Shown one piece after another: positions 1 to 64,000 of a DNA stretch of 64,000 nt. Each line of letters opens with the position of its first letter. Positions within the stretch are counted from its first letter, which is position 1. The stretch is from an uncultured Syntrophus sp. (GTDB lineage: Bacteria; Desulfobacterota; Syntrophia; Syntrophales; UBA8958): the NCBI GenBank assembly GCA_964571695.1, contig CAZNDG010000003.1, positions 15,261 to 79,260 on the forward strand, in the 5' to 3' direction. A program made the position numbers and the translations under genes. Below the pieces are notes generated by a model. It ran no database searches. It was not told the origin of the DNA and worked only from the letters and a program-made list of their open reading frames with translations.

Positions 1-820
1 GGAGATAGGCGGAGGAACCGCTGAGGCCGTAGGCGGTGTGATTGGCGATCCCCAGGTCGCTGATCAGGCTGGCCACCTGGTCGGCCTGCCAGGCCGGGGT
101 GGCGGCATCGACGGCTTCCGGCATCTGGTCCCATTGGTAGTTTTTGAACAGAACGGCCTTCAGGGGCTGACCGTTCCAGGTGTAGGAGGCGACACCCTTG
201 GCTGCGGCCGGATAGCGGTGGTATCTCAAGACCTGGGCCAGGGCGGTGTTGACGCAGCCGGTTAGGGCGGCGGCGCCGCTGATGCGGGGAGTGAACTTGT
301 TGAAGGGGTATCCTTGATCCCAGGTGGATTTGATGAGCCAGGTGTCGGGGGTATAGCTCAGGGGCTGACGCGCCGGTTGGTAATTCAGAAGAAAATCCCA
401 TCGGGACTGGGTTTCGCTTGCCGACATTCCCTCCCGGCCGGCGGCGGTCTGGTCCTGAGTCTGGGCGGCCCGGGCGGCGCCCTCCAACTCCTGCCGGAAA
501 TAACGCTGCACCGCCGGCGGCAGATCCTCGAAATTCCTCGTGAAGGAATAGGCCTTAACGGGAGACAGATTCGCGGCCGGGGCGATGAGGATATACCCCC
601 CGCCGGTAAGCCGGACCAGGGCGCCGCTGGCAATGGCGGGCAGCCCGGGATTGAGGCTGTTTTCTTCGAGGACTTCGACGGCGGCGACGAGCTTGTCGCT
701 GTTCCGGAAGGCGAGGAAATTGGCGGCGATTTGTTCGTAGGGGACCGCCGCCAGGGCCGCGGCGCAAAGATGCAGCAACGCGGCAATGATGAAGATAATC
801 TTAACGGCCAGTTTTTTCAT
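1..820 (-). CDS. Secreted peptidase C10 (streptopain/SpeB-like) cysteine protease; 3' end runs off the window
   Basis: Absent from the ORF track because the frame is open at the window edge. The reverse-strand ATG at 820-818 gives MKKLAVKIIFIIAALLHLCAAALA (signal peptide). Downstream come TWDQGYPFNKFTP and LTGCVNTALAQVLRYHRYP, which match the C10 W-x-Q-x-x-P-[YF]-N block and the catalytic-Cys G-C-V-x-T-A-x-A-Q block. The start lies only 37 nt downstream of the GP1 stop. Confidence 0.75.
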   Translation of the reverse strand, partial: MKKLAVKIIFIIAALLHLCAAALAAVPYEQIAANFLAFRNSDKLVAAVEVLEENSLNPGLPAIASGALVRLTGGGYILIAPAANLSPVKAYSFTRNFEDLPPAVQRYFRQELEGAARAAQTQDQTAAGREGMSASETQSRWDFLLNYQPARQPLSYTPDTWLIKSTWDQGYPFNKFTPRISGAAALTGCVNTALAQVLRYHRYPAAAKGVASYTWNGQPLKAVLFKNYQWDQMPEAVDAATPAWQADQVASLISDLGIANHTAYGLSGSSAYL

Positions 821-857
821 GGCCGGGATGTTTTTCTTTCGGACTTGTGAATTCATT

Positions 858-3800
858 CTATTTCACGATCCCCGCCGCCACGCCGTTTATCGTGCCTCCG
901 GTTCCGGATGTCACCTGGTAGCCGCCGGCGGCGGCGCCCGAGAATTTGACGTTCAGGGTCGTGCCGGGGACGTCCGTCCGGTTCAGGGCGCCCCCGCCGT
1001 TCACCGCCGCCCCCCAGTTGCCCGCATTGCCGGCGGGCGCGGTCCATCGCTGCATGTTGAACGAGGCGGTCATGTCGTTGCCCCCGGTGTTGGCGCGGAG
1101 GGTGATCGGGGCGGCGTTCAGGACCGGCGTGTCGATGAATGTCCCCGTGACGCTGTTTGTCCCCCAGATGCGGGGAGCCGCCTCGGTCTGGAAGCGGAGG
1201 AACTGGACGCCGTTCATCTGGATCGACATGTTGTTCCCGTTGCCGGCGAAATCGGCCCGGCCGACTTCCGAACAGGGGATGCGGGTGGCCCTTTCCATCG
1301 CCGCCCGGTCCGCGGCGTTCATGCTGTTGATGCGGGCAAAGAATGTGGCGGCATCCATAAACGCCCCCTGTTGGAAAGCCATCCAGGTCCTGGGGTTGGC
1401 GGGATCGAAGAGCCCGCGGATCTCACCGCCCATGACGGAGATCCGGAGGTTTATCCAGTCCGCCGTGGCGCCGGTGATGATCCCGGAGAAGGAATTCGCC
1501 GGGGGATCCACATTGTCGATACGGGCGCTCAGCAGCGCCGTGTCGCTGCCGCCTTCCGTTGCGGCCGAATATTCCCAGGCCACGGCTTTGCCTGCCCAGG
1601 TGGCGGGATCGCCGTCATATTCCCCGCCCGTGGCGGCGCTCCAGATACCCCAGAGGCCGTCATTCTGCCGGGCGGGATTGATTATGGCGGCGCTGCCCGT
1701 AATGGCGCCCAGCCGCAGGTCGATCTCCGGCGCCGCCTCGCCCCAGGTCAGGGGAGAAAGTCCGGGATCGCTGAATTTTACCAGTTGTCTGGAATTAACG
1801 AAAACATTGGCGGCGAAGTTCTGGGGAGTCAGCTCCGGGCTTATCTTTTGTCCATCCGGGGTCATGACAAAGGCGCTGGTGATAGCGCCGCTTCCCTCCC
1901 AGGCACCGGCGCCGGGATAATAATTGCCGGTGAGATCATAGGACTGGGCATTATCGTCCCAACTGTTCAGGATGCCTATGTTCCTGTCCCTGTCCATATA
2001 CAGGCCGAAGAGGGTGGCCTGCACCCGGTTGGCCTGGTTCACGGCGCCGCCGAGATAGGAGACGTAGGCGCCGCCGATGGGTGCCTCGGAATCGGTGAAT
2101 GGATTGTCCGTCTTCAAGGGGTTGGAGCTGTAAAGGATGCCGCCGAAAAGGAACGGTTTGCCTCCGAGGAAACTGGTGTCGTCAACCAGGAGAAATTCCG
2201 TCCGGCTGATCCGTCCGGCGGCCCAGAGGTCGTCCTGCCCGGCGAAGATACCCTGAAGATTGCTGCGGGAGTTGAAGCCGTACATGCCGTAGCCGACCAC
2301 TTCTCCCTTTGGCGAATAGGCCAGTCCGGTCATGGCCTCGATATAGGCTCCCCGATTGTCGAAGGTGATGTCGTTTTGCGTGAAGGAATATACGCTGGGC
2401 TGGGCATCAGTCCAGACGGTCTTGATGGTCTGGCTGTAATAGGTCATGTTCTCCTCGTTTGGACCGCTGGCGTTGAAAGACGTGCTCACCGCCTCCCGCA
2501 GCGAAGGATTGGCGTAGCTGCTCCATCCGTAACGACTGCCGTCCCGCCGGTCCCGATCGTTATAGCCGAAGGAGTAGAACTCTCCGTTGCCGTAGTCACG
2601 GTACCCGGATATCTCGTGATCCAGGACGGCGCTGGTTCCGTCGATACGGCTGGCAAAGGTTAGGCTCCCGGTCGTTTCCTTCCGCCAGACGCCGCCGGAG
2701 ACGGCCTGCCAGGTCCCCTCCGTTCCCCCGGCCGCATCGGGCCGGTACGACCCCACCATCTCTCCGGTGATGGTTCCCGCCTTCGTCAGGGTGAGAAACC
2801 GGCCGGAGATGCCGCCGCTTATAAATCCGTTCTGCCAGAGACCGTTGTTTATGCCGGCGAACCATACACCGCTGTCCGGATAGGTGACGGGAATCTCCGT
2901 GGCGGTCGTATAAGACCCGAAGGAGCCCAGACCGGAAAGATTCATGGCCCAGGCGTCGGCCTGGTCCGGATTGCGGTAACGATTCATCACCTCGTGATTC
3001 AACTGGAAGATGCCGTAATCGGGAAGCCCCTTGATGTTCAGGGTCCATCCGGGGGCATCGTAACCGGTCAGGACGCCGGACGTCGATTCGGAGCCCAGAA
3101 AATAGCCCTCCCGGGAACCCAACTCCACGGAGGCCCCCATATAACCGCCCTGCAGGTTGACCCAGTTGCCGTTGCTCAGGCGGTTGAGAAGTTTGTCGGG
3201 GGTAAAGGGAAGCGCGGCGCCCCGGTAGAATGGCTCTTCCCGGTAAAGGCGTCCCGTGGCCTCCCACATGCCAAGATCCCCGGAAACGGTGCCGGCGAAA
3301 ATACCGCCCCGGAGGAAACCCGCCTCGGTGCCCGTGGGATTGACATAAAGGCCGTAGATGACACCGTTCAGGTTGTTTACCGAACCGGCCCCGCCTTCCG
3401 TGGCGACGGCGCCCATAAGATTCAGATAGTAGGCGTCGCCATCCGGGGTGGTCCTCTTCTGCGACGCGGCGTCGTAACTGAGCAGGCGGGCATTGAAAAC
3501 CGCCGCGCCGGTGTAGTTGCCCATTTGGCCCAAAAAGTACAGATCGGCCTGGTTGTCCATCGTGGTATCTTTCAGGCTGGCTGCACCCGCCATGAGGCCG
3601 GAGAAATCCGCCGCCCGGACCACGCTGTAAACGTCGTTGGACCAGGGCTGGTCGTCCCCGGCGAAGGAGCGGACATAAACATCCGCCGGGGAGGGGTCGA
3701 GGGGAGCGGCCGGATGGTATATGGAGCCCGCCGGCAGATTGCGGGAGACCGGATCGTAGTAAGGGGCGGTGCCGGCGAGATTGGGAACGGGCAAGAGTTT

Positions 3801-6800
3801 CTTCATCCCGCCGCGGCTCAGCATCCAAACCTTGCCGGCGCCGGCCCGATAGGCCAAATAGGAACCGTCGGGCCGGTAGATCCAGGAGTCGCGGTACCGG
3901 CCGCCCAGAGCGTCGTCGTAAGCCTCGATCCGTTCCTGCTGGAACCCCTCGGGAAGGCTGCCGCCGTCCCGGACGAAATAGTCGTATTCATATTGACTTT
4001 TCCAGAAGCTGTCCTGGCCGGGGATGGTGGCGACCGTCTGCATCCGGGTATAGACGCCGTGATGGATCCGTCCTTTTACCGATTGATAGATGCCGCTTGT
4101 GTCCGTCAGGGTGTATTGATCTGTCTCGCCGGAGAAGCTGCTGCTGAAGTACATGGGGGTCCGTGTGTAGGAGCCGATACCCGTGGCCTGCCAGGCCGTA
4201 TCACCGGCGGCGGCATTGGCGACGGCGCCGGAAAGTTCGTAGCGGGCCAGATTGGTCAGGGCAGAGCCGCTGAATATCCCGCTCGTCCCCGGATTGGTCT
4301 GGCCCAGGCCCGCCAACTGCCCTTTCCATAAGCCCTCCTCGGTGAGGTCCGTTGTATTGTGGAACTTGCCTCCCAGGGAAAGGTCCGCGGTTGCCGTGGC
4401 GGTGGCATCGTAGGTTCCACCAAAGGCGGCATTCCAGATCCCCCAGTTGTTCTGGTCGTTTATCCTCATCGCATAGCCGTCCACGACGACGTCCTTGACC
4501 GTTTTGCCGAGGAAGAGCCCGCTGCTCCGGGCAGCCTGAAAATCGTTGACGACGAGGGATGTCAACAGGTTTGCCGGCGACACCGTCGTTGCCTGCTCTT
4601 CCCGGCCGCCGAGCAGGGACAGGTTATCCTGCCACAGGTTGGCGTTTCCGCCGTAGTAGGCGCCGGAGATGACTCCCCCCGTCATGCCTTCCAGATAACC
4701 GGCCTTGTTGCCGGCGGTGACATAAAGGATCAGCGCCTGACTCGCAAGGGTGTTGTCCTGCCATCCTCCGGTCAGATAGCCGCGGAAAGCCCCTCCGTCC
4801 ACGGCTGTTCCGGCAATGTTGCCGCCGCCGGTTCCATAACGGAGCAGGGAGGGCTGATTGCCGGCGTTTTGGACATAACTGCCCATCATCGTAAGGGATG
4901 CCTGGGAGTTCCACTCGGTGGAAGCACTGCCGAGAAGCCCGGCAAGAGTGCCTCCGGTGATGAAAGAGGCGCCGTCGAAGTGTTGCATGGATCCCGACAT
5001 GATGCCCTTCATGGTCAGGGGCGCCAGATCGTAGGTGCCTACCCCGACACTGTCGTACGATGCGGCGACCAGAGGTTGATTGCCCGTGGGGTAACTCCCG
5101 GCGTATCTCAACGTCATGGTCCCCAGGTAGTCGGCGTCGAGATACCGGAATCCCGACGGCACGGCTTCCTGAATCGTCACATGCCCCTGGCCGTCGTCCG
5201 TCCCGGTGAGGTCGCCCATGACGACGAAGACCCGACCGTTGACCGGGGTGAGGTTGTAGGCGCCGTACATTGCCGTCCAGGTGGCGGGCATCCCGCCGCT
5301 GTAATAACCGCCGCCGGCGGGATGATAACCCCACATCCCGAGGATGCCGCCGTCGGTGCGCCGGTAACCCCGGACCTGGCCGGTTACGGTTTCGGTGGCG
5401 AGACCGCCGGCGGGATCGACATCGCGGAAATAGGGAAGGGAGATGTCCGCAAAGGTCTGGAACGACCCGGAGGCGGTATATGGCGTCCAGATGCGGGTTA
5501 CCGTACCGTCGCCGTTGAGGACGCCTTCGTTGAAGGTGCCGGTGAGGCTGCCCGTGAGGTAGCCAAGCTTCCCCTCCTTGTTTGCCAGGCCGTTGTACAG
5601 ACCCCGCCACGATCCCACGATTACCGCCAGATCGGCATTCGAGACCGCGCCGTCGCTCATCGTTCCGCTTAGCGGGGTTACGGTTGTGGCAAGCGATGGA
5701 CCGGTGGCGGCGAGACTAAGGTTTCCCGTACCGGTGGATTCGTTGATCTTTCCCGAGAGAGTGCCGTTTAGATCACCGATGGCGACACTGTTCGTGAAAG
5801 AAGTGCCGCTGCTGATGGACCACTTGTACGATTGCGTGGCCGAGGCATTGCCCACCGAGTCAACGCCCACGTAATCCAGGACATTGATGCCGTCGGGAAG
5901 GCCGCTCAGGGAGATGCTGGGAGAACTGCTGCTGTTCCAGGTCCCGCCGTTGATCCGGTAGGTGTAGGTTGCCGGTTCGTTGGCGGAAAAACCGAAGGTG
6001 GCGGTATTGGTGTCCGCGGTTCCCGGAGGAAATGAAGTCAGCATGACCTGGGGGGGGGTGGTGTCCCTTTGAATGATAGGCTCCACGATGATCGGTTGCG
6101 TCGGGTTGACCGGCGGCGAAACGACCGGGGTGACCGGTGGCGCGACCGGTTCCGTGAACTGCGTCCCGGAGGCCGGTGGGGCGGGAGGCGGCAACTCCGT
6201 GGACGTGGCGGTTCCTGCCGTTTGCTGCGGGGTTGTGGTACCGGTCGTCGTCCCGGTTCCGGTTGTGTCGCCCGTAGCGGTTCCTGTTGACGTTCCTGCT
6301 CCCGTACCGCCGGTGGTTCCGGCGGGTTGTTGCGTCTCGCTGCCTTTGGTTTCCTGCGGTTTTGTTTCCTCCGTCTTGGTCTGTTGCGGAGGCTTTTCAT
6401 CCTTAGGTTTTTCGGTTTTCGCCTCTTCCTTTTTCTCTTCTTTCTTCTCCTCCTGCTTGCCCTGGTCGCCTTCCGGTTTCTGGGCGCCCTCAGGTGATTT
6501 CGCCTCCTCCTTCTTTTCCTGTTTTTCCTCCTTGCCTTTTTCCGTGGGGGTGGTGTCTTTGGCGTGTTTGTCGATCTCCACCGATGTCGCCGGCCGTAGC
6601 GTCGGAGAGCGGTCGGGGGCCGTCACCACCATGGCCTGTCCGGCATTGATGGTGACGACCTGGGTGGGCATCTTGACGTTGTAGCCATAGCCGCTGCCCC
6701 GCTGGAAGGCGAAGCCGCTCTGGCCGTTCTGGAAGTAGGCGAAGAACATGGTGCCGCGGACACCGCAGATGGCGGTGGGGGTATGGATTTCGAAGGTACC

Positions 6801-7157
6801 TTTTTTCTGGAGCTTGTCAACCACCGCCTGGGTTTTGCCCCGGAACAGATTGAAATAACTTTTCCTTCCCTCTTCCGGCTGATACTGGGAAACCCGCAGA
6901 CGGGTGTTTTCCGCCAGGCGGAGGATATTGCCGTCCAGGAATTTTATTTCCGCCTTGGACTTGCTCTTCGATCTCAGGATGTCGCCTACGCTGACCTGGT
7001 CGCCCACGCGGACATCCCGGGTCTGGCCGCCGGCGGTCAAATCGACCCTGCCTTCCAGGGCGGTTATCGTCCCCACCGGCGCCGCCTGAACTGCCGCCAA
7101 TGGCAGCAAGACGAAGGCAAATATTAGCAATAACGCCAAGTTGAGTTTTCTATTCAT
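858..7157 (-). CDS. Giant secreted protein GP1 (2099 aa): signal peptide, FecR domain, K/E-rich and T/G/P-rich linkers, Ig-like domain, G/Y/W-rich super-repeats, conserved C-terminal domain
   Basis: ORF-track frame. N-terminus MNRKLNLALLLIFAFVLLPLAAVQA/APVG is an SPase I-type signal. A FecR-like block follows (GRVDLTAGGQ..VGDQVSVGDILRSKSKSKAEIKFLDGNILRLAENTRL..IHTPTAICGVRGTMF). Then come KEEKQEKKEEAK.. and TGTGTTTGTTT.. low-complexity stretches and a DTTPPQV..TYTYRINGG..SYKWSI Ig-like segment. Repeats carry the motifs WGIW, DGGA[FY].GYL and G.AG[YF]L. Both termini are paralogous to the protein at 15750..25736. Confidence 0.85.
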   Translation of the reverse strand: MNRKLNLALLLIFAFVLLPLAAVQAAPVGTITALEGRVDLTAGGQTRDVRVGDQVSVGDILRSKSKSKAEIKFLDGNILRLAENTRLRVSQYQPEEGRKSYFNLFRGKTQAVVDKLQKKGTFEIHTPTAICGVRGTMFFAYFQNGQSGFAFQRGSGYGYNVKMPTQVVTINAGQAMVVTAPDRSPTLRPATSVEIDKHAKDTTPTEKGKEEKQEKKEEAKSPEGAQKPEGDQGKQEEKKEEKKEEAKTEKPKDEKPPQQTKTEETKPQETKGSETQQPAGTTGGTGAGTSTGTATGDTTGTGTTTGTTTPQQTAGTATSTELPPPAPPASGTQFTEPVAPPVTPVVSPPVNPTQPIIVEPIIQRDTTPPQVMLTSFPPGTADTNTATFGFSANEPATYTYRINGGTWNSSSSPSISLSGLPDGINVLDYVGVDSVGNASATQSYKWSISSGTSFTNSVAIGDLNGTLSGKINESTGTGNLSLAATGPSLATTVTPLSGTMSDGAVSNADLAVIVGSWRGLYNGLANKEGKLGYLTGSLTGTFNEGVLNGDGTVTRIWTPYTASGSFQTFADISLPYFRDVDPAGGLATETVTGQVRGYRRTDGGILGMWGYHPAGGGYYSGGMPATWTAMYGAYNLTPVNGRVFVVMGDLTGTDDGQGHVTIQEAVPSGFRYLDADYLGTMTLRYAGSYPTGNQPLVAASYDSVGVGTYDLAPLTMKGIMSGSMQHFDGASFITGGTLAGLLGSASTEWNSQASLTMMGSYVQNAGNQPSLLRYGTGGGNIAGTAVDGGAFRGYLTGGWQDNTLASQALILYVTAGNKAGYLEGMTGGVISGAYYGGNANLWQDNLSLLGGREEQATTVSPANLLTSLVVNDFQAARSSGLFLGKTVKDVVVDGYAMRINDQNNWGIWNAAFGGTYDATATATADLSLGGKFHNTTDLTEEGLWKGQLAGLGQTNPGTSGIFSGSALTNLARYELSGAVANAAAGDTAWQATGIGSYTRTPMYFSSSFSGETDQYTLTDTSGIYQSVKGRIHHGVYTRMQTVATIPGQDSFWKSQYEYDYFVRDGGSLPEGFQQERIEAYDDALGGRYRDSWIYRPDGSYLAYRAGAGKVWMLSRGGMKKLLPVPNLAGTAPYYDPVSRNLPAGSIYHPAAPLDPSPADVYVRSFAGDDQPWSNDVYSVVRAADFSGLMAGAASLKDTTMDNQADLYFLGQMGNYTGAAVFNARLLSYDAASQKRTTPDGDAYYLNLMGAVATEGGAGSVNNLNGVIYGLYVNPTGTEAGFLRGGIFAGTVSGDLGMWEATGRLYREEPFYRGAALPFTPDKLLNRLSNGNWVNLQGGYMGASVELGSREGYFLGSESTSGVLTGYDAPGWTLNIKGLPDYGIFQLNHEVMNRYRNPDQADAWAMNLSGLGSFGSYTTATEIPVTYPDSGVWFAGINNGLWQNGFISGGISGRFLTLTKAGTITGEMVGSYRPDAAGGTEGTWQAVSGGVWRKETTGSLTFASRIDGTSAVLDHEISGYRDYGNGEFYSFGYNDRDRRDGSRYGWSSYANPSLREAVSTSFNASGPNEENMTYYSQTIKTVWTDAQPSVYSFTQNDITFDNRGAYIEAMTGLAYSPKGEVVGYGMYGFNSRSNLQGIFAGQDDLWAAGRISRTEFLLVDDTSFLGGKPFLFGGILYSSNPLKTDNPFTDSEAPIGGAYVSYLGGAVNQANRVQATLFGLYMDRDRNIGILNSWDDNAQSYDLTGNYYPGAGAWEGSGAITSAFVMTPDGQKISPELTPQNFAANVFVNSRQLVKFSDPGLSPLTWGEAAPEIDLRLGAITGSAAIINPARQNDGLWGIWSAATGGEYDGDPATWAGKAVAWEYSAATEGGSDTALLSARIDNVDPPANSFSGIITGATADWINLRISVMGGEIRGLFDPANPRTWMAFQQGAFMDAATFFARINSMNAADRAAMERATRIPCSEVGRADFAGNGNNMSIQMNGVQFLRFQTEAAPRIWGTNSVTGTFIDTPVLNAAPITLRANTGGNDMTASFNMQRWTAPAGNAGNWGAAVNGGGALNRTDVPGTTLNVKFSGAAAGGYQVTSGTGGTINGVAAGIVK

Positions 7158-7226
7158 GGTGATACCCCCTGCAATACCGGTTAAACAGTCTATCGGACTC
7201 CGTATGTCGTTTTTTCCCTTACCTTG

Positions 7227-7254
7227 ATTATAATGATTATTTCTTTTTGTTCAA
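7227..7254 (-). promoter_or_regulatory. Sigma70-type promoter for GP1 (-35 TTGAAC, 16-nt spacer, -10 TATAAT on the minus strand)
   Basis: The reverse complement reads ttgaac-aaaaagaaataatcat-tataat, about 70 nt upstream of the GP1 ATG (7157). It lies in the 154-bp gap between the OMP1 stop and the GP1 start. Confidence 0.5.
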
Positions 7255-7263
7255 TAGCTTGCG

Positions 7264-7279
7264 TGTGACCGAGATCACA
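7264..7279. promoter_or_regulatory. Perfect CRP/FNR-family-type palindrome TGTGA-N6-TCACA (site 1 upstream of GP1)
   Basis: The sequence is tgtgaccgagatcaca, immediately upstream of the predicted GP1 promoter. Confidence 0.5.
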
Positions 7280-7286
7280 GTCCGGG

Positions 7287-7302
7287 TGTGATTTTGGTCA
7301 CA
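7287..7302. promoter_or_regulatory. Perfect CRP/FNR-family-type palindrome TGTGA-N6-TCACA (site 2 upstream of GP1)
   Basis: The sequence is tgtgattttggtcaca. Its centre is 23 bp from the centre of site 1. Confidence 0.5.
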
Positions 7303-7311
7303 CTTTCCGGG

Positions 7312-8928
7312 TCAGAACCGCAATTCACAGCCGACGGAATACAGACTTCGATCGTAGTCATAGGCGTAGATGTTGGAATTGGCCCGGGTTCCCGCATACT
7401 GTAACAGGAGACTCAGATAACGTTTCAGGTCCCAGGTCAGGCCGATGGTGCCGGTGTAGATCTGATCGTTCCGTTTGGTGTTGTTGTAGTTGGTGTTTTC
7501 ATAGCGGTAATTCTGGAAATATGCGTCGCCGCTGATTTGGAGTTTCAGTCTGTTCCAGAGGGGATAGATGAGGTTGGCGGTGAGGCGATAGCCCTGATTG
7601 TCATAAAATATGCCGTCGGTATTGTTGATGGTGTAGCCGAACTTGAGATTCAGTATCCCGGCCGGGGCGAAGAGCCACATCCAGCTTACGTAGCTGTCCA
7701 GGCCGGTTCCGCTCATGTCGTTCAATTCCGGGTTGGCGACGGTCTTGAAATTGTTGTTTTTTGCATAGGCTCCCGACAACTCGACGATCTGGTTGGCGGT
7801 GGGCAGGAAACGCAGCAGCGGCCCGACGGTGAAATTTTCCGAATAACGGCGGTAGCCGCCGCCGTTGTTTTCGTAATCCCCCCGCTTGGCGACGAAGGTG
7901 TAGTTGGCGTTCAGATTGAGGGCGAAGGCGCCGAAATTGTAACCCGGCGCGGCGGAAAAGGAATTGGCGTAAATGTCGTAGGTGGTGGAGTTTTTCTCGT
8001 GGACGTTGCTCAGGGCCGTGAAGCCGGCATTGAACAGCCAGTTGCCGGGAAGGATGGGGATGAAGTCCGCCCGGGCGGTGGACATCAGGCCGAAACTCTT
8101 CTGATTGCTCTCGTTGACATAATTGTTGGAACTCTGGACCTGCGGCGAGGTGTCCGGGTAATATAGAAAAGGTTCCTGAAGCATATTGGTGTCGTACTGG
8201 CCCAGGGCGGTCAGGGTGAGTCGCACCGGCCGTTGGAGGAAACTCTGTTCTTCCACGATGTCCTGGTAGCGCCGGGCAAAGGCGCCGAGATCGGACAGAG
8301 GGTCCTGGGTGACGGCGGCCTGAAATCGTTCCCGGGCCTTGGAGAATTTCCGGTCCCCCATGAGGGCGATGCCGATTTGAAAATCCGCCGCCTGGGCATA
8401 GTTTTTGTCCAGGGACTTGGCCTTATCGAAGGAGGTGATCGCCTCGGAAAATTTTCCCTTGCGGGACAGGATCATTCCTTTCAGAAAGGCGACCTTCGCC
8501 GGGTAGATATCGTTCTTTTCCGCCACGGCGACCCAGTTTTCCGCCTCCTCGATTCTCTCCACCTGGATGAGCGCGTCGATGAGTTCCACCACCGCTTCCT
8601 TGACCGCGGGCTTCAGCGTGGCGGCGTCCGTGAACTGCGGGATTGCCTGTTGCGGTTCGTTGGTCTGCTTGTAGCAGAGCCCCAGGAAAAATGCGGCGGT
8701 GGACGAGGAGGGGTTACGGCGGCGAACCTCGGTGAGGATCTCCACGGCCTCCTCGTAGTTCTCGTTTTGGTACTGGCGCACGCCTTCTTCGATCATGGCC
8801 TTCACTTTATCCGTTTCCGCCGGCATCCCCCGGGCCTGTTCGGTATCGAATATGATGATCACGCTCATCAGGAAAAAGAAGAACACAAGGAAAACATTCA
8901 TAAATTTGATTTTTTCCCCCATATACAC
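7312..8928 (-). CDS. OMP1: N-terminal TPR-repeat domain + C-terminal outer-membrane beta-barrel protein (538 aa), candidate Slam/DUF560-like
   Basis: There is an N-terminal hydrophobic segment (FLVFFFFLMSVIIIF). TPR-like helical repeats follow (NYEEAVEILTEV.., GKFSEAITSFDKAKSLDKNYAQA..). About 300 aa of alternating Y/N/G-rich strands then begin at GQYDTNMLQEP and end in YSVGCELRF, a terminal aromatic residue as in a BAM beta-signal. The protein aligns along its full length with 14162..15718. Confidence 0.75.
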   Translation of the reverse strand: MYMGEKIKFMNVFLVFFFFLMSVIIIFDTEQARGMPAETDKVKAMIEEGVRQYQNENYEEAVEILTEVRRRNPSSSTAAFFLGLCYKQTNEPQQAIPQFTDAATLKPAVKEAVVELIDALIQVERIEEAENWVAVAEKNDIYPAKVAFLKGMILSRKGKFSEAITSFDKAKSLDKNYAQAADFQIGIALMGDRKFSKARERFQAAVTQDPLSDLGAFARRYQDIVEEQSFLQRPVRLTLTALGQYDTNMLQEPFLYYPDTSPQVQSSNNYVNESNQKSFGLMSTARADFIPILPGNWLFNAGFTALSNVHEKNSTTYDIYANSFSAAPGYNFGAFALNLNANYTFVAKRGDYENNGGGYRRYSENFTVGPLLRFLPTANQIVELSGAYAKNNNFKTVANPELNDMSGTGLDSYVSWMWLFAPAGILNLKFGYTINNTDGIFYDNQGYRLTANLIYPLWNRLKLQISGDAYFQNYRYENTNYNNTKRNDQIYTGTIGLTWDLKRYLSLLLQYAGTRANSNIYAYDYDRSLYSVGCELRF

Positions 8929-9114
8929 GACCCTTCTTTCCTCGGAGATGATAGGTGTATATATCTATAGGGAACATTACGGGAAAAGACAACTCTTTTA
9001 TGCCCTGCTATGAAGTCTTGCCAACGGCGGCCGGGAAGGGGAATCACAATGTTCATAAACAGTTCTCCCACTGGTGGCGGCAGGAAGGGGTTTTTTGTTT
9101 GACTTGCCCGGGGA

Positions 9115-9143
9115 TTTACATTATGACTTTCCACCCTTATAAT
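9115..9143 (+). promoter_or_regulatory. Sigma70-type promoter for the ole-like operon (-35 TTTACA, 17-nt spacer, -10 TATAAT)
   Basis: tttaca lies at 9115-9120 and tataat at 9138-9143, about 30 nt upstream of the GTG start at 9174. Confidence 0.45.
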
Positions 9144-9173
9144 TATCAAGATCAGTCAGGTGATTATTGACCG

Positions 9174-10283
9174 GTGGAAGCGAAGCGAGAGGTCCATAAA
9201 ACGAAAACATCGTCCATCCAAACGGATTCAACGTTTCATTATCAAAGCAGATTTGAAAGCATCGGCGTCAAGATACCCGCGACCCGCCTGACCACCGGGG
9301 AAATAATGGCGGGGGTGAAGATGTGGGGCAGGATCGATCTCGAAGATCTGACCGGCATCGCGGCACGCCGGGTATGTACCGGCAAGGAGGATTCTTATGT
9401 CCTGTCGATCAGCGCCGCCCGGGACTGCCTGCGATATTCCCGTTATCAGCCGGATGAACTGGAGATGATCATCTGCTGTTCCATCACCCGCTATCAGGAC
9501 GGCCTAAATTTCGTTTACGAACCGCCCCTCTCCCTGACCGTGAAAGAGGCCATCGGGGCGCATCGGGCGTTGAATTTCGACATCACCAATGCCTGCGCCG
9601 GGATGCTCACGGGAGTTTACATCATGAATGATTTCATCCGCCGGGGGGTGATCAGGCGCGGAATGGTGATCTCCGGAGAATATCTGTCCTCGGCGGTGCA
9701 TAATGCCGTACCCCATGTCAAGACGGTGTTGAGCGGGCAGCTTGCCTCCCTCACCGTGGGGGACTGCGGGGCGGCGGTCATCCTGGAAAGGGCGCCGGAG
9801 GGTGAATCCGGCTTGCAGGTGTCCAATTTCATAACCCTGGCGAAGTACAGCGATCTCTGTATCGGCGAGCCCTGCGTCGATGCCCCGGGAGCCCAGATGG
9901 TGACCGCGGCCCGGAAGATACACCAGGTGGCGATTTCCGATTCTCCGCCTATCCTGAAGCGGGCGTTGATGGCCGCGGGTCTCGAATACGGCGATATCGA
10001 TCATTTCATTCCCCACCAGACATCCATCCGGGCCATCCGTTCCGGCGGCAAGCACCTGGCACGTTACCTCGGCAGCAATGTGAAGAATATCATTACCAAT
10101 TTCCAGGAGTACGGCAATACGGCCTCCACCACTCATTTTCTGGCCATGTACCGGTACCTCCAGGAAAAGCGGTTTAAAAAAGGAGACAAGATCCTGATCA
10201 TGGCCTTTGCCTCGGGGCTGGTTATCGGGGTGGTGATTTTTACCATGGACGCATTGGTGGATCGGTATGGGAGCGCTGATTGA
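9174..10283 (+). CDS. oleA: OleA-like thiolase (FabH/KAS III superfamily) with an intact Cys-His-Asn triad
   Basis: NFDITNACAGMLTG carries the active-site Cys, HFIPHQTS the His and EYGNTASTT the Asn. YEPPLS holds a Glu equivalent to the one in the OleA LEPST block. From memory, the protein aligns block by block with Xanthomonas OleA. An OleB/C/D-like context follows. Confidence 0.65.
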   Translation: MEAKREVHKTKTSSIQTDSTFHYQSRFESIGVKIPATRLTTGEIMAGVKMWGRIDLEDLTGIAARRVCTGKEDSYVLSISAARDCLRYSRYQPDELEMIICCSITRYQDGLNFVYEPPLSLTVKEAIGAHRALNFDITNACAGMLTGVYIMNDFIRRGVIRRGMVISGEYLSSAVHNAVPHVKTVLSGQLASLTVGDCGAAVILERAPEGESGLQVSNFITLAKYSDLCIGEPCVDAPGAQMVTAARKIHQVAISDSPPILKRALMAAGLEYGDIDHFIPHQTSIRAIRSGGKHLARYLGSNVKNIITNFQEYGNTASTTHFLAMYRYLQEKRFKKGDKILIMAFASGLVIGVVIFTMDALVDRYGSAD

Positions 10284-11154
10284 ATCAGTAGCGGTGAGCC
10301 GCCCAGGGTTTTTCCGTCGCGGGTCCGTGGATCTCGCCGTTAAGGCGGCGGCGGATTGTCTCGGCAAGGTCCGCCGCGATCCCAACGAACTGGGCCTCCT
10401 TGTCAATACGGGGATTTACCGGGATCGGGACATCGGCGAACCGTCGATCGCATCCTTCATCCAACAGCGGATCAGGGCCAACGAGCTGTTTACCGGCGCC
10501 GAAGGCACCTTCTCCTTCGATCTGAACAATGGCGCCGGCGGAATGCTAACCGCCGCCATGGTAGTGGACGGATTTCTCGCCACCGGCGCCGTGAAATATG
10601 GCCTGGTGGTCACCAGCGACGCCGAACCGCATCCCGGTCAGTGCGAATCCTATCCTTTTGTACCGGCCGGAGCCGCGCTCCTCCTTTCCCGGGGGCGGGC
10701 CGGCGAGGGTTTTTTACATTTCCGGACCGATACGGACACGGAGTTTGCCGCCGATTTTGCCAGTCGCATCGAGTGGACGGCAAAGGGAAGGAAAAAAAGA
10801 AACATCCTCATGGTGAGACAAAAGGAAGAGTATGCCCGGCACTGTGCCCGTTGCGCCCGGGAGGGACTGGCGGATTTCCTGCAGGAAATATCCATGCCCA
10901 TGGAAGAAATCGATATCGTCGTTCCCTCCCCCGGCCCGCCGGGGTGGCTGGCGGAACTGGTCAGGGAGCCCGGTCTGGGAGAGCGGACTGTGGTGCTGCC
11001 GGAGGCATTTGCCCGGATGCATACGGCGGGGCTCGGTTTCGCCTTGATGCAGGCCCGGGAAGACGGCCGGTTCGCCAGGGCGAAAAACTGTCTCTTCCTT
11101 GCGGTAGGTTCCGGGATCACCGTGAGCTTCGCCCTCTATCGCAACCCTTCCTGA
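10267..11154 (+). CDS. Second thiolase-fold (OleA/FabH-like) protein lacking the catalytic Cys/His/Asn; probable non-catalytic partner subunit
   Basis: Its ATG overlaps the 3' end of the upstream gene by 17 nt, suggesting translational coupling. FSFDLNNGAGGMLTAA has Gly where the nucleophilic Cys should be. The His block reads VVPSPGPPG and the Asn block reads RMHTAGLG. The RDRDIGEPSIAS block, which matches the OleA Glu loop, is retained. Confidence 0.6.
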   Translation: MGALIESVAVSRPGFFRRGSVDLAVKAAADCLGKVRRDPNELGLLVNTGIYRDRDIGEPSIASFIQQRIRANELFTGAEGTFSFDLNNGAGGMLTAAMVVDGFLATGAVKYGLVVTSDAEPHPGQCESYPFVPAGAALLLSRGRAGEGFLHFRTDTDTEFAADFASRIEWTAKGRKKRNILMVRQKEEYARHCARCAREGLADFLQEISMPMEEIDIVVPSPGPPGWLAELVREPGLGERTVVLPEAFARMHTAGLGFALMQAREDGRFARAKNCLFLAVGSGITVSFALYRNPS

Positions 11155-11201
11155 CGGCGGATGAATATATTTCAACCCCTCGTTTTTCCGGGAGATCCCC
11201 G

Positions 11202-12146
11202 ATGAGATTCACCCCCGCCGCAAACGCCGCCGACATTGCTCCTCCCTTCGACATCTCCCTGCACCGGCGTCTGTATCCCTTTGCCGGCCATTGGGTTCAG
11301 GGTCCGGGGTTTCTGTATCACTATCTCGACGAAGGCCGGGGCGAGGCGGTTGTGGCGGTGCACGGGAACCCGACTTGGTCCTTCTATTACCGGGAGGTGG
11401 TAAGAGCGCTGAGTTCCGGGAACCGGGTGATCGTTCCGGATCACGTGGGCTGCGGCCTGTCATCCCGGCCGCCCGAAAGCGTTTTCTCCTATACCCTGGC
11501 GAGTCATGTGGATAACCTGGAGGCGCTGCTGGATTATCTCGATCTCCAGGCCGGCGTGACCCTCCTGGTCCACGACTGGGGGGGGATGATCGGCCTGGCC
11601 TGCGCCTGCCGGCGCCCGGAGCGGATCGCCCGGATCATCCTTCTCAATACCGGCGCCTTTCTCATTCCCGCCGGCAAGAAACTGCCGTGGCAGTTGTCCT
11701 TCATCCATCGCCTGCCGATCCTACCCGACCTGCTGGTCCGGGGATTTAACGCCTTTTCCTATCTGGCGACCTTCCTTGCCGTCACGAAGCGGATGCCCCC
11801 GGGGGTCCGGCGCGCCTACACGGCGCCCTACAATTCCTGGCAAAACCGCCTGGCCACATTGCGCTTTGTCCAGGATATTCCCGTGTCTCCCCGAAACGGG
11901 AGCTACGCCCTGGCCCGGTGGACCGACGAGCGCCTGTGCCTTTTGCGTCATCTGCCCATGCTCATCTGCTGGGGAGGGCGGGACTTCGTATTCGACGATT
12001 CGATCCTGGCGGAATGGCGCCGGCGGTTTCCCCAGGCGGAGGTCCACTCCTTTCCCCGGGGGGGGCACTACATCCTGGAGGACGAGGGGGATCAGGTCAT
12101 CGAACTGATCCGGACCTTCCTGGACAGCACACCCCGGGGCCGGTGA
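11202..12146 (+). CDS. oleB: OleB-like alpha/beta-hydrolase (haloalkane-dehalogenase-like fold)
   Basis: I chose the in-frame ATG at 11202 rather than the ORF-track start at 10356. The protein reads MRFTPAA..YPFAGHWVQGPGFLYHYLDEGRGEAVVAVHGNPTWSFYYR..VPDHVGCGLSS..LVHDWGG. These are typical oxyanion and nucleophile-elbow blocks of this family. Confidence 0.65.
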   Translation: MRFTPAANAADIAPPFDISLHRRLYPFAGHWVQGPGFLYHYLDEGRGEAVVAVHGNPTWSFYYREVVRALSSGNRVIVPDHVGCGLSSRPPESVFSYTLASHVDNLEALLDYLDLQAGVTLLVHDWGGMIGLACACRRPERIARIILLNTGAFLIPAGKKLPWQLSFIHRLPILPDLLVRGFNAFSYLATFLAVTKRMPPGVRRAYTAPYNSWQNRLATLRFVQDIPVSPRNGSYALARWTDERLCLLRHLPMLICWGGRDFVFDDSILAEWRRRFPQAEVHSFPRGGHYILEDEGDQVIELIRTFLDSTPRGR

Positions 12147-12315
12147 TAACCGAGGAATACTAATTGTTATAATCGTTATAATTTCTTGAATATGTTTAGA
12201 AAATATGTTTGCAGACTGGATCGCCCGCGGGTGGCTATCTTGACGCCGCCTGGCGGCCTGTGTTAATGAACTCCTCGAATACCGCCCCGTGGCCCTTCAC
12301 AATCCGGTGGAAGAA

Positions 12316-13986
12316 ATGAACAAACCCCTCGATACCCCCAACCCGGACGCGACGGCGAATCTAAGTGAACATCTGAGTCGCGTCGCCCGCCTCCTGCCCG
12401 AGAAGAAGGCCGTGGTCTGCCCGGCCGCCTCCGGCGCCTTTGTCCACTGGACGTTCCGCCAACTGGACGAAGAGACGGACCGTCTGGCCCATGGTTTCCA
12501 GCGGGCCGGCATCGTCCGGGGGGTGAAAACCATCCTCATGGTCCGGCCTTCCCTGGAGCTGTTCGCCGTTACCTTCGCCCTCTTTCGGGTGGGGGCGATT
12601 CCGGTGATGATCGATCCGGGCATGGGGCGGCAGAAGCTGGTGGACAACCTGTCTTCCATCGGCGCCGAGGCATTCATCGGCATTCCCCTGGCCCACATCC
12701 TCCGGGTCCTGTCACCGGGAAAATTCTCCACGGTAAAGGTGAAAATCACCGTGGGCCGCCGTCTCTTCTGGGGGGGGTATGCGCTGGAGGATTTACGCAA
12801 GGGTCCCTGGCGGCCCTTCCCGCCGGCTCCCATGCGTCCCGACGAGCGGGCGGCGATCTTCTTCACCACGGGGAGCACCGGCCCTCCCAAAGGGGTGGTC
12901 TATGAGCACGGGATGTTCGACGCCCAGGTCCGCTACCTCCGGACCCATTTCGGGTATGGCCGGGATGAGGTGGATCTGGCTACATTTCCGCTCTTTTCCC
13001 TGTTCGACGCCGTTTTGGGAATGACCTCCGTCATTCCTGACATGGACCCCACCCGTCCGGCACAGGCGGACCCCCGGAAGATCGTCCACGCCCTGGAGGC
13101 CAACAACTGCAACAGCATGTATGGATCGCCCGCCCTCCTGGAAAACCTCGCCCGTTACGGGGCCGAGACGGGCAAGAAGCTTCCCGCCGTCAAACGGATC
13201 ATCACCGCCGGCGCGCCGGTTCGTCCCGACCTGATGGAGGCCGTCCACCGCCTGCTGCCACCGGAGGCCCGGATTCACACCCCCTATGGGGCTACCGAGG
13301 CCCTGCCGGTGAGCGATATCGACAGCCGGGAGGTTCTTACGGAGACCCGTCAAATCTCCGAAAGTGGAGGCGGCGCCTGTGTGGGACGGCCCATGGCGGG
13401 AATGGAGGTCCGGATCATCGGGATTACCGAGGAGCCTCTGGAGCGCATCGAGGATGCGGAGATCCTTCCGCCGGGAACGATCGGGGAAATCGCCGTCAAA
13501 GGACCGGTGACGACCAGGGAATATTTCCGGAATCCCGGGGCGACGCGCCTGGCAAAAATGCGGGACGGGGACGGCGGCGTCTGGCACCGGATGGGCGATC
13601 TGGGTTATCTGGACGATCGGCGGCGGCTGTGGTTCTGCGGCCGGAAGGCCCACCGGGTGGAAACCGCCGCCGGCGCTCTCTTTACCATTCCTTGCGAGGC
13701 CCTCTTCAATCGCCATCCCCGGGTGCGACGTTCAGCCCTGGTGGGGGTAGGCGCCCCGGGAAGCAAGCGGCCGGTAATCATCATCGAACTCCAGGCCGGG
13801 GACAGCGGCCGGGATAAGGAAGGACTGACGGAGGAATTGCTGACGATCGCCCGGAGCAACGGCATGATCGGGGCGATAAATACTATCCTCTACCATCCCG
13901 GATTTCCGGTGGACATCCGTCACAACGCCAAGATCTTCCGGGAAAAGCTGGCCGTCTGGGCGACGGCGCAGGTTGGTACGGATTGA
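12316..13986 (+). CDS. oleC: OleC-like AMP-dependent synthetase/ligase (beta-lactone synthetase family)
   Basis: FFTTGSTGPPKGVVYEH is the AMP-binding P-loop. FALFRVGAIPVMIDPGMG..AFIGIPLAH blocks are present. The ORF track begins at the GTG at 12289. The ATG at 12316 has ggtggaag upstream, so the start is uncertain by 27 nt. Confidence 0.65.
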   Translation: MNKPLDTPNPDATANLSEHLSRVARLLPEKKAVVCPAASGAFVHWTFRQLDEETDRLAHGFQRAGIVRGVKTILMVRPSLELFAVTFALFRVGAIPVMIDPGMGRQKLVDNLSSIGAEAFIGIPLAHILRVLSPGKFSTVKVKITVGRRLFWGGYALEDLRKGPWRPFPPAPMRPDERAAIFFTTGSTGPPKGVVYEHGMFDAQVRYLRTHFGYGRDEVDLATFPLFSLFDAVLGMTSVIPDMDPTRPAQADPRKIVHALEANNCNSMYGSPALLENLARYGAETGKKLPAVKRIITAGAPVRPDLMEAVHRLLPPEARIHTPYGATEALPVSDIDSREVLTETRQISESGGGACVGRPMAGMEVRIIGITEEPLERIEDAEILPPGTIGEIAVKGPVTTREYFRNPGATRLAKMRDGDGGVWHRMGDLGYLDDRRRLWFCGRKAHRVETAAGALFTIPCEALFNRHPRVRRSALVGVGAPGSKRPVIIIELQAGDSGRDKEGLTEELLTIARSNGMIGAINTILYHPGFPVDIRHNAKIFREKLAVWATAQVGTD

Positions 13987-14017
13987 TGATCAGGATGTGA
14001 AAAAATACCTTCCGGCA

Positions 14018-14033
14018 TGTGAACCAGTTCACA
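14018..14033. promoter_or_regulatory. Perfect CRP/FNR-family-type palindrome TGTGA-N6-TCACA upstream of OMP2/GP2
   Basis: The sequence is tgtgaaccagttcaca, in the 175-bp gap between oleC and OMP2, about 20 nt upstream of a -35-like box. Confidence 0.5.
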
Positions 14034-14052
14034 CCAAAATACACAATACATA

Positions 14053-14082
14053 TTGACACCAATGAGTAAACGCCTGTAAATT
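14053..14082 (+). promoter_or_regulatory. Candidate sigma70-type promoter for OMP2-GP2 (-35 TTGACA, 18-nt spacer, -10 TAAATT)
   Basis: The sequence reads ttgaca-ccaatgagtaaacgcctg-taaatt in an AT-rich gap. Confidence 0.4.
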
Positions 14083-14161
14083 TAAAACGAATAGATGCTT
14101 TATTGTCTATCGTCGGATGTGTACGGCTACCTGATCAAAATTGTTAATGGGAGATCGGCAA

Positions 14162-15718
14162 ATGAGGAAAATCCCGGCGCCTGTGCCGTCAATGGCGGTT
14201 TTGTTTATGCTCTGTCTGCTTATTCTGACGCCCTGTGCCTTTGGTCAGGAGGCCCCGGATCTACAGGCGGGTATCCGGCATTATCAGGCGGAGAACTATG
14301 AGGAAGCCATCGACATCCTGACTAAATACCGTCAGAAAGACCCGTCTTCGTCCATGGCGGCGTTCTTCCTCGGGATGTCCTATAAGCAGGCCAACGACAT
14401 CCCCTCCGCCGAAGGCCAGCTTCGTGATGCCGCCACTCTCACCCCTCCGGTCCGGCAGGCCCCGGTGGAGTTGATCGATGTCCTCTACCAGCAGGGTAAA
14501 TTCGAAGAGGCAAAGCAGTGGATCGGCGTCGCGGAAACCAACAACCTCTTCCCGGCCAAGATCGCCTTCCTCAAGGGGATGATCGCCGCCTCGGAGGGAC
14601 GTTACCAGCAGGCCATCGAGGCCTTCGATCAGGCCAAGAATCTGGATGCCGCCTATACCCAGTCCGCGGATCTTCAGATCGGGGTCTGCTACATGAACCT
14701 GCGCAAATACGACATGGCCAAGCAGCGTTTTCAGACCGCCATTACCCAGGACCCCCTCTCAGATCTCGGGTCTTTCGCCCGGCGTTATCAGGATCTCGTG
14801 GAAGAGCGCAGTTTCCTGGAACGGCCCCTGCGCCTGACCGTGGGCCTTATGGCCCAGTACGACACGAATATCCTCTCCGAACCGACCTGGAATGGCTTCT
14901 GGCTTCAGCGGACGGGGACGGATTTTTGGGAACGGGACGAGAAGAGCTTCAAGTATCTGACCACGGCCCGCCTGGATTATGTCCCCATCCTCAAAGGTCC
15001 CTTCACGTTCAACGCGAGCTATGCCGCCGCCGCCAGTTTTCAGGAGAAATATTCCACCAGTTACGACCTCATCGCCAACACCTTTTCCGCTAACCCCGGT
15101 TTGAGTTTCGGACGCTTCATGGTGGTACTGGCGGGTAACTACACCCATGTGATGAAGAGAAATCCCGGCTACCAGCGTTATTCGGAAAATTACACCGTCG
15201 GGCCGCTCCTCCGGTATATGCCGGCGCCGAACCATATCCTGGAGCTCTCGGCCGGTTATGCGGGTAAAAACTATTTTGAAGCCGTCACCCAGCCGCAACT
15301 CTGGGATCAGTCGTCCCGGGGCCTGGACAGCTATATCGCCTGGTACTGGATGTTCGGGGCCCGAGGGGGGCTTTTGAATCTCAAGTACGGTTTCAGCACG
15401 GAGAGCGCCCACGGCGCCTACTTCGACAATCGGGGACACCGGTTTACGGTCAATTTCATGTCCCCGAAATACTGGCTGATCCGGGCCCAGGTCGGCGGGG
15501 AGATGTTCCTGCAGGACTACCAGAACCCCAACGCCACCTTCGACAACACCAAACGGAGCGATCAGACATACACGCTGACAGCCGGGATTTACTGGGATAT
15601 AAACCGGCATCTCACGATCATCGCCCCGCAGTACATGAAGACCCGGGTCTTCTCGAATATATTCCTTTACGACTATGACCGCAATGTCTATTCCGTAGGC
15701 TTGGAACTCAGGTTTTAA
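14162..15718 (+). CDS. OMP2: TPR-repeat + outer-membrane beta-barrel protein, paralog of OMP1
   Basis: The ATG at 14162 is preceded by gggaga; the ORF track starts at 14141. The signal peptide is MRKIPAPVPSMAVLFMLCLLILTPCAFG/QE. TPR-like repeats follow, then a barrel that starts at AQYDTNILSEP and ends in YSVGLELRF. Long blocks are shared with OMP1 (AAFFLG..YKQ, DAATL.P, FPAKIAFLKGMI, TQDPLSDLG.FARRYQD.VEE.SFL.RP.RLT). Confidence 0.75.
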   Translation: MRKIPAPVPSMAVLFMLCLLILTPCAFGQEAPDLQAGIRHYQAENYEEAIDILTKYRQKDPSSSMAAFFLGMSYKQANDIPSAEGQLRDAATLTPPVRQAPVELIDVLYQQGKFEEAKQWIGVAETNNLFPAKIAFLKGMIAASEGRYQQAIEAFDQAKNLDAAYTQSADLQIGVCYMNLRKYDMAKQRFQTAITQDPLSDLGSFARRYQDLVEERSFLERPLRLTVGLMAQYDTNILSEPTWNGFWLQRTGTDFWERDEKSFKYLTTARLDYVPILKGPFTFNASYAAAASFQEKYSTSYDLIANTFSANPGLSFGRFMVVLAGNYTHVMKRNPGYQRYSENYTVGPLLRYMPAPNHILELSAGYAGKNYFEAVTQPQLWDQSSRGLDSYIAWYWMFGARGGLLNLKYGFSTESAHGAYFDNRGHRFTVNFMSPKYWLIRAQVGGEMFLQDYQNPNATFDNTKRSDQTYTLTAGIYWDINRHLTIIAPQYMKTRVFSNIFLYDYDRNVYSVGLELRF

Positions 15719-15749
15719 TCCCTCGTTTTATGTGTCAGGAGGTGTCACC

Positions 15750-25736
<9,987 letters not shown>

Positions 25737-25776
25737 GCCATGGGCTGAAGTTCAACGGCTGGTAAACCGCCTTTTC

Positions 25777-25807
25777 TTCCTCCCCCGCATAGGGGGAGGA
25801 CTTTTTG
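25777..25807 (+). terminator. Rho-independent terminator after GP2
   Basis: The hairpin is ttcctccccc-gcata-gggggagga, followed by ctttttg. It lies 40 nt after the GP2 stop. Confidence 0.6.
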
Positions 25808-25855
25808 TGCAGTGTGTGTAGTGATGGAAAAATTAATCGGGGAGGAAAAACGTTT

Positions 25856-26380
25856 ATGAGAATAACAATTAACCTTATCGCCGTCGTCACGGCATTGCTG
25901 CTGTCGCTGCCGGCTTGTACGCCGGCCTGGGCCGCCGGTCCGGTCAAGATCGGCATCATCGACCTGCCGCGGATCATGCGGGACGCCAAGGCGGCGAAAG
26001 ACGCCCGGGGCGTCCTGGCAAAGGATCTGGAAAACCGGCGGGCCCAGCTCATGGCCAAAGATAAGGAAATCAAGGCCCTGGACGACGAATTGAAGAATCC
26101 CCGGCTCAAACTCAGCGATGGGGCCCGAAAGGAGAAAGCGGAGAAACTGGCCCGGGAGGTAAAGGATTTCCGACGTCTCGATGCGGACTTCGGCGAAGAG
26201 CTGAAAAAGAAGGAATACGAGCTGACCCAGAAGATCATTGTCGATATTCGTGGGATCGTCCAATCCATGATAAAGAATGAGAAATACACCCTGATCCTCG
26301 AAAAGGGCGGTGTCTTCGGAAGCGATGAATCCGTCGATGTGACGGAGCGAATCCTGAGACTATACGACCGGCAGCGGTGA
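25856..26380 (+). CDS. skp: OmpH/Skp-family periplasmic chaperone
   Basis: ggggagg lies upstream of the ATG at 25856. The signal peptide is MRITINLIAVVTALLLSLPACTPAWA. VKIGIIDLPRIMRDAKAAKDA.. and long K/E-rich coiled-coil arms follow, ending ..YTLILEKGGVF, as is typical of OmpH proteins. Confidence 0.85.
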   Translation: MRITINLIAVVTALLLSLPACTPAWAAGPVKIGIIDLPRIMRDAKAAKDARGVLAKDLENRRAQLMAKDKEIKALDDELKNPRLKLSDGARKEKAEKLAREVKDFRRLDADFGEELKKKEYELTQKIIVDIRGIVQSMIKNEKYTLILEKGGVFGSDESVDVTERILRLYDRQR

Positions 26381-26403
26381 TTACTTTTGGTCCCTCCCCA
26401 TCA

Positions 26404-27426
26404 ATGAGCACGCCCGTTCTCGTGACCGGCGGCGGCGGATTTTTGGGCGGCGCCATCGTCGCCCACCTCCTGGCGGCGGGTTACACCGTCCGGAGTTTTG
26501 CCCGGAGTGACTATCCGGAGTTGCGGCGCCTGGGAGTGGAAGTGATCCGGGGCGACCTGGCGGATCCCGAGGCGGTCCGGCAGGCCTGCGCGGGCTGTGC
26601 CGTTGTCTTCCACAACGCCGCCCGGGCGGGGGTATGGGGGGATTTCGACTCCTTTTACCGCCCCAATGTGGTCGGTACGAAGAACATCCTGGCGGCCTGC
26701 GGTTGCACCGGCGTGGGCCGGCTGGTCTTTACCAGCTCCGCCAGCGTCGTCTTCGGCGATGCCGATCTGGCGGGGGTAGATGAATCGGTTCCCTATCCGG
26801 ACCGGCCCCGCTCCCCCTACACCGCCACCAAGGCGGAGGCGGAAAGGATGGTCCTAAAAGCAGACCGTCCCGCCCTGAGGACCCTGTCGCTCCGACCCCA
26901 CCTCATCTGGGGGCCGGGAGACACCCAGATCATCCCCCGCATCCTTGCCCAGGCCCGGGCCGGCAAGATCCTCCGTGTCGGCGACGGGAAGAACATCATC
27001 GACACCACCTATATCGACAACGCCGCCGCCGCCCATCTCCTTGCCGCCCAGGCCCTGGCGGAGAACCCCCGGGTCGCGGGGCGGGCCTATTTCATCTCCA
27101 ACGGCGAGCCCGTGAATCTCTGGGATTTTGTGAACCGCATTCTGGCCCTGTCGGGCATCCCGCCGATCCGCCGGGGAATCCCCAAATCCATCGCCGTCCT
27201 TATGGGGGGGGTCATCGAGCGTCTCCATCTCGCCCTGAAACTGCCCGGGGAACCCCGGATGACCCGCTTCCTCGCGGAGGAACTGGCTACGACCCATTGG
27301 TTCGACATTGGCGCCGCCCGGCGGGAATTGCTCTACGAGCCCCGCGTCTCCATGGCGGAGGGCCTGCTGCGCCTGCAAGCATGGTTGGCGGAACTGTCCG
27401 GAAAAGACATCGCGGCGAATCAATGA
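26404..27426 (+). CDS. oleD: OleD-like NAD(P)-dependent reductase (3-beta-hydroxysteroid dehydrogenase / extended SDR family)
   Basis: MSTPVLVTGGGGFLGGAIVAHLLAAGYTV is a Rossmann GxxGxxG block. SPYTATKAEAE is the YxxxK catalytic motif. The ORF track starts at the GTG at 26377, which overlaps the skp stop. Confidence 0.6.
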   Translation: MSTPVLVTGGGGFLGGAIVAHLLAAGYTVRSFARSDYPELRRLGVEVIRGDLADPEAVRQACAGCAVVFHNAARAGVWGDFDSFYRPNVVGTKNILAACGCTGVGRLVFTSSASVVFGDADLAGVDESVPYPDRPRSPYTATKAEAERMVLKADRPALRTLSLRPHLIWGPGDTQIIPRILAQARAGKILRVGDGKNIIDTTYIDNAAAAHLLAAQALAENPRVAGRAYFISNGEPVNLWDFVNRILALSGIPPIRRGIPKSIAVLMGGVIERLHLALKLPGEPRMTRFLAEELATTHWFDIGAARRELLYEPRVSMAEGLLRLQAWLAELSGKDIAANQ

Positions 27427-27517
27427 CGGCATGCTGGCAAGGATCTTTTCCGCCGCCGTTCGGTCCGTATCGGCAGAAGGGAAAAGATATCGTCCGTACC
27501 GTCTAATTTGATGCCCT

Positions 27518-27575
27518 CGTAAAAAACACTCATATCCCGTGGAGTACCACGAAGCATGAAAATGACTCTTTCATA
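27518..27575 (+). repeat. 58-bp hairpin-containing repeat, copy 1 (family 2)
   Basis: It matches the reverse complement of 45695..45752 at 46 of 58 positions without gaps. It contains the hairpin atgaaa-atgactc-tttcat. Confidence 0.7.
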
Positions 27576-27754
27576 GTAAAATCATTTTATTCCTCCATAT
27601 TCAAATGGGAGATTAGGAGGGGGTGGGGTAATCATTTATATTTACTTAACAAAACCCATCTTCACCCTGTCCCTCCCCTTGAAGGGGGGGAGATTTGCAT
27701 CTGTTACGGACGTATCAAATTTACCGACGCTTGCTTCCTCGTCCCGCTGGGCCG

Positions 27755-28249
27755 TCAATGGCCGTGAGCCGCTTCCGATGCTTCGAACGTCTTGTGCAGG
27801 GTACCGGCCGGGTGCTCCGGAGGCGCGTATATGGCGTAAACCTTCAGTGGTTTCTTTCCCTCGTTGATGATGTTGTGCCAGTACCCGGCGGGGATGAAGA
27901 TCGCCCAGTCATTGTCGACCCACTTGTCGAAGGTCATTTTGTCCTTTTCCTTGCCCATCACCACCCGCGCCTTGCCGCTTTCCACCCGGATGAACTGATC
28001 GTTCCGGTCGTGTTTTTCCAATCCGATCTCCCCGCCGGGTTTGATGGACATTACCGTAAGCTGCAGATTGTTTCCCGTCCATTTCGTTGTTCGGAAATTC
28101 CCGTTCTTCAATGTCAGCTTCTCGATGTTTACGATCCATGGTTGTGGGCCGTAATCCTTACTCTTTTCCTTGTCTTCCCCCTCGCCTGCCCAGGCAAAAA
28201 CCGCGGTGAGCAGGAGCGACAAAACGATTAATGCGCCTTTTTTCCACAT
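27755..28249 (-). CDS. Secreted cupin-domain protein
   Basis: The signal peptide is MWKKGALIVLSLLLTAVFAWA. Cupin motifs are present: GGEIGLEKHDRNDQFIRVESGKARV and IFIPAGYWHNIIN. Confidence 0.8.
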   Translation of the reverse strand: MWKKGALIVLSLLLTAVFAWAGEGEDKEKSKDYGPQPWIVNIEKLTLKNGNFRTTKWTGNNLQLTVMSIKPGGEIGLEKHDRNDQFIRVESGKARVVMGKEKDKMTFDKWVDNDWAIFIPAGYWHNIINEGKKPLKVYAIYAPPEHPAGTLHKTFEASEAAHGH

Positions 28250-28306
28250 GACTTTTCCTCCTTGAGATCAATGGTTGTGGGCGCCGTCGTCAAGACGGCT
28301 TGCCGT

Positions 28307-30181
28307 TTATTCCCGGAACGTCATCTTGAGTTCCCAGAGGCCGGCGACGTTTTTCTTTTCCAGGTCGAAGCCTCCCTGCTCGAAGGTGTGGAGCATGGGC
28401 TGGTTCTCCGAGAGGACCTCCGCTGTGAAGCCCAACAGACCCTGTCTTTTAGCCAAATAGGTCAGGTAGGCGAGCAGTTCCGTCCCGATGCCCATGCGAT
28501 GATGGGTATCCTTTACGGCAAAAGCCACTTCCGCCGCATGGGCCGTTTCATCGATGTAGTATCGGCCCACGCCGACGATCTCCTCCGTCTTCTCCCGGGG
28601 CATGATGGCCAGGATGGCCATTTCAACCGTATAATCGATGATTACCAGTTTCTGAAGGACCTCGTGGGGCATGTCCTTCCGGGCCGACATGAAGCGGCGG
28701 TAGAGGCTCTGATCGGAGAGGGAGTAGATGAAGTCTTTGAGGAGGGGTTCGTCGCTGATCTTGATAGGGCGAAAGAGGATATTGATCCCCTTCTTCGTGG
28801 TCCGGTAGGTTTCCAGGTGCTCGGGGTATTCCCCCCGTACACCGGGGATGAAGGCCTGGTCCCGATAGATGAGCCCCAGCTTCTTGGCCTCTTCGATGAG
28901 CCAGGGACGGAACTTGGGGTGGGCGATGCCGATGAGTTCCATGGCCCGTTCCCGGATGCTCTTGCCGTGGAGGTAGGCGATTCCGTACTCCGTAACGACG
29001 TAGTGGACGTCCCCCCGGGTCAGGGTGACCCCGGAACCTTCCCGGAGCATGGGGACGATGCGGGATACGACATCGCAGGCGGCGGTGGACTGGAGGGTGA
29101 GGATTGACTTGCCCCCCCTGGCCAGGACGGCACCCCGCATGAAATCCGCCTGGCCGCCCACGCCGCTATGAAAGATCCGGCCGATGGATTCCGCCGTGGC
29201 CTGACCGGTCAAGTCGATCTCCAGGGCACTGTTGATGGCCGTCATCCGGTCGTGCTGGGCGATGATCAGGGGGTTGTTAGTGTAGTCGATGGTCCGGAAC
29301 TCGATGGCCGGGTTGTCATGGAGATAACGGTAGGTGTCCTGATTGCCGAGGCAGAAGGTCGTTACCGTTTTTCCGGGGTTGAGGGTCTTTTTGGAGTTGT
29401 CGATTACCCCCGTTTTCATAAGTTCGATGATCCCGTCGCCGATCAGTTCCGTGTGAACCCCGAGATGCCGCTTGTCCCTGAGATTGGCCAGGACGGTGTT
29501 GGGGATGCTGCCGTAGCCCACCTGAATGGTGTCCCCGTCCTCAACGAGACGGGCGACGTACTTCCCGATCCCCATGACGATCTCCGAGTCGGCCCCTTTG
29601 GTGTATTCCAGGAGCAGTTCGTCATAGGGGACGAGATAATCGATGTCCCGGATATGGATGAAGGAATCACCATGGACCCGGGGCATGAAACTGTTGACCT
29701 GGGCGACGACGATCTTGGCCTGCTCGGCGGCGGCCTTGACGATGTCAACGCTGATGCCCAGGCTCAGATAGCCGTGTTCGTCCGGGAGTGAGGTCTGGAT
29801 GAGGGCGATGTCCACCCGGGCCAGTCCCCGGCGGAACAACTCCGGCGTTTCCGAGAGAAAGACGGGGGTGTAATCGGCGACGCCCTTATTGACCGCGTCC
29901 CGGGTGCTGTCGCCGATGAAGAAGGAGTTGTGGCGGAAGTTCTGCTTGAATTTCTCCGTGGCATACGGGGCCACGCCGAGGGAACGGATATGGAGTACTT
30001 CAGCGTCGAAAAAGGCCTTGGGGTATGACTTTACATAACGGATCAGGCCCTGGACCAGATGCTGGGGTTCGGCGCAGGCCGAGCCGATGAAGATCGTGTC
30101 TCCCCGGTGAATGTGACTGAAGATCTCCGCTTCCGAGGCGAATTTTTCCGGATAAAGGGCCTTCCATTTCTCCAGTGACAT
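28307..30181 (-). CDS. Acetyl-CoA hydrolase/transferase-family domain fused to a C-terminal GNAT acetyltransferase domain
   Basis: I chose the internal ATG (MSLEKWKALYPEKF..) because the 57 codons upstream are P/R-rich. The 4-hydroxybutyrate CoA-transferase/Ach1-like body reads GSACAEPQHLV.., ..GVGGQADF. The C-terminal GNAT block reads AFAVKDTHHRMGIGTELL. Confidence 0.8.
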   Translation of the reverse strand: MSLEKWKALYPEKFASEAEIFSHIHRGDTIFIGSACAEPQHLVQGLIRYVKSYPKAFFDAEVLHIRSLGVAPYATEKFKQNFRHNSFFIGDSTRDAVNKGVADYTPVFLSETPELFRRGLARVDIALIQTSLPDEHGYLSLGISVDIVKAAAEQAKIVVAQVNSFMPRVHGDSFIHIRDIDYLVPYDELLLEYTKGADSEIVMGIGKYVARLVEDGDTIQVGYGSIPNTVLANLRDKRHLGVHTELIGDGIIELMKTGVIDNSKKTLNPGKTVTTFCLGNQDTYRYLHDNPAIEFRTIDYTNNPLIIAQHDRMTAINSALEIDLTGQATAESIGRIFHSGVGGQADFMRGAVLARGGKSILTLQSTAACDVVSRIVPMLREGSGVTLTRGDVHYVVTEYGIAYLHGKSIRERAMELIGIAHPKFRPWLIEEAKKLGLIYRDQAFIPGVRGEYPEHLETYRTTKKGINILFRPIKISDEPLLKDFIYSLSDQSLYRRFMSARKDMPHEVLQKLVIIDYTVEMAILAIMPREKTEEIVGVGRYYIDETAHAAEVAFAVKDTHHRMGIGTELLAYLTYLAKRQGLLGFTAEVLSENQPMLHTFEQGGFDLEKKNVAGLWELKMTFRE

Positions 30182-30497
30182 AATCTTGCTCCTCGCTCGA
30201 AAGAAATTATGTTGTTCCGGGGCCGGCGCCGGGAAAGTTAAGATCGGGGTATGCCACCGGGAAACCATTTTCACATAAATCGATGGGATGTCAAGGTGAA
30301 ACCATGAACGGGGCGGGGTGGAACCACGGCGCCCTGCCTCCGGATGGGTCATGATAACTTCCGCCTCTTCGGGACAAACGAAGGATTGACAGGGGGAGGG
30401 GATTTATTTATAGGAGGTCCGGGCCATGAAGGCCCAGCCGGCTCTCCGTCCCGCGGCGGGCAAGGCCGGAAACAATTGACTCGTATGGCGGTATATA

Positions 30498-32588
30498 ATG
30501 AAATCATTCTTTTATCCCAAAAGCATGGTGGTGGTCGGGGTCTCGGCCACAAAGATGAACCTGGGGCAGATCATCCTCCTCAACAACAAGCAGTGCGGGT
30601 ATCAGGGCAAACTTTACGGCGTGGGTTCCCAGGCGGGAGAGGTGGCCGGGATACCCGTTTACACCCGGATCGACGAACTGCCCGAAATCCCCGAGGTGGC
30701 GATCATGCTCACTCCGGCCAGGACCATTCCCGCCCTCCTGAAAGATTGCGGCCGGAAAGGCATCCGGCGGGTGGTTATCGAATCCAGCGGTTTCAGCGAA
30801 TACGCCCACGGCGACCATTCCCTGGAGCAGGAGGTCCTGGATGCCGCTGACAGACACGGAATCAAATTCATCGGTCCCAACTGCGTGGGAACGGTGAATT
30901 TCGACATCAAGATGATGATGCCCTTCGCCTTCTTCAAGGATCCTCCCTCCGGAGGCCGGGTGGCCATGATCGCCCAGAGCGGCGGGGTCGGGGGCACCTA
31001 TCTCCACGCCCTGCCCGAGAACGCCGTAGTTCCCGGGAAATTTGTCGCCGTCGGCAACAAACTCCAACTGGATGAAGTTGATTTCCTTGAATATTTTCTC
31101 AAGGACGAGGAAACGGACGTTGTTACATTGTACCTCGAGGGCTTCAGCAGGGGCCGGATGTTTCATAATCTGGCCATGGGTTCCCACAAGCCCATCATTG
31201 TCCAGAAATCGAACCGGAGCGAGACGAGCGCAAGGATCGCCCAGTCTCATACGACGGCCCTTTCCGCCGGAGATGACGTCGTGAACGGGATGTTCCGCCA
31301 GGACGCCGTCATCAGGGCCGAGGACGAGGGGGAATTCCTCTCGGCCATCAAGATCATCCGCCTGCCCCTGATGAAGGGCCGGCGCGTCGCCGTCCTGTCC
31401 CGGTCTGGCGGTCATGCCGTGCTTTCCGCCGACGCCTGCGCCAAATTCGGCTTCCACATGGCGCCCTTCCCGCCGGCCTTCCTGGCCAAGCTCAAGACCC
31501 TGTACCACACCCGGGTCATCGCCCACCAGAATCCCCTGGATCTGGGCGAGATCTTCGATTACACGATCTTTACCGGCATCCTCGAGGAAACCCTGAAGTT
31601 GGACGACATCGACGGGGTTCTTTTCAATCACCTCTACGCCTCCACCTATGAAGCGCAGATGTCCCGGACCTTTCTCGCCGGGGTGGCGAAGCTTGTCGAG
31701 CTTTACGGGAAGCCCGTGGCCGTGGCCATGCTCTCCGATCCCGCGGAGCTTCTCGACGTCGCCCGAAGCCAGCCCTATCCCATTTTTACTTCTCCTCTGC
31801 AGGCCGCCGCGGCGCTCGATATGTCGGCGACCTATCATGAACGGAAGACCCGGCGGGACAACCGGGGCGCACCGCCGCCGGTGTCTCTGAATAAGACTCT
31901 CATTGCCGACATCCGGGGGCGCTGCCGCCGGGAACGGCGGATCCCCTGGACGGACGAGGCACTGGAGATCTGCCGGGCGGCGGGACTTTCACCGGCGCCG
32001 TCCTGGAGAGTCCGCCGTCCCGAGGAAGCGGAGGGACTGGCCGTCCGTTTTCCCGTGGCGGTGAAGCTCCTATCCCGGGAGGCCTCCCACAAGACCGACG
32101 TTGGAGGGGTGCGGCTCTCCGTCCGGACGCGGCGGTCCCTCCGTAGGGTCCTGGGCGAGATGGCGGAGCGATTCGCCCCCATCGCCGATGGATTCCTGAT
32201 CCAGGAAATGGCGGCGCCGGGGGTAGAATGCTTTGTCGGTGGGCGCCGGGATCCGGTGTTCGGTCCCGTGGTCATGGCGGGTCTGGGGGGAGTCTTCATC
32301 GAGGTCTTCAAGGACAGGGCCATCCGCCTGGCGCCGGTGACCGGGGCCGAGGCGGCGGACATGGTCGCCGAGTTGAAGGCCTATCCTCTCCTACAAGGTT
32401 TCCGGGGGCGGGAGGCCGCCGATATCGAGGCCCTGGAGGAGGTGATCTGCCGGGTTTCCGCCCTCCTGGCCGCCACCCCGGAGATCGCCGAGTTGGACCT
32501 CAACCCCGTGATCGTCCATCCGGCCGGGAAGGGGGTCTCCCTGGTGGATGCCCGGATCTTCTTTACCCGGCGGCACTTGGAAGACTGA
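30498..32588 (+). CDS. ADP-forming acetyl-CoA synthetase / acetate--CoA ligase family protein (CoA-binding + CoA-ligase + ATP-grasp)
   Basis: The N-terminus FFYPKSMVVVGVS..N.G..I is a CoA-binding block. IGPNCVG and AMIAQSGG follow. The C-terminal ATP-grasp region reads FPVAVKLLS..HKTDVGGVRL. Confidence 0.85.
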   Translation: MKSFFYPKSMVVVGVSATKMNLGQIILLNNKQCGYQGKLYGVGSQAGEVAGIPVYTRIDELPEIPEVAIMLTPARTIPALLKDCGRKGIRRVVIESSGFSEYAHGDHSLEQEVLDAADRHGIKFIGPNCVGTVNFDIKMMMPFAFFKDPPSGGRVAMIAQSGGVGGTYLHALPENAVVPGKFVAVGNKLQLDEVDFLEYFLKDEETDVVTLYLEGFSRGRMFHNLAMGSHKPIIVQKSNRSETSARIAQSHTTALSAGDDVVNGMFRQDAVIRAEDEGEFLSAIKIIRLPLMKGRRVAVLSRSGGHAVLSADACAKFGFHMAPFPPAFLAKLKTLYHTRVIAHQNPLDLGEIFDYTIFTGILEETLKLDDIDGVLFNHLYASTYEAQMSRTFLAGVAKLVELYGKPVAVAMLSDPAELLDVARSQPYPIFTSPLQAAAALDMSATYHERKTRRDNRGAPPPVSLNKTLIADIRGRCRRERRIPWTDEALEICRAAGLSPAPSWRVRRPEEAEGLAVRFPVAVKLLSREASHKTDVGGVRLSVRTRRSLRRVLGEMAERFAPIADGFLIQEMAAPGVECFVGGRRDPVFGPVVMAGLGGVFIEVFKDRAIRLAPVTGAEAADMVAELKAYPLLQGFRGREAADIEALEEVICRVSALLAATPEIAELDLNPVIVHPAGKGVSLVDARIFFTRRHLED

Positions 32589-32707
32589 TCCCCGGCGGGC
32601 GGGGAAACGATTTCCTCCCGTCCTGCGCCGGGTCGTGGCGTCATGTCGATGAGATGGGAAGGGCTTTCCAAAAACGGGAGGCGTCGAGGCAGTTTAGAAC
32701 GAGAAGC

Positions 32708-34675
32708 ATGCAAATCCCAACCGCTCCTGGAGCCCGCCTGGTGCTCATCCATCCGCCCGTATCCAAGCCCTGCGAGCCGCCGGCGGGGATCGCGAGGCTG
32801 GCGGGGTATCTGGAGGCGCGGGGCGTGTCCTGTACCCTCATCGACGCCAACGGCGAAGGTTTCCGCTTCCTCTTCGGTCCGGTGCTCCGGGTTGAGGGAT
32901 CAGGGCGCCCCGGCCGCCACGGCCTGGCGCCGGACACCGAAGTAAGCCCGGGGCGGGTAAAACCGCCGGGAGAGTCCATGTCTGGGCGTAATCTTGCCAA
33001 CCTCGACACCTGGACCCGACGGGCGATGCGAAACCTGGATCGGCACCTTCGGGATTTGCGGTCCCCGCCCCTTTACTCCCATCCAGACCGTTACCGCCGG
33101 GCCGTCGCCGATCTCAGCCGCATTCTGGCTCGTCTGACCGGCCGACGGGAGGTTGTCCTGGGCCTTGCCGACTACCAGGACGGCGAGCTCTCTCCCGTTC
33201 GGTCTCGGGATCTCCTGACCGCCGCCGGCCGTCCGGAAAGAAATCCCTTTTTCCCCTATTTTATTAACGAATTGGCGCCGAGATTGGCGGCGGGTGCCCC
33301 GCCCCTAACAATCGGCGTCTCTCTGAATTATCTAAGCCAGGCCCTCTGCGCCTTTGCCATGATCGGGTTTTTGCGCGCCCGCCATCCCCAGGCCCGGATC
33401 GTTCTTGGCGGGGGGCTGGTGACCTCCTGGCTCCGCCGGCGGCCCCAAGCGCGGTATGCCTTCGACGGTCTGGTGGATAATTTGGTGGCCGGTCCGGGAG
33501 AGGAGTTTCTCCTGAACCTGGCGAATAATTGTGGGAGCGGGATAAGAGAGGGCGGTCATCCCGGCGGCGGGGAGATTTTGGATGCGGCGGTTTCCCGGGC
33601 AGACAGCCGCATCCCGGCGGTACGGTCGATACAAAAGGCAACGCAGGATATGACGGTGGGACCTGATACGACTACGGCGGTTGATCCGACGGCGTTGCAC
33701 GGCGCTCCGGTGTCGCAAGACGCGCCAGCGTCACGGTCATGTTGGTCCGACTGCGGCCCGGCGTTAGGGTGGACCGGACTGCCCGATGAGGGTACAGCGG
33801 GGACCGGGGTGGAAACACGGTCCGCCGGCGCCTCTTCCTGCCCCGATTACCGTGCCTTCCCCGGTGATCTCTACCTCGCTCCCGGTCCGGTCCTCCCCTA
33901 CAGCGCCGCGGCGGGGTGTTGGTGGCGCCGCTGCCGGTTCTGTCCGGAGACGGCGGAACGCAATCCCTACCGTTCCCTTTCGGCGGAAAAGGTCTTTGCG
34001 GACCTGAATCGCCTCAAGAAAGAGATGAATCCCGTCCTCATCCATTTCCTCGACAACGCCATGAGCCCCGCCCTGTTGGCGGCGCTGGCCCGGCATCCCG
34101 TCGGCGTCCCCTGGTACGGGTTCGCACGGATCACGGAACAACTTGCGGCTCCGGAATTTTGCCGCCGCCTCCGGGACGGCGGCTGCGTCATGCTGAAGCT
34201 GGGGCTGGAGTCGGGAGATCAACGGGTGCTCGATGCCCTTGACAAGGGGATCGACCTGAAGATGGCTTCCCGGGTGCTGTGGAACCTGAAGGCGGCGGGG
34301 ATCGCCGCCTATGTCTATCTCCTCTTCGGAACCCCGGCTGAGGATCGGGAGGCGGCTCGGCGCACCGTGGAGTACGTGGCGGCCCACAGCGCGGCGATCG
34401 GATTTCTCAATATCGCCCTCTTCAATATGCCGGCCTTCGCCGCCGCGGCCTCGGGCCTGGCAACACGGCCCTTCTCCGACGGCGATCTGTCCCTCTACGT
34501 GGATTTCAACCACGCCCGGGGATGGTCCCGCGGGGATCTCCGCCGGTTCCTCGCCGGCGAGGTAAAGGGGCATCCCGCCATCGCCGCGATCCTCAGGCGG
34601 ACGCCGCCTGTCTTCACTTCCAATCACGCCCCGTTCACGGCAATGGGAGACGGATTGCTCACCCTGTCTTCCTGA
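32708..34675 (+). CDS. B12-binding-domain / radical SAM protein with an atypical Cys cluster
   Basis: I chose the in-frame ATG at 32708 (MQIPTAPGARLVLIHPPVSKPCEPPAGIARLAGYL..), which gives a B12-binding N-domain. The radical SAM core reads SAAAGCWWRRCRFCPE...LKLGLESGDQRVLDALDKG. A roughly 120-aa low-complexity insert separates the two domains. Confidence 0.7.
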   Translation: MQIPTAPGARLVLIHPPVSKPCEPPAGIARLAGYLEARGVSCTLIDANGEGFRFLFGPVLRVEGSGRPGRHGLAPDTEVSPGRVKPPGESMSGRNLANLDTWTRRAMRNLDRHLRDLRSPPLYSHPDRYRRAVADLSRILARLTGRREVVLGLADYQDGELSPVRSRDLLTAAGRPERNPFFPYFINELAPRLAAGAPPLTIGVSLNYLSQALCAFAMIGFLRARHPQARIVLGGGLVTSWLRRRPQARYAFDGLVDNLVAGPGEEFLLNLANNCGSGIREGGHPGGGEILDAAVSRADSRIPAVRSIQKATQDMTVGPDTTTAVDPTALHGAPVSQDAPASRSCWSDCGPALGWTGLPDEGTAGTGVETRSAGASSCPDYRAFPGDLYLAPGPVLPYSAAAGCWWRRCRFCPETAERNPYRSLSAEKVFADLNRLKKEMNPVLIHFLDNAMSPALLAALARHPVGVPWYGFARITEQLAAPEFCRRLRDGGCVMLKLGLESGDQRVLDALDKGIDLKMASRVLWNLKAAGIAAYVYLLFGTPAEDREAARRTVEYVAAHSAAIGFLNIALFNMPAFAAAASGLATRPFSDGDLSLYVDFNHARGWSRGDLRRFLAGEVKGHPAIAAILRRTPPVFTSNHAPFTAMGDGLLTLSS

Positions 34676-36227
34676 AGGCGACCTCCCAGGCCCGCTCCCG
34701 ATCGAAAGCGACAATCCGGTTCCCCTCGAGCTTCAGTACCCCGGCCTGGATAAGTTCCTGGGCGGTCTCTTCGATCTCGTTGGTGTCCTTTCCCGTGATG
34801 GCCGCCAGGTCCTCCAGGAAGTTACGATTCTGGGGAAGAGGATCGTTTTTGAGAAAATGCATGATCATGACCAGACACAGCCAGGAATGGGTGGCCCCCT
34901 CCAGAATCTCGTTGGCGTGCTTTATCCGCCGGGAAAATTCCTTGAGCATGAGCAGCGCCGCATGGTCGCTTTCCCTCAGGAGTTTGTGGAAGGTTTCGCC
35001 GTCGATCACCGCCACTTCCGCCGTTTCGCAGACCTTAGCCGAGGCGGTGCGCGGGGACTCGATAAGGGCCGCGATTTCCCCGAAATATGCCCCCGGTCCC
35101 ATGTCCGACAGGACCTTCTTTACCGCTCCCACCGTCTTTTCGAGCTGAATTCGCCCCGTTATGACGTAATAGAGATCCTGGCTGGGATCTCCTTCCCGGA
35201 AGATGTAGCTGTCCTGGGGATAGAGACGGCCGAATTTATGAAAGAGCCGGTCGTCGATGTTCAGCCATTTATTGACATTGCGCTCCGCCTTCTTGCCCGG
35301 CGGGAAGAAGGCCTTCTGCAGCAGCAGCAGATCCCGTCTCATGAAGGAAGCCATCAGTTCGGCGCAGAACAGAAGGATCAGGGCGACGTAAAATATCCAG
35401 ATCACCAGGATGACCACCGCCTCCAGGGAGCCGAAGATGATGTTGTAGCGGGTGTAGTTGGCTACATACCAGGTGAAGAAGTGCTTCGCCAGTTCCATGA
35501 GGGCGGAAAAAATCGCTCCGCCCGCAACAGCGACACCGAGGGGAATTTTTACCGTGGGGATGGCCTTATAGACGATGGTGAAAAACAGGACCGTAACCAG
35601 GTATGGAATTCCGTATTGGAAGAAAAAACCTTGCAGCATCGGGAAATGGGGCAAGATCTTTTCGGCCAGCAGCGGCTGTCTGGTGATCAGGGCGGCCAGG
35701 GAGGTGATGAAGATGCTCGCGATAGCTACGGCCCACCCCATGGGGATCATGGCGATGGCCAGCATTTTCGACCAGAGGTAGTTGCGGTGGCGGTGGGAGC
35801 GGAATATCTGGTGAAAGGCCGTTTCGATGGCCCCGAAGATCATGGAGGAGAACCAGATCAGGGTAATGATGCCGATCCAGCCCAGGACTCCCTTCTTCTC
35901 CTCGATGCCTCCCAATTGCTTAAGGAGGGGGTCGGAGAAATAGGGGCTCAGATTCTTGACCCCTTCCACCAACTGCTGTTGGATGCGGGGATAGGCGCCG
36001 AGGATCTCGTTGGCCATGAGAATAGTAAGGATGAACAGGGGGATGAAGGACAGGATCGCGTACAGGGAGATGGCCGCGGCCTGGTTGGTGTCTCCGTTTT
36101 TATCGAAATTTAATATGGCGTCGATGGTTACATCCCAAACTCCCATCAGGCGGATCTTGAGGAGGGCGATCGGCTTCCGGAATGAAGGGGGTTTGGGAAA
36201 AAACCTGTGTGAATTGCCTGCGGGCAT
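34659..36227 (-). CDS. YihY/BrkB-family membrane protein fused to a C-terminal cyclic-nucleotide-binding domain
   Basis: The YihY-type multi-pass body reads AAAISLYAILSFIPLFILT.., WIGIITLIWFSSMIFGAIE... The C-terminal cNMP-binding beta-barrel reads YIFREGDPSQDLYYVITGRIQL..GPGAYFGEIALIESPRTASA. No HTH domain is present. Confidence 0.75.
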   Translation of the reverse strand: MPAGNSHRFFPKPPSFRKPIALLKIRLMGVWDVTIDAILNFDKNGDTNQAAAISLYAILSFIPLFILTILMANEILGAYPRIQQQLVEGVKNLSPYFSDPLLKQLGGIEEKKGVLGWIGIITLIWFSSMIFGAIETAFHQIFRSHRHRNYLWSKMLAIAMIPMGWAVAIASIFITSLAALITRQPLLAEKILPHFPMLQGFFFQYGIPYLVTVLFFTIVYKAIPTVKIPLGVAVAGGAIFSALMELAKHFFTWYVANYTRYNIIFGSLEAVVILVIWIFYVALILLFCAELMASFMRRDLLLLQKAFFPPGKKAERNVNKWLNIDDRLFHKFGRLYPQDSYIFREGDPSQDLYYVITGRIQLEKTVGAVKKVLSDMGPGAYFGEIAALIESPRTASAKVCETAEVAVIDGETFHKLLRESDHAALLMLKEFSRRIKHANEILEGATHSWLCLVMIMHFLKNDPLPQNRNFLEDLAAITGKDTNEIEETAQELIQAGVLKLEGNRIVAFDRERAWEVAFRKTG

Positions 36228-36360
36228 CTTTTCCTCTTTTCATAGCTTGATGACCGGCACCATCAATAGGCATAAAACCACTTTTAAGGCAAGCGGGGAA
36301 GCACCGTCATGGGGGTTCTGACCAGAGGCCAAAGGATAAGTGTGATTATTTACGGTAATA

Positions 36361-36523
36361 GCTTTGCATAACTGCGGAAAAATGGTTCGCAAGCGGCGAA
36401 TCAAATGCTTTTCGCCGTTGCGTGATTGAACTTAACGCTTGGTAATGAATAAGGTTTATACGTTACCCATTCAGAGGCGAAAAAGATTTCTGAGCCGCGG
36501 CGAAGCCATTTTTCAAAGGTCTC
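36361..36523 (+). mobile_element. MITE-like 163-bp repeat, copy A
   Basis: It is near-identical to 45529..45690 and 50398..50560. It starts gctttgcataactgcggaaaaatggttcgc and ends gcgaagccatttttcaaaggtctc, which are imperfect terminal inverted repeats. The flanks acggtaata and acggtatct form a decayed target-site duplication. Confidence 0.75.
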
Positions 36524-36906
36524 ACGGTATCTTGACCGTTGCAGATTGTTGCGCTGAGAGATAAAACCCCGGCGGTACCCGCCCGGCGGGCATGCCCGGC
36601 CGCGGCCCTGAGGATCGTTCCGTCGGCGGCAGGGAAGGAAGGAGGGGGGACCGGGGGCGTAAGGCCCGGTCCCCTTGAAGACAACACCTGCATGATGCCG
36701 TGCCGTCTTTGTAGGCATGAAACTTTTAGAGAGAGGGACCGGAGTTTCAGACTCCGGTCCCTGCTTGGGAGGAGGTTGGCGACACACTCCACCTCTTCAG
36801 TGGACGTTCACCCACCTGGGTGATCTGTGTTTGCGGGGATGTTAAGTTATTTTGAGAATTGCGCAATATTAAAAGAATTGAACTATAAATTACAGAAAAT
36901 GTAATT

Positions 36907-38244
36907 TTAAGCCAGGGAGGAGAGAAAGGCCTGGAGGTTGTGTTTGTTGTTCGTCATGCCCATTTTTTTCCGGATCCGGTAGCGGTGGATGTTTACGGCG
37001 CCGGCGGATACGTGGAGGATGTCGGCGATTTCCTTGCTGGTGAGGCCTTCCTTGATGAAGTTGGCGATCTGGATCTCCCGGGAGGTCAGATTTATGTATT
37101 TAGTCGAAAGTCTGCGGGCAAAGGGTGAGACAAGGTCCTTGAGGTTGGACTCGAGGATGTTGAGATGGGCCTGCTCCCGGGCTTCCATGCGGCTCGTTTT
37201 CAGTTTTTCCAGATAGGGGAGGACAAGCTTCTTGATATTGAGCAGCATCCTTTCCTCCAGCTCGTCGCGGTCCTCTTCCCGGCGTTTGAGGAGGACCCGC
37301 AGGGCTGCGTTTAATTCCTCCAGTTCATGGGTCTTTATTTCCAGCTCCTTGCCCCGCTTCCGGACCGCTTCTTCCGCGCTTTTCCTGTCGGTGATGTCCC
37401 GGATGGATTCGATGGCCCCCACGATATTGCCCCGGCTGTCGTAGAGGGGGCTGGCCTTGGCCCAGAGGAAGGCCTTGTGCCCCTTGACCTGCGGGACGTC
37501 AGTTTCGATGATCAGCAGATCCCTTTCCTTCTTGAGTACGTAATAGCTTCGTTCGATCTTGTCATTCGGCTTGAGAATGAGATCGATGAGGATGGGCCGC
37601 CGTACACCGTAAAAGGTGAGGGCGTATTCATAATCGCCCTTGCCGATGATATCCGGGGCCTTGACGCCGGTCATCTCCTCCATGGCCCGGTTCCAGGCGA
37701 TCACCATTCCCCCCCGGTCGATGGCAAAGGTGGCGTCGGGTAGAAATTCGATGATGTCCGCCAGCCGCTGTTCCGATTCCCGCAGGGCCTCCCGCATGCG
37801 GCGCTGTTCGGTGACGTCCATGGAATTGCCCAGGATCGCCGGTTTGCCGTCATAATAAATGGAGGTGACCGTTTCCATGATCCAGCGGATCTCGCCCTTC
37901 TTGGTGACGATTCGGAATTCGTGGGGGGAGGTGCTTTCACCGCGCAACATGGCCCGGGCATTTCTCTTGACGTCCTCCCGGTCCTCTGGGTGGACGATGC
38001 TGTCGGACTTCCTGCCGGTGAGTTCTTCCATGGTCAACCCAGCATAGGAGGCGGCGTTGCTGTTGGCGTACTTGAATTTTCCGTTCTGGACGACGTAGAT
38101 CCCGGCGAAGGATTGCTCCGCCAGGGTGCGGAAGAGACTTTCACTCTGCCTGAGGGATGCCTCGACCTGCCGGCGGTCCGCCGAATCCTTTTCCAGGGCG
38201 AGGATCTTATCCTCGAGGGCCTTGATTCCGGATGTCCTTTTCAT
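36907..38244 (-). CDS. PAS-domain sensor fused to a LuxR-type HTH transcriptional regulator
   Basis: Two PAS blocks are present (..HPEDREDV.., GNSMDVTEQ). A coiled-coil follows (VLLKRREEDRDELEE). The C-terminal HTH reads LTSREIQIANFIKEGLTSKEIADILHVSAGAVNIHRYRIRKKMG. Confidence 0.85.
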   Translation of the reverse strand: MKRTSGIKALEDKILALEKDSADRRQVEASLRQSESLFRTLAEQSFAGIYVVQNGKFKYANSNAASYAGLTMEELTGRKSDSIVHPEDREDVKRNARAMLRGESTSPHEFRIVTKKGEIRWIMETVTSIYYDGKPAILGNSMDVTEQRRMREALRESEQRLADIIEFLPDATFAIDRGGMVIAWNRAMEEMTGVKAPDIIGKGDYEYALTFYGVRRPILIDLILKPNDKIERSYYVLKKERDLLIIETDVPQVKGHKAFLWAKASPLYDSRGNIVGAIESIRDITDRKSAEEAVRKRGKELEIKTHELEELNAALRVLLKRREEDRDELEERMLLNIKKLVLPYLEKLKTSRMEAREQAHLNILESNLKDLVSPFARRLSTKYINLTSREIQIANFIKEGLTSKEIADILHVSAGAVNIHRYRIRKKMGMTNNKHNLQAFLSSLA

Positions 38245-38283
38245 CGTTGCCGTTTCTCCCTAACCGCCATTACCGGTGCGAAG

Positions 38284-38922
38284 TTAACCGATGAGTTTGT
38301 TCTGAACGGCGTAGAGGGTGATCTCGGCGTTGTTCTTCATCCGCATCTTGTCGATGATGTGACTCCGGTAGGTGCTGATGGTCTTGACGCTCAGGCACAG
38401 TTCGTCGGCGATGTCGGACACGGTCTTCCCCGAGGCGATGAGGAGCATAACCTGGTATTCCCGGTCCGAGAGCTTTTCGTGGAGGGGCTTGTTGGCGTCC
38501 TCGTCCAGATATTCGGTGAGCTTCTCCGCCAGGGAGGCGCTGATGTATTTGCCCCCCTGGGAGATCTTGCGGATCGCGGCGATGAGTTCGTTGGGGGCGC
38601 TGGCCTTGGTCATGTATCCCGAGGCCCCGGCGCGGAGGGCCCGGACTGCGTACTGCTCCTCCGGATAGATGCTGAGGATCATGACGGGCATTTTAGGTTT
38701 TTCCGCCTTCAGGTCCTTCAAGACCTCGAGGCCGTTCCGTCCCGGCATGGAGATGTCGAGAAGGACGATATCGTAATCTTTCTTTCTAATCAGATTTAGT
38801 ACTTCCTGCCCGTTTCCCGCCTCGTCGGCCACGGTCATGTCCTGGGTGTCCGAGATGACGAGTTTGAACCCCGCCCGGACGATAGGGTGATCGTCGGCGA
38901 TAAGAATCCTTATTTTCTTCAT
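38284..38922 (-). CDS. NarL/FixJ-family response regulator (REC + LuxR HTH)
   Basis: The REC domain reads ILIADDHPIVRAG..VLLDISMPG..ILS. The HTH reads LSDREYQVMLLIASGKTVSDIADELCLSVKTISTYRSHI. The gene overlaps the upstream kinase gene by 4 nt. Confidence 0.9.
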   Translation of the reverse strand: MKKIRILIADDHPIVRAGFKLVISDTQDMTVADEAGNGQEVLNLIRKKDYDIVLLDISMPGRNGLEVLKDLKAEKPKMPVMILSIYPEEQYAVRALRAGASGYMTKASAPNELIAAIRKISQGGKYISASLAEKLTEYLDEDANKPLHEKLSDREYQVMLLIASGKTVSDIADELCLSVKTISTYRSHIIDKMRMKNNAEITLYAVQNKLIG

Positions 38923-41141
38923 GACGGCGCTCCTTTCTGCTCCAGGGGGATGGTGACGCTCACCGTCGTTCCCCCGCCGGGTTTGCCCTTGATGGTCACC
39001 TCGCCGCGCCAGTACTCCGCCCGTTCCCGAATGCCCAGGAGTCCGAAGGAGTTGGGTTTGTTCATCTGCTCCCGGGTTATCCCCTTGCCGTTGTCCCTTA
39101 CGGTGAGTTGGATCTTCCGGTCCGTCGCCCGGAGGGTCACGTTGACCCGGGAAGCCTCGGCATGGCGGGAAACATTGGTCAGGGTCTCCTGGAAGATCCG
39201 GAACAGGGCGGTGGTCAGGTCCGGATCGAGGGCGATTTCTTCCGGGGCGAAACGGACATGACAGTGGATCCCAGTCCGCTTCTGAAATTCTTCGGCCTGC
39301 CAGCCGATGGCAGCGGTGAGGCCCAGATGGTCCAGCATCCCCGGCCGCAGGGCCATGTAGATCCGCTTGAGGGTCTGCATGGTCATGTCGATGAGGCTGG
39401 AGAGGGACTGGGTCCGTTCGATGAGGGCGGTAAGCTCCGGGGGGATCTTCTTGCCCAGCATGATGATCTCGGTATTCAGGGCCGTGAGAAGTTGACCCAG
39501 CTCATCGTGGAGTTCCCGAGCGATGTGGGATCGCTCTTTCTCCCGGATGGACTGGAGGTGGGCCGTGAGGCTCCGGAGCTGTTCCCGGGAGTTTGCCAGT
39601 TCCGTTTCGGCCAGCTTGCGGTCCGTGATATCCTCGTAGGTGATGACGATGTTTTTTTCCACCAGGCTGGCGCCGATGCGGGCGGCGGTGACCATGCATT
39701 CGATGCCGCGCCCGTCCCGGCGCTGGCAGGGGAACTCCAGGTTAACGGTCCGCTTCTTCTCCAGGGCGCTGTAAAGCGCCCGGGCCATGGCCTCGTAATC
39801 CTCGTCGCTGCGATAGAGGATCCGGGTGCTCATGCCGATGATGTCCCGGGCCTTCCAGCCGAATACGGTCTGGACGCCGTCGTTGGCGAAGATGATCCGC
39901 CGGTCCTGCAATCCGATGACGGCGTGGGGGATGGCCTCCAGGATCGAGGCCTCCAGGGCCTCCAACTCCTCCAGCTTCTTCCGGTCGTTGTTCTGCTCGG
40001 TGATGTCCATGGAATTGCCCAAAACGGCCATCTCTCCCCGGAAGGGGATCATGGTAACCGTTTCCATGATCCAGCGGATATCGCCGTTTTTGGTGATGAT
40101 GCGGAATTCGTGGGGGGCTTTCCGCTTTCCGGTCAGCATGCTCTTGGCGTTCCTCCGGACCATCGCCCGGTCTTCGGAGTGGACGAGGCTCATGGAATCC
40201 ATGCCTACCAGTTCATCCTCTCCGTATCCCGCATAGGCGGCGGCGTGGTGATTGACGAACTGGAAGGCCCCGTTCTGGACCACATAGACCCCCGCCTGGG
40301 AACTCTTGGCCAGGGTCTTGTAAACGTCTTCCGCCTGCTTGCGGTCCGTGATGTCCTCATAGGTGATGACGATCTGCTTATCCTTCAGGGTCTCGCCGAT
40401 CCGGGAGGCGTTGATCATGCAGACGATCTCCTTGCCGTCCTTACGGCGGCAGGGAAACTCCAGGGAGACGGTCTGCTCTTGCTCCAGGGTGGTGTAGAGC
40501 TTTTCCGCGATCTCCTGGAAGTCCCCCTCGGAACGGTAGAAGCGCCGGGTCCGCTGCCCGATGATCTCTTCCGCCTTCCAGCCGAATACGGTCTGGACGC
40601 CGTCGTTGGCGAAGATGATCCGCCGGTTCTTGAGGCCGATGACGGCGTGGGGAATGGCGACGAGGATGGACGCCTCCAGGGCCTCCAATTCCGCCAGCTT
40701 GTTCCGGGCGTTGATCTGTTCGGTGATGTCCATGGAATTGCCGAGGACGGCCCGTTTCCCCTGGTAGTGGATCGTCGTTACCGTCTCGGTGATCCAGCGT
40801 ATGCTTCCGTCCTTGGCGATGGTCCGGAAGACATAGGGGGAGAAGCGGGTCCCATTGAGCATGGCGATGGCCCCGTCCCGGACGATGTGCCGGTCCTCGG
40901 GATGGACGATGTTCATGGAGGGCATCCCGAGGAGTTCTTCCCGGGCATAGCCCCAGTAGTTGGATGTATGCTGGTTGACGAACCGGAAGATCCCTTCCTG
41001 GACTACGTAGATGCCCATGAGGGAACTGTTTTCCAGGGTCCGGAAGAGGCCTTCCTCGAAGACCCGTTCCGTCTCCAGTTTCCTGATCTCTTCGACGTTG
41101 CGGCGGATTTCCTTGAGTTCCTTCAGCAGGCTGGCGTCCAT
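38919..41141 (-). CDS. Multi-PAS sensor histidine kinase (HisKA_3 / NarX-DegS type)
   Basis: Four PAS units form a duplicated pair. HIARELHDELGQLLTAL is the H-box. The HATPase block reads RDNGKGI..GLLGIRERA. Confidence 0.9.
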   Translation of the reverse strand: MDASLLKELKEIRRNVEEIRKLETERVFEEGLFRTLENSSLMGIYVVQEGIFRFVNQHTSNYWGYAREELLGMPSMNIVHPEDRHIVRDGAIAMLNGTRFSPYVFRTIAKDGSIRWITETVTTIHYQGKRAVLGNSMDITEQINARNKLAELEALEASILVAIPHAVIGLKNRRIIFANDGVQTVFGWKAEEIIGQRTRRFYRSEGDFQEIAEKLYTTLEQEQTVSLEFPCRRKDGKEIVCMINASRIGETLKDKQIVITYEDITDRKQAEDVYKTLAKSSQAGVYVVQNGAFQFVNHHAAAYAGYGEDELVGMDSMSLVHSEDRAMVRRNAKSMLTGKRKAPHEFRIITKNGDIRWIMETVTMIPFRGEMAVLGNSMDITEQNNDRKKLEELEALEASILEAIPHAVIGLQDRRIIFANDGVQTVFGWKARDIIGMSTRILYRSDEDYEAMARALYSALEKKRTVNLEFPCQRRDGRGIECMVTAARIGASLVEKNIVITYEDITDRKLAETELANSREQLRSLTAHLQSIREKERSHIARELHDELGQLLTALNTEIIMLGKKIPPELTALIERTQSLSSLIDMTMQTLKRIYMALRPGMLDHLGLTAAIGWQAEEFQKRTGIHCHVRFAPEEIALDPDLTTALFRIFQETLTNVSRHAEASRVNVTLRATDRKIQLTVRDNGKGITREQMNKPNSFGLLGIRERAEYWRGEVTIKGKPGGGTTVSVTIPLEQKGAPS

Positions 41142-41350
41142 GGGTTCCTTTCCGTCCCGGTGATGTTCCTGTCCGGGGATTATAGGTTGCCACCCTGGCT
41201 ATGTCAAACATTTCCTAAGAACAAGCTCTAAGTCGCGGGGGATGGTGAATGGAACCGCGGCCCGCTTTGAGGGTCGGGCGGTCCGCAACCGGCGTTTCCC
41301 GGAGCGGGGATCCCCGGACAGGGGAGGGGGCCGGTGGCCCGGCGGGTCGG

Positions 41351-42334
41351 CTATTCCGTCCGGAAGCCCTTTTCGTTGTAAAGCCGGAGGCAGGCCGCCA
41401 CCACTTCTGGATCGTAACGGGAGCCGCTGTGGTTCCTGAGCACCACCAGCGCCTCTTCCCGGGGGAGTCCGCGCTGATAGATCCGGTGCGACGTCAACTC
41501 CTCCATGGCGTCGGAGACGGCCAGGATCCGCGCCTCCCGGAGGATCTCCTCGCCTATCATCCCCCGGGGGAAGCCCGTGCCGTCGTAGCATTCCCGGTGC
41601 TGCAGGACGATGTCGGCGATGGGCCAGGAGAAGTCGATTTTCTTGAGGATCCCGTAGCCGATGGTGGGATAGGTGCGGTAGAGGGAGAGCTTGATCCCCG
41701 TCAACCTGCTGGTGTCCTGGATCACCTCCATGGGGACGTTGATCAGCCCGATATCATAAACGGAAGCCGCCAGGCCGACCCCCTCGGCCTGAAATCCGTT
41801 CATGCCCAGCTCCGCCGCCAGGGCCATGGCCAGCTTCTTCACCCGCTGATGATGGCCGGCGCTGTGGGGACCCCGCATCTCCGTGATTTCGGTAAGGGCG
41901 TCGATTACCCCCCGGAGGGTCAGGTCGAGTTTTTTCTTGCAGTCTTGCAGTTCCTTTTCCAACCGGTGGCGGTGGAGGGCCATCTCGATGTTCGTTTGGA
42001 GCTCCATCTTGTTGAAGGGCTTGATAAGATAGCCGAAAGGGCGGGTCTGCTTGGCCCGAAATATGTAGTCCCCGTCGGTGTGGGCCGTGAGGAAGATCAC
42101 CGGCAGGTCGTAATGGGAGCGGATCCGCTCCGCCGCCTCTATGCCGTCCAAATCTCCGGGGAGGACGATGTCCATGAGGATCAGATCCGGTTTCGCCTCC
42201 TCGATCAGGGCGAAGGCCTCCACGGCCGAGGCGGCGACGTTTTGGGAATCATAGCCGAACGACCTTAGATTGCGGCATATTTGATCGCCCACGATCCATT
42301 CGTCCTCCACCACCAGTATCTTTTTACCAGTCAT
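41351..42334 (-). CDS. Response regulator with HD-GYP phosphodiesterase domain
   Basis: The REC domain reads KILVVEDEW..ILMDIVLPG. The output domain reads GHHQRVKKLA..HRECYDGTGFPRG. Confidence 0.9.
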   Translation of the reverse strand: MTGKKILVVEDEWIVGDQICRNLRSFGYDSQNVAASAVEAFALIEEAKPDLILMDIVLPGDLDGIEAAERIRSHYDLPVIFLTAHTDGDYIFRAKQTRPFGYLIKPFNKMELQTNIEMALHRHRLEKELQDCKKKLDLTLRGVIDALTEITEMRGPHSAGHHQRVKKLAMALAAELGMNGFQAEGVGLAASVYDIGLINVPMEVIQDTSRLTGIKLSLYRTYPTIGYGILKKIDFSWPIADIVLQHRECYDGTGFPRGMIGEEILREARILAVSDAMEELTSHRIYQRGLPREEALVVLRNHSGSRYDPEVVAACLRLYNEKGFRTE

Positions 42335-42338
42335 GCAT

Positions 42339-43850
42339 TTACCCCTTCCGGTGATCGCTTCGGGAGCGAAAACAAATCCGGTATGCCGTGCCCGGTCCGC
42401 TCAGGACATCCAACCGGCCGTGGAGCTGATGCTTCACCAGACCCCGGATCAGGTGCAATCCCACGGTACGGGACCGGTGGGGATCCACTGCCGCCGGGAG
42501 CCCCGCCCCATTGTCCGCCATTAAGATTTCGATGTCGCCGTCTTGCGACCGGTCGATCTCTACGGTTATCTCCCCCTTGCGCCCGTCGGGAAAGGCGTGC
42601 TTCACGGCTTTGGCGATCAGTTCATTGAGGATCAGACCGCAAGGCAGGGCCTGGTTTATATCCAGAAAGACATCGTCCTTTTTGCGGATGGACAGGGTGA
42701 TCGTCCCCGGATTGATTAGATGGGCCAGAAAGATGTCCCGGGCCAGGTCGCCTACATAGGCGGGCAGATCGATCCGGCTGATATTTTTGGACTGATAAAG
42801 CATCTCGTGAATCAGGGACATGGCCTTGACCCGCCGGTAGCTGCTCCGGGCCGCCTCCACCGCTTCGGGGGTGCTCCCGCTGAGGGCCTGGAGATCCAGG
42901 AGGCTCGCCACCACCTGGAGATTGTTCTTTACCCGGTGATGTATTTCGTGGAGCAGGGTCTCTTTCTCACGGAGGGCTTCCTTCATCCGAAGTTCCGCCT
43001 CCTTGTGGTCCGTGATGTCCATTATCACCCCCACCACTCCGACGACGGCACCCTCGGCGTTTGCATAGGTCCCCTTGTTGACCACGACGTTGCGCCTTGT
43101 CCCGTCGGCATGAACGAACCGATGTTCGTAGCTCTGCCGGCCCGGAAGGCGGAGCAACTCGGCATCCATCTTTTGGTAGATATCCGCCATCTCGTTGCTG
43201 AAGATCTCCGCGGCGGTCCGGCCGATGATTTCCTCCTTATTCCGGCCCGCGTAGAGTTCGAACTCCCGGTTGCAGGCCTGATACCGGCCCTGAAGATCTT
43301 TGCAGAAGATCGGGCTGGGGATGGTGTCGATCAGGCTCCGCAGGAAATTCAGGAGCCGCCGGGATTCCCCCGCCAACTGCAGGCGCTGTTCTTCCAGTTC
43401 CTTGCGCTGGGTGACATTCTTGAACATGCCCTCATGGTACAGGACATTGCCGTCGCCGTTCCGGACGACCCGCGCGTTCAGCGCGACCCACACCGGCCCG
43501 CCGTCTTTACGCCGGAACTTGACCTCGAAATTCTCTATTTGGTTGTTTTCCCTCAACAGGCGCCTCACTTCTTCCCGATCGCCGGGATCATGGTAGATCT
43601 GGGCGCCGATGTCGGTTATGGCATTGATCAGCTCACCGGGGGAGTCATAGCCCAGAATTATGGCGGCATGGCGATTGGCCCGATGGATGCGGCCCCGGGG
43701 CGTCACTTGATACAAGCCGATGGGAAGATTTTCAAAAAAATCCCGGTAAGCCTCTTCCTGGCTCTGAAGGGCCGCGAACCGGCCGCGGAGTTCCCTCAAT
43801 TCGGAATCAAGTTGCAGGTTGGTCTTTTCTTCGTCGGACATCAGGGACAA
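42339..43850 (-). CDS. PAS sensor histidine kinase (HisKA_2 type)
   Basis: PAS repeats are present. EIHHRVKNNLQVVASLLDLQ is the H-box. The HATPase_c block reads ADNGAGLP. Confidence 0.9.
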   Translation of the reverse strand: MSLMSDEEKTNLQLDSELRELRGRFAALQSQEEAYRDFFENLPIGLYQVTPRGRIHRANRHAAIILGYDSPGELINAITDIGAQIYHDPGDREEVRRLLRENNQIENFEVKFRRKDGGPVWVALNARVVRNGDGNVLYHEGMFKNVTQRKELEEQRLQLAGESRRLLNFLRSLIDTIPSPIFCKDLQGRYQACNREFELYAGRNKEEIIGRTAAEIFSNEMADIYQKMDAELLRLPGRQSYEHRFVHADGTRRNVVVNKGTYANAEGAVVGVVGVIMDITDHKEAELRMKEALREKETLLHEIHHRVKNNLQVVASLLDLQALSGSTPEAVEAARSSYRRVKAMSLIHEMLYQSKNISRIDLPAYVGDLARDIFLAHLINPGTITLSIRKKDDVFLDINQALPCGLILNELIAKAVKHAFPDGRKGEITVEIDRSQDGDIEILMADNGAGLPAAVDPHRSRTVGLHLIRGLVKHQLHGRLDVLSGPGTAYRICFRSRSDHRKG

Positions 43851-43889
43851 ACCTGAATTATGAAAAAACGTCGATATATTAAGCGGTTG

Positions 43890-44084
43890 TTATGGGCGCC
43901 GGGAATTTGGTCCGGGGGTGTTGCCGACTGCGGGCTCGGGCGCGACGGCGGGCTGGGAATAGCCCTTTCCGTATGGCTTGGGGGCATTGTAAACGATCCG
44001 GTCGCAACACAAACCTACCCAGCCATGTCCGTATTTCAAGATCTTTACTGGGCGCCCGCAGTGGGGACATCGATATTCGTCCAT
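43890..44084 (-). CDS. Small Cys-rich (zinc-ribbon-like) hypothetical protein, 64 aa
   Basis: It uses the internal ATG of ORF 43890..44168: MDEYRCPHCGRPVKILKYGHGWVGLCCDRIVYN... It sits between a LuxR-type regulator and a kinase on the same strand. No homology is recognised. Confidence 0.3.
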   Translation of the reverse strand: MDEYRCPHCGRPVKILKYGHGWVGLCCDRIVYNAPKPYGKGYSQPAVAPEPAVGNTPGPNSRRP

Positions 44085-44206
44085 CTCGAACCGAGAAACT
44101 CCTATAACCCTTGGGAACGTTATTTTGAGCGGCCGCAATATATGAGCGGATAAAGATGTTAATGTCAATCGTTTATTTTCAGGTAAATAATGGGATGATA
44201 AAATAC

Positions 44207-45436
44207 CTATTGATCGAGGCTTTCGAGATAGGAGAGGAGATTGGCCTTCTTATTGTTCAAGCCAAGCTTCTTCCTTATATTTTTCCGGTGTACGTCAATG
44301 GATCCGGGGGCGGAGCCCATGACCTTCGCGATTTCTTTCGTCGTCCGGCCGGATTTGATCAGGGAGGCCACCCGCATCTCCCGCGGGGTGAGGTTGAAGC
44401 GGCGGATATTCTTCAGAAGGGGTGTGGCGATTTCCTTAAGATGGGTTTCGATGATCTCGATATATGCCTTCTGCTCCAACTCCAGTTTACCCTTTTTCAT
44501 CTGTTCCACATAGGGCAAAACAAGGTTCCGGACGTTCAGGATGAACCGTTCCTCCAGATCCTTCTTGTCTTCTTCCCGTTGGGCCAGAAGCACCTTGAGG
44601 GTCGTGTTGAGTTCCTGCAGCGTAACGTTTTTGCTTTCCAATTCCGCCGTCCGCTCCCGGATCATTTCCTCGAGATAGCGGCGGTGTTTGCTGAGTTCTT
44701 CCTCCACGCTGATACGTCCGGTGATGTCCTGTACGCCGGCGATGGCCCCCTGGTAATTCCCGTCTTCGTCGATGATCGGCGTGCTCATCAGGGAGGCATA
44801 AAGGCGGGAGCCGTCCTTCCGGAGAAAGACGAAATCGTGGCGCTCCTTGATCCCCGCCTGCCGACGGGCGAGATTATTCCGGGCGACGGCGGTTTGTTCC
44901 TCGTCCATGAAGGTGAACAGATGACGGCCCAACATCTCCGGCCCAGCATAGCCCAGCATCTCCGCCATGTATTGATTGACGAAGGTGGTAAAGGCATCCT
45001 TGTCGATCTGCCAGATCCCTTCATTGATGTTTTCGACCAGCAGGCGGTATTTTTGCTCGCTTTTCAAGAGGGCCGTATAGGCCTCCCGGCGTTCCATCGT
45101 CCCCGTCATGACCGTCCACAGGCACTTTTGTTCCTCCAGGGTCAGGACGGCGGCATTGAACAGTCCCAGGACCACCGTGCCGTTTTTGTCCCGCACCGGA
45201 ACTTCCAGGTTTTCCACCCGGTCCTTTTTGGCCAGTTCTTCAAGGAAAACAGCATATTGATCTTGCGTGAGGAAACCCGTCTCCACCCAGGTACGGCCGA
45301 TGACCTCCGCGCGTGTTCCCCCGGCGAAATGGAGAAAGGCATCGCAGACCGAGAGGAAACGACCGTCTTTTCGGGATGTGACGCCGATGGGGATCATCCC
45401 GCGGATAAACATCAGCTTTTCTTTTTTTATCATCAT
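44207..45436 (-). CDS. PAS-domain sensor fused to a LuxR-type HTH regulator (paralog of 36907..38244)
   Basis: The C-terminus VLLAQREEDKKDLEE..LTPREMRVASLIKSGRTTKEIAKVMGSAPGSIDVHRKNIRKKLG aligns with the other PAS-LuxR protein. Confidence 0.85.
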   Translation of the reverse strand: MMIKKEKLMFIRGMIPIGVTSRKDGRFLSVCDAFLHFAGGTRAEVIGRTWVETGFLTQDQYAVFLEELAKKDRVENLEVPVRDKNGTVVLGLFNAAVLTLEEQKCLWTVMTGTMERREAYTALLKSEQKYRLLVENINEGIWQIDKDAFTTFVNQYMAEMLGYAGPEMLGRHLFTFMDEEQTAVARNNLARRQAGIKERHDFVFLRKDGSRLYASLMSTPIIDEDGNYQGAIAGVQDITGRISVEEELSKHRRYLEEMIRERTAELESKNVTLQELNTTLKVLLAQREEDKKDLEERFILNVRNLVLPYVEQMKKGKLELEQKAYIEIIETHLKEIATPLLKNIRRFNLTPREMRVASLIKSGRTTKEIAKVMGSAPGSIDVHRKNIRKKLGLNNKKANLLSYLESLDQ

Positions 45437-45528
45437 ACCGGCAGCCCGTTGAGGAAATTGGATTTCTTAATTACCTATCACTTTCTTCATGATAGCGCAA
45501 TGCCGTTTTCTGATGACATCTACTGAGG

Positions 45529-45690
45529 GCTTTGCATAACTGCGGAAAAATGGTTCGCAAGCGGTGAATCAAATGTTTTCGCCGTTGCGTGATTGAACTT
45601 AACGCTTGGTAATGAATAAGGTTTATACGTTACCCATTCAGAGGCGAAAAAGATTTCTGAGCCGCGGCGAAGCCATTTTTCAAAGGTCTC
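45529..45690 (+). mobile_element. MITE-like repeat, copy B (162 bp)
   Basis: See copy A. The flanks ctactgagg and ctactatga form a decayed target-site duplication. The element lies 93 bp upstream of the PAS-LuxR start at 45436. Confidence 0.75.
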
Positions 45691-45694
45691 CTAC

Positions 45695-45752
45695 TATGAA
45701 AATGCCGTTTTCATGCTTCGTGGCGCTCCAGGGGGCATGAAGGTATTTTACG
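45695..45752 (-). repeat. 58-bp hairpin-containing repeat, copy 2 (family 2, inverted)
   Basis: Its reverse complement matches 27518..27575 at 46 of 58 positions. It has the hairpin tatgaaaa-tgccg-ttttcata. It lies 4 nt from MITE copy B. Confidence 0.7.
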
Positions 45753-45844
45753 TAAGGAACGGTCTTTATCATCGCCCCGTTGTTATGTTATAAAGGATCC
45801 GTCTTCGTTAAAACAGCCAATACAGGTAATAAGGAGGAGCCCAT

Positions 45845-46603
45845 ATGAAGAGTAACGCGATTAAAGCGGTTGTTGTGTTGGCGACGGTCCTGCTTTTCCT
45901 GGTTTCCATTTATGTCCCGCCGGGGGGCGCGGCCCCGAAAGCGGCGGATAACGGCGATCTCAAACGGCTGGTGGCCAACCTCCACTGGCTGGGGCATGAC
46001 GCCTTCCGTATCGACGCCGGCGGTCTGGTCATCTACATCGATCCGTTCATGCTGAAACCGGGGTTACCCAAGGCGGACCTGATCCTCATAACCCATGAGC
46101 ACATGGATCACAACAACCCCGGCGATGTGGCGAAGATCATGAAAGAAGGTACGATCATCATTACGGTGGCCAGGGGGGCCGAAAAGCTCTCCGGCGACGT
46201 CCGGATCATCAAACCAGGGGAGGAAATGACCGTCCGGGGCATCCCCATCCGGGCCGTACCGGCATACAACACCAACAAGTTCCGAAGCCCCGGCGTCCCC
46301 TTCCATCCCCGGGAATTGGGCTATGTGGGCTACCTGATCACCGTGGGGGGCGTGACCATCTACCACGCCGGTGATTCCGATTTCATCCCGGAGATGAAGG
46401 GGCTCAAGCCCGACGTGGCCCTCCTGCCGGTGAGCGGCACATATGTCATGTCCGCCGCGGAGGCCGTCGCCGCCGCCGCGGCCATAAGCCCACGGGTCGC
46501 CGTGCCCATGCACGTAGGCGGTCCGGTCGGAAGCGTGAGCGCGGCGGAGGATTTCCGATCGCGGGCGACGGTGCCGGTGCTGGTACTGCCGCTGGAAAAG
46601 TAG
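45845..46603 (+). CDS. Secreted MBL-fold metallo-hydrolase
   Basis: aggagg lies upstream. The signal peptide is MKSNAIKAVVVLATVLLFLV. LILITHEHMDHNN is the HxHxDH motif. HAGDSDF is also present. Confidence 0.8.
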   Translation: MKSNAIKAVVVLATVLLFLVSIYVPPGGAAPKAADNGDLKRLVANLHWLGHDAFRIDAGGLVIYIDPFMLKPGLPKADLILITHEHMDHNNPGDVAKIMKEGTIIITVARGAEKLSGDVRIIKPGEEMTVRGIPIRAVPAYNTNKFRSPGVPFHPRELGYVGYLITVGGVTIYHAGDSDFIPEMKGLKPDVALLPVSGTYVMSAAEAVAAAAAISPRVAVPMHVGGPVGSVSAAEDFRSRATVPVLVLPLEK

Positions 46604-46626
46604 GGGGAGATCGCCCAATCCTTTCC

Positions 46627-47469
46627 TCACCAAGCCTTCAGATGCTTGAGGGATGCCACGGCATGGAAGGTGTTTTCCAGATTGGCGATGCCGCCATGTG
46701 TGGTGCGGGAAAACCCTCCGGTCATGTTCTGTGACCACAGGATAATTTCGCGGCAGGTTTCGGGATATACGGGCCAGCCGCCGGTGATGAGGCGGGCCTG
46801 AAGACCCCAGAAGATATGTTCGATGTATCCCGGCAAGGTGCGGGGAACATTGACATAACCGAACAGCATATTTTCGCATCGGGAGATGAAATCGCCGGTC
46901 CGGCGGTCCGCCGGCAAGACCTCCAGCCATTGGAGAATGGACAGGGCCTGGGCAGTTTCTATTAGGGTGCCATATTCCCTGCCGTAGCCACCATCCGGGG
47001 TTTGCAGGTTCAGGACAAAGGCGGAGATTTCTTCCCCGATGGGGCGGGCTATGGGAATATCACGCTCGCAATGCAGATCCACGAGGAGATAGATGTTCTT
47101 GAAGATCGAGGCCTCGCCGGTGGGAACGAGGCGAACATCGTAGGTGTGGAGTTGCCTTTTCAGGTAAGGGGCGTGATCGTAACGGGGCGCCTGACCAAGC
47201 AGCGACAGACCCTTCAGGACAAAATAGGCGATCGGAAGGTTTTCGAAGCCGCCGTCGGCGTATTGAAAGGACTTGAGAAAGCTTGCTGTTTCCCCGTCCT
47301 GGTCTCGTGCTCCCAGCAAGTGAAGGATGCCCAGCGCCCAGTAAGTATCCGAGCTGTTGGGCTCCTCCAGCCGATAGAAACAATAGCCGCCCTCCCGGCA
47401 ACGCCGGTCGCGGACGTAGCGGCTGACCCTTTCCTGACGATTCAGATCCATTTTCATGATCGGTCGCAC
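46627..47469 (-). CDS. Prenyltransferase/squalene-oxidase-repeat (alpha/alpha-toroid) protein
   Basis: PFTB-like GG[FY] motifs recur: REGGYCFY, ADGGFEN, PDGGYGRE, MTGGFSRT. Its start is 7 nt downstream of the enolase remnant. Confidence 0.5.
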   Translation of the reverse strand: MRPIMKMDLNRQERVSRYVRDRRCREGGYCFYRLEEPNSSDTYWALGILHLLGARDQDGETASFLKSFQYADGGFENLPIAYFVLKGLSLLGQAPRYDHAPYLKRQLHTYDVRLVPTGEASIFKNIYLLVDLHCERDIPIARPIGEEISAFVLNLQTPDGGYGREYGTLIETAQALSILQWLEVLPADRRTGDFISRCENMLFGYVNVPRTLPGYIEHIFWGLQARLITGGWPVYPETCREIILWSQNMTGGFSRTTHGGIANLENTFHAVASLKHLKAW

Positions 47470-47475
47470 CGCCGA

Positions 47476-48179
<704 letters not shown>

Positions 48180-48297
48180 TTATTAATAAACGGGAAGCGC
48201 TTTTGGGAAGGAATAAATCATTTATTGTCGGGAAAGGGGTTTTTTGAACTTGTCGCCGAAAGAAGGATGGCGTTGATAATATTTGTCTGGGTGGCAC

Positions 48298-48332
48298 AAA
48301 AAAACTCCTGCCGGGAAATCCGGTAGGAGTTA
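48298..48332 (-). terminator. Rho-independent terminator forming the expression platform of the fluoride riboswitch
   Basis: The minus-strand RNA reads AACUCCUACCGG-AUUUC-CCGGCAGGAGUU followed by UUUUUUU. Its 5' arm reuses the aptamer pseudoknot strand. Confidence 0.8.
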
Positions 48333-48370
48333 TCAGCCTCGGGGGCGTTTCCACGGTGAACCCCATCACC
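48323..48370 (-). promoter_or_regulatory. Fluoride riboswitch aptamer (crcB RNA motif)
   Basis: The minus-strand RNA is GGUGAUGGGGUUCACCGUGGAAACGCCCCCGAGGCUGAUAACUCCUAC. It matches the crcB-motif pattern GGxGAUGGxxUUCxCC..AAAC-GCC(stem)GGC-UGAU-x-(pseudoknot)-CUAC. P1 is GGUG/CACC. Loop GGGGU(U) is complementary to (A)ACUCC. Confidence 0.8.
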
Positions 48371-48673
48371 ATTTGCGCTGCCCATACCACGACGCGACCA
48401 GGGTGTCAAGGGAGTTGTTTTTCCCCCCTCTTCGGGATTGACGGCCACCCTTAGGTTCCTGCCGATTACAAGCGGCGTTTGTATTGACAGGAAGCCAGGT
48501 TTTATAGTATCCGGCAATCATTGACAAGACATGTAAGACGGGTGATGGAGTTCACCTGACAACCGCCGCACCGGCTGATGACTCCTGCCAAGCAAGTCGC
48601 TTCCGGAGGGAGCAGGCAAGGCGGCGAAGGCAAGCCGAGACTCCCCCAGGAGACAAACTGGAGGAGTTTTTTT

Positions 48674-50350
48674 ATGGAAGGGATGAACAAAAACGTCCAA
48701 GCGATCCAGACGACGTCCGGGCAGATCCTGGAGGTCGTGCAAACGGTCTGCGACAACCTGCGGATCGTCTCCCTGCAACGCGCCGCGCATGTCTGTCGCT
48801 CCCTGGTCCGGCAGAATCCCCTCATCGACGTGGCCATTCTCGGCCAATTCAAGGCGGGGAAGAGTTCTTTTCTCAACAGCCTCATCGGCCGGACTCTCCT
48901 GCCCGTGGGCGTTATTCCCGTCACGACCGTCATTACCCGGATCCAGCACGGACCGGTGGAGCGGGCCATGGTCACCCATTTCGACGGCGCCCGGACGGAG
49001 ATCGCCCTGGAAGACCTGGATGCCTACTCCTCGGAGGCAAAAAATCCCGGCAACCAGAAGGACGTCGCCGTCGTCGATATCGAGCTTCCCTCCCTGGAAG
49101 ATTACGCCGGCCTCCGCCTTGTCGATACCCCCGGCCTGGGCAGCGTCTTCAAGTACCACATGGAGACCGCGGAGAACTGGCTGCCGGAGGTGGGGGCGGC
49201 CCTGCTCGCCATCAGCGCCGATCGCCCCCTCTCCGAGCACGACCTGGCTCTGATCCGGGATCTCCAGCAATACACCCCCCGGATCGTCCTGCTCCTGACC
49301 AAGGCGGACCTCCTTCAGGCCGACCAGCAGCGGGAGGTCGTCCAGTTCTTCAAGGACACCTTGCAACGGGAGCTGAAACAGGAATTCCCTATCTTTCTCT
49401 ATTCCAACCGGAACGAAATGGAAAAATACCGGCACCGTCTGGAGATGGAACTCCTCTATAAACTCTCGGCGAACCGGGATGCGGAGTTCGGCCGGATCCT
49501 CCAGTACAAGGCGGTTTCCCTGGCTAAGAGCTGCGAGAGCTATCTGGAGATCGCAAGGAAGGCATCCGAACAGGCCGATACGGATCGGGAGGCCCTGAAG
49601 GAGCAGATCATGGGCGAAAAGGGAAACTACACCCAGATCCACGAAGAATTGATCGTCATGACCCGCGCCCAGTCCATCCACACCCGGACCAACATCGAGA
49701 AGTCTCTGGAACGATTCAAACGGCCTCTCCACGATCGTCTCGTCGCGGCCCTGAAGGAGGAAATGCCCCGGTGGCAGGGGAACCTGTGGCAGCTTACCCG
49801 GCGCTATGAGGAGTGGCTCCATGAGAACCTGACCGTCGAGCTCGACGAGATTTCCGCCAAGGAGCACAAGCACTTCTTCGGAACGATGATGAAGGCCCAT
49901 GCCGCCCTGGACCGCTATCTGGAGTCTTTCCGCGCCCGTCTCGGGGCCAATATCGAAAGGGTCCTGGGCGTCAAGATGGCCCCGGCGGAATGGAATCTGG
50001 AAGTGACGCCCCCCGTCCGCCCGGATATTTCCATCGGCCATGTTTTCCAGTTCAATTTTGATCTGTTGTGGTTTCTTTTTCCCATGTCGATCTTCCGCGG
50101 CCGTTTCGAGCGGCATTTCGTTCGCAAGCTTGCCGATGCGGTATATGTCAACGCCTCCCGCCTCGCCGCCCAGTGGGAAGAGCGGATCAACCGGGCCATC
50201 GAAGAGATGCGGAAGCAGGCGGCGGGATATATCCGGGAGGAAATGGCCACCCTCGACGCCCTGCTCTCCCAGAATCCGGGGCGGACGGAGGATATCCGGC
50301 GCCTGACGGCGGAGCTAAAGGGGGCGGTCCGCCGCCTGGAGGGCGATTGA
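48674..50350 (+). CDS. Bacterial dynamin-like GTPase
   Basis: The ATG at 48674 is preceded by ggaggag. G1 is GQFKAGKSSFLNSL, G3 is VDTPGLGS and G4 is LTKADLL. A long helical stalk follows. The antisense 532-aa ORF was rejected. Confidence 0.8.
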   Translation: MEGMNKNVQAIQTTSGQILEVVQTVCDNLRIVSLQRAAHVCRSLVRQNPLIDVAILGQFKAGKSSFLNSLIGRTLLPVGVIPVTTVITRIQHGPVERAMVTHFDGARTEIALEDLDAYSSEAKNPGNQKDVAVVDIELPSLEDYAGLRLVDTPGLGSVFKYHMETAENWLPEVGAALLAISADRPLSEHDLALIRDLQQYTPRIVLLLTKADLLQADQQREVVQFFKDTLQRELKQEFPIFLYSNRNEMEKYRHRLEMELLYKLSANRDAEFGRILQYKAVSLAKSCESYLEIARKASEQADTDREALKEQIMGEKGNYTQIHEELIVMTRAQSIHTRTNIEKSLERFKRPLHDRLVAALKEEMPRWQGNLWQLTRRYEEWLHENLTVELDEISAKEHKHFFGTMMKAHAALDRYLESFRARLGANIERVLGVKMAPAEWNLEVTPPVRPDISIGHVFQFNFDLLWFLFPMSIFRGRFERHFVRKLADAVYVNASRLAAQWEERINRAIEEMRKQAAGYIREEMATLDALLSQNPGRTEDIRRLTAELKGAVRRLEGD

Positions 50351-50397
50351 AAATGGAAGAAATTTGATTTTGGTACGATTTGTTCACGATGACAAGA

Positions 50398-50560
50398 GCT
50401 TTGCATAACTGTGGAAAAATGGTTCGCAAGCGGCGAATCAAATGTTTTTCGCCGTTGCGTGATTGAACTTAACGCTTGGTAATGAATAAGGATTATACGT
50501 TACCCATTCAGAGGCGAAAAAGATTTCTGAGCCGCGGCGAAGCCATTTTTCAAAGGTCTC
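50398..50560 (+). mobile_element. MITE-like repeat, copy C (163 bp) with a perfect 10-bp target-site duplication
   Basis: It is flanked by gatgacaaga at 50388-50397 and again at 50561-50570. It lies 48 bp upstream of the HIT gene start. Confidence 0.8.
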
Positions 50561-50607
50561 GATGACAAGATCCTGCCGGAGCAAAGAAATGCGCGCACCA
50601 CCCCATA

Positions 50608-51054
50608 ATGAGGATAATTATGAATGAAAACAACTGTGTCTTTTGTGAGATTGTTGCCGGACGGGCGCCGGCCCATATCGTGGCCGAGGATGAACTGTCC
50701 CTGTGCATCCTCGATATCCACCCCTATACCGCGGGCCACTGCCTCGTCATCTCCAAACGCCATGTCCCCTGGTGGCATGAACTGACCGACGGGGAGAACT
50801 CCAGCCTCTTCAAGCTCGCCGGGACGGTGGCCAACCGGATGATGAAGAAGCTGGAACCGGATTTTGTTTTCCTGTACGCCCGGGGGAGGCGGATTCCCCA
50901 TACCCACCTGTTTCTCATTCCCACCTACAGCGGCGATGTCCTGGATCGCTTCTTCAACGCCCTGGAGAATTTTCAGGAGTCTCCGGCAACCCTGGCGGGG
51001 CTCAGGGAGCCGGTGGCGATGCAGGCGGCGGCGGACCTGCTTCGGGAAGATTAG
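50608..51054 (+). CDS. HIT-family (histidine triad) protein
   Basis: The protein contains CVFCEIVAGRAP, GHCLVISKRH, and RIPHTHLFLIP (a histidine-triad variant). Confidence 0.85.
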   Translation: MRIIMNENNCVFCEIVAGRAPAHIVAEDELSLCILDIHPYTAGHCLVISKRHVPWWHELTDGENSSLFKLAGTVANRMMKKLEPDFVFLYARGRRIPHTHLFLIPTYSGDVLDRFFNALENFQESPATLAGLREPVAMQAAADLLRED

Positions 51055-51214
51055 CCCCGGGATCGGGACCTGAATTAGTATATTGTCACCAGCGCGTCTA
51101 TGTGGTATGGCGATTCCCCTCGCCGTCGATGAATAAACGGCCCTCGCGGCCGTGTTGCCGAGGACGGCGGGTTATTAAAAAATTGACAACCCAACCCGAT
51201 ATGACGGCGGTGGC

Positions 51215-53749
51215 ATGAAAGACACGGGCAAGTCCAAGCAGGAACTAATCGCGGAGCTGACCTCCCTCCGGGCTCGGCTTTTGGAGTTGGATGCCGGAGG
51301 CGGGACTCCGGTGTCGCCCGTCTTGGTCTGGGAAACCTGCGACGGCATTTTTTCCTCTTTTCCCTTCGGCATCCTGGCGATCGATAGAAATGGCGTCATC
51401 TCCTATGTGAATCCCGCCTTTGTCCGGATTAGCGGTTACCGGCTCCCGGAGCTCGGCACGGAGAAACAATGGTTTCAAAAGGCATTTCCCGACCGGGAAT
51501 CACGCCGGAAGGCCCTGTCCGTATGGGTCCGGTATCAAACCAGTCAGGTGCAGACTGAAAGGGTGTTTCAGATTGTCTGCAAAAACGGCCGGACCAAAAC
51601 CGTGGACATAGACCTCTCGCTTGCCGCTGACGGCACGGTGATCTCCATACTGGCGGAAGCCGGCCGGATTGCCGACGAGGAAAGATTCGCCACCGAGAAG
51701 GAAGAACAATGGCGGCTCCTTCTGGATATCATGAACGAGGGGTTCGTCACGGTGAACGAAGCGGGGATCCCCGTCTTTGCAAACCAGCGTTTATGTGACA
51801 TTATGGGCTACAGTAGGGAGGAGATCATCGGCCGTCCCTTGGCCCTCTTCCTCGATGAAGACAGCCTGGAGATTTTTCAGGAAGAATTTTCCCGCCGGTC
51901 CCGGGGGGAAAAGCAAGCCTATGAAATAGTCTGCCGGCGCCGGAACGGCGAAAGAAGGCATCTGATCCTTTCCCCCCAGCCTCTATACGACCGTAGCGGC
52001 CGTTTTGTCGGCAGTTTCGCCACCTGCATGGACATCACGGAACGAAAGGAGATAGAGGAGGAGCTGCGCCAATCACAACGGCGCTACAAGGACTTGGCCG
52101 AGGATTACCGTGCCATTGTGGAGAATTCCACCGAGGGGATCTATCGCAGCACGCCCGCCGGCCGTTATATCATGGCCAATCATGCCTTTGCCCGCCTCCT
52201 CGGTTATGATTCCCCCGAGGCGTTGCTGGCCGAAGTGACGGACATCGGCGGTCAGGTTTATGTCGATGCCGCCGTCCGGGAAGATACCATCCGCACGGTT
52301 ATCGCCGCCGGGCGCGGTGAGGTGGAGGTGCAGGTCCGGCGACGGGATGGAAGCCTGATATGGCTGGCCAACAGTATCCGGGTGGTTTACGATCAGGCGG
52401 GGGAGATCAGGTTTCTGGAAGGTGTGGCCCGGGATATTACGAAACGCAAGGAGGCGGAGCGGGTCCTGGAGATTTCGGAGCGCAAATACCATGCCCTATT
52501 CAACCTCGCCTCCGTGGGAATTGTCGTGACCGACGCCTCCGGAGGGATAATGGAGGCGAATCCGGCCTGGCAGCGCATGACGGGCTATACGGAACCGGAA
52601 TACCGGGACCTGCCGCCGCCGGTTCACTACATCAGTCAGGAGGAGCGCCGGGCCATTCGGGATCAGTTGGCCGCTGCCGGGATGGTCCGCAATTACGAGG
52701 TATCCCTGCGACACAAGGACAACCACCGGATCGTGGCGCTGTTGAATTCCGATCTGTGTGCCATGGAGGGGGAAAAGGTCATTCTTTCCCAGACCATCGA
52801 TATCACGGCGCGCAAACGGGAGGAAGAGATCCTTCGCCAGAGCGAGGAACGCTATCGGATGATCCTGAGCAACATCGAAGAAGGATATAACGAGGTCGAT
52901 CTCACCGGCCGGTTCACCTTTTTCAATGCCTCGTTTCTACGGTTGACCGGCCGGAGTCATGACGAGCTTATGGGCGCCCATTATGGCGTATGCACGGACA
53001 AGGAAAATCAGCGGCGGGTGCAGAGGGCCTACCATGAAGTCTTCCGGACGGGGAGACCCTTGAACTGCTTCAGTTGGGATATCTTTCACAAGGACGGGGC
53101 CAGACGCCATATCGAGGTTTCAGTCAGCATCATCCGGGATACCGCCGGTCGGCCGACGGGATTCCGGAGCGTGGCCCGGGATGTGACGGAACGCCGGGAG
53201 GCGGAAGATGCCCTGCGCCGGAGCGAGGATAAATACCGCCGCATCTTCGACAATTCGGTGCTGGGCATCTATCAGACCACCCCGGAGGGCCGGTTAATAA
53301 ATGCCAACGCGGCGATGGCCCGGATCCTCGGATATGAATCGCCGGAGTCATTGATGGCGTCCGGAACCGATATAAAAACGATGATCTACGCCTTACCGGA
53401 GGACCGGGACCGGGCGCTGGCGATCATGGAAAAGGAAGGGGTGCTCAGAGACTTCGAGGTGCGCTGCCGCCAAAAGAACGGCGGTTTGGTCTGGGTGTCG
53501 TTGAATGCCAGACCCGTTCGTGACGACCGGGGCCGGGTTTTGTATCACGACGGCACCGGCCAGGACATCGACGACCGCAAACGCGCCGAGGCGGCCCTCC
53601 AGGAGATCCGGCGGCGTTACGAGGAACTCCGGGCCGCAACCGGGAGCGCCGTCCCCGGAGAAAACCCCATCATTTCTGATAGCGGTGCAGGATCCCCCAA
53701 ACCTCCCCGCAGGCCCGCTGGTAAAGGGGTTCCTCGACGGAGTCCTTGA
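51215..53749 (+). CDS. Multi-PAS-domain protein (about six PAS/PAC units) with no recognisable output domain
   Basis: DIT[EA]RK[RE]AEE PAC-linker signatures recur, with PAS S-box blocks throughout. The C-terminal 60 aa are P/R/G-rich and overlap the convergent gene 53670..53975. Confidence 0.8.
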   Translation: MKDTGKSKQELIAELTSLRARLLELDAGGGTPVSPVLVWETCDGIFSSFPFGILAIDRNGVISYVNPAFVRISGYRLPELGTEKQWFQKAFPDRESRRKALSVWVRYQTSQVQTERVFQIVCKNGRTKTVDIDLSLAADGTVISILAEAGRIADEERFATEKEEQWRLLLDIMNEGFVTVNEAGIPVFANQRLCDIMGYSREEIIGRPLALFLDEDSLEIFQEEFSRRSRGEKQAYEIVCRRRNGERRHLILSPQPLYDRSGRFVGSFATCMDITERKEIEEELRQSQRRYKDLAEDYRAIVENSTEGIYRSTPAGRYIMANHAFARLLGYDSPEALLAEVTDIGGQVYVDAAVREDTIRTVIAAGRGEVEVQVRRRDGSLIWLANSIRVVYDQAGEIRFLEGVARDITKRKEAERVLEISERKYHALFNLASVGIVVTDASGGIMEANPAWQRMTGYTEPEYRDLPPPVHYISQEERRAIRDQLAAAGMVRNYEVSLRHKDNHRIVALLNSDLCAMEGEKVILSQTIDITARKREEEILRQSEERYRMILSNIEEGYNEVDLTGRFTFFNASFLRLTGRSHDELMGAHYGVCTDKENQRRVQRAYHEVFRTGRPLNCFSWDIFHKDGARRHIEVSVSIIRDTAGRPTGFRSVARDVTERREAEDALRRSEDKYRRIFDNSVLGIYQTTPEGRLINANAAMARILGYESPESLMASGTDIKTMIYALPEDRDRALAIMEKEGVLRDFEVRCRQKNGGLVWVSLNARPVRDDRGRVLYHDGTGQDIDDRKRAEAALQEIRRRYEELRAATGSAVPGENPIISDSGAGSPKPPRRPAGKGVPRRSP

Positions 53750-53975
53750 AGTTAGGGTAGTCGATGCCCTCCACAAGGGCCTTGATCCTCTCCACCACCT
53801 CCCCCCGGGGCAGCAGGGTCCGGTAAAGATAGTCCCGCCCCGAAGTCTTCGTAACCCGGGCGTCGGGAAAGATATCACGGATGTGATCGGGGAATCGGGC
53901 CCGGACAATGAGGGTGTCGGGATCGCGAAAATCCTGGATGATCGACAGAAATGCCTTGTCGGTAAAGATCCACAT
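53670..53975 (-). CDS. Small conserved-looking hypothetical protein (101 aa), last gene of the SPFH/ParA operon
   Basis: The protein starts MWIFTDKAFLSIIQDFRDPDTLIVRARFPDHIRDIF.. and has a balanced, globular-like composition. Its start is 24 nt after the ParA stop. No family is recognised. Confidence 0.55.
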   Translation of the reverse strand: MWIFTDKAFLSIIQDFRDPDTLIVRARFPDHIRDIFPDARVTKTSGRDYLYRTLLPRGEVVERIKALVEGIDYPNFKDSVEEPLYQRACGEVWGILHRYQK

Positions 53976-53999
53976 GGGTTGAAACCTCCTTAGAACCCG

Positions 54000-54794
54000 T
54001 CAGGAGGAACGGCGGCGCCCCGCCCTGGGGACCGGCGCCGGGCGCTTACGTACAATGATCTCGCCCGCCAGGGCCAGATAATCCTCGGCCCCGTAACTCT
54101 TCGGGGCATAGCGGAAGATCGTCTGTCCGTAACCGGGGGCCTCGGCCAGGCTGATGTTTTCCCGGATGATCGTCTTGAAGAGCTTGGCGCCGAAGCGTTC
54201 CCCGATCGTTTCCACGATGCCCTTGTTGAGCTTCCGCCGGGCGTCGTAACGGGTGCCGATGATCCCCGTGATCTCCAGGTCCCGGTTGAGACGCTTTTTC
54301 ACCGTATCGATGGTTTCGATGAGCTTGCTCATCCCTTTCAGGGCCAGGAATTCCGTCTGCAGGGGGATGTAGATCTCCCGGGCGGCGGTGAGGGCGTTGA
54401 GGGTCAGGATCCCCAGAGACGGCGGGCAATCGATGAAGATGTAGGTAAATCCGTCGGCCCGGCTCAAGGATTCCCGGAGGATGAATTCCCGTCCCGGCAC
54501 CCCGGCCAGTTCCATCTCCAGTCCGGACAGCTCCAGGGAGGAAGGGACGACCGCCAGACCATCGATGGCAAGAAGCACGTCCGGGAGGCCTTGGGTCCCC
54601 TTGAAGAGGTCATAGATGGTCCGGTTAAGCTCATGGGCCGGAATGCCCAGGGAATAGGTGAGATGGGCCTGGGGATCCAGGTCGATGAGGAGGACCTTCT
54701 CTCCCAGCTTTTCCAGACCGGCGGCGATGTTGAGGGTGCAGGTCGTTTTCCCAACCCCTCCCTTCTGATTGCACAAGGCTATGATTTCGCTCAT
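54000..54794 (-). CDS. ParA/Soj-family ATPase
   Basis: IALCNQKGGVGKTTCTLN is a deviant Walker A. LLIDLDPQ and FIDCPPSLG are also present. Confidence 0.9.
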   Translation of the reverse strand: MSEIIALCNQKGGVGKTTCTLNIAAGLEKLGEKVLLIDLDPQAHLTYSLGIPAHELNRTIYDLFKGTQGLPDVLLAIDGLAVVPSSLELSGLEMELAGVPGREFILRESLSRADGFTYIFIDCPPSLGILTLNALTAAREIYIPLQTEFLALKGMSKLIETIDTVKKRLNRDLEITGIIGTRYDARRKLNKGIVETIGERFGAKLFKTIIRENISLAEAPGYGQTIFRYAPKSYGAEDYLALAGEIIVRKRPAPVPRAGRRRSS

Positions 54795-54815
54795 TAATCC
54801 TCCATTTGTCCTTGG

Positions 54816-56036
54816 TTACATAAAGGCGCCGAAGCCCAGGGCCTTCCTGTCGATGACGACCTTCATGGTTTCGTGAATCAGTTCCCGCGGGGAGGCCGCG
54901 AACGGCTGATAGACAAGGAGCGTCTCCGCGGCGTGCAGCTTCAACCGGGGCAGGGCGGTAAAGAAAACCCGTTTGTCCGTCACGATGTTCGCCAGGGTTA
55001 ACGGGACGCTCTCCAGCGCCTCCGGGGCGGTCAGTGTGACGGGGTAGATGTTCTGGCGGGGGAGATTCTCCGTGTAATCGGGTTCCGGCTGGAAAACGGT
55101 GACCTGACGCGCCCAGCGCATGAAGAGGGCGGGGTTGACCTTGAAGGCGGGAGACCAGAAATATACGGGCCGCTTCTCCATCTCCGGGGTGATCGCCCGG
55201 GGGAGGTTGGCGAGCCGCGCCAGGTCGGCCAAAGAATCCAGGACGAGGCCTTCGAAACGGACCTTGAGGCGCCAAAAGGGCAGATAGTGGGGATCATCAT
55301 TGCCGGAGCTGCCAATGGTGATGAAGGTGGTTCGCTCCAGCGCCGCGCCTGAACATGTCCAGGCGGACTGGCAGTTGCCGCAGGTGAGCGCCAGGGTGTC
55401 CCGGGAGCCCTGGAGATCCCACCCGCAGGCAGGGCAAAGGGTGGGCAGGAACTCGGTGCGGGTCCGGGCGGCGGGGGTGAGGGCGGGGTATCGTCCCCGC
55501 TCCGCATCCGTCCAGGAGATGACATGGCCGGGGCGAAAGGCGTCGCAAAGGGCGTTGCCTTTTACCGTCATGGGCGAGTAGATGAGGCTCACGGCTTCAC
55601 CGAGAAAGACATTCCTTGCCGTACTTCCGGCCGGCGCCGCCGCCCGCGGCAAGGCGTCTTCCGCCTTCAACCCCGGTTGGAGAAAGACCCCCGGGGTTTC
55701 CCGGGAGAGAAATTTCAGCTTCATGGCCTGGGGACGGACCCCCAGGGAGGCGGGGAGCCCCGGCAGGGGCAAGGCCCGGCGATTGGTGTCGATATAGGTG
55801 TCGGTCATTTCCAGGGGCTTGAGCTGGTAGGCAAGGCCCCGGAGCCGCCAGTAGGGGATATAGACGGCCTCCGCCGCCGCCGGCGCGGGGATGTAATAGT
55901 GAAAGGGTGCCGGTGAGACGATGAGCAGACGGGTCCGGCAGAAGGCACAGGACAGGATGCGGTCCGTTTCCTCCAGGATGACCGGTGCGCCGCACTGCGG
56001 GCACTGGTGCTGAATCTGCCAGTTAGATCCGTTCAC
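54816..56036 (-). CDS. Hypothetical protein with two zinc-ribbon motifs (406 aa)
   Basis: I propose the GTG start at 56036, which overlaps the upstream stop by 14 nt. The ORF-track N-terminal extension is P/R/S-rich and overlaps the SPFH gene. The ribbons are CPQCGAPV..CAFCRT and CPACGWDL..CGNCQSAW. Confidence 0.6.
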   Translation of the reverse strand: MNGSNWQIQHQCPQCGAPVILEETDRILSCAFCRTRLLIVSPAPFHYYIPAPAAAEAVYIPYWRLRGLAYQLKPLEMTDTYIDTNRRALPLPGLPASLGVRPQAMKLKFLSRETPGVFLQPGLKAEDALPRAAAPAGSTARNVFLGEAVSLIYSPMTVKGNALCDAFRPGHVISWTDAERGRYPALTPAARTRTEFLPTLCPACGWDLQGSRDTLALTCGNCQSAWTCSGAALERTTFITIGSSGNDDPHYLPFWRLKVRFEGLVLDSLADLARLANLPRAITPEMEKRPVYFWSPAFKVNPALFMRWARQVTVFQPEPDYTENLPRQNIYPVTLTAPEALESVPLTLANIVTDKRVFFTALPRLKLHAAETLLVYQPFAASPRELIHETMKVVIDRKALGFGAFM

Positions 56037-57171
56037 CGCAACGGTTGCAGAACAACGAGTTGGGAAGATTTTCCGTTCCGCACTGGGGGCATTTTTTCGG
56101 CTCGGGTTTCCGTTCCGCCGGACTGCCGCATTGGGGGCAGAACCTGGCGTTGGCCGGCAGATTCTTCCCGCAGGCCCCGCACTGCCGGATGATGAGGAGC
56201 TGGTGGCCGCAATAGGGGCAGAATCTTGCCTCCCGAGGTACGGACTGGCGGCAGTCCGGACATTGGGAGGCGGTCTCGCCGCCGGTCCCGGGCGCGCCGC
56301 CACCGCTTACCGCCGCGCCCGGGGAAGAACGCCAGGCCTCGGCGAACATGGCGGGCATCATGAAGCCCATCCCCATCCCCAGGGCGGATCCCGTTTCCCC
56401 CTGGTTCAGGGAGGCGTTTTCCAGGGCCATGGCGGCCTTCATCTTCAGCAGCTTGTTGAGGTCGTCGAAGACCCCCAGCTTGCTCTTGTCGTCGATGGCC
56501 TTCTGCACCTCCGGCGGCGGGGTTATGGAGTTGATGTACAGCGAGGTCAACCCCAGTCCGAACTGGCTGAAGTCCTTTACCAGCGCCTCTTGCAGCCCCG
56601 CGGCCAGTTCGTTGTACCGGGCGGGGAGGTTGAAGATCGTGTCGATCTTTTCCCCCAGGAAATCATTCAGACGGGAGACGATGACGCGGTTCAGATATTC
56701 GGCGATTTCCTCGGTCGTATAGACACCCTGGGTGCCCACGAGGCTGTTTATCAACAGGACGGGCTGGAGGATGCGGATGTTGAACACCCCGAAGGCCCGG
56801 AGGCGGATCAGCCCCAGTTCGCTGTCCCGGAAGGCCACCGGGTCCCGAGTTCCCCAGGTGAGGTTGGGAAATACCTTCATGTTGGCGAAATAGACCTCCG
56901 CCCGCAGGGGGCTGGTCATCGCCCAGGGGATGCTGAGGACCTTGGTGAGGATGGGGATGTTGGCCGTTCTCAGGGTGTGGCGTCCCGGCCCGAAGGCGTC
57001 GTAGGCCTTGCCTTTGTAAAAGAAAACGGCGGCCTGGCTCTCCCGGACCGTGAGCTGTGCCCCCCATTTGATTTCGCCGGAGCCAGTTTCGGGAATTCTG
57101 TTAATCAACTGTTTGCCCGATTCGTCGAACCATTCGATGACCTCGAGAAAAATGACATTGTTCGTTCCCAT
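56023..57171 (-). CDS. SPFH/band-7-like protein with C-terminal multiple zinc ribbons (Bacillus YdjI / COG4260-like)
   Basis: The ATG at 57171 is preceded by gaaagagg. The N-terminus reads VIFLEVIEWFDESG..WGAQLTVRESQAAVFF.GKA.D.FGPGRH. The C-terminus reads CPDCRQ..FCPYCG..CGACGK..FCPQCG..CPQCGT..FCNRCG. Confidence 0.75.
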   Translation of the reverse strand: MGTNNVIFLEVIEWFDESGKQLINRIPETGSGEIKWGAQLTVRESQAAVFFYKGKAYDAFGPGRHTLRTANIPILTKVLSIPWAMTSPLRAEVYFANMKVFPNLTWGTRDPVAFRDSELGLIRLRAFGVFNIRILQPVLLINSLVGTQGVYTTEEIAEYLNRVIVSRLNDFLGEKIDTIFNLPARYNELAAGLQEALVKDFSQFGLGLTSLYINSITPPPEVQKAIDDKSKLGVFDDLNKLLKMKAAMALENASLNQGETGSALGMGMGFMMPAMFAEAWRSSPGAAVSGGGAPGTGGETASQCPDCRQSVPREARFCPYCGHQLLIIRQCGACGKNLPANARFCPQCGSPAERKPEPKKCPQCGTENLPNSLFCNRCGERI

Positions 57172-57389
57172 GGGGAGCACCTCTTTCCTGTGGGGATGGT
57201 AAAAGCTGTTTCAGTTCTTTCCGCTTCGGAGTCGGACGCGCATGCGATTTTTTTTATAAGGAGAAGGGCGCTCACTGTCAAGGATAAAGCGCGGGCGGAC
57301 AAAACTCAATGAGGTCGGCGGCTTTTCGCTTCACCGCCGCCGGCGCATTTGATTTGAAATATGGAAAGGAATATTATAGGCTTCCATCC

Positions 57390-58808
57390 ATGAAAACTAT
57401 CGAGCATTCCTTTCCCCGCATCTACCGGGGGATGGCCCTCATCGCCGATCCCATTCACCAGTACGCCTGCTTCACCGTTCCGGAGGGAAGCGGCGACGGG
57501 GAAAAGACGGAAAAGGATCTCCTCGACTCCCCCTGGATGCAGCGCCTGCGCCGGATCTACCAGTTGCAGAGCGCCCGCTGGGTATATCCGGCGGCGGAAC
57601 ATACCCGGTTTCAGCATTCCCTGGGGACCATGCATGTGGCCGGAGAATTCGCCCGTTCCCTCTACCCCAGCCTCCGGGAAATCTGCCCGGACCTCCCGTC
57701 GGAAAGATACATCGAAGAGCTGGCACGTATCGCCGGCCTCCTCCATGACGTCGGTCACGGGCCTTACGGGCATTTCTTCGACGACCATTTCCTGGATCGC
57801 TACGGTATCACCCATGAGGACCTGGGCGGGCGGATCATCGTCGAAAAACTGGGCAAGATCATCCGGAAGATGCGCCGTGGCCCCGCTGGCCCCTTCGCCG
57901 ATGGGGAGACCCTGGACCCCCGGAATGTGGCCTATCTCATCAAGATGCCCGGGGGGGTGCGGGAGGGGGCGCCCCGGTGGCTGACCTTCCTCCGCCAGCT
58001 TTTTTCCGGGATCTACACGGTGGACAATCTCGATTACGTGCAGCGCGACGCCTTCATGACCGGCGTATCCCTGGATATGGTGGATATCGCGCGGATCAGA
58101 TATTACTCCTTCTTCACCGATGCCGGCCTGACCCTCCATGAAGCGGGGATCTCCGCCCTGCGCCGTTTCCTGAACGCCCGCCTCAACCTCTATGCGAACG
58201 TCTATTTCCATCGCACCACCCGGGCCCTGGACCTCCACCTCCAGGAGATCTTCCGGGAGACCATGGAACTCCTCTGCCCGGGCGACCCCCGGGAGGATCT
58301 GGAGGCCTACGGACGTCTCGATGAATGGCGGCTCTTCGAGACCGTCCGCCGCTGGACCGAAGGGGAAGACCCCCGCCGCAGGCGTCTCGGTCGGGAGTGG
58401 CAGCGCCTGTACGGCCGGCAGGTGAAATGGAAGATGTCCTATTCCACGGAGATATCGGTGGAAAACGTCCAGAGGGGAACGAGCTTCGCTTCGGCGGGAG
58501 ATTACGAGGAGCAGATACGCCGCCGTCTGCCGAGATCCCTGCGTAAAATCGCCCTCCGGGTGGATCTGGCCACCCAGGACCCCCGGCCCATCAATCCCAT
58601 GGTCCAGACGGACAAGCAGATCAACGTCTTCAACCCGGCCCTGGGCAAGACATCCCAGGAGCCCCTGCGGGACATCTACCGGTTCATTCCCGCCCGGATC
58701 GTTCACTTCCGGGTCTTTACCATGAATCATGAGCATGACGCCGCGGTCGCCGCCGCGGCGGAGCAGTCCCTGGAGAATCCCCGCGCGGCATCGCGGACGA
58801 ATATATGA
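57390..58808 (+). CDS. HD-domain phosphohydrolase, dGTPase/SAMHD1-like dNTP triphosphohydrolase family
   Basis: I chose the ATG at 57390 (MKTIEHSF..). RFQHSLGTMHVAGEF and LLHDVGHGPYGHFFD are the HD motifs. YVQRDAFMTG is also present. Confidence 0.8.
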   Translation: MKTIEHSFPRIYRGMALIADPIHQYACFTVPEGSGDGEKTEKDLLDSPWMQRLRRIYQLQSARWVYPAAEHTRFQHSLGTMHVAGEFARSLYPSLREICPDLPSERYIEELARIAGLLHDVGHGPYGHFFDDHFLDRYGITHEDLGGRIIVEKLGKIIRKMRRGPAGPFADGETLDPRNVAYLIKMPGGVREGAPRWLTFLRQLFSGIYTVDNLDYVQRDAFMTGVSLDMVDIARIRYYSFFTDAGLTLHEAGISALRRFLNARLNLYANVYFHRTTRALDLHLQEIFRETMELLCPGDPREDLEAYGRLDEWRLFETVRRWTEGEDPRRRRLGREWQRLYGRQVKWKMSYSTEISVENVQRGTSFASAGDYEEQIRRRLPRSLRKIALRVDLATQDPRPINPMVQTDKQINVFNPALGKTSQEPLRDIYRFIPARIVHFRVFTMNHEHDAAVAAAAEQSLENPRAASRTNI

Positions 58809-58815
58809 GCGGATC

Positions 58816-60885
58816 ATGATGGTGAAGATACCGATGCCGGAAACGACCGATATGACCCTCTTCGTCCGGTCCAAGGGCGAGGAGGTGGACCGCTGGAACC
58901 GCCGGCGCATCGTTGACGCCTTGATCCGGGAAACGGGGATCGACGTCGCGACGGCGGAGGCGGTGAGCATCGATGTGGAGAAAGGCCTCTTTGCCTCCGG
59001 GGTCTCGGTGCTGACGACCTCCCTGATCCGGGAACTCGTGGATGCGAAACTCGTGGAACGGGGGCTGGAGAAGGCCCGCCGGATGCACGCCCGCCTCGGC
59101 TTTCCCCTTTATGACGTCGATCAGCTCATCCTCCACCACAACAAGGAAGACGCCAACGTCCCGCACGGGCCGGAAGGGACGAATCTGGTTCTGGCCCAGG
59201 GGATCAAACGGGAATACGCCCTGTACAGCATCTTCACCCAGGAGGTCGGCGACGCCCACATCCTGGGTGATTTTCACATCCACGGCCTGGGATTTGTGGA
59301 CCGTCCCTTCTCGGGCTGCCAGAATCTGGAATACCTGAAGAGATTCGGACTCAATCTGCCCCGCTCCCTGAATGTCGCCAAACCCGCCAAGCACGCCGAG
59401 GTGCTGCTGGCCCACATGGTACGATTCGGAGCCGTCCTGCAAGGCTATTTCGCCGGCGTCATCAGTTGGAACTTCGTCAACCTGTCTTTCGCCCCTTACC
59501 TGGCCGGCATGTCCGACCGGGAGGTGCGGCAGTTCGCCCAGATGCTCGTTTACGAGTTTTCCCAACTGACGGCGGCCCGGGGCGGGCAGGCCATGTTCAC
59601 CGACATCCATCTCTTCTGGGAGGTCCCCGAGCCGCTGCGGGATTTGCCCATGATCGGGCCGGGGGGGGCGCCCACGGGGAGGGCCTGCGGGGATTACGAA
59701 AGCGAGGCGCAGCGTCTGGCCCGGGCCCTCTGCGAGGTATTCCAAAAAGGGGACGGTATGGGCAAGCCCTTTATCTTTCCCCGTCCGGTGGTGCACATCA
59801 CCCCCCGCTTTTTTGCCGCCCCCGGGCATGAGGAGTTTCTCCTTCAGGTCTGCGCGGTTGCCGCCGACAAGGGCAATCCCTGCTTCGTCCTGGAAAGGGA
59901 AGGGGATGTTTATGGGCTGGGGGGGCTGGGGATACCGGCGGCGCCGGAAGATGCCGCCGCCCCCTGGCGACAGCGCGTGGCGGCCATTCAGAACATCAGC
60001 ATCAACCTTCCGCGCCTGGGCTACCGGGCCACCGGAGACGAAAAGGAGCTCTTCTCTCATCTGGAGACCCTCATGGATCTCGCCGCCCAGGCCCATGCCC
60101 AGAAGCGGACGTTTCTGGAAAGATTGCTTTCCTATGGCGATCAGGGTCCTCTGTCCCTGCTGGCCATGAATCTTGACGGCGCCCCCTATCTGCGGCGGGA
60201 ACGGTCCGCGTATCTCCTGGGAATGGTGGGCCTGAACGAACTGGTGCGGGTCATGACGGGAAAATCCCTCCATGAATCGCCGGCGGCGGAGGAATTCGGA
60301 CTCCGGGTGATCGCCTTTATGGCCGGGCAGGCCAAGGCCTTGAGCGCCCGTTACGACCTTAACCTGGTCCTGGACCAGCCCCATGCCGAAACGACGGCGC
60401 ATCGCTTCGCCCGCCTGGACCTCCGCTATTTTTCCCCTCCCGCGGGACGCCATGTGCGGGGCGATATCACGGCGGGGTCGCTCTACTACACGAATTCCAC
60501 CCATCTGCCCGTTTCCGCCCCCCTGAAGCCCGCGGAACGTATCCGCCGGGAAGGGAAATTCCACCCTCTGATCGGGGCTGGCGCCGCCGTCCAGATCTGG
60601 CTGGGGGAAAAGCCGGCGCCTCCGTCCGAACTGGCGGAACTGCTCACCTGGGCCTATCGGGATACCTCCTGCCGACAGCTCATCTTTTCCCCGGAGTTTA
60701 CCGCCTGCCGGGATTGCGGCGGCACCTTTCCGGGCCTCAAGTCGCGGTGCGACCGGTGTTCCTCCGCTCATGTGGACGGGATCGCCAAGATCACCCAGTA
60801 TTACAGCCGGGTTGCGGACTGGAACAAGGGCAAAATCGCCGAACTGGGGGACCGCCGCCGCCACGAACAATTTGACTTTCCCTGA
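58816..60885 (+). CDS. nrdD: Anaerobic (class III) ribonucleotide reductase NrdD-like protein with Gln at the glycyl-radical position
   Basis: I chose the ATG at 58816. An N-terminal ATP-cone is present (VDRWNRRRIVDALIRETG..). The core contains GDFHIHGLG. The C-terminal Zn site reads CRDCGG..CDRCSS. The tail reads IAKITQYYSRVADWNKGKIAELGDRR, where canonical NrdD proteins have ..GYY....WN.GK. Confidence 0.7.
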   Translation: MMVKIPMPETTDMTLFVRSKGEEVDRWNRRRIVDALIRETGIDVATAEAVSIDVEKGLFASGVSVLTTSLIRELVDAKLVERGLEKARRMHARLGFPLYDVDQLILHHNKEDANVPHGPEGTNLVLAQGIKREYALYSIFTQEVGDAHILGDFHIHGLGFVDRPFSGCQNLEYLKRFGLNLPRSLNVAKPAKHAEVLLAHMVRFGAVLQGYFAGVISWNFVNLSFAPYLAGMSDREVRQFAQMLVYEFSQLTAARGGQAMFTDIHLFWEVPEPLRDLPMIGPGGAPTGRACGDYESEAQRLARALCEVFQKGDGMGKPFIFPRPVVHITPRFFAAPGHEEFLLQVCAVAADKGNPCFVLEREGDVYGLGGLGIPAAPEDAAAPWRQRVAAIQNISINLPRLGYRATGDEKELFSHLETLMDLAAQAHAQKRTFLERLLSYGDQGPLSLLAMNLDGAPYLRRERSAYLLGMVGLNELVRVMTGKSLHESPAAEEFGLRVIAFMAGQAKALSARYDLNLVLDQPHAETTAHRFARLDLRYFSPPAGRHVRGDITAGSLYYTNSTHLPVSAPLKPAERIRREGKFHPLIGAGAAVQIWLGEKPAPPSELAELLTWAYRDTSCRQLIFSPEFTACRDCGGTFPGLKSRCDRCSSAHVDGIAKITQYYSRVADWNKGKIAELGDRRRHEQFDFP

Positions 60886-60971
60886 TCGCCTTCACGAGAA
60901 TCGTCCTGACGGCCTTGACACCGGGAGGCGCGATAAATATATTAGCGCCGCTTTGTGAAGGAAGGACGGAT

Positions 60972-61556
60972 ATGGAAGACCTCATCGTCAAAATATTCAA
61001 AGACAGCAGCCGGTTGCAGGAAAGCTTCGTCAACGACAACCTCTCCGGCATCGTCCGGGTCGTAGAGATGATGACCGTGGCGTTGAAGGCGGGCAACAAG
61101 ATCATGATCTTCGGTAACGGGGGCAGCGCCGCGGACGCCCAGCATCTGGCGGCGGAGTTCGTGAACCGTTTCCTTATCGAACGGCCGCCCCTGCCGGCCA
61201 TCGCCTTGAGCACCGACACTTCCATTATCACCAGCATCGGCAACGATTATGATTTTTCCGAGATCTTCAGCAAGCAGATCCGGGCCCTGGGCCAGACCGG
61301 CGACGTCGCCTGGGGGATCAGCACCAGCGGCAGGTCGCGGAATGTTTATAAGGGTCTGGAACAGGCAAAGAAAATGGGATTGACGACCTTCGCCCTGACG
61401 GGAAAGGACGGCGGCGACATCGCGGGGATCGCCGACTACAACCTCAATGTGGCTTCCGAAAGCACCCCGCGGATCCAGGAGGTCCATATCACCCTGGGAC
61501 ACGTCCTCTGCCAGATGGTGGATCTCAAGCTCTTCCAGCGTCCGGATCTGAAATGA
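60972..61556 (+). CDS. gmhA: SIS-domain phosphoheptose isomerase (GmhA/DiaA family)
   Basis: The protein contains KIMIFGNGGSAADAQHLAAEF, GISTSGRSRNV and EVHITLGHVLC. Confidence 0.8.
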   Translation: MEDLIVKIFKDSSRLQESFVNDNLSGIVRVVEMMTVALKAGNKIMIFGNGGSAADAQHLAAEFVNRFLIERPPLPAIALSTDTSIITSIGNDYDFSEIFSKQIRALGQTGDVAWGISTSGRSRNVYKGLEQAKKMGLTTFALTGKDGGDIAGIADYNLNVASESTPRIQEVHITLGHVLCQMVDLKLFQRPDLK

Positions 61557-61583
61557 AGTTTAAGTTATGAAAATGGTTCGATC

Positions 61584-62177
61584 ATGGTGAAAAAGACAAG
61601 AAAAGAGATTAATCCTCAGCAGGACGTCCGGGAGACGGGCGCTGCGGAGACCGGAGAAGAGACGACGGGGACGGCGCCGGAGGATCTCCAGGCGTCGCCG
61701 GTGGACCGGGAACTGGAGGAAAAGACGCGGGAATGCGCGGAGAACTACGACAGATACCTGCGCGCCGTGGCGGAACTGGATAATTACCGGAAACGGGCGG
61801 CAAAGGAGAAGGCCGAGGCCATCAAATACGGCAACGAAAGCCTGATCCGGGAGCTGCTGCCCCTAACGGACAGCCTGGAGCGGGCCTTGCAGCATGCCGA
61901 TAAATCCAATGATTTCGAATCCTTCAAAAAGGGATTGGGGATGCTTAAGGATCAGCTCCTCTGCTGTCTGGGCAAACACGGCGTGGAGCCCATCGAGTGC
62001 GCCTGCAAGCAGTTCGACCCGAACTACCACGAGGCCCTCATGCAGGTGACGAGCCGGGAACACGAAAACAATCAGATCGTGGACGAACTGGAAAAAGGAT
62101 ATCTGTTGAACGGCAGATTGTTGCGGCCCGCCAAGGTGACCGTCTGTAAACGGCCCGACGACAACGGGACGTGTTGA
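61584..62177 (+). CDS. grpE: Nucleotide exchange factor GrpE
   Basis: The protein contains RYLRAVAELDNYRKRAAKE, FDPNYHEALMQV and GYLLNGRLLRPAKVTV. Confidence 0.9.
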   Translation: MVKKTRKEINPQQDVRETGAAETGEETTGTAPEDLQASPVDRELEEKTRECAENYDRYLRAVAELDNYRKRAAKEKAEAIKYGNESLIRELLPLTDSLERALQHADKSNDFESFKKGLGMLKDQLLCCLGKHGVEPIECACKQFDPNYHEALMQVTSREHENNQIVDELEKGYLLNGRLLRPAKVTVCKRPDDNGTC

Positions 62178-62212
62178 ACAAGAATCGGGTTAATTAAGGA
62201 GGATATATAATC

Positions 62213-64000
62213 ATGGGAAAAATAATCGGTATTGACTTGGGAACCACCAATTCCTGCGTGGCGGTCATGGAAGGCGGCGACCCGGTGGTAATTGCAAATC
62301 AGGAAGGAAACCGGACGACCCCCTCGGTGGTCGCATTTACGGAAAGCGGCGAAAGACTGGTGGGACAGGTAGCCAGGCGCCAGGCCATTACCAATTCGGA
62401 GAATACCGTATATGCAGTCAAGAGGCTCATCGGCAGAAAGTACAGTGCCAAGGAGGTCCAGTACGACAAGGGCATCAGCTCCTACCGGATCACCGAGGCG
62501 GCCAACGGCGACGCCCAGGTGACCGTGCGGGACCGTAATTACAGCCCGGCGGAGATCTCCTCCATGGTCCTGGTAAAGATGAAACAGACGGCGGAGGACT
62601 ACCTGGGAGAAAAGATTACCGACGCGGTGATCACCGTTCCGGCCTATTTCAACGATTCCCAGCGTCAGGCCACCAAGGACGCGGGGAGGATCGCCGGCCT
62701 CAACGTCCGGCGGATCATCAACGAACCTACGGCGGCGGCCCTAGCCTATGGTCTGGATAAGAAAAAAGAGGGCAAAATCGCCGTCTTCGATTTGGGCGGC
62801 GGCACCTTCGATATTTCCATCCTCGAGATCGGCGACGGGGTATTCGAGGTCAAGTCCACCAACGGCGACACCCATCTGGGCGGCGAGGATTTCGATCAGC
62901 GGCTCATCGACTTTTTGGCTACGGAATTCAAGAAGGATCAGGGCATCGACATCCGGAGCGATCGGATGGCCCTCCAGCGCCTTAAGGAGGCGGCGGAGAA
63001 GGCAAAGATCGAGCTCTCGACGGCCATGGAGACGGACATCAATCTCCCCTTCATCACCGCCGACGCCTCCGGTCCCAAGCACATGAATATCAAGCTGACC
63101 CGGGCGAAACTGGAAGCGCTGGTGGAGGAGCTCATCGCCAAGGTGGAGGCCCCCTGCCGAATGGCGATGCGGGACGCCAATCTTTCTCCCCAGGACATCA
63201 ATGAGGTGATCCTCGTGGGCGGGATGACGCGGATGCCCCGGGTGCAGCAGAAGGTCAAGGAAATCTTCGGCAAGGAGCCCAGCAAGGGAGTAAATCCCGA
63301 TGAGGTCGTGTCCGTCGGCGCCGCGATTCAGGGTGGTGTCCTGGCCGGGGATGTCAAGGATGTCCTCCTCCTCGACGTGACGCCGCTGTCGCTGGGGATC
63401 GAAACCCTGGGCGGGGTGATGACGAAACTCATCGAGAAGAACACCACCATTCCCACCCGGAAGAGCCAGATATTTTCCACGGCGGCGGACAATCAGCCGG
63501 CGGTGAGCATCCACGTCCTGCAGGGCGAACGGCCCATGGCGGCGGACAACCGTACCCTGGGTCGTTTCGAACTCGTCGGGATTCCCCCGGCGCCCCGGGG
63601 GCTGCCCCAGATCGAGGTGACCTTCGACATCGACGCCAACGGCATCGTCCATGTTTCGGCGAAGGACCTGGGCACCGGTAAGGAGCAGAGCATCAAGATC
63701 ACCGCCTCCAGCGGCCTTTCGGAGGAAGAGATCCAGAAGCTCGTCAAGGATGCGGAGGCCCATGCCGATGAAGACAAGCGGAAGCGCGATCTCGTCGAGG
63801 CCCGAAACCATGCCGATTCCTTTGTGTACAGCGTGGAAAAGAACATCAAGGAATTCGGCGACAAGATCGACGCCGCGGAAAAGGCGAAGATTGAGGATGC
63901 CATGGCCAAGGTGCGGAAGTCCATCGAAGGAGACGATCTCGAGGCCATCAAAAAGGCCCAGGAGGAACTGACCACCGCCTCCCATAAACTGGCCGAGGCC
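62213..64000 (+). CDS. dnaK: Molecular chaperone DnaK (Hsp70); 3' end runs off the window
   Basis: Absent from the ORF track because there is no stop within the window. aaggagg lies upstream of the ATG at 62213. The protein starts [22 protein letters not shown] and contains DLGGGTFD. The frame is still open at 64000 (...ASHKLAEA). Confidence 0.95.

Follow-up and report, generated by a model that had tools for sequence, protein, structure and literature searches.

In one sub-lineage of a genus of the Syntrophales, an ole-type operon of five genes has in all likelihood taken up an autonomous 12.4-kb envelope module between oleC and oleD. In the window, that is the whole stretch of 64,000 nucleotides analysed here, the ORF list and a domain search revealed the same eight genes that the first-pass annotation had recognised, all on the plus strand and at the positions it had given (Table 1). 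Exactly as it had counted, 12,417 bp separate the stop codon of oleC from the ATG of oleD.

Gene content and regulatory motifs of the locus

The insert comprises the three module genes only. OMP2 is 49–51% identical to OMP1 of the second module, and GP2 holds an exact internal duplication of 735 bp. Another skp gene of this genome, 36% identical to skp2, resides on contig C40. The host genome is a metagenome-assembled genome (MAG) of 116 contigs.

Perfect palindromes of the type seen at the left edge of the insert occur only three times in the window, all of them at its two giant-protein modules. This operator and the TTGACA hexamer of the module promoter are kept in G003 and G005, two genomes of the same genus, which also possess hairpins equivalent to the terminator following GP2 (−21.6 kcal/mol, z −4.0). 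Promoters were called by a consensus scan only, and promoter-like sites are no commoner in the region than in shuffled sequence; the promoter of the ole operon is therefore listed as a candidate rather than as a demonstrated element.

Table 1. Positions of the ole-type genes, the envelope modules and their putative signals in the window.
Feature	Positions	Strand	Remarks
Second, divergent module	858..8928	-	upstream of thioA; OMP1 7312-8928, GP1 858-7157
Candidate promoter of the ole operon	9115..9143	+	sigma-70-like, TTTACA-17-TATAAT, 11/12 matches; 5' of thioA
thioA	9174..10283	+	369 aa; Pfam ACP_syn_III and ACP_syn_III_C (FabH-type N and C domains)
thioA2	10267..11154	+	295 aa; weak FabH-type match; 17 nt overlap with thioA
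oleB-like alpha/beta hydrolase	11202..12146	+	inside long ORF 10356-12146; likely start ATG 11202
oleC-like AMP-binding enzyme	12316..13986	+	ORF opens at GTG 12289; likely start ATG 12316
CRP/FNR-type operator	14018..14033	no strand	perfect palindrome TGTGAACCAGTTCACA; left edge of insert
Promoter of the inserted module	14053..14082	+	sigma-70-like, TTGACA-18-TAAATT
OMP2	14162..15718	+	ORF opens at 14141; N-terminal TPR repeats, C-terminal beta-barrel (BBP2_2)
GP2	15732..25736	+	giant secreted protein, 3334 aa; N-terminal FecR domain
Intrinsic terminator after GP2	25775..25808	+	9-bp GC-rich stem, then T-run
skp2 (OmpH/Skp)	25857..26380	+	ORF 25805-26380, likely start ATG 25857; Pfam OmpH 2.9e-25
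oleD-like 3-beta-HSD/SDR	26404..27426	+	ORF 26377-27426; likely start ATG 26404

Probable insertion of the envelope module between oleC and oleD

Comparison of synteny identified the intact five-gene cluster as the rule in genus and family. The order thioA-thioA2-oleB-oleC-oleD is contiguous in eight of the twelve genomes of the genus (G001, G002, G004, G006, G007, G008, G009 and G010) and in three genomes representing other genera of the family (G012, G015 and G016). Likewise, oleC and oleD are adjacent in G031, a genome of the same taxonomic order, and wherever both are present in about 45 related loci from Bacteroidales, Spirochaetota and other phyla. The two genes are split only in the genome under study (G000), G003 and G005, in each case by the OMP2-GP2-skp block and with the same junctions, and the remaining nine genomes of the genus yielded no outer-membrane-protein homologue. 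The first of the two first-pass readings, an ole operon invaded by the export module, is thus supported, as the intact cluster is the norm and the block is confined to three congeners.

The interruption also recurs at the same place in two MAG contigs from other projects (JASGUC010000024 and DAOTJR010000016), which argues against an assembly artefact. That is, a chimeric contig or a binning error simulating an interruption of the ole genes could be imagined for a genome in 116 pieces whose GP2 repeat might confuse assemblers, but both junctions (oleC stop, operator and promoter, OMP2 on the left; GP2 stop, hairpin, skp and oleD on the right) reappear in these independent assemblies at 80–90% identity, leaving this explanation with a negligible probability.

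Inspection of gene content and comparison of the junctions disclosed no transposase, integrase, terminal inverted repeats or target-site duplication marking the insert. No k-mer of 8 nt or longer is common to both junctions, and neither junction spacer recurs elsewhere in the genome. With hallmark genes and repeats missing, a mobile genetic element such as a transposon or an integrative island is not supported as the vehicle. A tree of thioA, thioA2 and oleB unites the split genomes in a single clade (support 100/100). In the tree of oleD and in the flank downstream, the unsplit G007 is placed next to G000, which calls for at least one gain plus recombinational loss or replacement rather than a simple single gain. 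The OMP1-GP1 module is likewise present in G005 and absent from G003. Both OMP-giant protein modules of G000 flank the ole genes, an arrangement that would be a coincidence if the modules were unrelated to ole and that we counted against the insertion, as we did the missing hallmarks of a mobile element, the placement of G007 and the lack of a recognisable promoter for skp-oleD behind the GP2 terminator.

The first-pass annotation had also considered a functional coupling, in which synthesis of olefins or envelope lipids is co-selected with export of the giant protein and the embedding co-regulates membrane hydrocarbon and secretion of a very large cargo. Such a coupling would agree with the common direction of all eight genes, with the mere 23 nt between skp and oleD, with the position of both modules next to ole genes in G005 as well as in G000, and with persistence of the split in three species while oleD is under purifying selection. 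However, the cluster is intact in the eight congeners and the three genomes of other genera mentioned above, and the module is absent from every congener except the split ones. Pairs of an OMP and a giant protein, accompanied by Skp or not, occupy unrelated loci in G012 and G014–G017; among these, G014 and G017 have the module without any ole genes, whereas G012, G015 and G016 carry module and ole cluster on different contigs. The neighbours of the module elsewhere (a TPP enzyme, IleRS, MltA, a radical-SAM enzyme and zinc-ribbon proteins) are unconnected with lipid metabolism, and the module possesses its own operator, promoter and terminator. The proposal of functional coupling is thus not supported, and we consider it very unlikely. 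Since a self-contained module interrupts the operon in only three related genomes, the split is best read as an ordinary insertion and not as a sign of joint function.

Ole-type proteins and predicted pathway

The catalytic residues of the two thiolase-fold proteins were located by alignment with OleA of the canonical oleABCD cluster in G031. ThioA has the complete set, i.e. Glu116, Cys141 (NACAGM), His281 (PHQTS) and Asn315 (YGNTAS), and its Glu base lies where it is expected in an OleA, ~26 residues before the catalytic Cys (Glu117 in OleA of X. campestris). ThioA2 is truncated and lacks the triad, with Ala90, Ser221 and His252 at the Cys, His and Asn positions; its Glu58, which is invariant in 8 orthologues, and Glu116 of ThioA both align with the Glu of the G031 enzyme. 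What the first-pass annotation labelled an 'OleA-like thiolase' is a KAS-III/OleA-like protein with a full catalytic set, but no canonical OleA. With the NCBIfam OleA-type model NF006720, ThioA reaches 131.6 bits, below the cut-off of 285 that is passed by OleA of G031 (393.7 bits). Moreover, it deviates from the published OleA pattern EPxx[AS]x(14,18)DxxNACL (PMC7158056) at the last residue, reading NACA instead of NACL. Truncated, triad-less thiolase partners that keep the Glu have been described as LstB (E60) and NltB (E57) (PMC12141560; bioRxiv 10.1101/856955). As in these systems, two thiolase genes are adjacent here, and the second is truncated, devoid of Cys-His-Asn and equipped with a Glu near residue 57–60. 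ThioA and ThioA2 thus look like an LstAB/NltAB-type pair, which we infer to form a heterodimer.

The assignments of OleB, OleC and OleD in the first-pass annotation appear right. OleC is clearly a member of the OleC clade without being a strict equivalog: it reaches 619.9 bits over the full length of the olefin beta-lactone synthetase model NF045786 (equivalog cut-off 900) and 711.5 bits with PRK09274 (cut-off 478), the next unrelated family scoring 168 bits, and it is predicted to act as beta-lactone synthetase. OleD yields 410.7 bits with NF042422 (cut-off 580), followed by HpnA with 142 bits, and contains the Rossmann motif TGGGGFLG as well as YTATK, so that an OleD-like, NAD(P)H-dependent 2-alkyl-3-oxoalkanoate reductase can be predicted. 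For both proteins the curated Ole models are the best matches by a wide margin, and both genes are single-copy in the genome. Their scores below the strict equivalog cut-offs of NCBI were counted against the Ole identity.

The hydrolase resembles haloalkane dehalogenases (Pfam Abhydrolase_1, 3e-32; haloalkane dehalogenase models, 1e-39 to 1e-40; haloalkane dehalogenases in PDB, 1e-31), the family to which true OleB proteins belong. It displays the nucleophile motif HDWGG and is 44% identical to OleB of the canonical cluster in G031, and in every Syntrophales cluster examined its gene lies between thioA2 and oleC, adjoining the latter. The dehalogenase fold, the Asp nucleophile and the location next to oleC that are expected of an OleB are thus all present, and we predict that the protein is a beta-lactone decarboxylase, which is the only description given for OleB in PMC7064751.

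According to the proposed pathway, the ThioA-ThioA2 heterodimer, to which ThioA would contribute the Cys-His-Asn triad and ThioA2 a glutamate base, may condense two fatty acyl-CoAs head to head to a 2-alkyl-3-keto acid. OleD would reduce this intermediate, OleC would close the reduced product to a beta-lactone at the expense of ATP, and OleB would decarboxylate the beta-lactone to a long-chain cis-olefin, the product we infer from the enzyme set. Alternatively, the hydrolase may be a generic enzyme of dehalogenase fold, and the cluster may yield a beta-lactone or a different dialkyl lipid, as in the case of lipstatin or nocardiolactone. Until now, thiolase pairs of the LstAB/NltAB type have been known from beta-lactone pathways alone, related clusters of Spirochaetota lack an OleB homologue while the hydrolase of Bacteroidales is only ~30% identical to OleB, and in the curated-model search the hydrolase matched no OleB-specific model, its best hits being haloalkane dehalogenase models. 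This alternative is nevertheless unlikely when weighed against the family membership of genuine OleB proteins, the similarity to an OleB encoded in a canonical cluster of the same order and the conserved place of the hydrolase gene throughout the Syntrophales. An olefin therefore remains the predicted product.

With the insert would have come a CRP/FNR-type operator, a promoter and, following the giant gene, a strong terminator, so that oleD now lies behind this terminator and 23 nt behind skp. No promoter for skp-oleD was recognised downstream of the GP2 terminator, and oleD is presumably transcribed together with skp, either by read-through or from a promoter that escaped recognition. As oleD is under purifying selection (dN/dS 0.19–0.26 among the split genomes), the pathway is probably intact. 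It is conceivable, if rather improbable, that oleD has been rewired into a CRP/FNR-controlled unit behind a 10-kb giant gene and a strong terminator. If so, formation of the final olefin would depend on transcription of the surface-protein module, and keto-acid or ketone products would accumulate otherwise, providing a regulatory link between the hydrocarbon content of the envelope and display of the giant surface protein.

Implications and comparison with known systems

Taken by itself, the split is of little weight, since it amounts to the insertion into a biosynthetic operon in one lineage. It serves mainly as a warning that ole surveys based on gene neighbourhood may overlook loci of this kind or score them wrongly; of the published surveys, one looked no farther than 5 kb from oleA and another considered six genes on either side. 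More useful is the anatomy of the cluster, in which a heterodimer-type thiolase is combined with OleB. The LstAB/NltAB-type pair, so far tied to beta-lactone products of Actinobacteria, is joined here to a predicted OleB decarboxylase in strictly anaerobic syntrophs. Related thioA-thioA2-oleC-oleD clusters exist in Bacteroidales and Spirochaetota, phyla reported to be without ole genes by surveys relying on an OleA pattern. Clusters with a two-gene thiolase and OleB may represent an overlooked class in anaerobes, a view that is more probable than the rewiring of oleD. Should this be confirmed, more bacteria than hitherto known would count among the producers of hydrocarbons and beta-lactones, and a heterodimeric condensing enzyme would become available that may link two acyl chains of different kinds.

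The locus shares the order of its OleB-, OleC- and OleD-type genes with the oleABCD pathway of Xanthomonas campestris, Shewanella and Micrococcus, and ThioA retains the Glu base and the Cys-His-Asn triad of OleA. However, canonical OleA is a single homodimeric enzyme, whereas the condensing enzyme here has two overlapping genes, one for a catalytic and the other for a triad-less protein. The canonical cluster of G031, which belongs to the same taxonomic order but to a different family, is contiguous, and its OleB, OleC and OleD proteins are 43–44% identical to those of the window; in contrast to the latter, it encodes a single OleA and is flanked by two genes for CrtI-family oxidoreductases, one of which is followed on its outer side by a FabF-like gene. 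The first-pass premise of a normally contiguous or fused set of ole genes is too strict, as published clusters contain 0–3 intervening genes (PMC7064751), but the block found here differs from these in spanning 12.4 kb, encoding envelope proteins and having its own promoter and terminator. Within this block, skp2 shares a clear OmpH domain and a signal peptide with the Skp/OmpH chaperone, yet it is a second, module-specific copy that follows a giant-protein gene rather than residing in the bamA-skp-lpxD context.

The closest parallel to the thiolase pair is LstAB/NltAB, compared here by published feature descriptions rather than by sequence: a truncated second thiolase without triad, a Glu near residue 58 and subsequent OleC- and OleD-type genes. 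The lstABCD (lipstatin) and nltABCD (nocardiolactone) clusters of Actinobacteria lack oleB and, therefore, a beta-lactone is their end product. Unlike these, the anaerobic Syntrophales have an OleB-type gene between the thiolase pair and oleC, and for this reason an olefin is predicted here.

Gene order around the interrupted ole cluster

The first-pass annotation had described an OleABCD-like cluster in which the OMP2-GP2-skp block sets oleD apart from the others, with all eight genes co-directional. The ORF list and a Pfam scan confirmed all eight genes on the plus strand, and the distance from the oleC stop to the oleD start, 12,417 bp, agrees with the earlier value (see table). Translation of oleB likely begins at the ATG at 11202, which has a GGGAGA ribosome-binding site in front.

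Features of the ole locus and its insert (window coordinates)
Gene	Position	Strand	Domains and remarks
thioA	9174-10283	+	FabH-type N and C domains (Pfam)
thioA2	10267-11154	+	weak FabH-type match; 17-nt overlap with thioA
oleB	10356-12146 (long ORF)	+	alpha/beta hydrolase; domain in the final 250 residues
oleC	12289-13986, likely ATG 12316	+	AMP-binding enzyme
OMP2	14141-15718	+	TPR and BBP2_2 beta-barrel protein
GP2	15732-25736	+	giant protein, 3334 aa; FecR domain at N-terminus
skp	ATG 25857-26380	+	OmpH/Skp protein
oleD	ATG 26404-27426	+	3-beta-HSD/extended-SDR protein

Several further features were observed in the window. The spacer between oleB and oleC (12147-12315; 169 bp) is AT-rich, contains TTATAAT-like motifs and can be aligned to G003, another genome of the genus, only; in the remaining congeners this gap is far shorter. 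It may represent an internal promoter or the leftover of another insertion. GP2 contains an exact duplication of 735 bp (21698-22432 and 22976-23710, offset 1278 bp, 735/735 bases identical), which would stem either from repeat expansion in the very recent past or from collapse/duplication during assembly. The gap behind oleD (27520-27690) carries short sequences that are spread over many of the genome's contigs in copies of 85-93% identity and look like a dispersed REP/MITE-like family. A Peptidase_C10 (streptopain-family) gene (2-856, minus strand) lies directly downstream of GP1, the giant-protein gene of a second such module, and two fluoride riboswitches, each above the Rfam gathering score, point apart with ~150 bp between them (48317-48379, minus strand; 48532-48594, plus strand).

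Insertion of an export module between oleC and oleD

Whole-genome searches of 40 relatives, in which contig ends were followed up, revealed that oleC leads straight to oleD in 8 of the 12 genomes of the genus (G001, G002, G004, G006-G010). The two are likewise contiguous in G012, G015 and G016, three genomes that represent other genera of the family, and in G031, which belongs to a different family of the same order. A gap is present only in the window's own genome (G000), G003 and G005, where it measures 12.4, 11.4 and 11.5 kb, respectively; G011, the twelfth genome, was counted neither as split nor as unsplit. According to tblastn maps, the gap holds the identical gene trio with identical junctions in all three cases. 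At the left junction, the oleC stop and a variable spacer precede a perfect palindrome (TGTGA-N6-TCACA), behind which come a TTGACA promoter and OMP2, the outer-membrane protein gene. At the right junction, a GC-rich hairpin of -21 to -22 kcal/mol and its T-run follow the GP2 stop; next come skp and, after 20-50 nt, oleD. The nine remaining genomes of the genus have no homologue of the outer-membrane protein. Intact ole loci are thus the rule in the synteny comparison, which bears out the earlier proposal that an export module inserted into an ole operon. The split between oleC and oleD is an ordinary lineage-specific insertion.

Signatures of a mobile element were sought and not found: the insert contains no transposase or integrase gene, and neither a target-site duplication nor a repeat marks it. 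Nor do the two junctions have any k-mer of 8 nt or longer in common, and their spacers are not repeated elsewhere in the genome. In published ole contexts, oleABCD occurs with 0-3 intermediate genes, besides oleBC fusions and oleACD arrangements without oleB (PMC7064751). Three intervening genes therefore fall in the known range, whereas 12.4 kb of envelope genes are unusual.

The displaced oleD gene remains intact and encodes both the TGGGGFLG and the YTATK motif. Comparison of the split genomes gave dN/dS values of 0.19-0.26, indicating purifying selection, so the ole pathway is probably still in use there. The gene is placed behind a strong terminator. A consensus scan detected no promoter between this terminator and skp, and the 45-55 nt ahead of skp are not conserved among the three split genomes. 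Transcription of oleD could rely on read-through at a reduced level or on an atypical promoter.

Autonomy of the module and history of the locus

The first-pass annotation had alternatively proposed that hydrocarbon synthesis and the giant protein are functionally coupled. Such coupling would fit the situation in G000 and G005, where modules flank the ole genes on both sides: upstream of thioA, in divergent orientation, there is a second pair, OMP1-GP1, ~50% identical to the first, whose operator palindromes represent the only further copies within the window. This second pair is absent from G003. In other genera of the family, however, OMP-giant protein pairs sit at other loci. Their neighbours there (a TPP enzyme, IleRS, MltA, a B12/radical-SAM enzyme and zinc-ribbon/DUF3426 proteins) include none related to lipid metabolism, and skp genes are also found at two examined pair loci outside the genus (G012, G015). 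Moreover, two genomes of other genera (G014, G017) possess the pair and lack OleC and OleD, and three others (G012, G015, G016) have the pair on one contig and the ole cluster on another. The unrelated loci and neighbours contradict a recurrent functional linkage, so that coupling is not supported and retains a small residual probability. A recent duplication of the module across the ole genes was also discarded, since OMP1 and OMP2 are only ~50% identical, comparable to their distance from homologues of other genera.

The history of the insertion appears to be more complex than one gain followed by plain vertical descent, which is ruled out by the conflict between trees from its two flanks. 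In the tree of thioA, thioA2 and oleB, the three split genomes form one clade (100/100) and G007 falls among the unsplit genomes. In the oleD tree, by contrast, G000 is paired with the unsplit G007 (98/94). The downstream genes side with oleD, being 92-94% identical between G007 and G000, as compared to 57-71% over thioA, thioA2 and oleB. G000 and G003 share ~86-87% nucleotide identity, about equal on both sides of the insert. In the simplest reading, a single insertion would have occurred in an ancestor; in the G007 lineage, the thioA-oleC tract would then have been swapped for a distant unsplit allele, taking the insert out. Synteny upstream of thioA is also broken, as the flanks of G007, G004 and G010 map to contig C10 of G000.

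A separate mismatch was observed in G001, G002 and G008 (loci L029, L028 and L030), whose oleC is 81-82% identical to that of the window and whose oleD is just 66-67% identical, grouping with a different lineage, the genus of G016. The mismatch points to a second recombinational exchange at the oleC-oleD boundary, which has thus been a site of recombination more than once.

Ole identity of the cluster and its thiolase pair

The designation of the cluster as OleABCD-like holds for three of its components. OleC scored 619.9 and 570.7 bits on two olefin beta-lactone synthetase models (NCBIfam), matching each model along its full length, and 711.5 bits on PRK09274, above the cut-off of this model (next unrelated family, 168 bits). 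On two models of 2-alkyl-3-oxoalkanoate reductase (OleD), the window's OleD reached 410.7 and 380.1 bits, as compared to 142 bits for the next family, HpnA. Both remain below the strict equivalog cut-offs of 900 bits (OleC) and 580 bits (OleD). Judged by these scores, they belong to the Ole clades but lie far from the seed sequences, which are proteobacterial; the 3.4-Mb genome has a single gene of each kind. OleB gave E-values of 1e-39 to 1e-40 with models of haloalkane dehalogenases and carries the HDWGG nucleophile motif. G031 provides a canonical contiguous oleABCD, whose OleB, OleC and OleD are 43-44% identical to their window counterparts. CrtI-family (carotenoid isomerase/desaturase-like) oxidoreductase genes lie on either side of this G031 cluster (L027:6355-15198), with a FabF-like ketosynthase gene past one of them, which suggests that the hydrocarbon product is modified and possibly polyunsaturated.

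The assignment did not hold for OleA. On the OleA-type model, thioA scored no more than 131.6 bits, whereas OleA of G031 passes it with 393.7 bits (cut-off 285). In addition, thioA departs from the OleA pattern EPxx[AS]x(14,18)DxxNACL (PMC7158056) at the final residue, with NACA instead of NACL. Score and pattern rule out thioA as canonical OleA. Catalytic residues were aligned for the window pair, seven orthologue pairs and G031 OleA; the latter served as reference. ThioA retains Glu116, Cys141, His281 and Asn315. ThioA2 lacks ~45 N-terminal residues, and its triad positions are occupied by Ala90, Ser221 and His252; its Glu58 is invariant.

A search with the thioA2 alignment returned 45 loci. 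The gene order is thioA-thioA2-oleB-oleC-oleD in Syntrophales and thioA-thioA2-oleC-oleD without an OleB homologue in Spirochaetota; in Bacteroidales MAGs, a gene for an alpha/beta hydrolase ~30% identical to OleB precedes thioA-thioA2-oleC-oleD. The clusters of Bacteroidales, Spirochaetota and other MAGs (L051-L076) lie at ~9000-13600 of each locus. Throughout this set, oleC adjoins oleD wherever both are present, save in the window's two close relatives. The OleA-pattern survey listed Bacteroidetes as a phylum lacking ole clusters altogether, and neither the Bacteroidales nor the Spirochaetota phylum is among those in which it reported them (PMC7158056).

The thiolase pair resembles LstAB (lipstatin) and NltAB (nocardiolactone), heterodimeric KAS-III enzymes of beta-lactone clusters that are active only when co-expressed as heterodimers (bioRxiv 10.1101/856955; PMC12141560). 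LstB and NltB are truncated, lack Cys-His-Asn and depend on an essential Glu, E60 and E57, respectively (same sources). ThioA2 is likewise truncated, triad-less and Glu-bearing, and the relatedness of the pair to LstAB and NltAB is judged by these shared features rather than by a tree. However, the LstAB and NltAB pathways lack OleB and end at the beta-lactone, whereas the window cluster includes an OleB-type gene and its predicted product is therefore a cis-olefin. It is the putative LstAB/NltAB-type thiolase pair joined to OleB, in anaerobic Syntrophales, that departs from the literature.

Follow-up and report, generated by a model that had tools for sequence, protein, structure and literature searches.

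Weinberg et al. (PMC2864571) described terminators that overlap the crcB motif, and for this reason ligand binding was expected to raise expression. In the archetypal transcriptional ON switch, that of crcB in Bacillus cereus (PMC8752731), the 3' strand of the aptamer pseudoknot also serves as part of the terminator's 5' arm, and fluoride prevents termination. Enolase is a known cargo of fluoride riboswitches (PMC11139923), and in the enolase operon of Enterobacter cloacae FRM (PMC5533749) a second, riboswitch-linked enolase paralogue lies behind the aptamer. The stretch analysed here, referred to as the window, comprises 64,000 nucleotides from an uncultured Syntrophus sp. and carries on its minus strand an RNA that is a new instance of this well-known class, with a textbook expression platform and a known type of cargo. 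Judged from its sequence, folding and conservation, it is very probably functional, as a fluoride ON switch that acts through transcription termination. Its recognition is a routine gain for annotation, as the RNA class is overlooked by ORF-based pipelines. The enolase gene behind it is dead, and the locus therefore provides a clean natural case of a riboswitch that has outlived its first cargo.

A search of the whole window against Rfam 15 (cmscan) at gathering thresholds returned two matches in total, both to the fluoride riboswitch family RF01734. The match on the minus strand, at 48379-48317, scores 50.5 bits over model positions 1-64 of 64 (gathering score 34; E = 4.9e-11), and its E-value in a search of the whole genome is 6.2e-13. 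The second match lies at 48532-48594 on the plus strand; the 3.4-Mb genome contains no further fluoride aptamer. The first-pass annotation had recognized the minus-strand RNA as a crcB motif by reading its letters, and had made this assignment conditional on a covariance-model score above the gathering threshold; the score is 16 bits over it. The RNA sequence given there agrees with our own reading, and the span of 48298-48370 runs exactly from the first base of helix P1 to the last U of the terminator.

Helix P1 of the minus-strand aptamer is formed by GGUG (48370-48367) and CACC (48358-48355), and it closes the loop AUGGGGUU, which fits the conserved loop GAUGGnGUUC. The second helix, GCC (48346-48344) with GGC (48338-48336), precedes CUGAU and has just three pairs where the consensus has four, the fourth being variable. 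One consensus C position is occupied by A. The pseudoknot proposed earlier between GGGGU and ACUCC could be located at 48364-48360 and 48330-48326; it contains one G-U pair at an A-U position of the consensus, a substitution compatible with pairing. The leader lies upstream of an enolase paralogue, a fluoride-linked gene class, and this paralogue is intact in the related genome G002 and decayed here.

Immediately overlapping the aptamer is an intrinsic terminator (48298-48331, minus strand) whose 5' arm holds the 3' strand of the pseudoknot. The 5' arm AACUCCUACCGG (48331-48320), the loop AUUUC, the 3' arm CCGGCAGGAGUU (48314-48303) and seven U residues (48304-48298) together give a hairpin of 11 pairs with one A/C mismatch and a 5-nt loop, with a free energy of -16.2 kcal/mol when folded alone. 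The hairpin is present in the minimum free energy structure of the 96-nt leader. All five bases of the 3' tail of the pseudoknot lie inside the 5' arm of the terminator, and when the pseudoknot strands were barred from pairing in a constrained in silico fold the terminator hairpin vanished. It is conserved in the orthologous leaders of G002, G001 and G006, where all changes preserve the structure: they fall in the loop sequence or on the unpaired mismatch base, or convert one U-A pair to U-G. A simple terminator scan did not list the hairpin because of its internal mismatch. The constrained folding and the conservation in three orthologous leaders thus bear out the competition between pseudoknot and terminator, and the resulting ON design, that had been suggested from the sequence of this one locus.

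A putative promoter precedes the aptamer at 48381-48409 (minus strand), with a -35 element TTGACA (48409-48404), a 17-nt spacer and an extended -10 element TGGTATGGG (48389-48381). Across four aligned orthologous leaders of the genus no change is seen in the TTGAC and TGnTA blocks, the spacer varies, and aptamer and terminator are likewise conserved in all four. A scan of 47900-49000 with a strict sigma-70 consensus listed no promoter, because the final base of the -10 element is G; the -10 element is weak.

Transcription would thus start at the conserved promoter near 48409-48381, and the aptamer (48379-48317) would be made first. Binding of fluoride, in a Mg-F cluster, would let GGGGU of the loop dock onto ACUCC, and this docking would sequester the first half of the terminator so that RNA polymerase reads through. 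When fluoride is absent, ACUCC would enter the 11-pair terminator (48331-48298) and transcription would halt at the seven U residues. The read-through transcript would then contain the inactivated enolase paralogue followed by an intact gene for a 280-aa protein, described below, which would be the real output of the switch at present.

The first-pass annotation had placed the start of the enolase gene at 48149, and an ATG is indeed found there, 149 nt past the U-run. What follows, however, is an enolase pseudogene (47476-48149, minus strand) made up of a 95-aa ORF (48149-47862) and a 129-aa ORF (47865-47476), as seen from Pfam matches, three-frame reading and alignment to G002. The first ORF covers positions 1-82 of 131 of Enolase_N and the second covers positions 172-288 of 296 of Enolase_C; nowhere does a single frame of about 425 codons with both domains (PF03952 and PF00113) run through the gene. 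In the three-frame reading the frame changes near codon 88, and the sequence DGTPNKGN is joined directly to RIQIVGDD. Comparison with the intact 424-codon gene of G002, which occupies the same place behind the same leader, identifies a 2-nt GC insertion at 47887-47886 and a deletion of 603 nt (201 codons) with its junction at about 47840-47835. In the G002 protein the deleted block contains the motifs QEFM, GDEGGF, ALDPAAS and SIEDG, which we take to carry the catalytic Glu residues of enolase and two of its three metal ligands. The remnant, as aligned, does not possess the catalytic Glu together with three Mg ligands. Its retained parts show a dN/dS of 0.06-0.09 against G002, which indicates that the inactivation is recent.

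A metagenome contig (ENA ERZ926524, here L109) represents a second strain, which shows 19 mismatches in 4 kb (99.5% identity). The contig carries the same 603-nt deletion and is without the 2-nt insertion, so that the N-terminal 103 residues are joined in frame to the C-terminal 120 in a 223-aa ORF (L109:2391-3062). Both substitutions between the two strains inside the enolase remnant are non-synonymous. As L109 was independently assembled, the deletion is real and shared, and the 2-nt frameshift is either peculiar to this strain or, less probably, an error. The two strains appear to have caught the decay in its order, deletion first and frameshift second. An intact housekeeping enolase is present on another contig of this genome, and the riboswitch-linked paralogue is approximately 60% identical to it. 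Only the last ~25 nt of the paralogue are left before the next gene in G001 and none of it is left in G006; together with the remnant in the window genome this means that the paralogue was lost more than once in the genus. The enolase gene named earlier as the cargo is thus a frameshifted, internally deleted remnant. Since the gene is dead, the notion of more enolase under fluoride no longer applies in this genome.

The only intact cargo of the minus-strand switch is a gene at 46627-47469 (minus strand) which begins 6 nt past the enolase remnant and encodes a prenyltransferase-beta-like alpha/alpha toroid protein of 280 aa (276 aa from Met5). No convincing terminator is seen between the remnant and this gene, and we infer that it is co-transcribed with the switch. 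The protein matches PF00432 at 39.4 bits. Its AlphaFold model, for which the alignment came from a search for homologous proteins because the related loci contained just one toroid orthologue, has a pLDDT of 93 and shows an alpha/alpha toroid; the best Foldseek matches of the model are the beta subunits of RabGGTase, GGTase-III and FTase (TM ~0.77, 17-20% identity). A dN/dS of ~0.1 against its orthologues indicates purifying selection. The family comprises 42 clusters, nearly all from Syntrophales, whose names say only hypothetical or repeat-containing. In G001 and G006 the toroid gene lies directly behind the fluoride aptamer. Among 17 further Syntrophales loci chosen by toroid homology, 15 contain at least one RF01734 match, and the exceptions are cut by contig ends or decayed.

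The toroid protein shares its alpha/alpha toroid fold and PF00432 with the beta subunits of protein prenyltransferases. However, the stretch LPDVCYSWW of GGTase-II beta, which holds the Asp-x-Cys zinc ligands, aligns to LPGYIEHIFW in the toroid protein, in a profile alignment that is fragmentary, and the protein is therefore only provisionally regarded as being without these ligands. In further contrast to the prenyltransferases, no gene for an alpha subunit is found near the toroid gene.

The plus-strand aptamer (48532-48594; RF01734, 57.2 bits, E = 3.2e-13) is divergent from the first, the two standing back-to-back at a distance of 153 nt; it is absent from the first-pass annotation. It is followed by a putative relay-type expression platform (48595-48673, plus strand) with a terminator at 48637-48673, as deduced from folds. 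The terminator hairpin GAGACUCCCCCAGG...CUGGAGGAGU is followed by seven U residues and then by AUG at 48674, and the Shine-Dalgarno sequence GGAGGAG (48660-48666) lies within its 3' arm. Most relatives have two hairpins in this leader, each with a 5' arm that starts with ACUCCUG. Folding of a transcript that stops short of the last arm, with the pseudoknot strand blocked, brings the 3' arm of the first hairpin, GGAGGGAG, into pairing with the terminator's 5' arm; an antiterminator pairing of this type is shared by the window and some ten relatives. The switch could thus work as a relay in which the pseudoknot acts on an anti-antiterminator, this on an antiterminator and this in turn on the terminator. 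At equilibrium the terminator still forms with the aptamer locked. Since the relay pairing is obtained only in transcripts cut before the 3' arm, the relay as modelled would be a kinetic one.

The gene controlled by this second switch encodes a dynamin-like GTPase of 558 aa (48674-50350, plus strand; PF00350 Dynamin_N, E = 1.5e-22), in the translation of which the G1, G3 and G4 motifs read GQFKAGKS, DTPG and TKAD. The solved structures nearest to it are those of Campylobacter DLP, IniA and Nostoc BDLP. RF01734 is present directly upstream in 16 of 17 loci that were fetched purely by homology to the GTPase. The one locus without an upstream match at the gathering threshold belongs to Syntrophus sp. 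GL140_4 (L045), where a cobalamin riboswitch lies downstream at 7075-7210. Further along the plus strand follows a gene for a HIT-family hydrolase (50608-51054; PF01230), a recurrent member of the island which adjoins fluoride-riboswitch genes in G001, G002, G006, L092 and L107. Between the GTPase and HIT genes a MITE-like element of 163 bp (50398-50560, plus strand) has been inserted, as seen in an alignment of three copies, with a perfect 10-bp target duplication, GATGACAAGA. The element gives 73 BLAST hits in the genome, several of them at contig ends, and contains a terminator-like hairpin (50420-50440); the insertion may uncouple the HIT gene from the plus-strand switch.

The gene order of this locus is a reduced form of one that is found elsewhere in Syntrophales. 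In the usual layout one unit consists of an aptamer, the GTPase and the enolase, and the other consists of an aptamer, one further gene, an AAA/STAND NTPase, DUF6062, the toroid and sometimes HIT. Judged from this synteny, the island is recurrent across Syntrophales and is a multi-riboswitch one. The window genome retains two divergent units reduced to four genes, of which one is dead and among which the toroid gene is the conspicuous partner, and the MutS-like, AAA and DUF6062 genes of the island are absent from this genome (G000). Intact riboswitch-linked enolases are present in G002 and in many other Syntrophales. Further cargos within the order are Na+/H+ exchangers, a membrane subunit of the NADH-dehydrogenase/hydrogenlyase type, MutS-domain-V proteins and, rarely, CrcB, and these classes agree with the published ones (PMC11139923, PMC2864571). 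In G002 two tandem MutS-domain-V proteins of 507 and 562 aa lie behind a fluoride aptamer of their own (L034:3161-6345); they also match weakly the model of the KamC reactivase ATPase, and the pair probably corresponds to the 'mutS' association noted in 2010 (PMC2864571).

The island is eroding in the genus, where 5 of the 12 genomes have no aptamer, and relaxed selection on the minus-strand switch is for this reason conceivable. Two partial islands may be mentioned separately. G005 is without an aptamer, and what it has of the MutS-like and toroid genes is partial (L108, 2146-3392), and in G010 the aptamer is followed by a GTPase gene cut down to its start and its last 62 codons (L039, about 5731-6166).

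CrcB (PF02537) was found in 3 of the 61 genomes of the order, the fluoride aptamer in 32 of 61, and the window genome contains no match to PF02537. A CLC protein was considered as the fluoride exporter and rejected. The sole CLC homologue of the genome (contig C12, 20634-21626; L041:1207-2679) has the anion-site motifs GYGTE and GQVGP; the latter contains no external gating Glu, and the Ser position of helix D is occupied by Tyr. CLC-F proteins retain the gating Glu (PMC4113899); by eye, the homologue does not agree with the definition of CLC-F given there and seems to fit neither the canonical CLC exchangers nor CLC-F.

It seems plausible, as a tentative proposal which we hold at somewhat less than an even chance, that the fluoride riboswitches of Syntrophales govern a module that is independent of export. 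Its core would be the GTPase and the zinc-less toroid protein, with enolase, HIT, AAA/DUF6062 and MutS-like proteins as optional parts, and the switch would have survived the death of the enolase because the toroid protein, as the working partner of the GTPase, is still selected. The fluoride switches would place the uncharacterised toroid protein and the dynamin-like GTPase in the fluoride response of an order that is almost devoid of CrcB. In the literature searched, which lay outside the gene lists of the founding paper, nothing was found that joins 'fluoride riboswitch' with 'dynamin', and the titles and abstracts of papers that contain both 'fluoride riboswitch' and 'GTPase' do not treat a link between them.

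The erosion of the island allows another reading, in which the minus-strand switch is a relic that has kept the look of an aptamer in a cell that no longer needs it, its cargo being dead and the island on its way to loss. The enolase pseudogene, the other island genes missing from G000, the several sister genomes with no aptamer or with only broken island genes, and the MITE inserted within the twin operon would all suit it. However, the aptamer scores 16 bits over its threshold, and neither the helices nor the pseudoknot are damaged. Both fluoride switches are identical in the second strain, and promoter, aptamer, terminator and leader are unchanged between the two strains while 19 other differences have accumulated in 4 kb. 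The toroid gene behind the switch has remained intact under purifying selection, and G001 and G006 dropped the enolase yet kept the switch for the toroid gene. We therefore consider a relic unlikely, and retain the reading of a functional switch whose remaining output is the toroid gene.

An additional, translational layer of control is possible beyond the terminator. The 3' arm of the terminator contains GGAG, which is followed by the seven U residues and then by GUG, the GGAG being 7 nt before the GUG; masking of this GGAG by the hairpin could affect translation as well. The GUG at 48297 would start a possible upstream ORF of 47 codons in the 149-nt leader (48154-48297, minus strand), the stop of which ends 4 nt before the enolase ATG. 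Equivalent ORFs connect the terminator to the first gene in G002 (44 codons), G001 (24 codons) and G006 (13 codons). Shuffling gives weak statistics for them, with probabilities of 0.09 and 0.065 in the two long leaders and 0.53 and 0.81 in the others, so that a real leader ORF is only suggested. GGAG and a U-run followed at once by AUG or GUG are present in four of four orthologous leaders; the leader peptides are not conserved.

Control could on these grounds be mainly translational, with the hairpin hiding the GGAG in front of the start codon that follows the U-run and the leader ORF coupling ribosomes to the first real gene. The arrangement GGAG-U7-[A/G]UG with an ORF reaching the first gene in all four orthologous leaders speaks for it, and so do the GTPase leaders, in which the same arrangement is the true start of the gene. 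Nevertheless, with its G+C-rich stem, its seven U residues and its -16.2 kcal/mol the hairpin is a textbook case of an intrinsic terminator, the open frames of the two long leaders could be due to chance at the probabilities given above, the encoded peptides differ between leaders, and the enolase remnant keeps a GGAG of its own 9 nt before its ATG. Mainly translational control is thus unlikely as well, slightly more so than a relic, and termination of transcription stays the preferred mode of action of the minus-strand switch.

It is hardly credible that the enolase is truly intact and controlled by the switch, its lesions being assembly errors: the genome is a draft of 116 contigs, the retained parts bear the mark of strong past purifying selection and the 2-nt insertion is missing in L109, but the 603-nt deletion recurs in L109, whose 19 differences show that it is not the same assembly, the product without the frameshift would still be 223 aa with most of the barrel gone, and the enolase is deleted at the same position in G001 and G006 as well.

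In comparison to the B. cereus crcB switch, the minus-strand switch belongs to the same aptamer class, shares the 3' strand of its pseudoknot with the 5' arm of its terminator in the same manner and would follow the same logic. It differs in that its cargo is not a fluoride channel, in a genome without CrcB, and in that the 3' arm of its terminator also bears a Shine-Dalgarno sequence with a start codon at once after the hairpin. The likeness to the enolase operon of E. cloacae FRM lies in the second enolase paralogue behind the aptamer. Here, however, this paralogue is short of 201 codons and in this strain also of its reading frame, and the switch can therefore no longer raise enolase activity.
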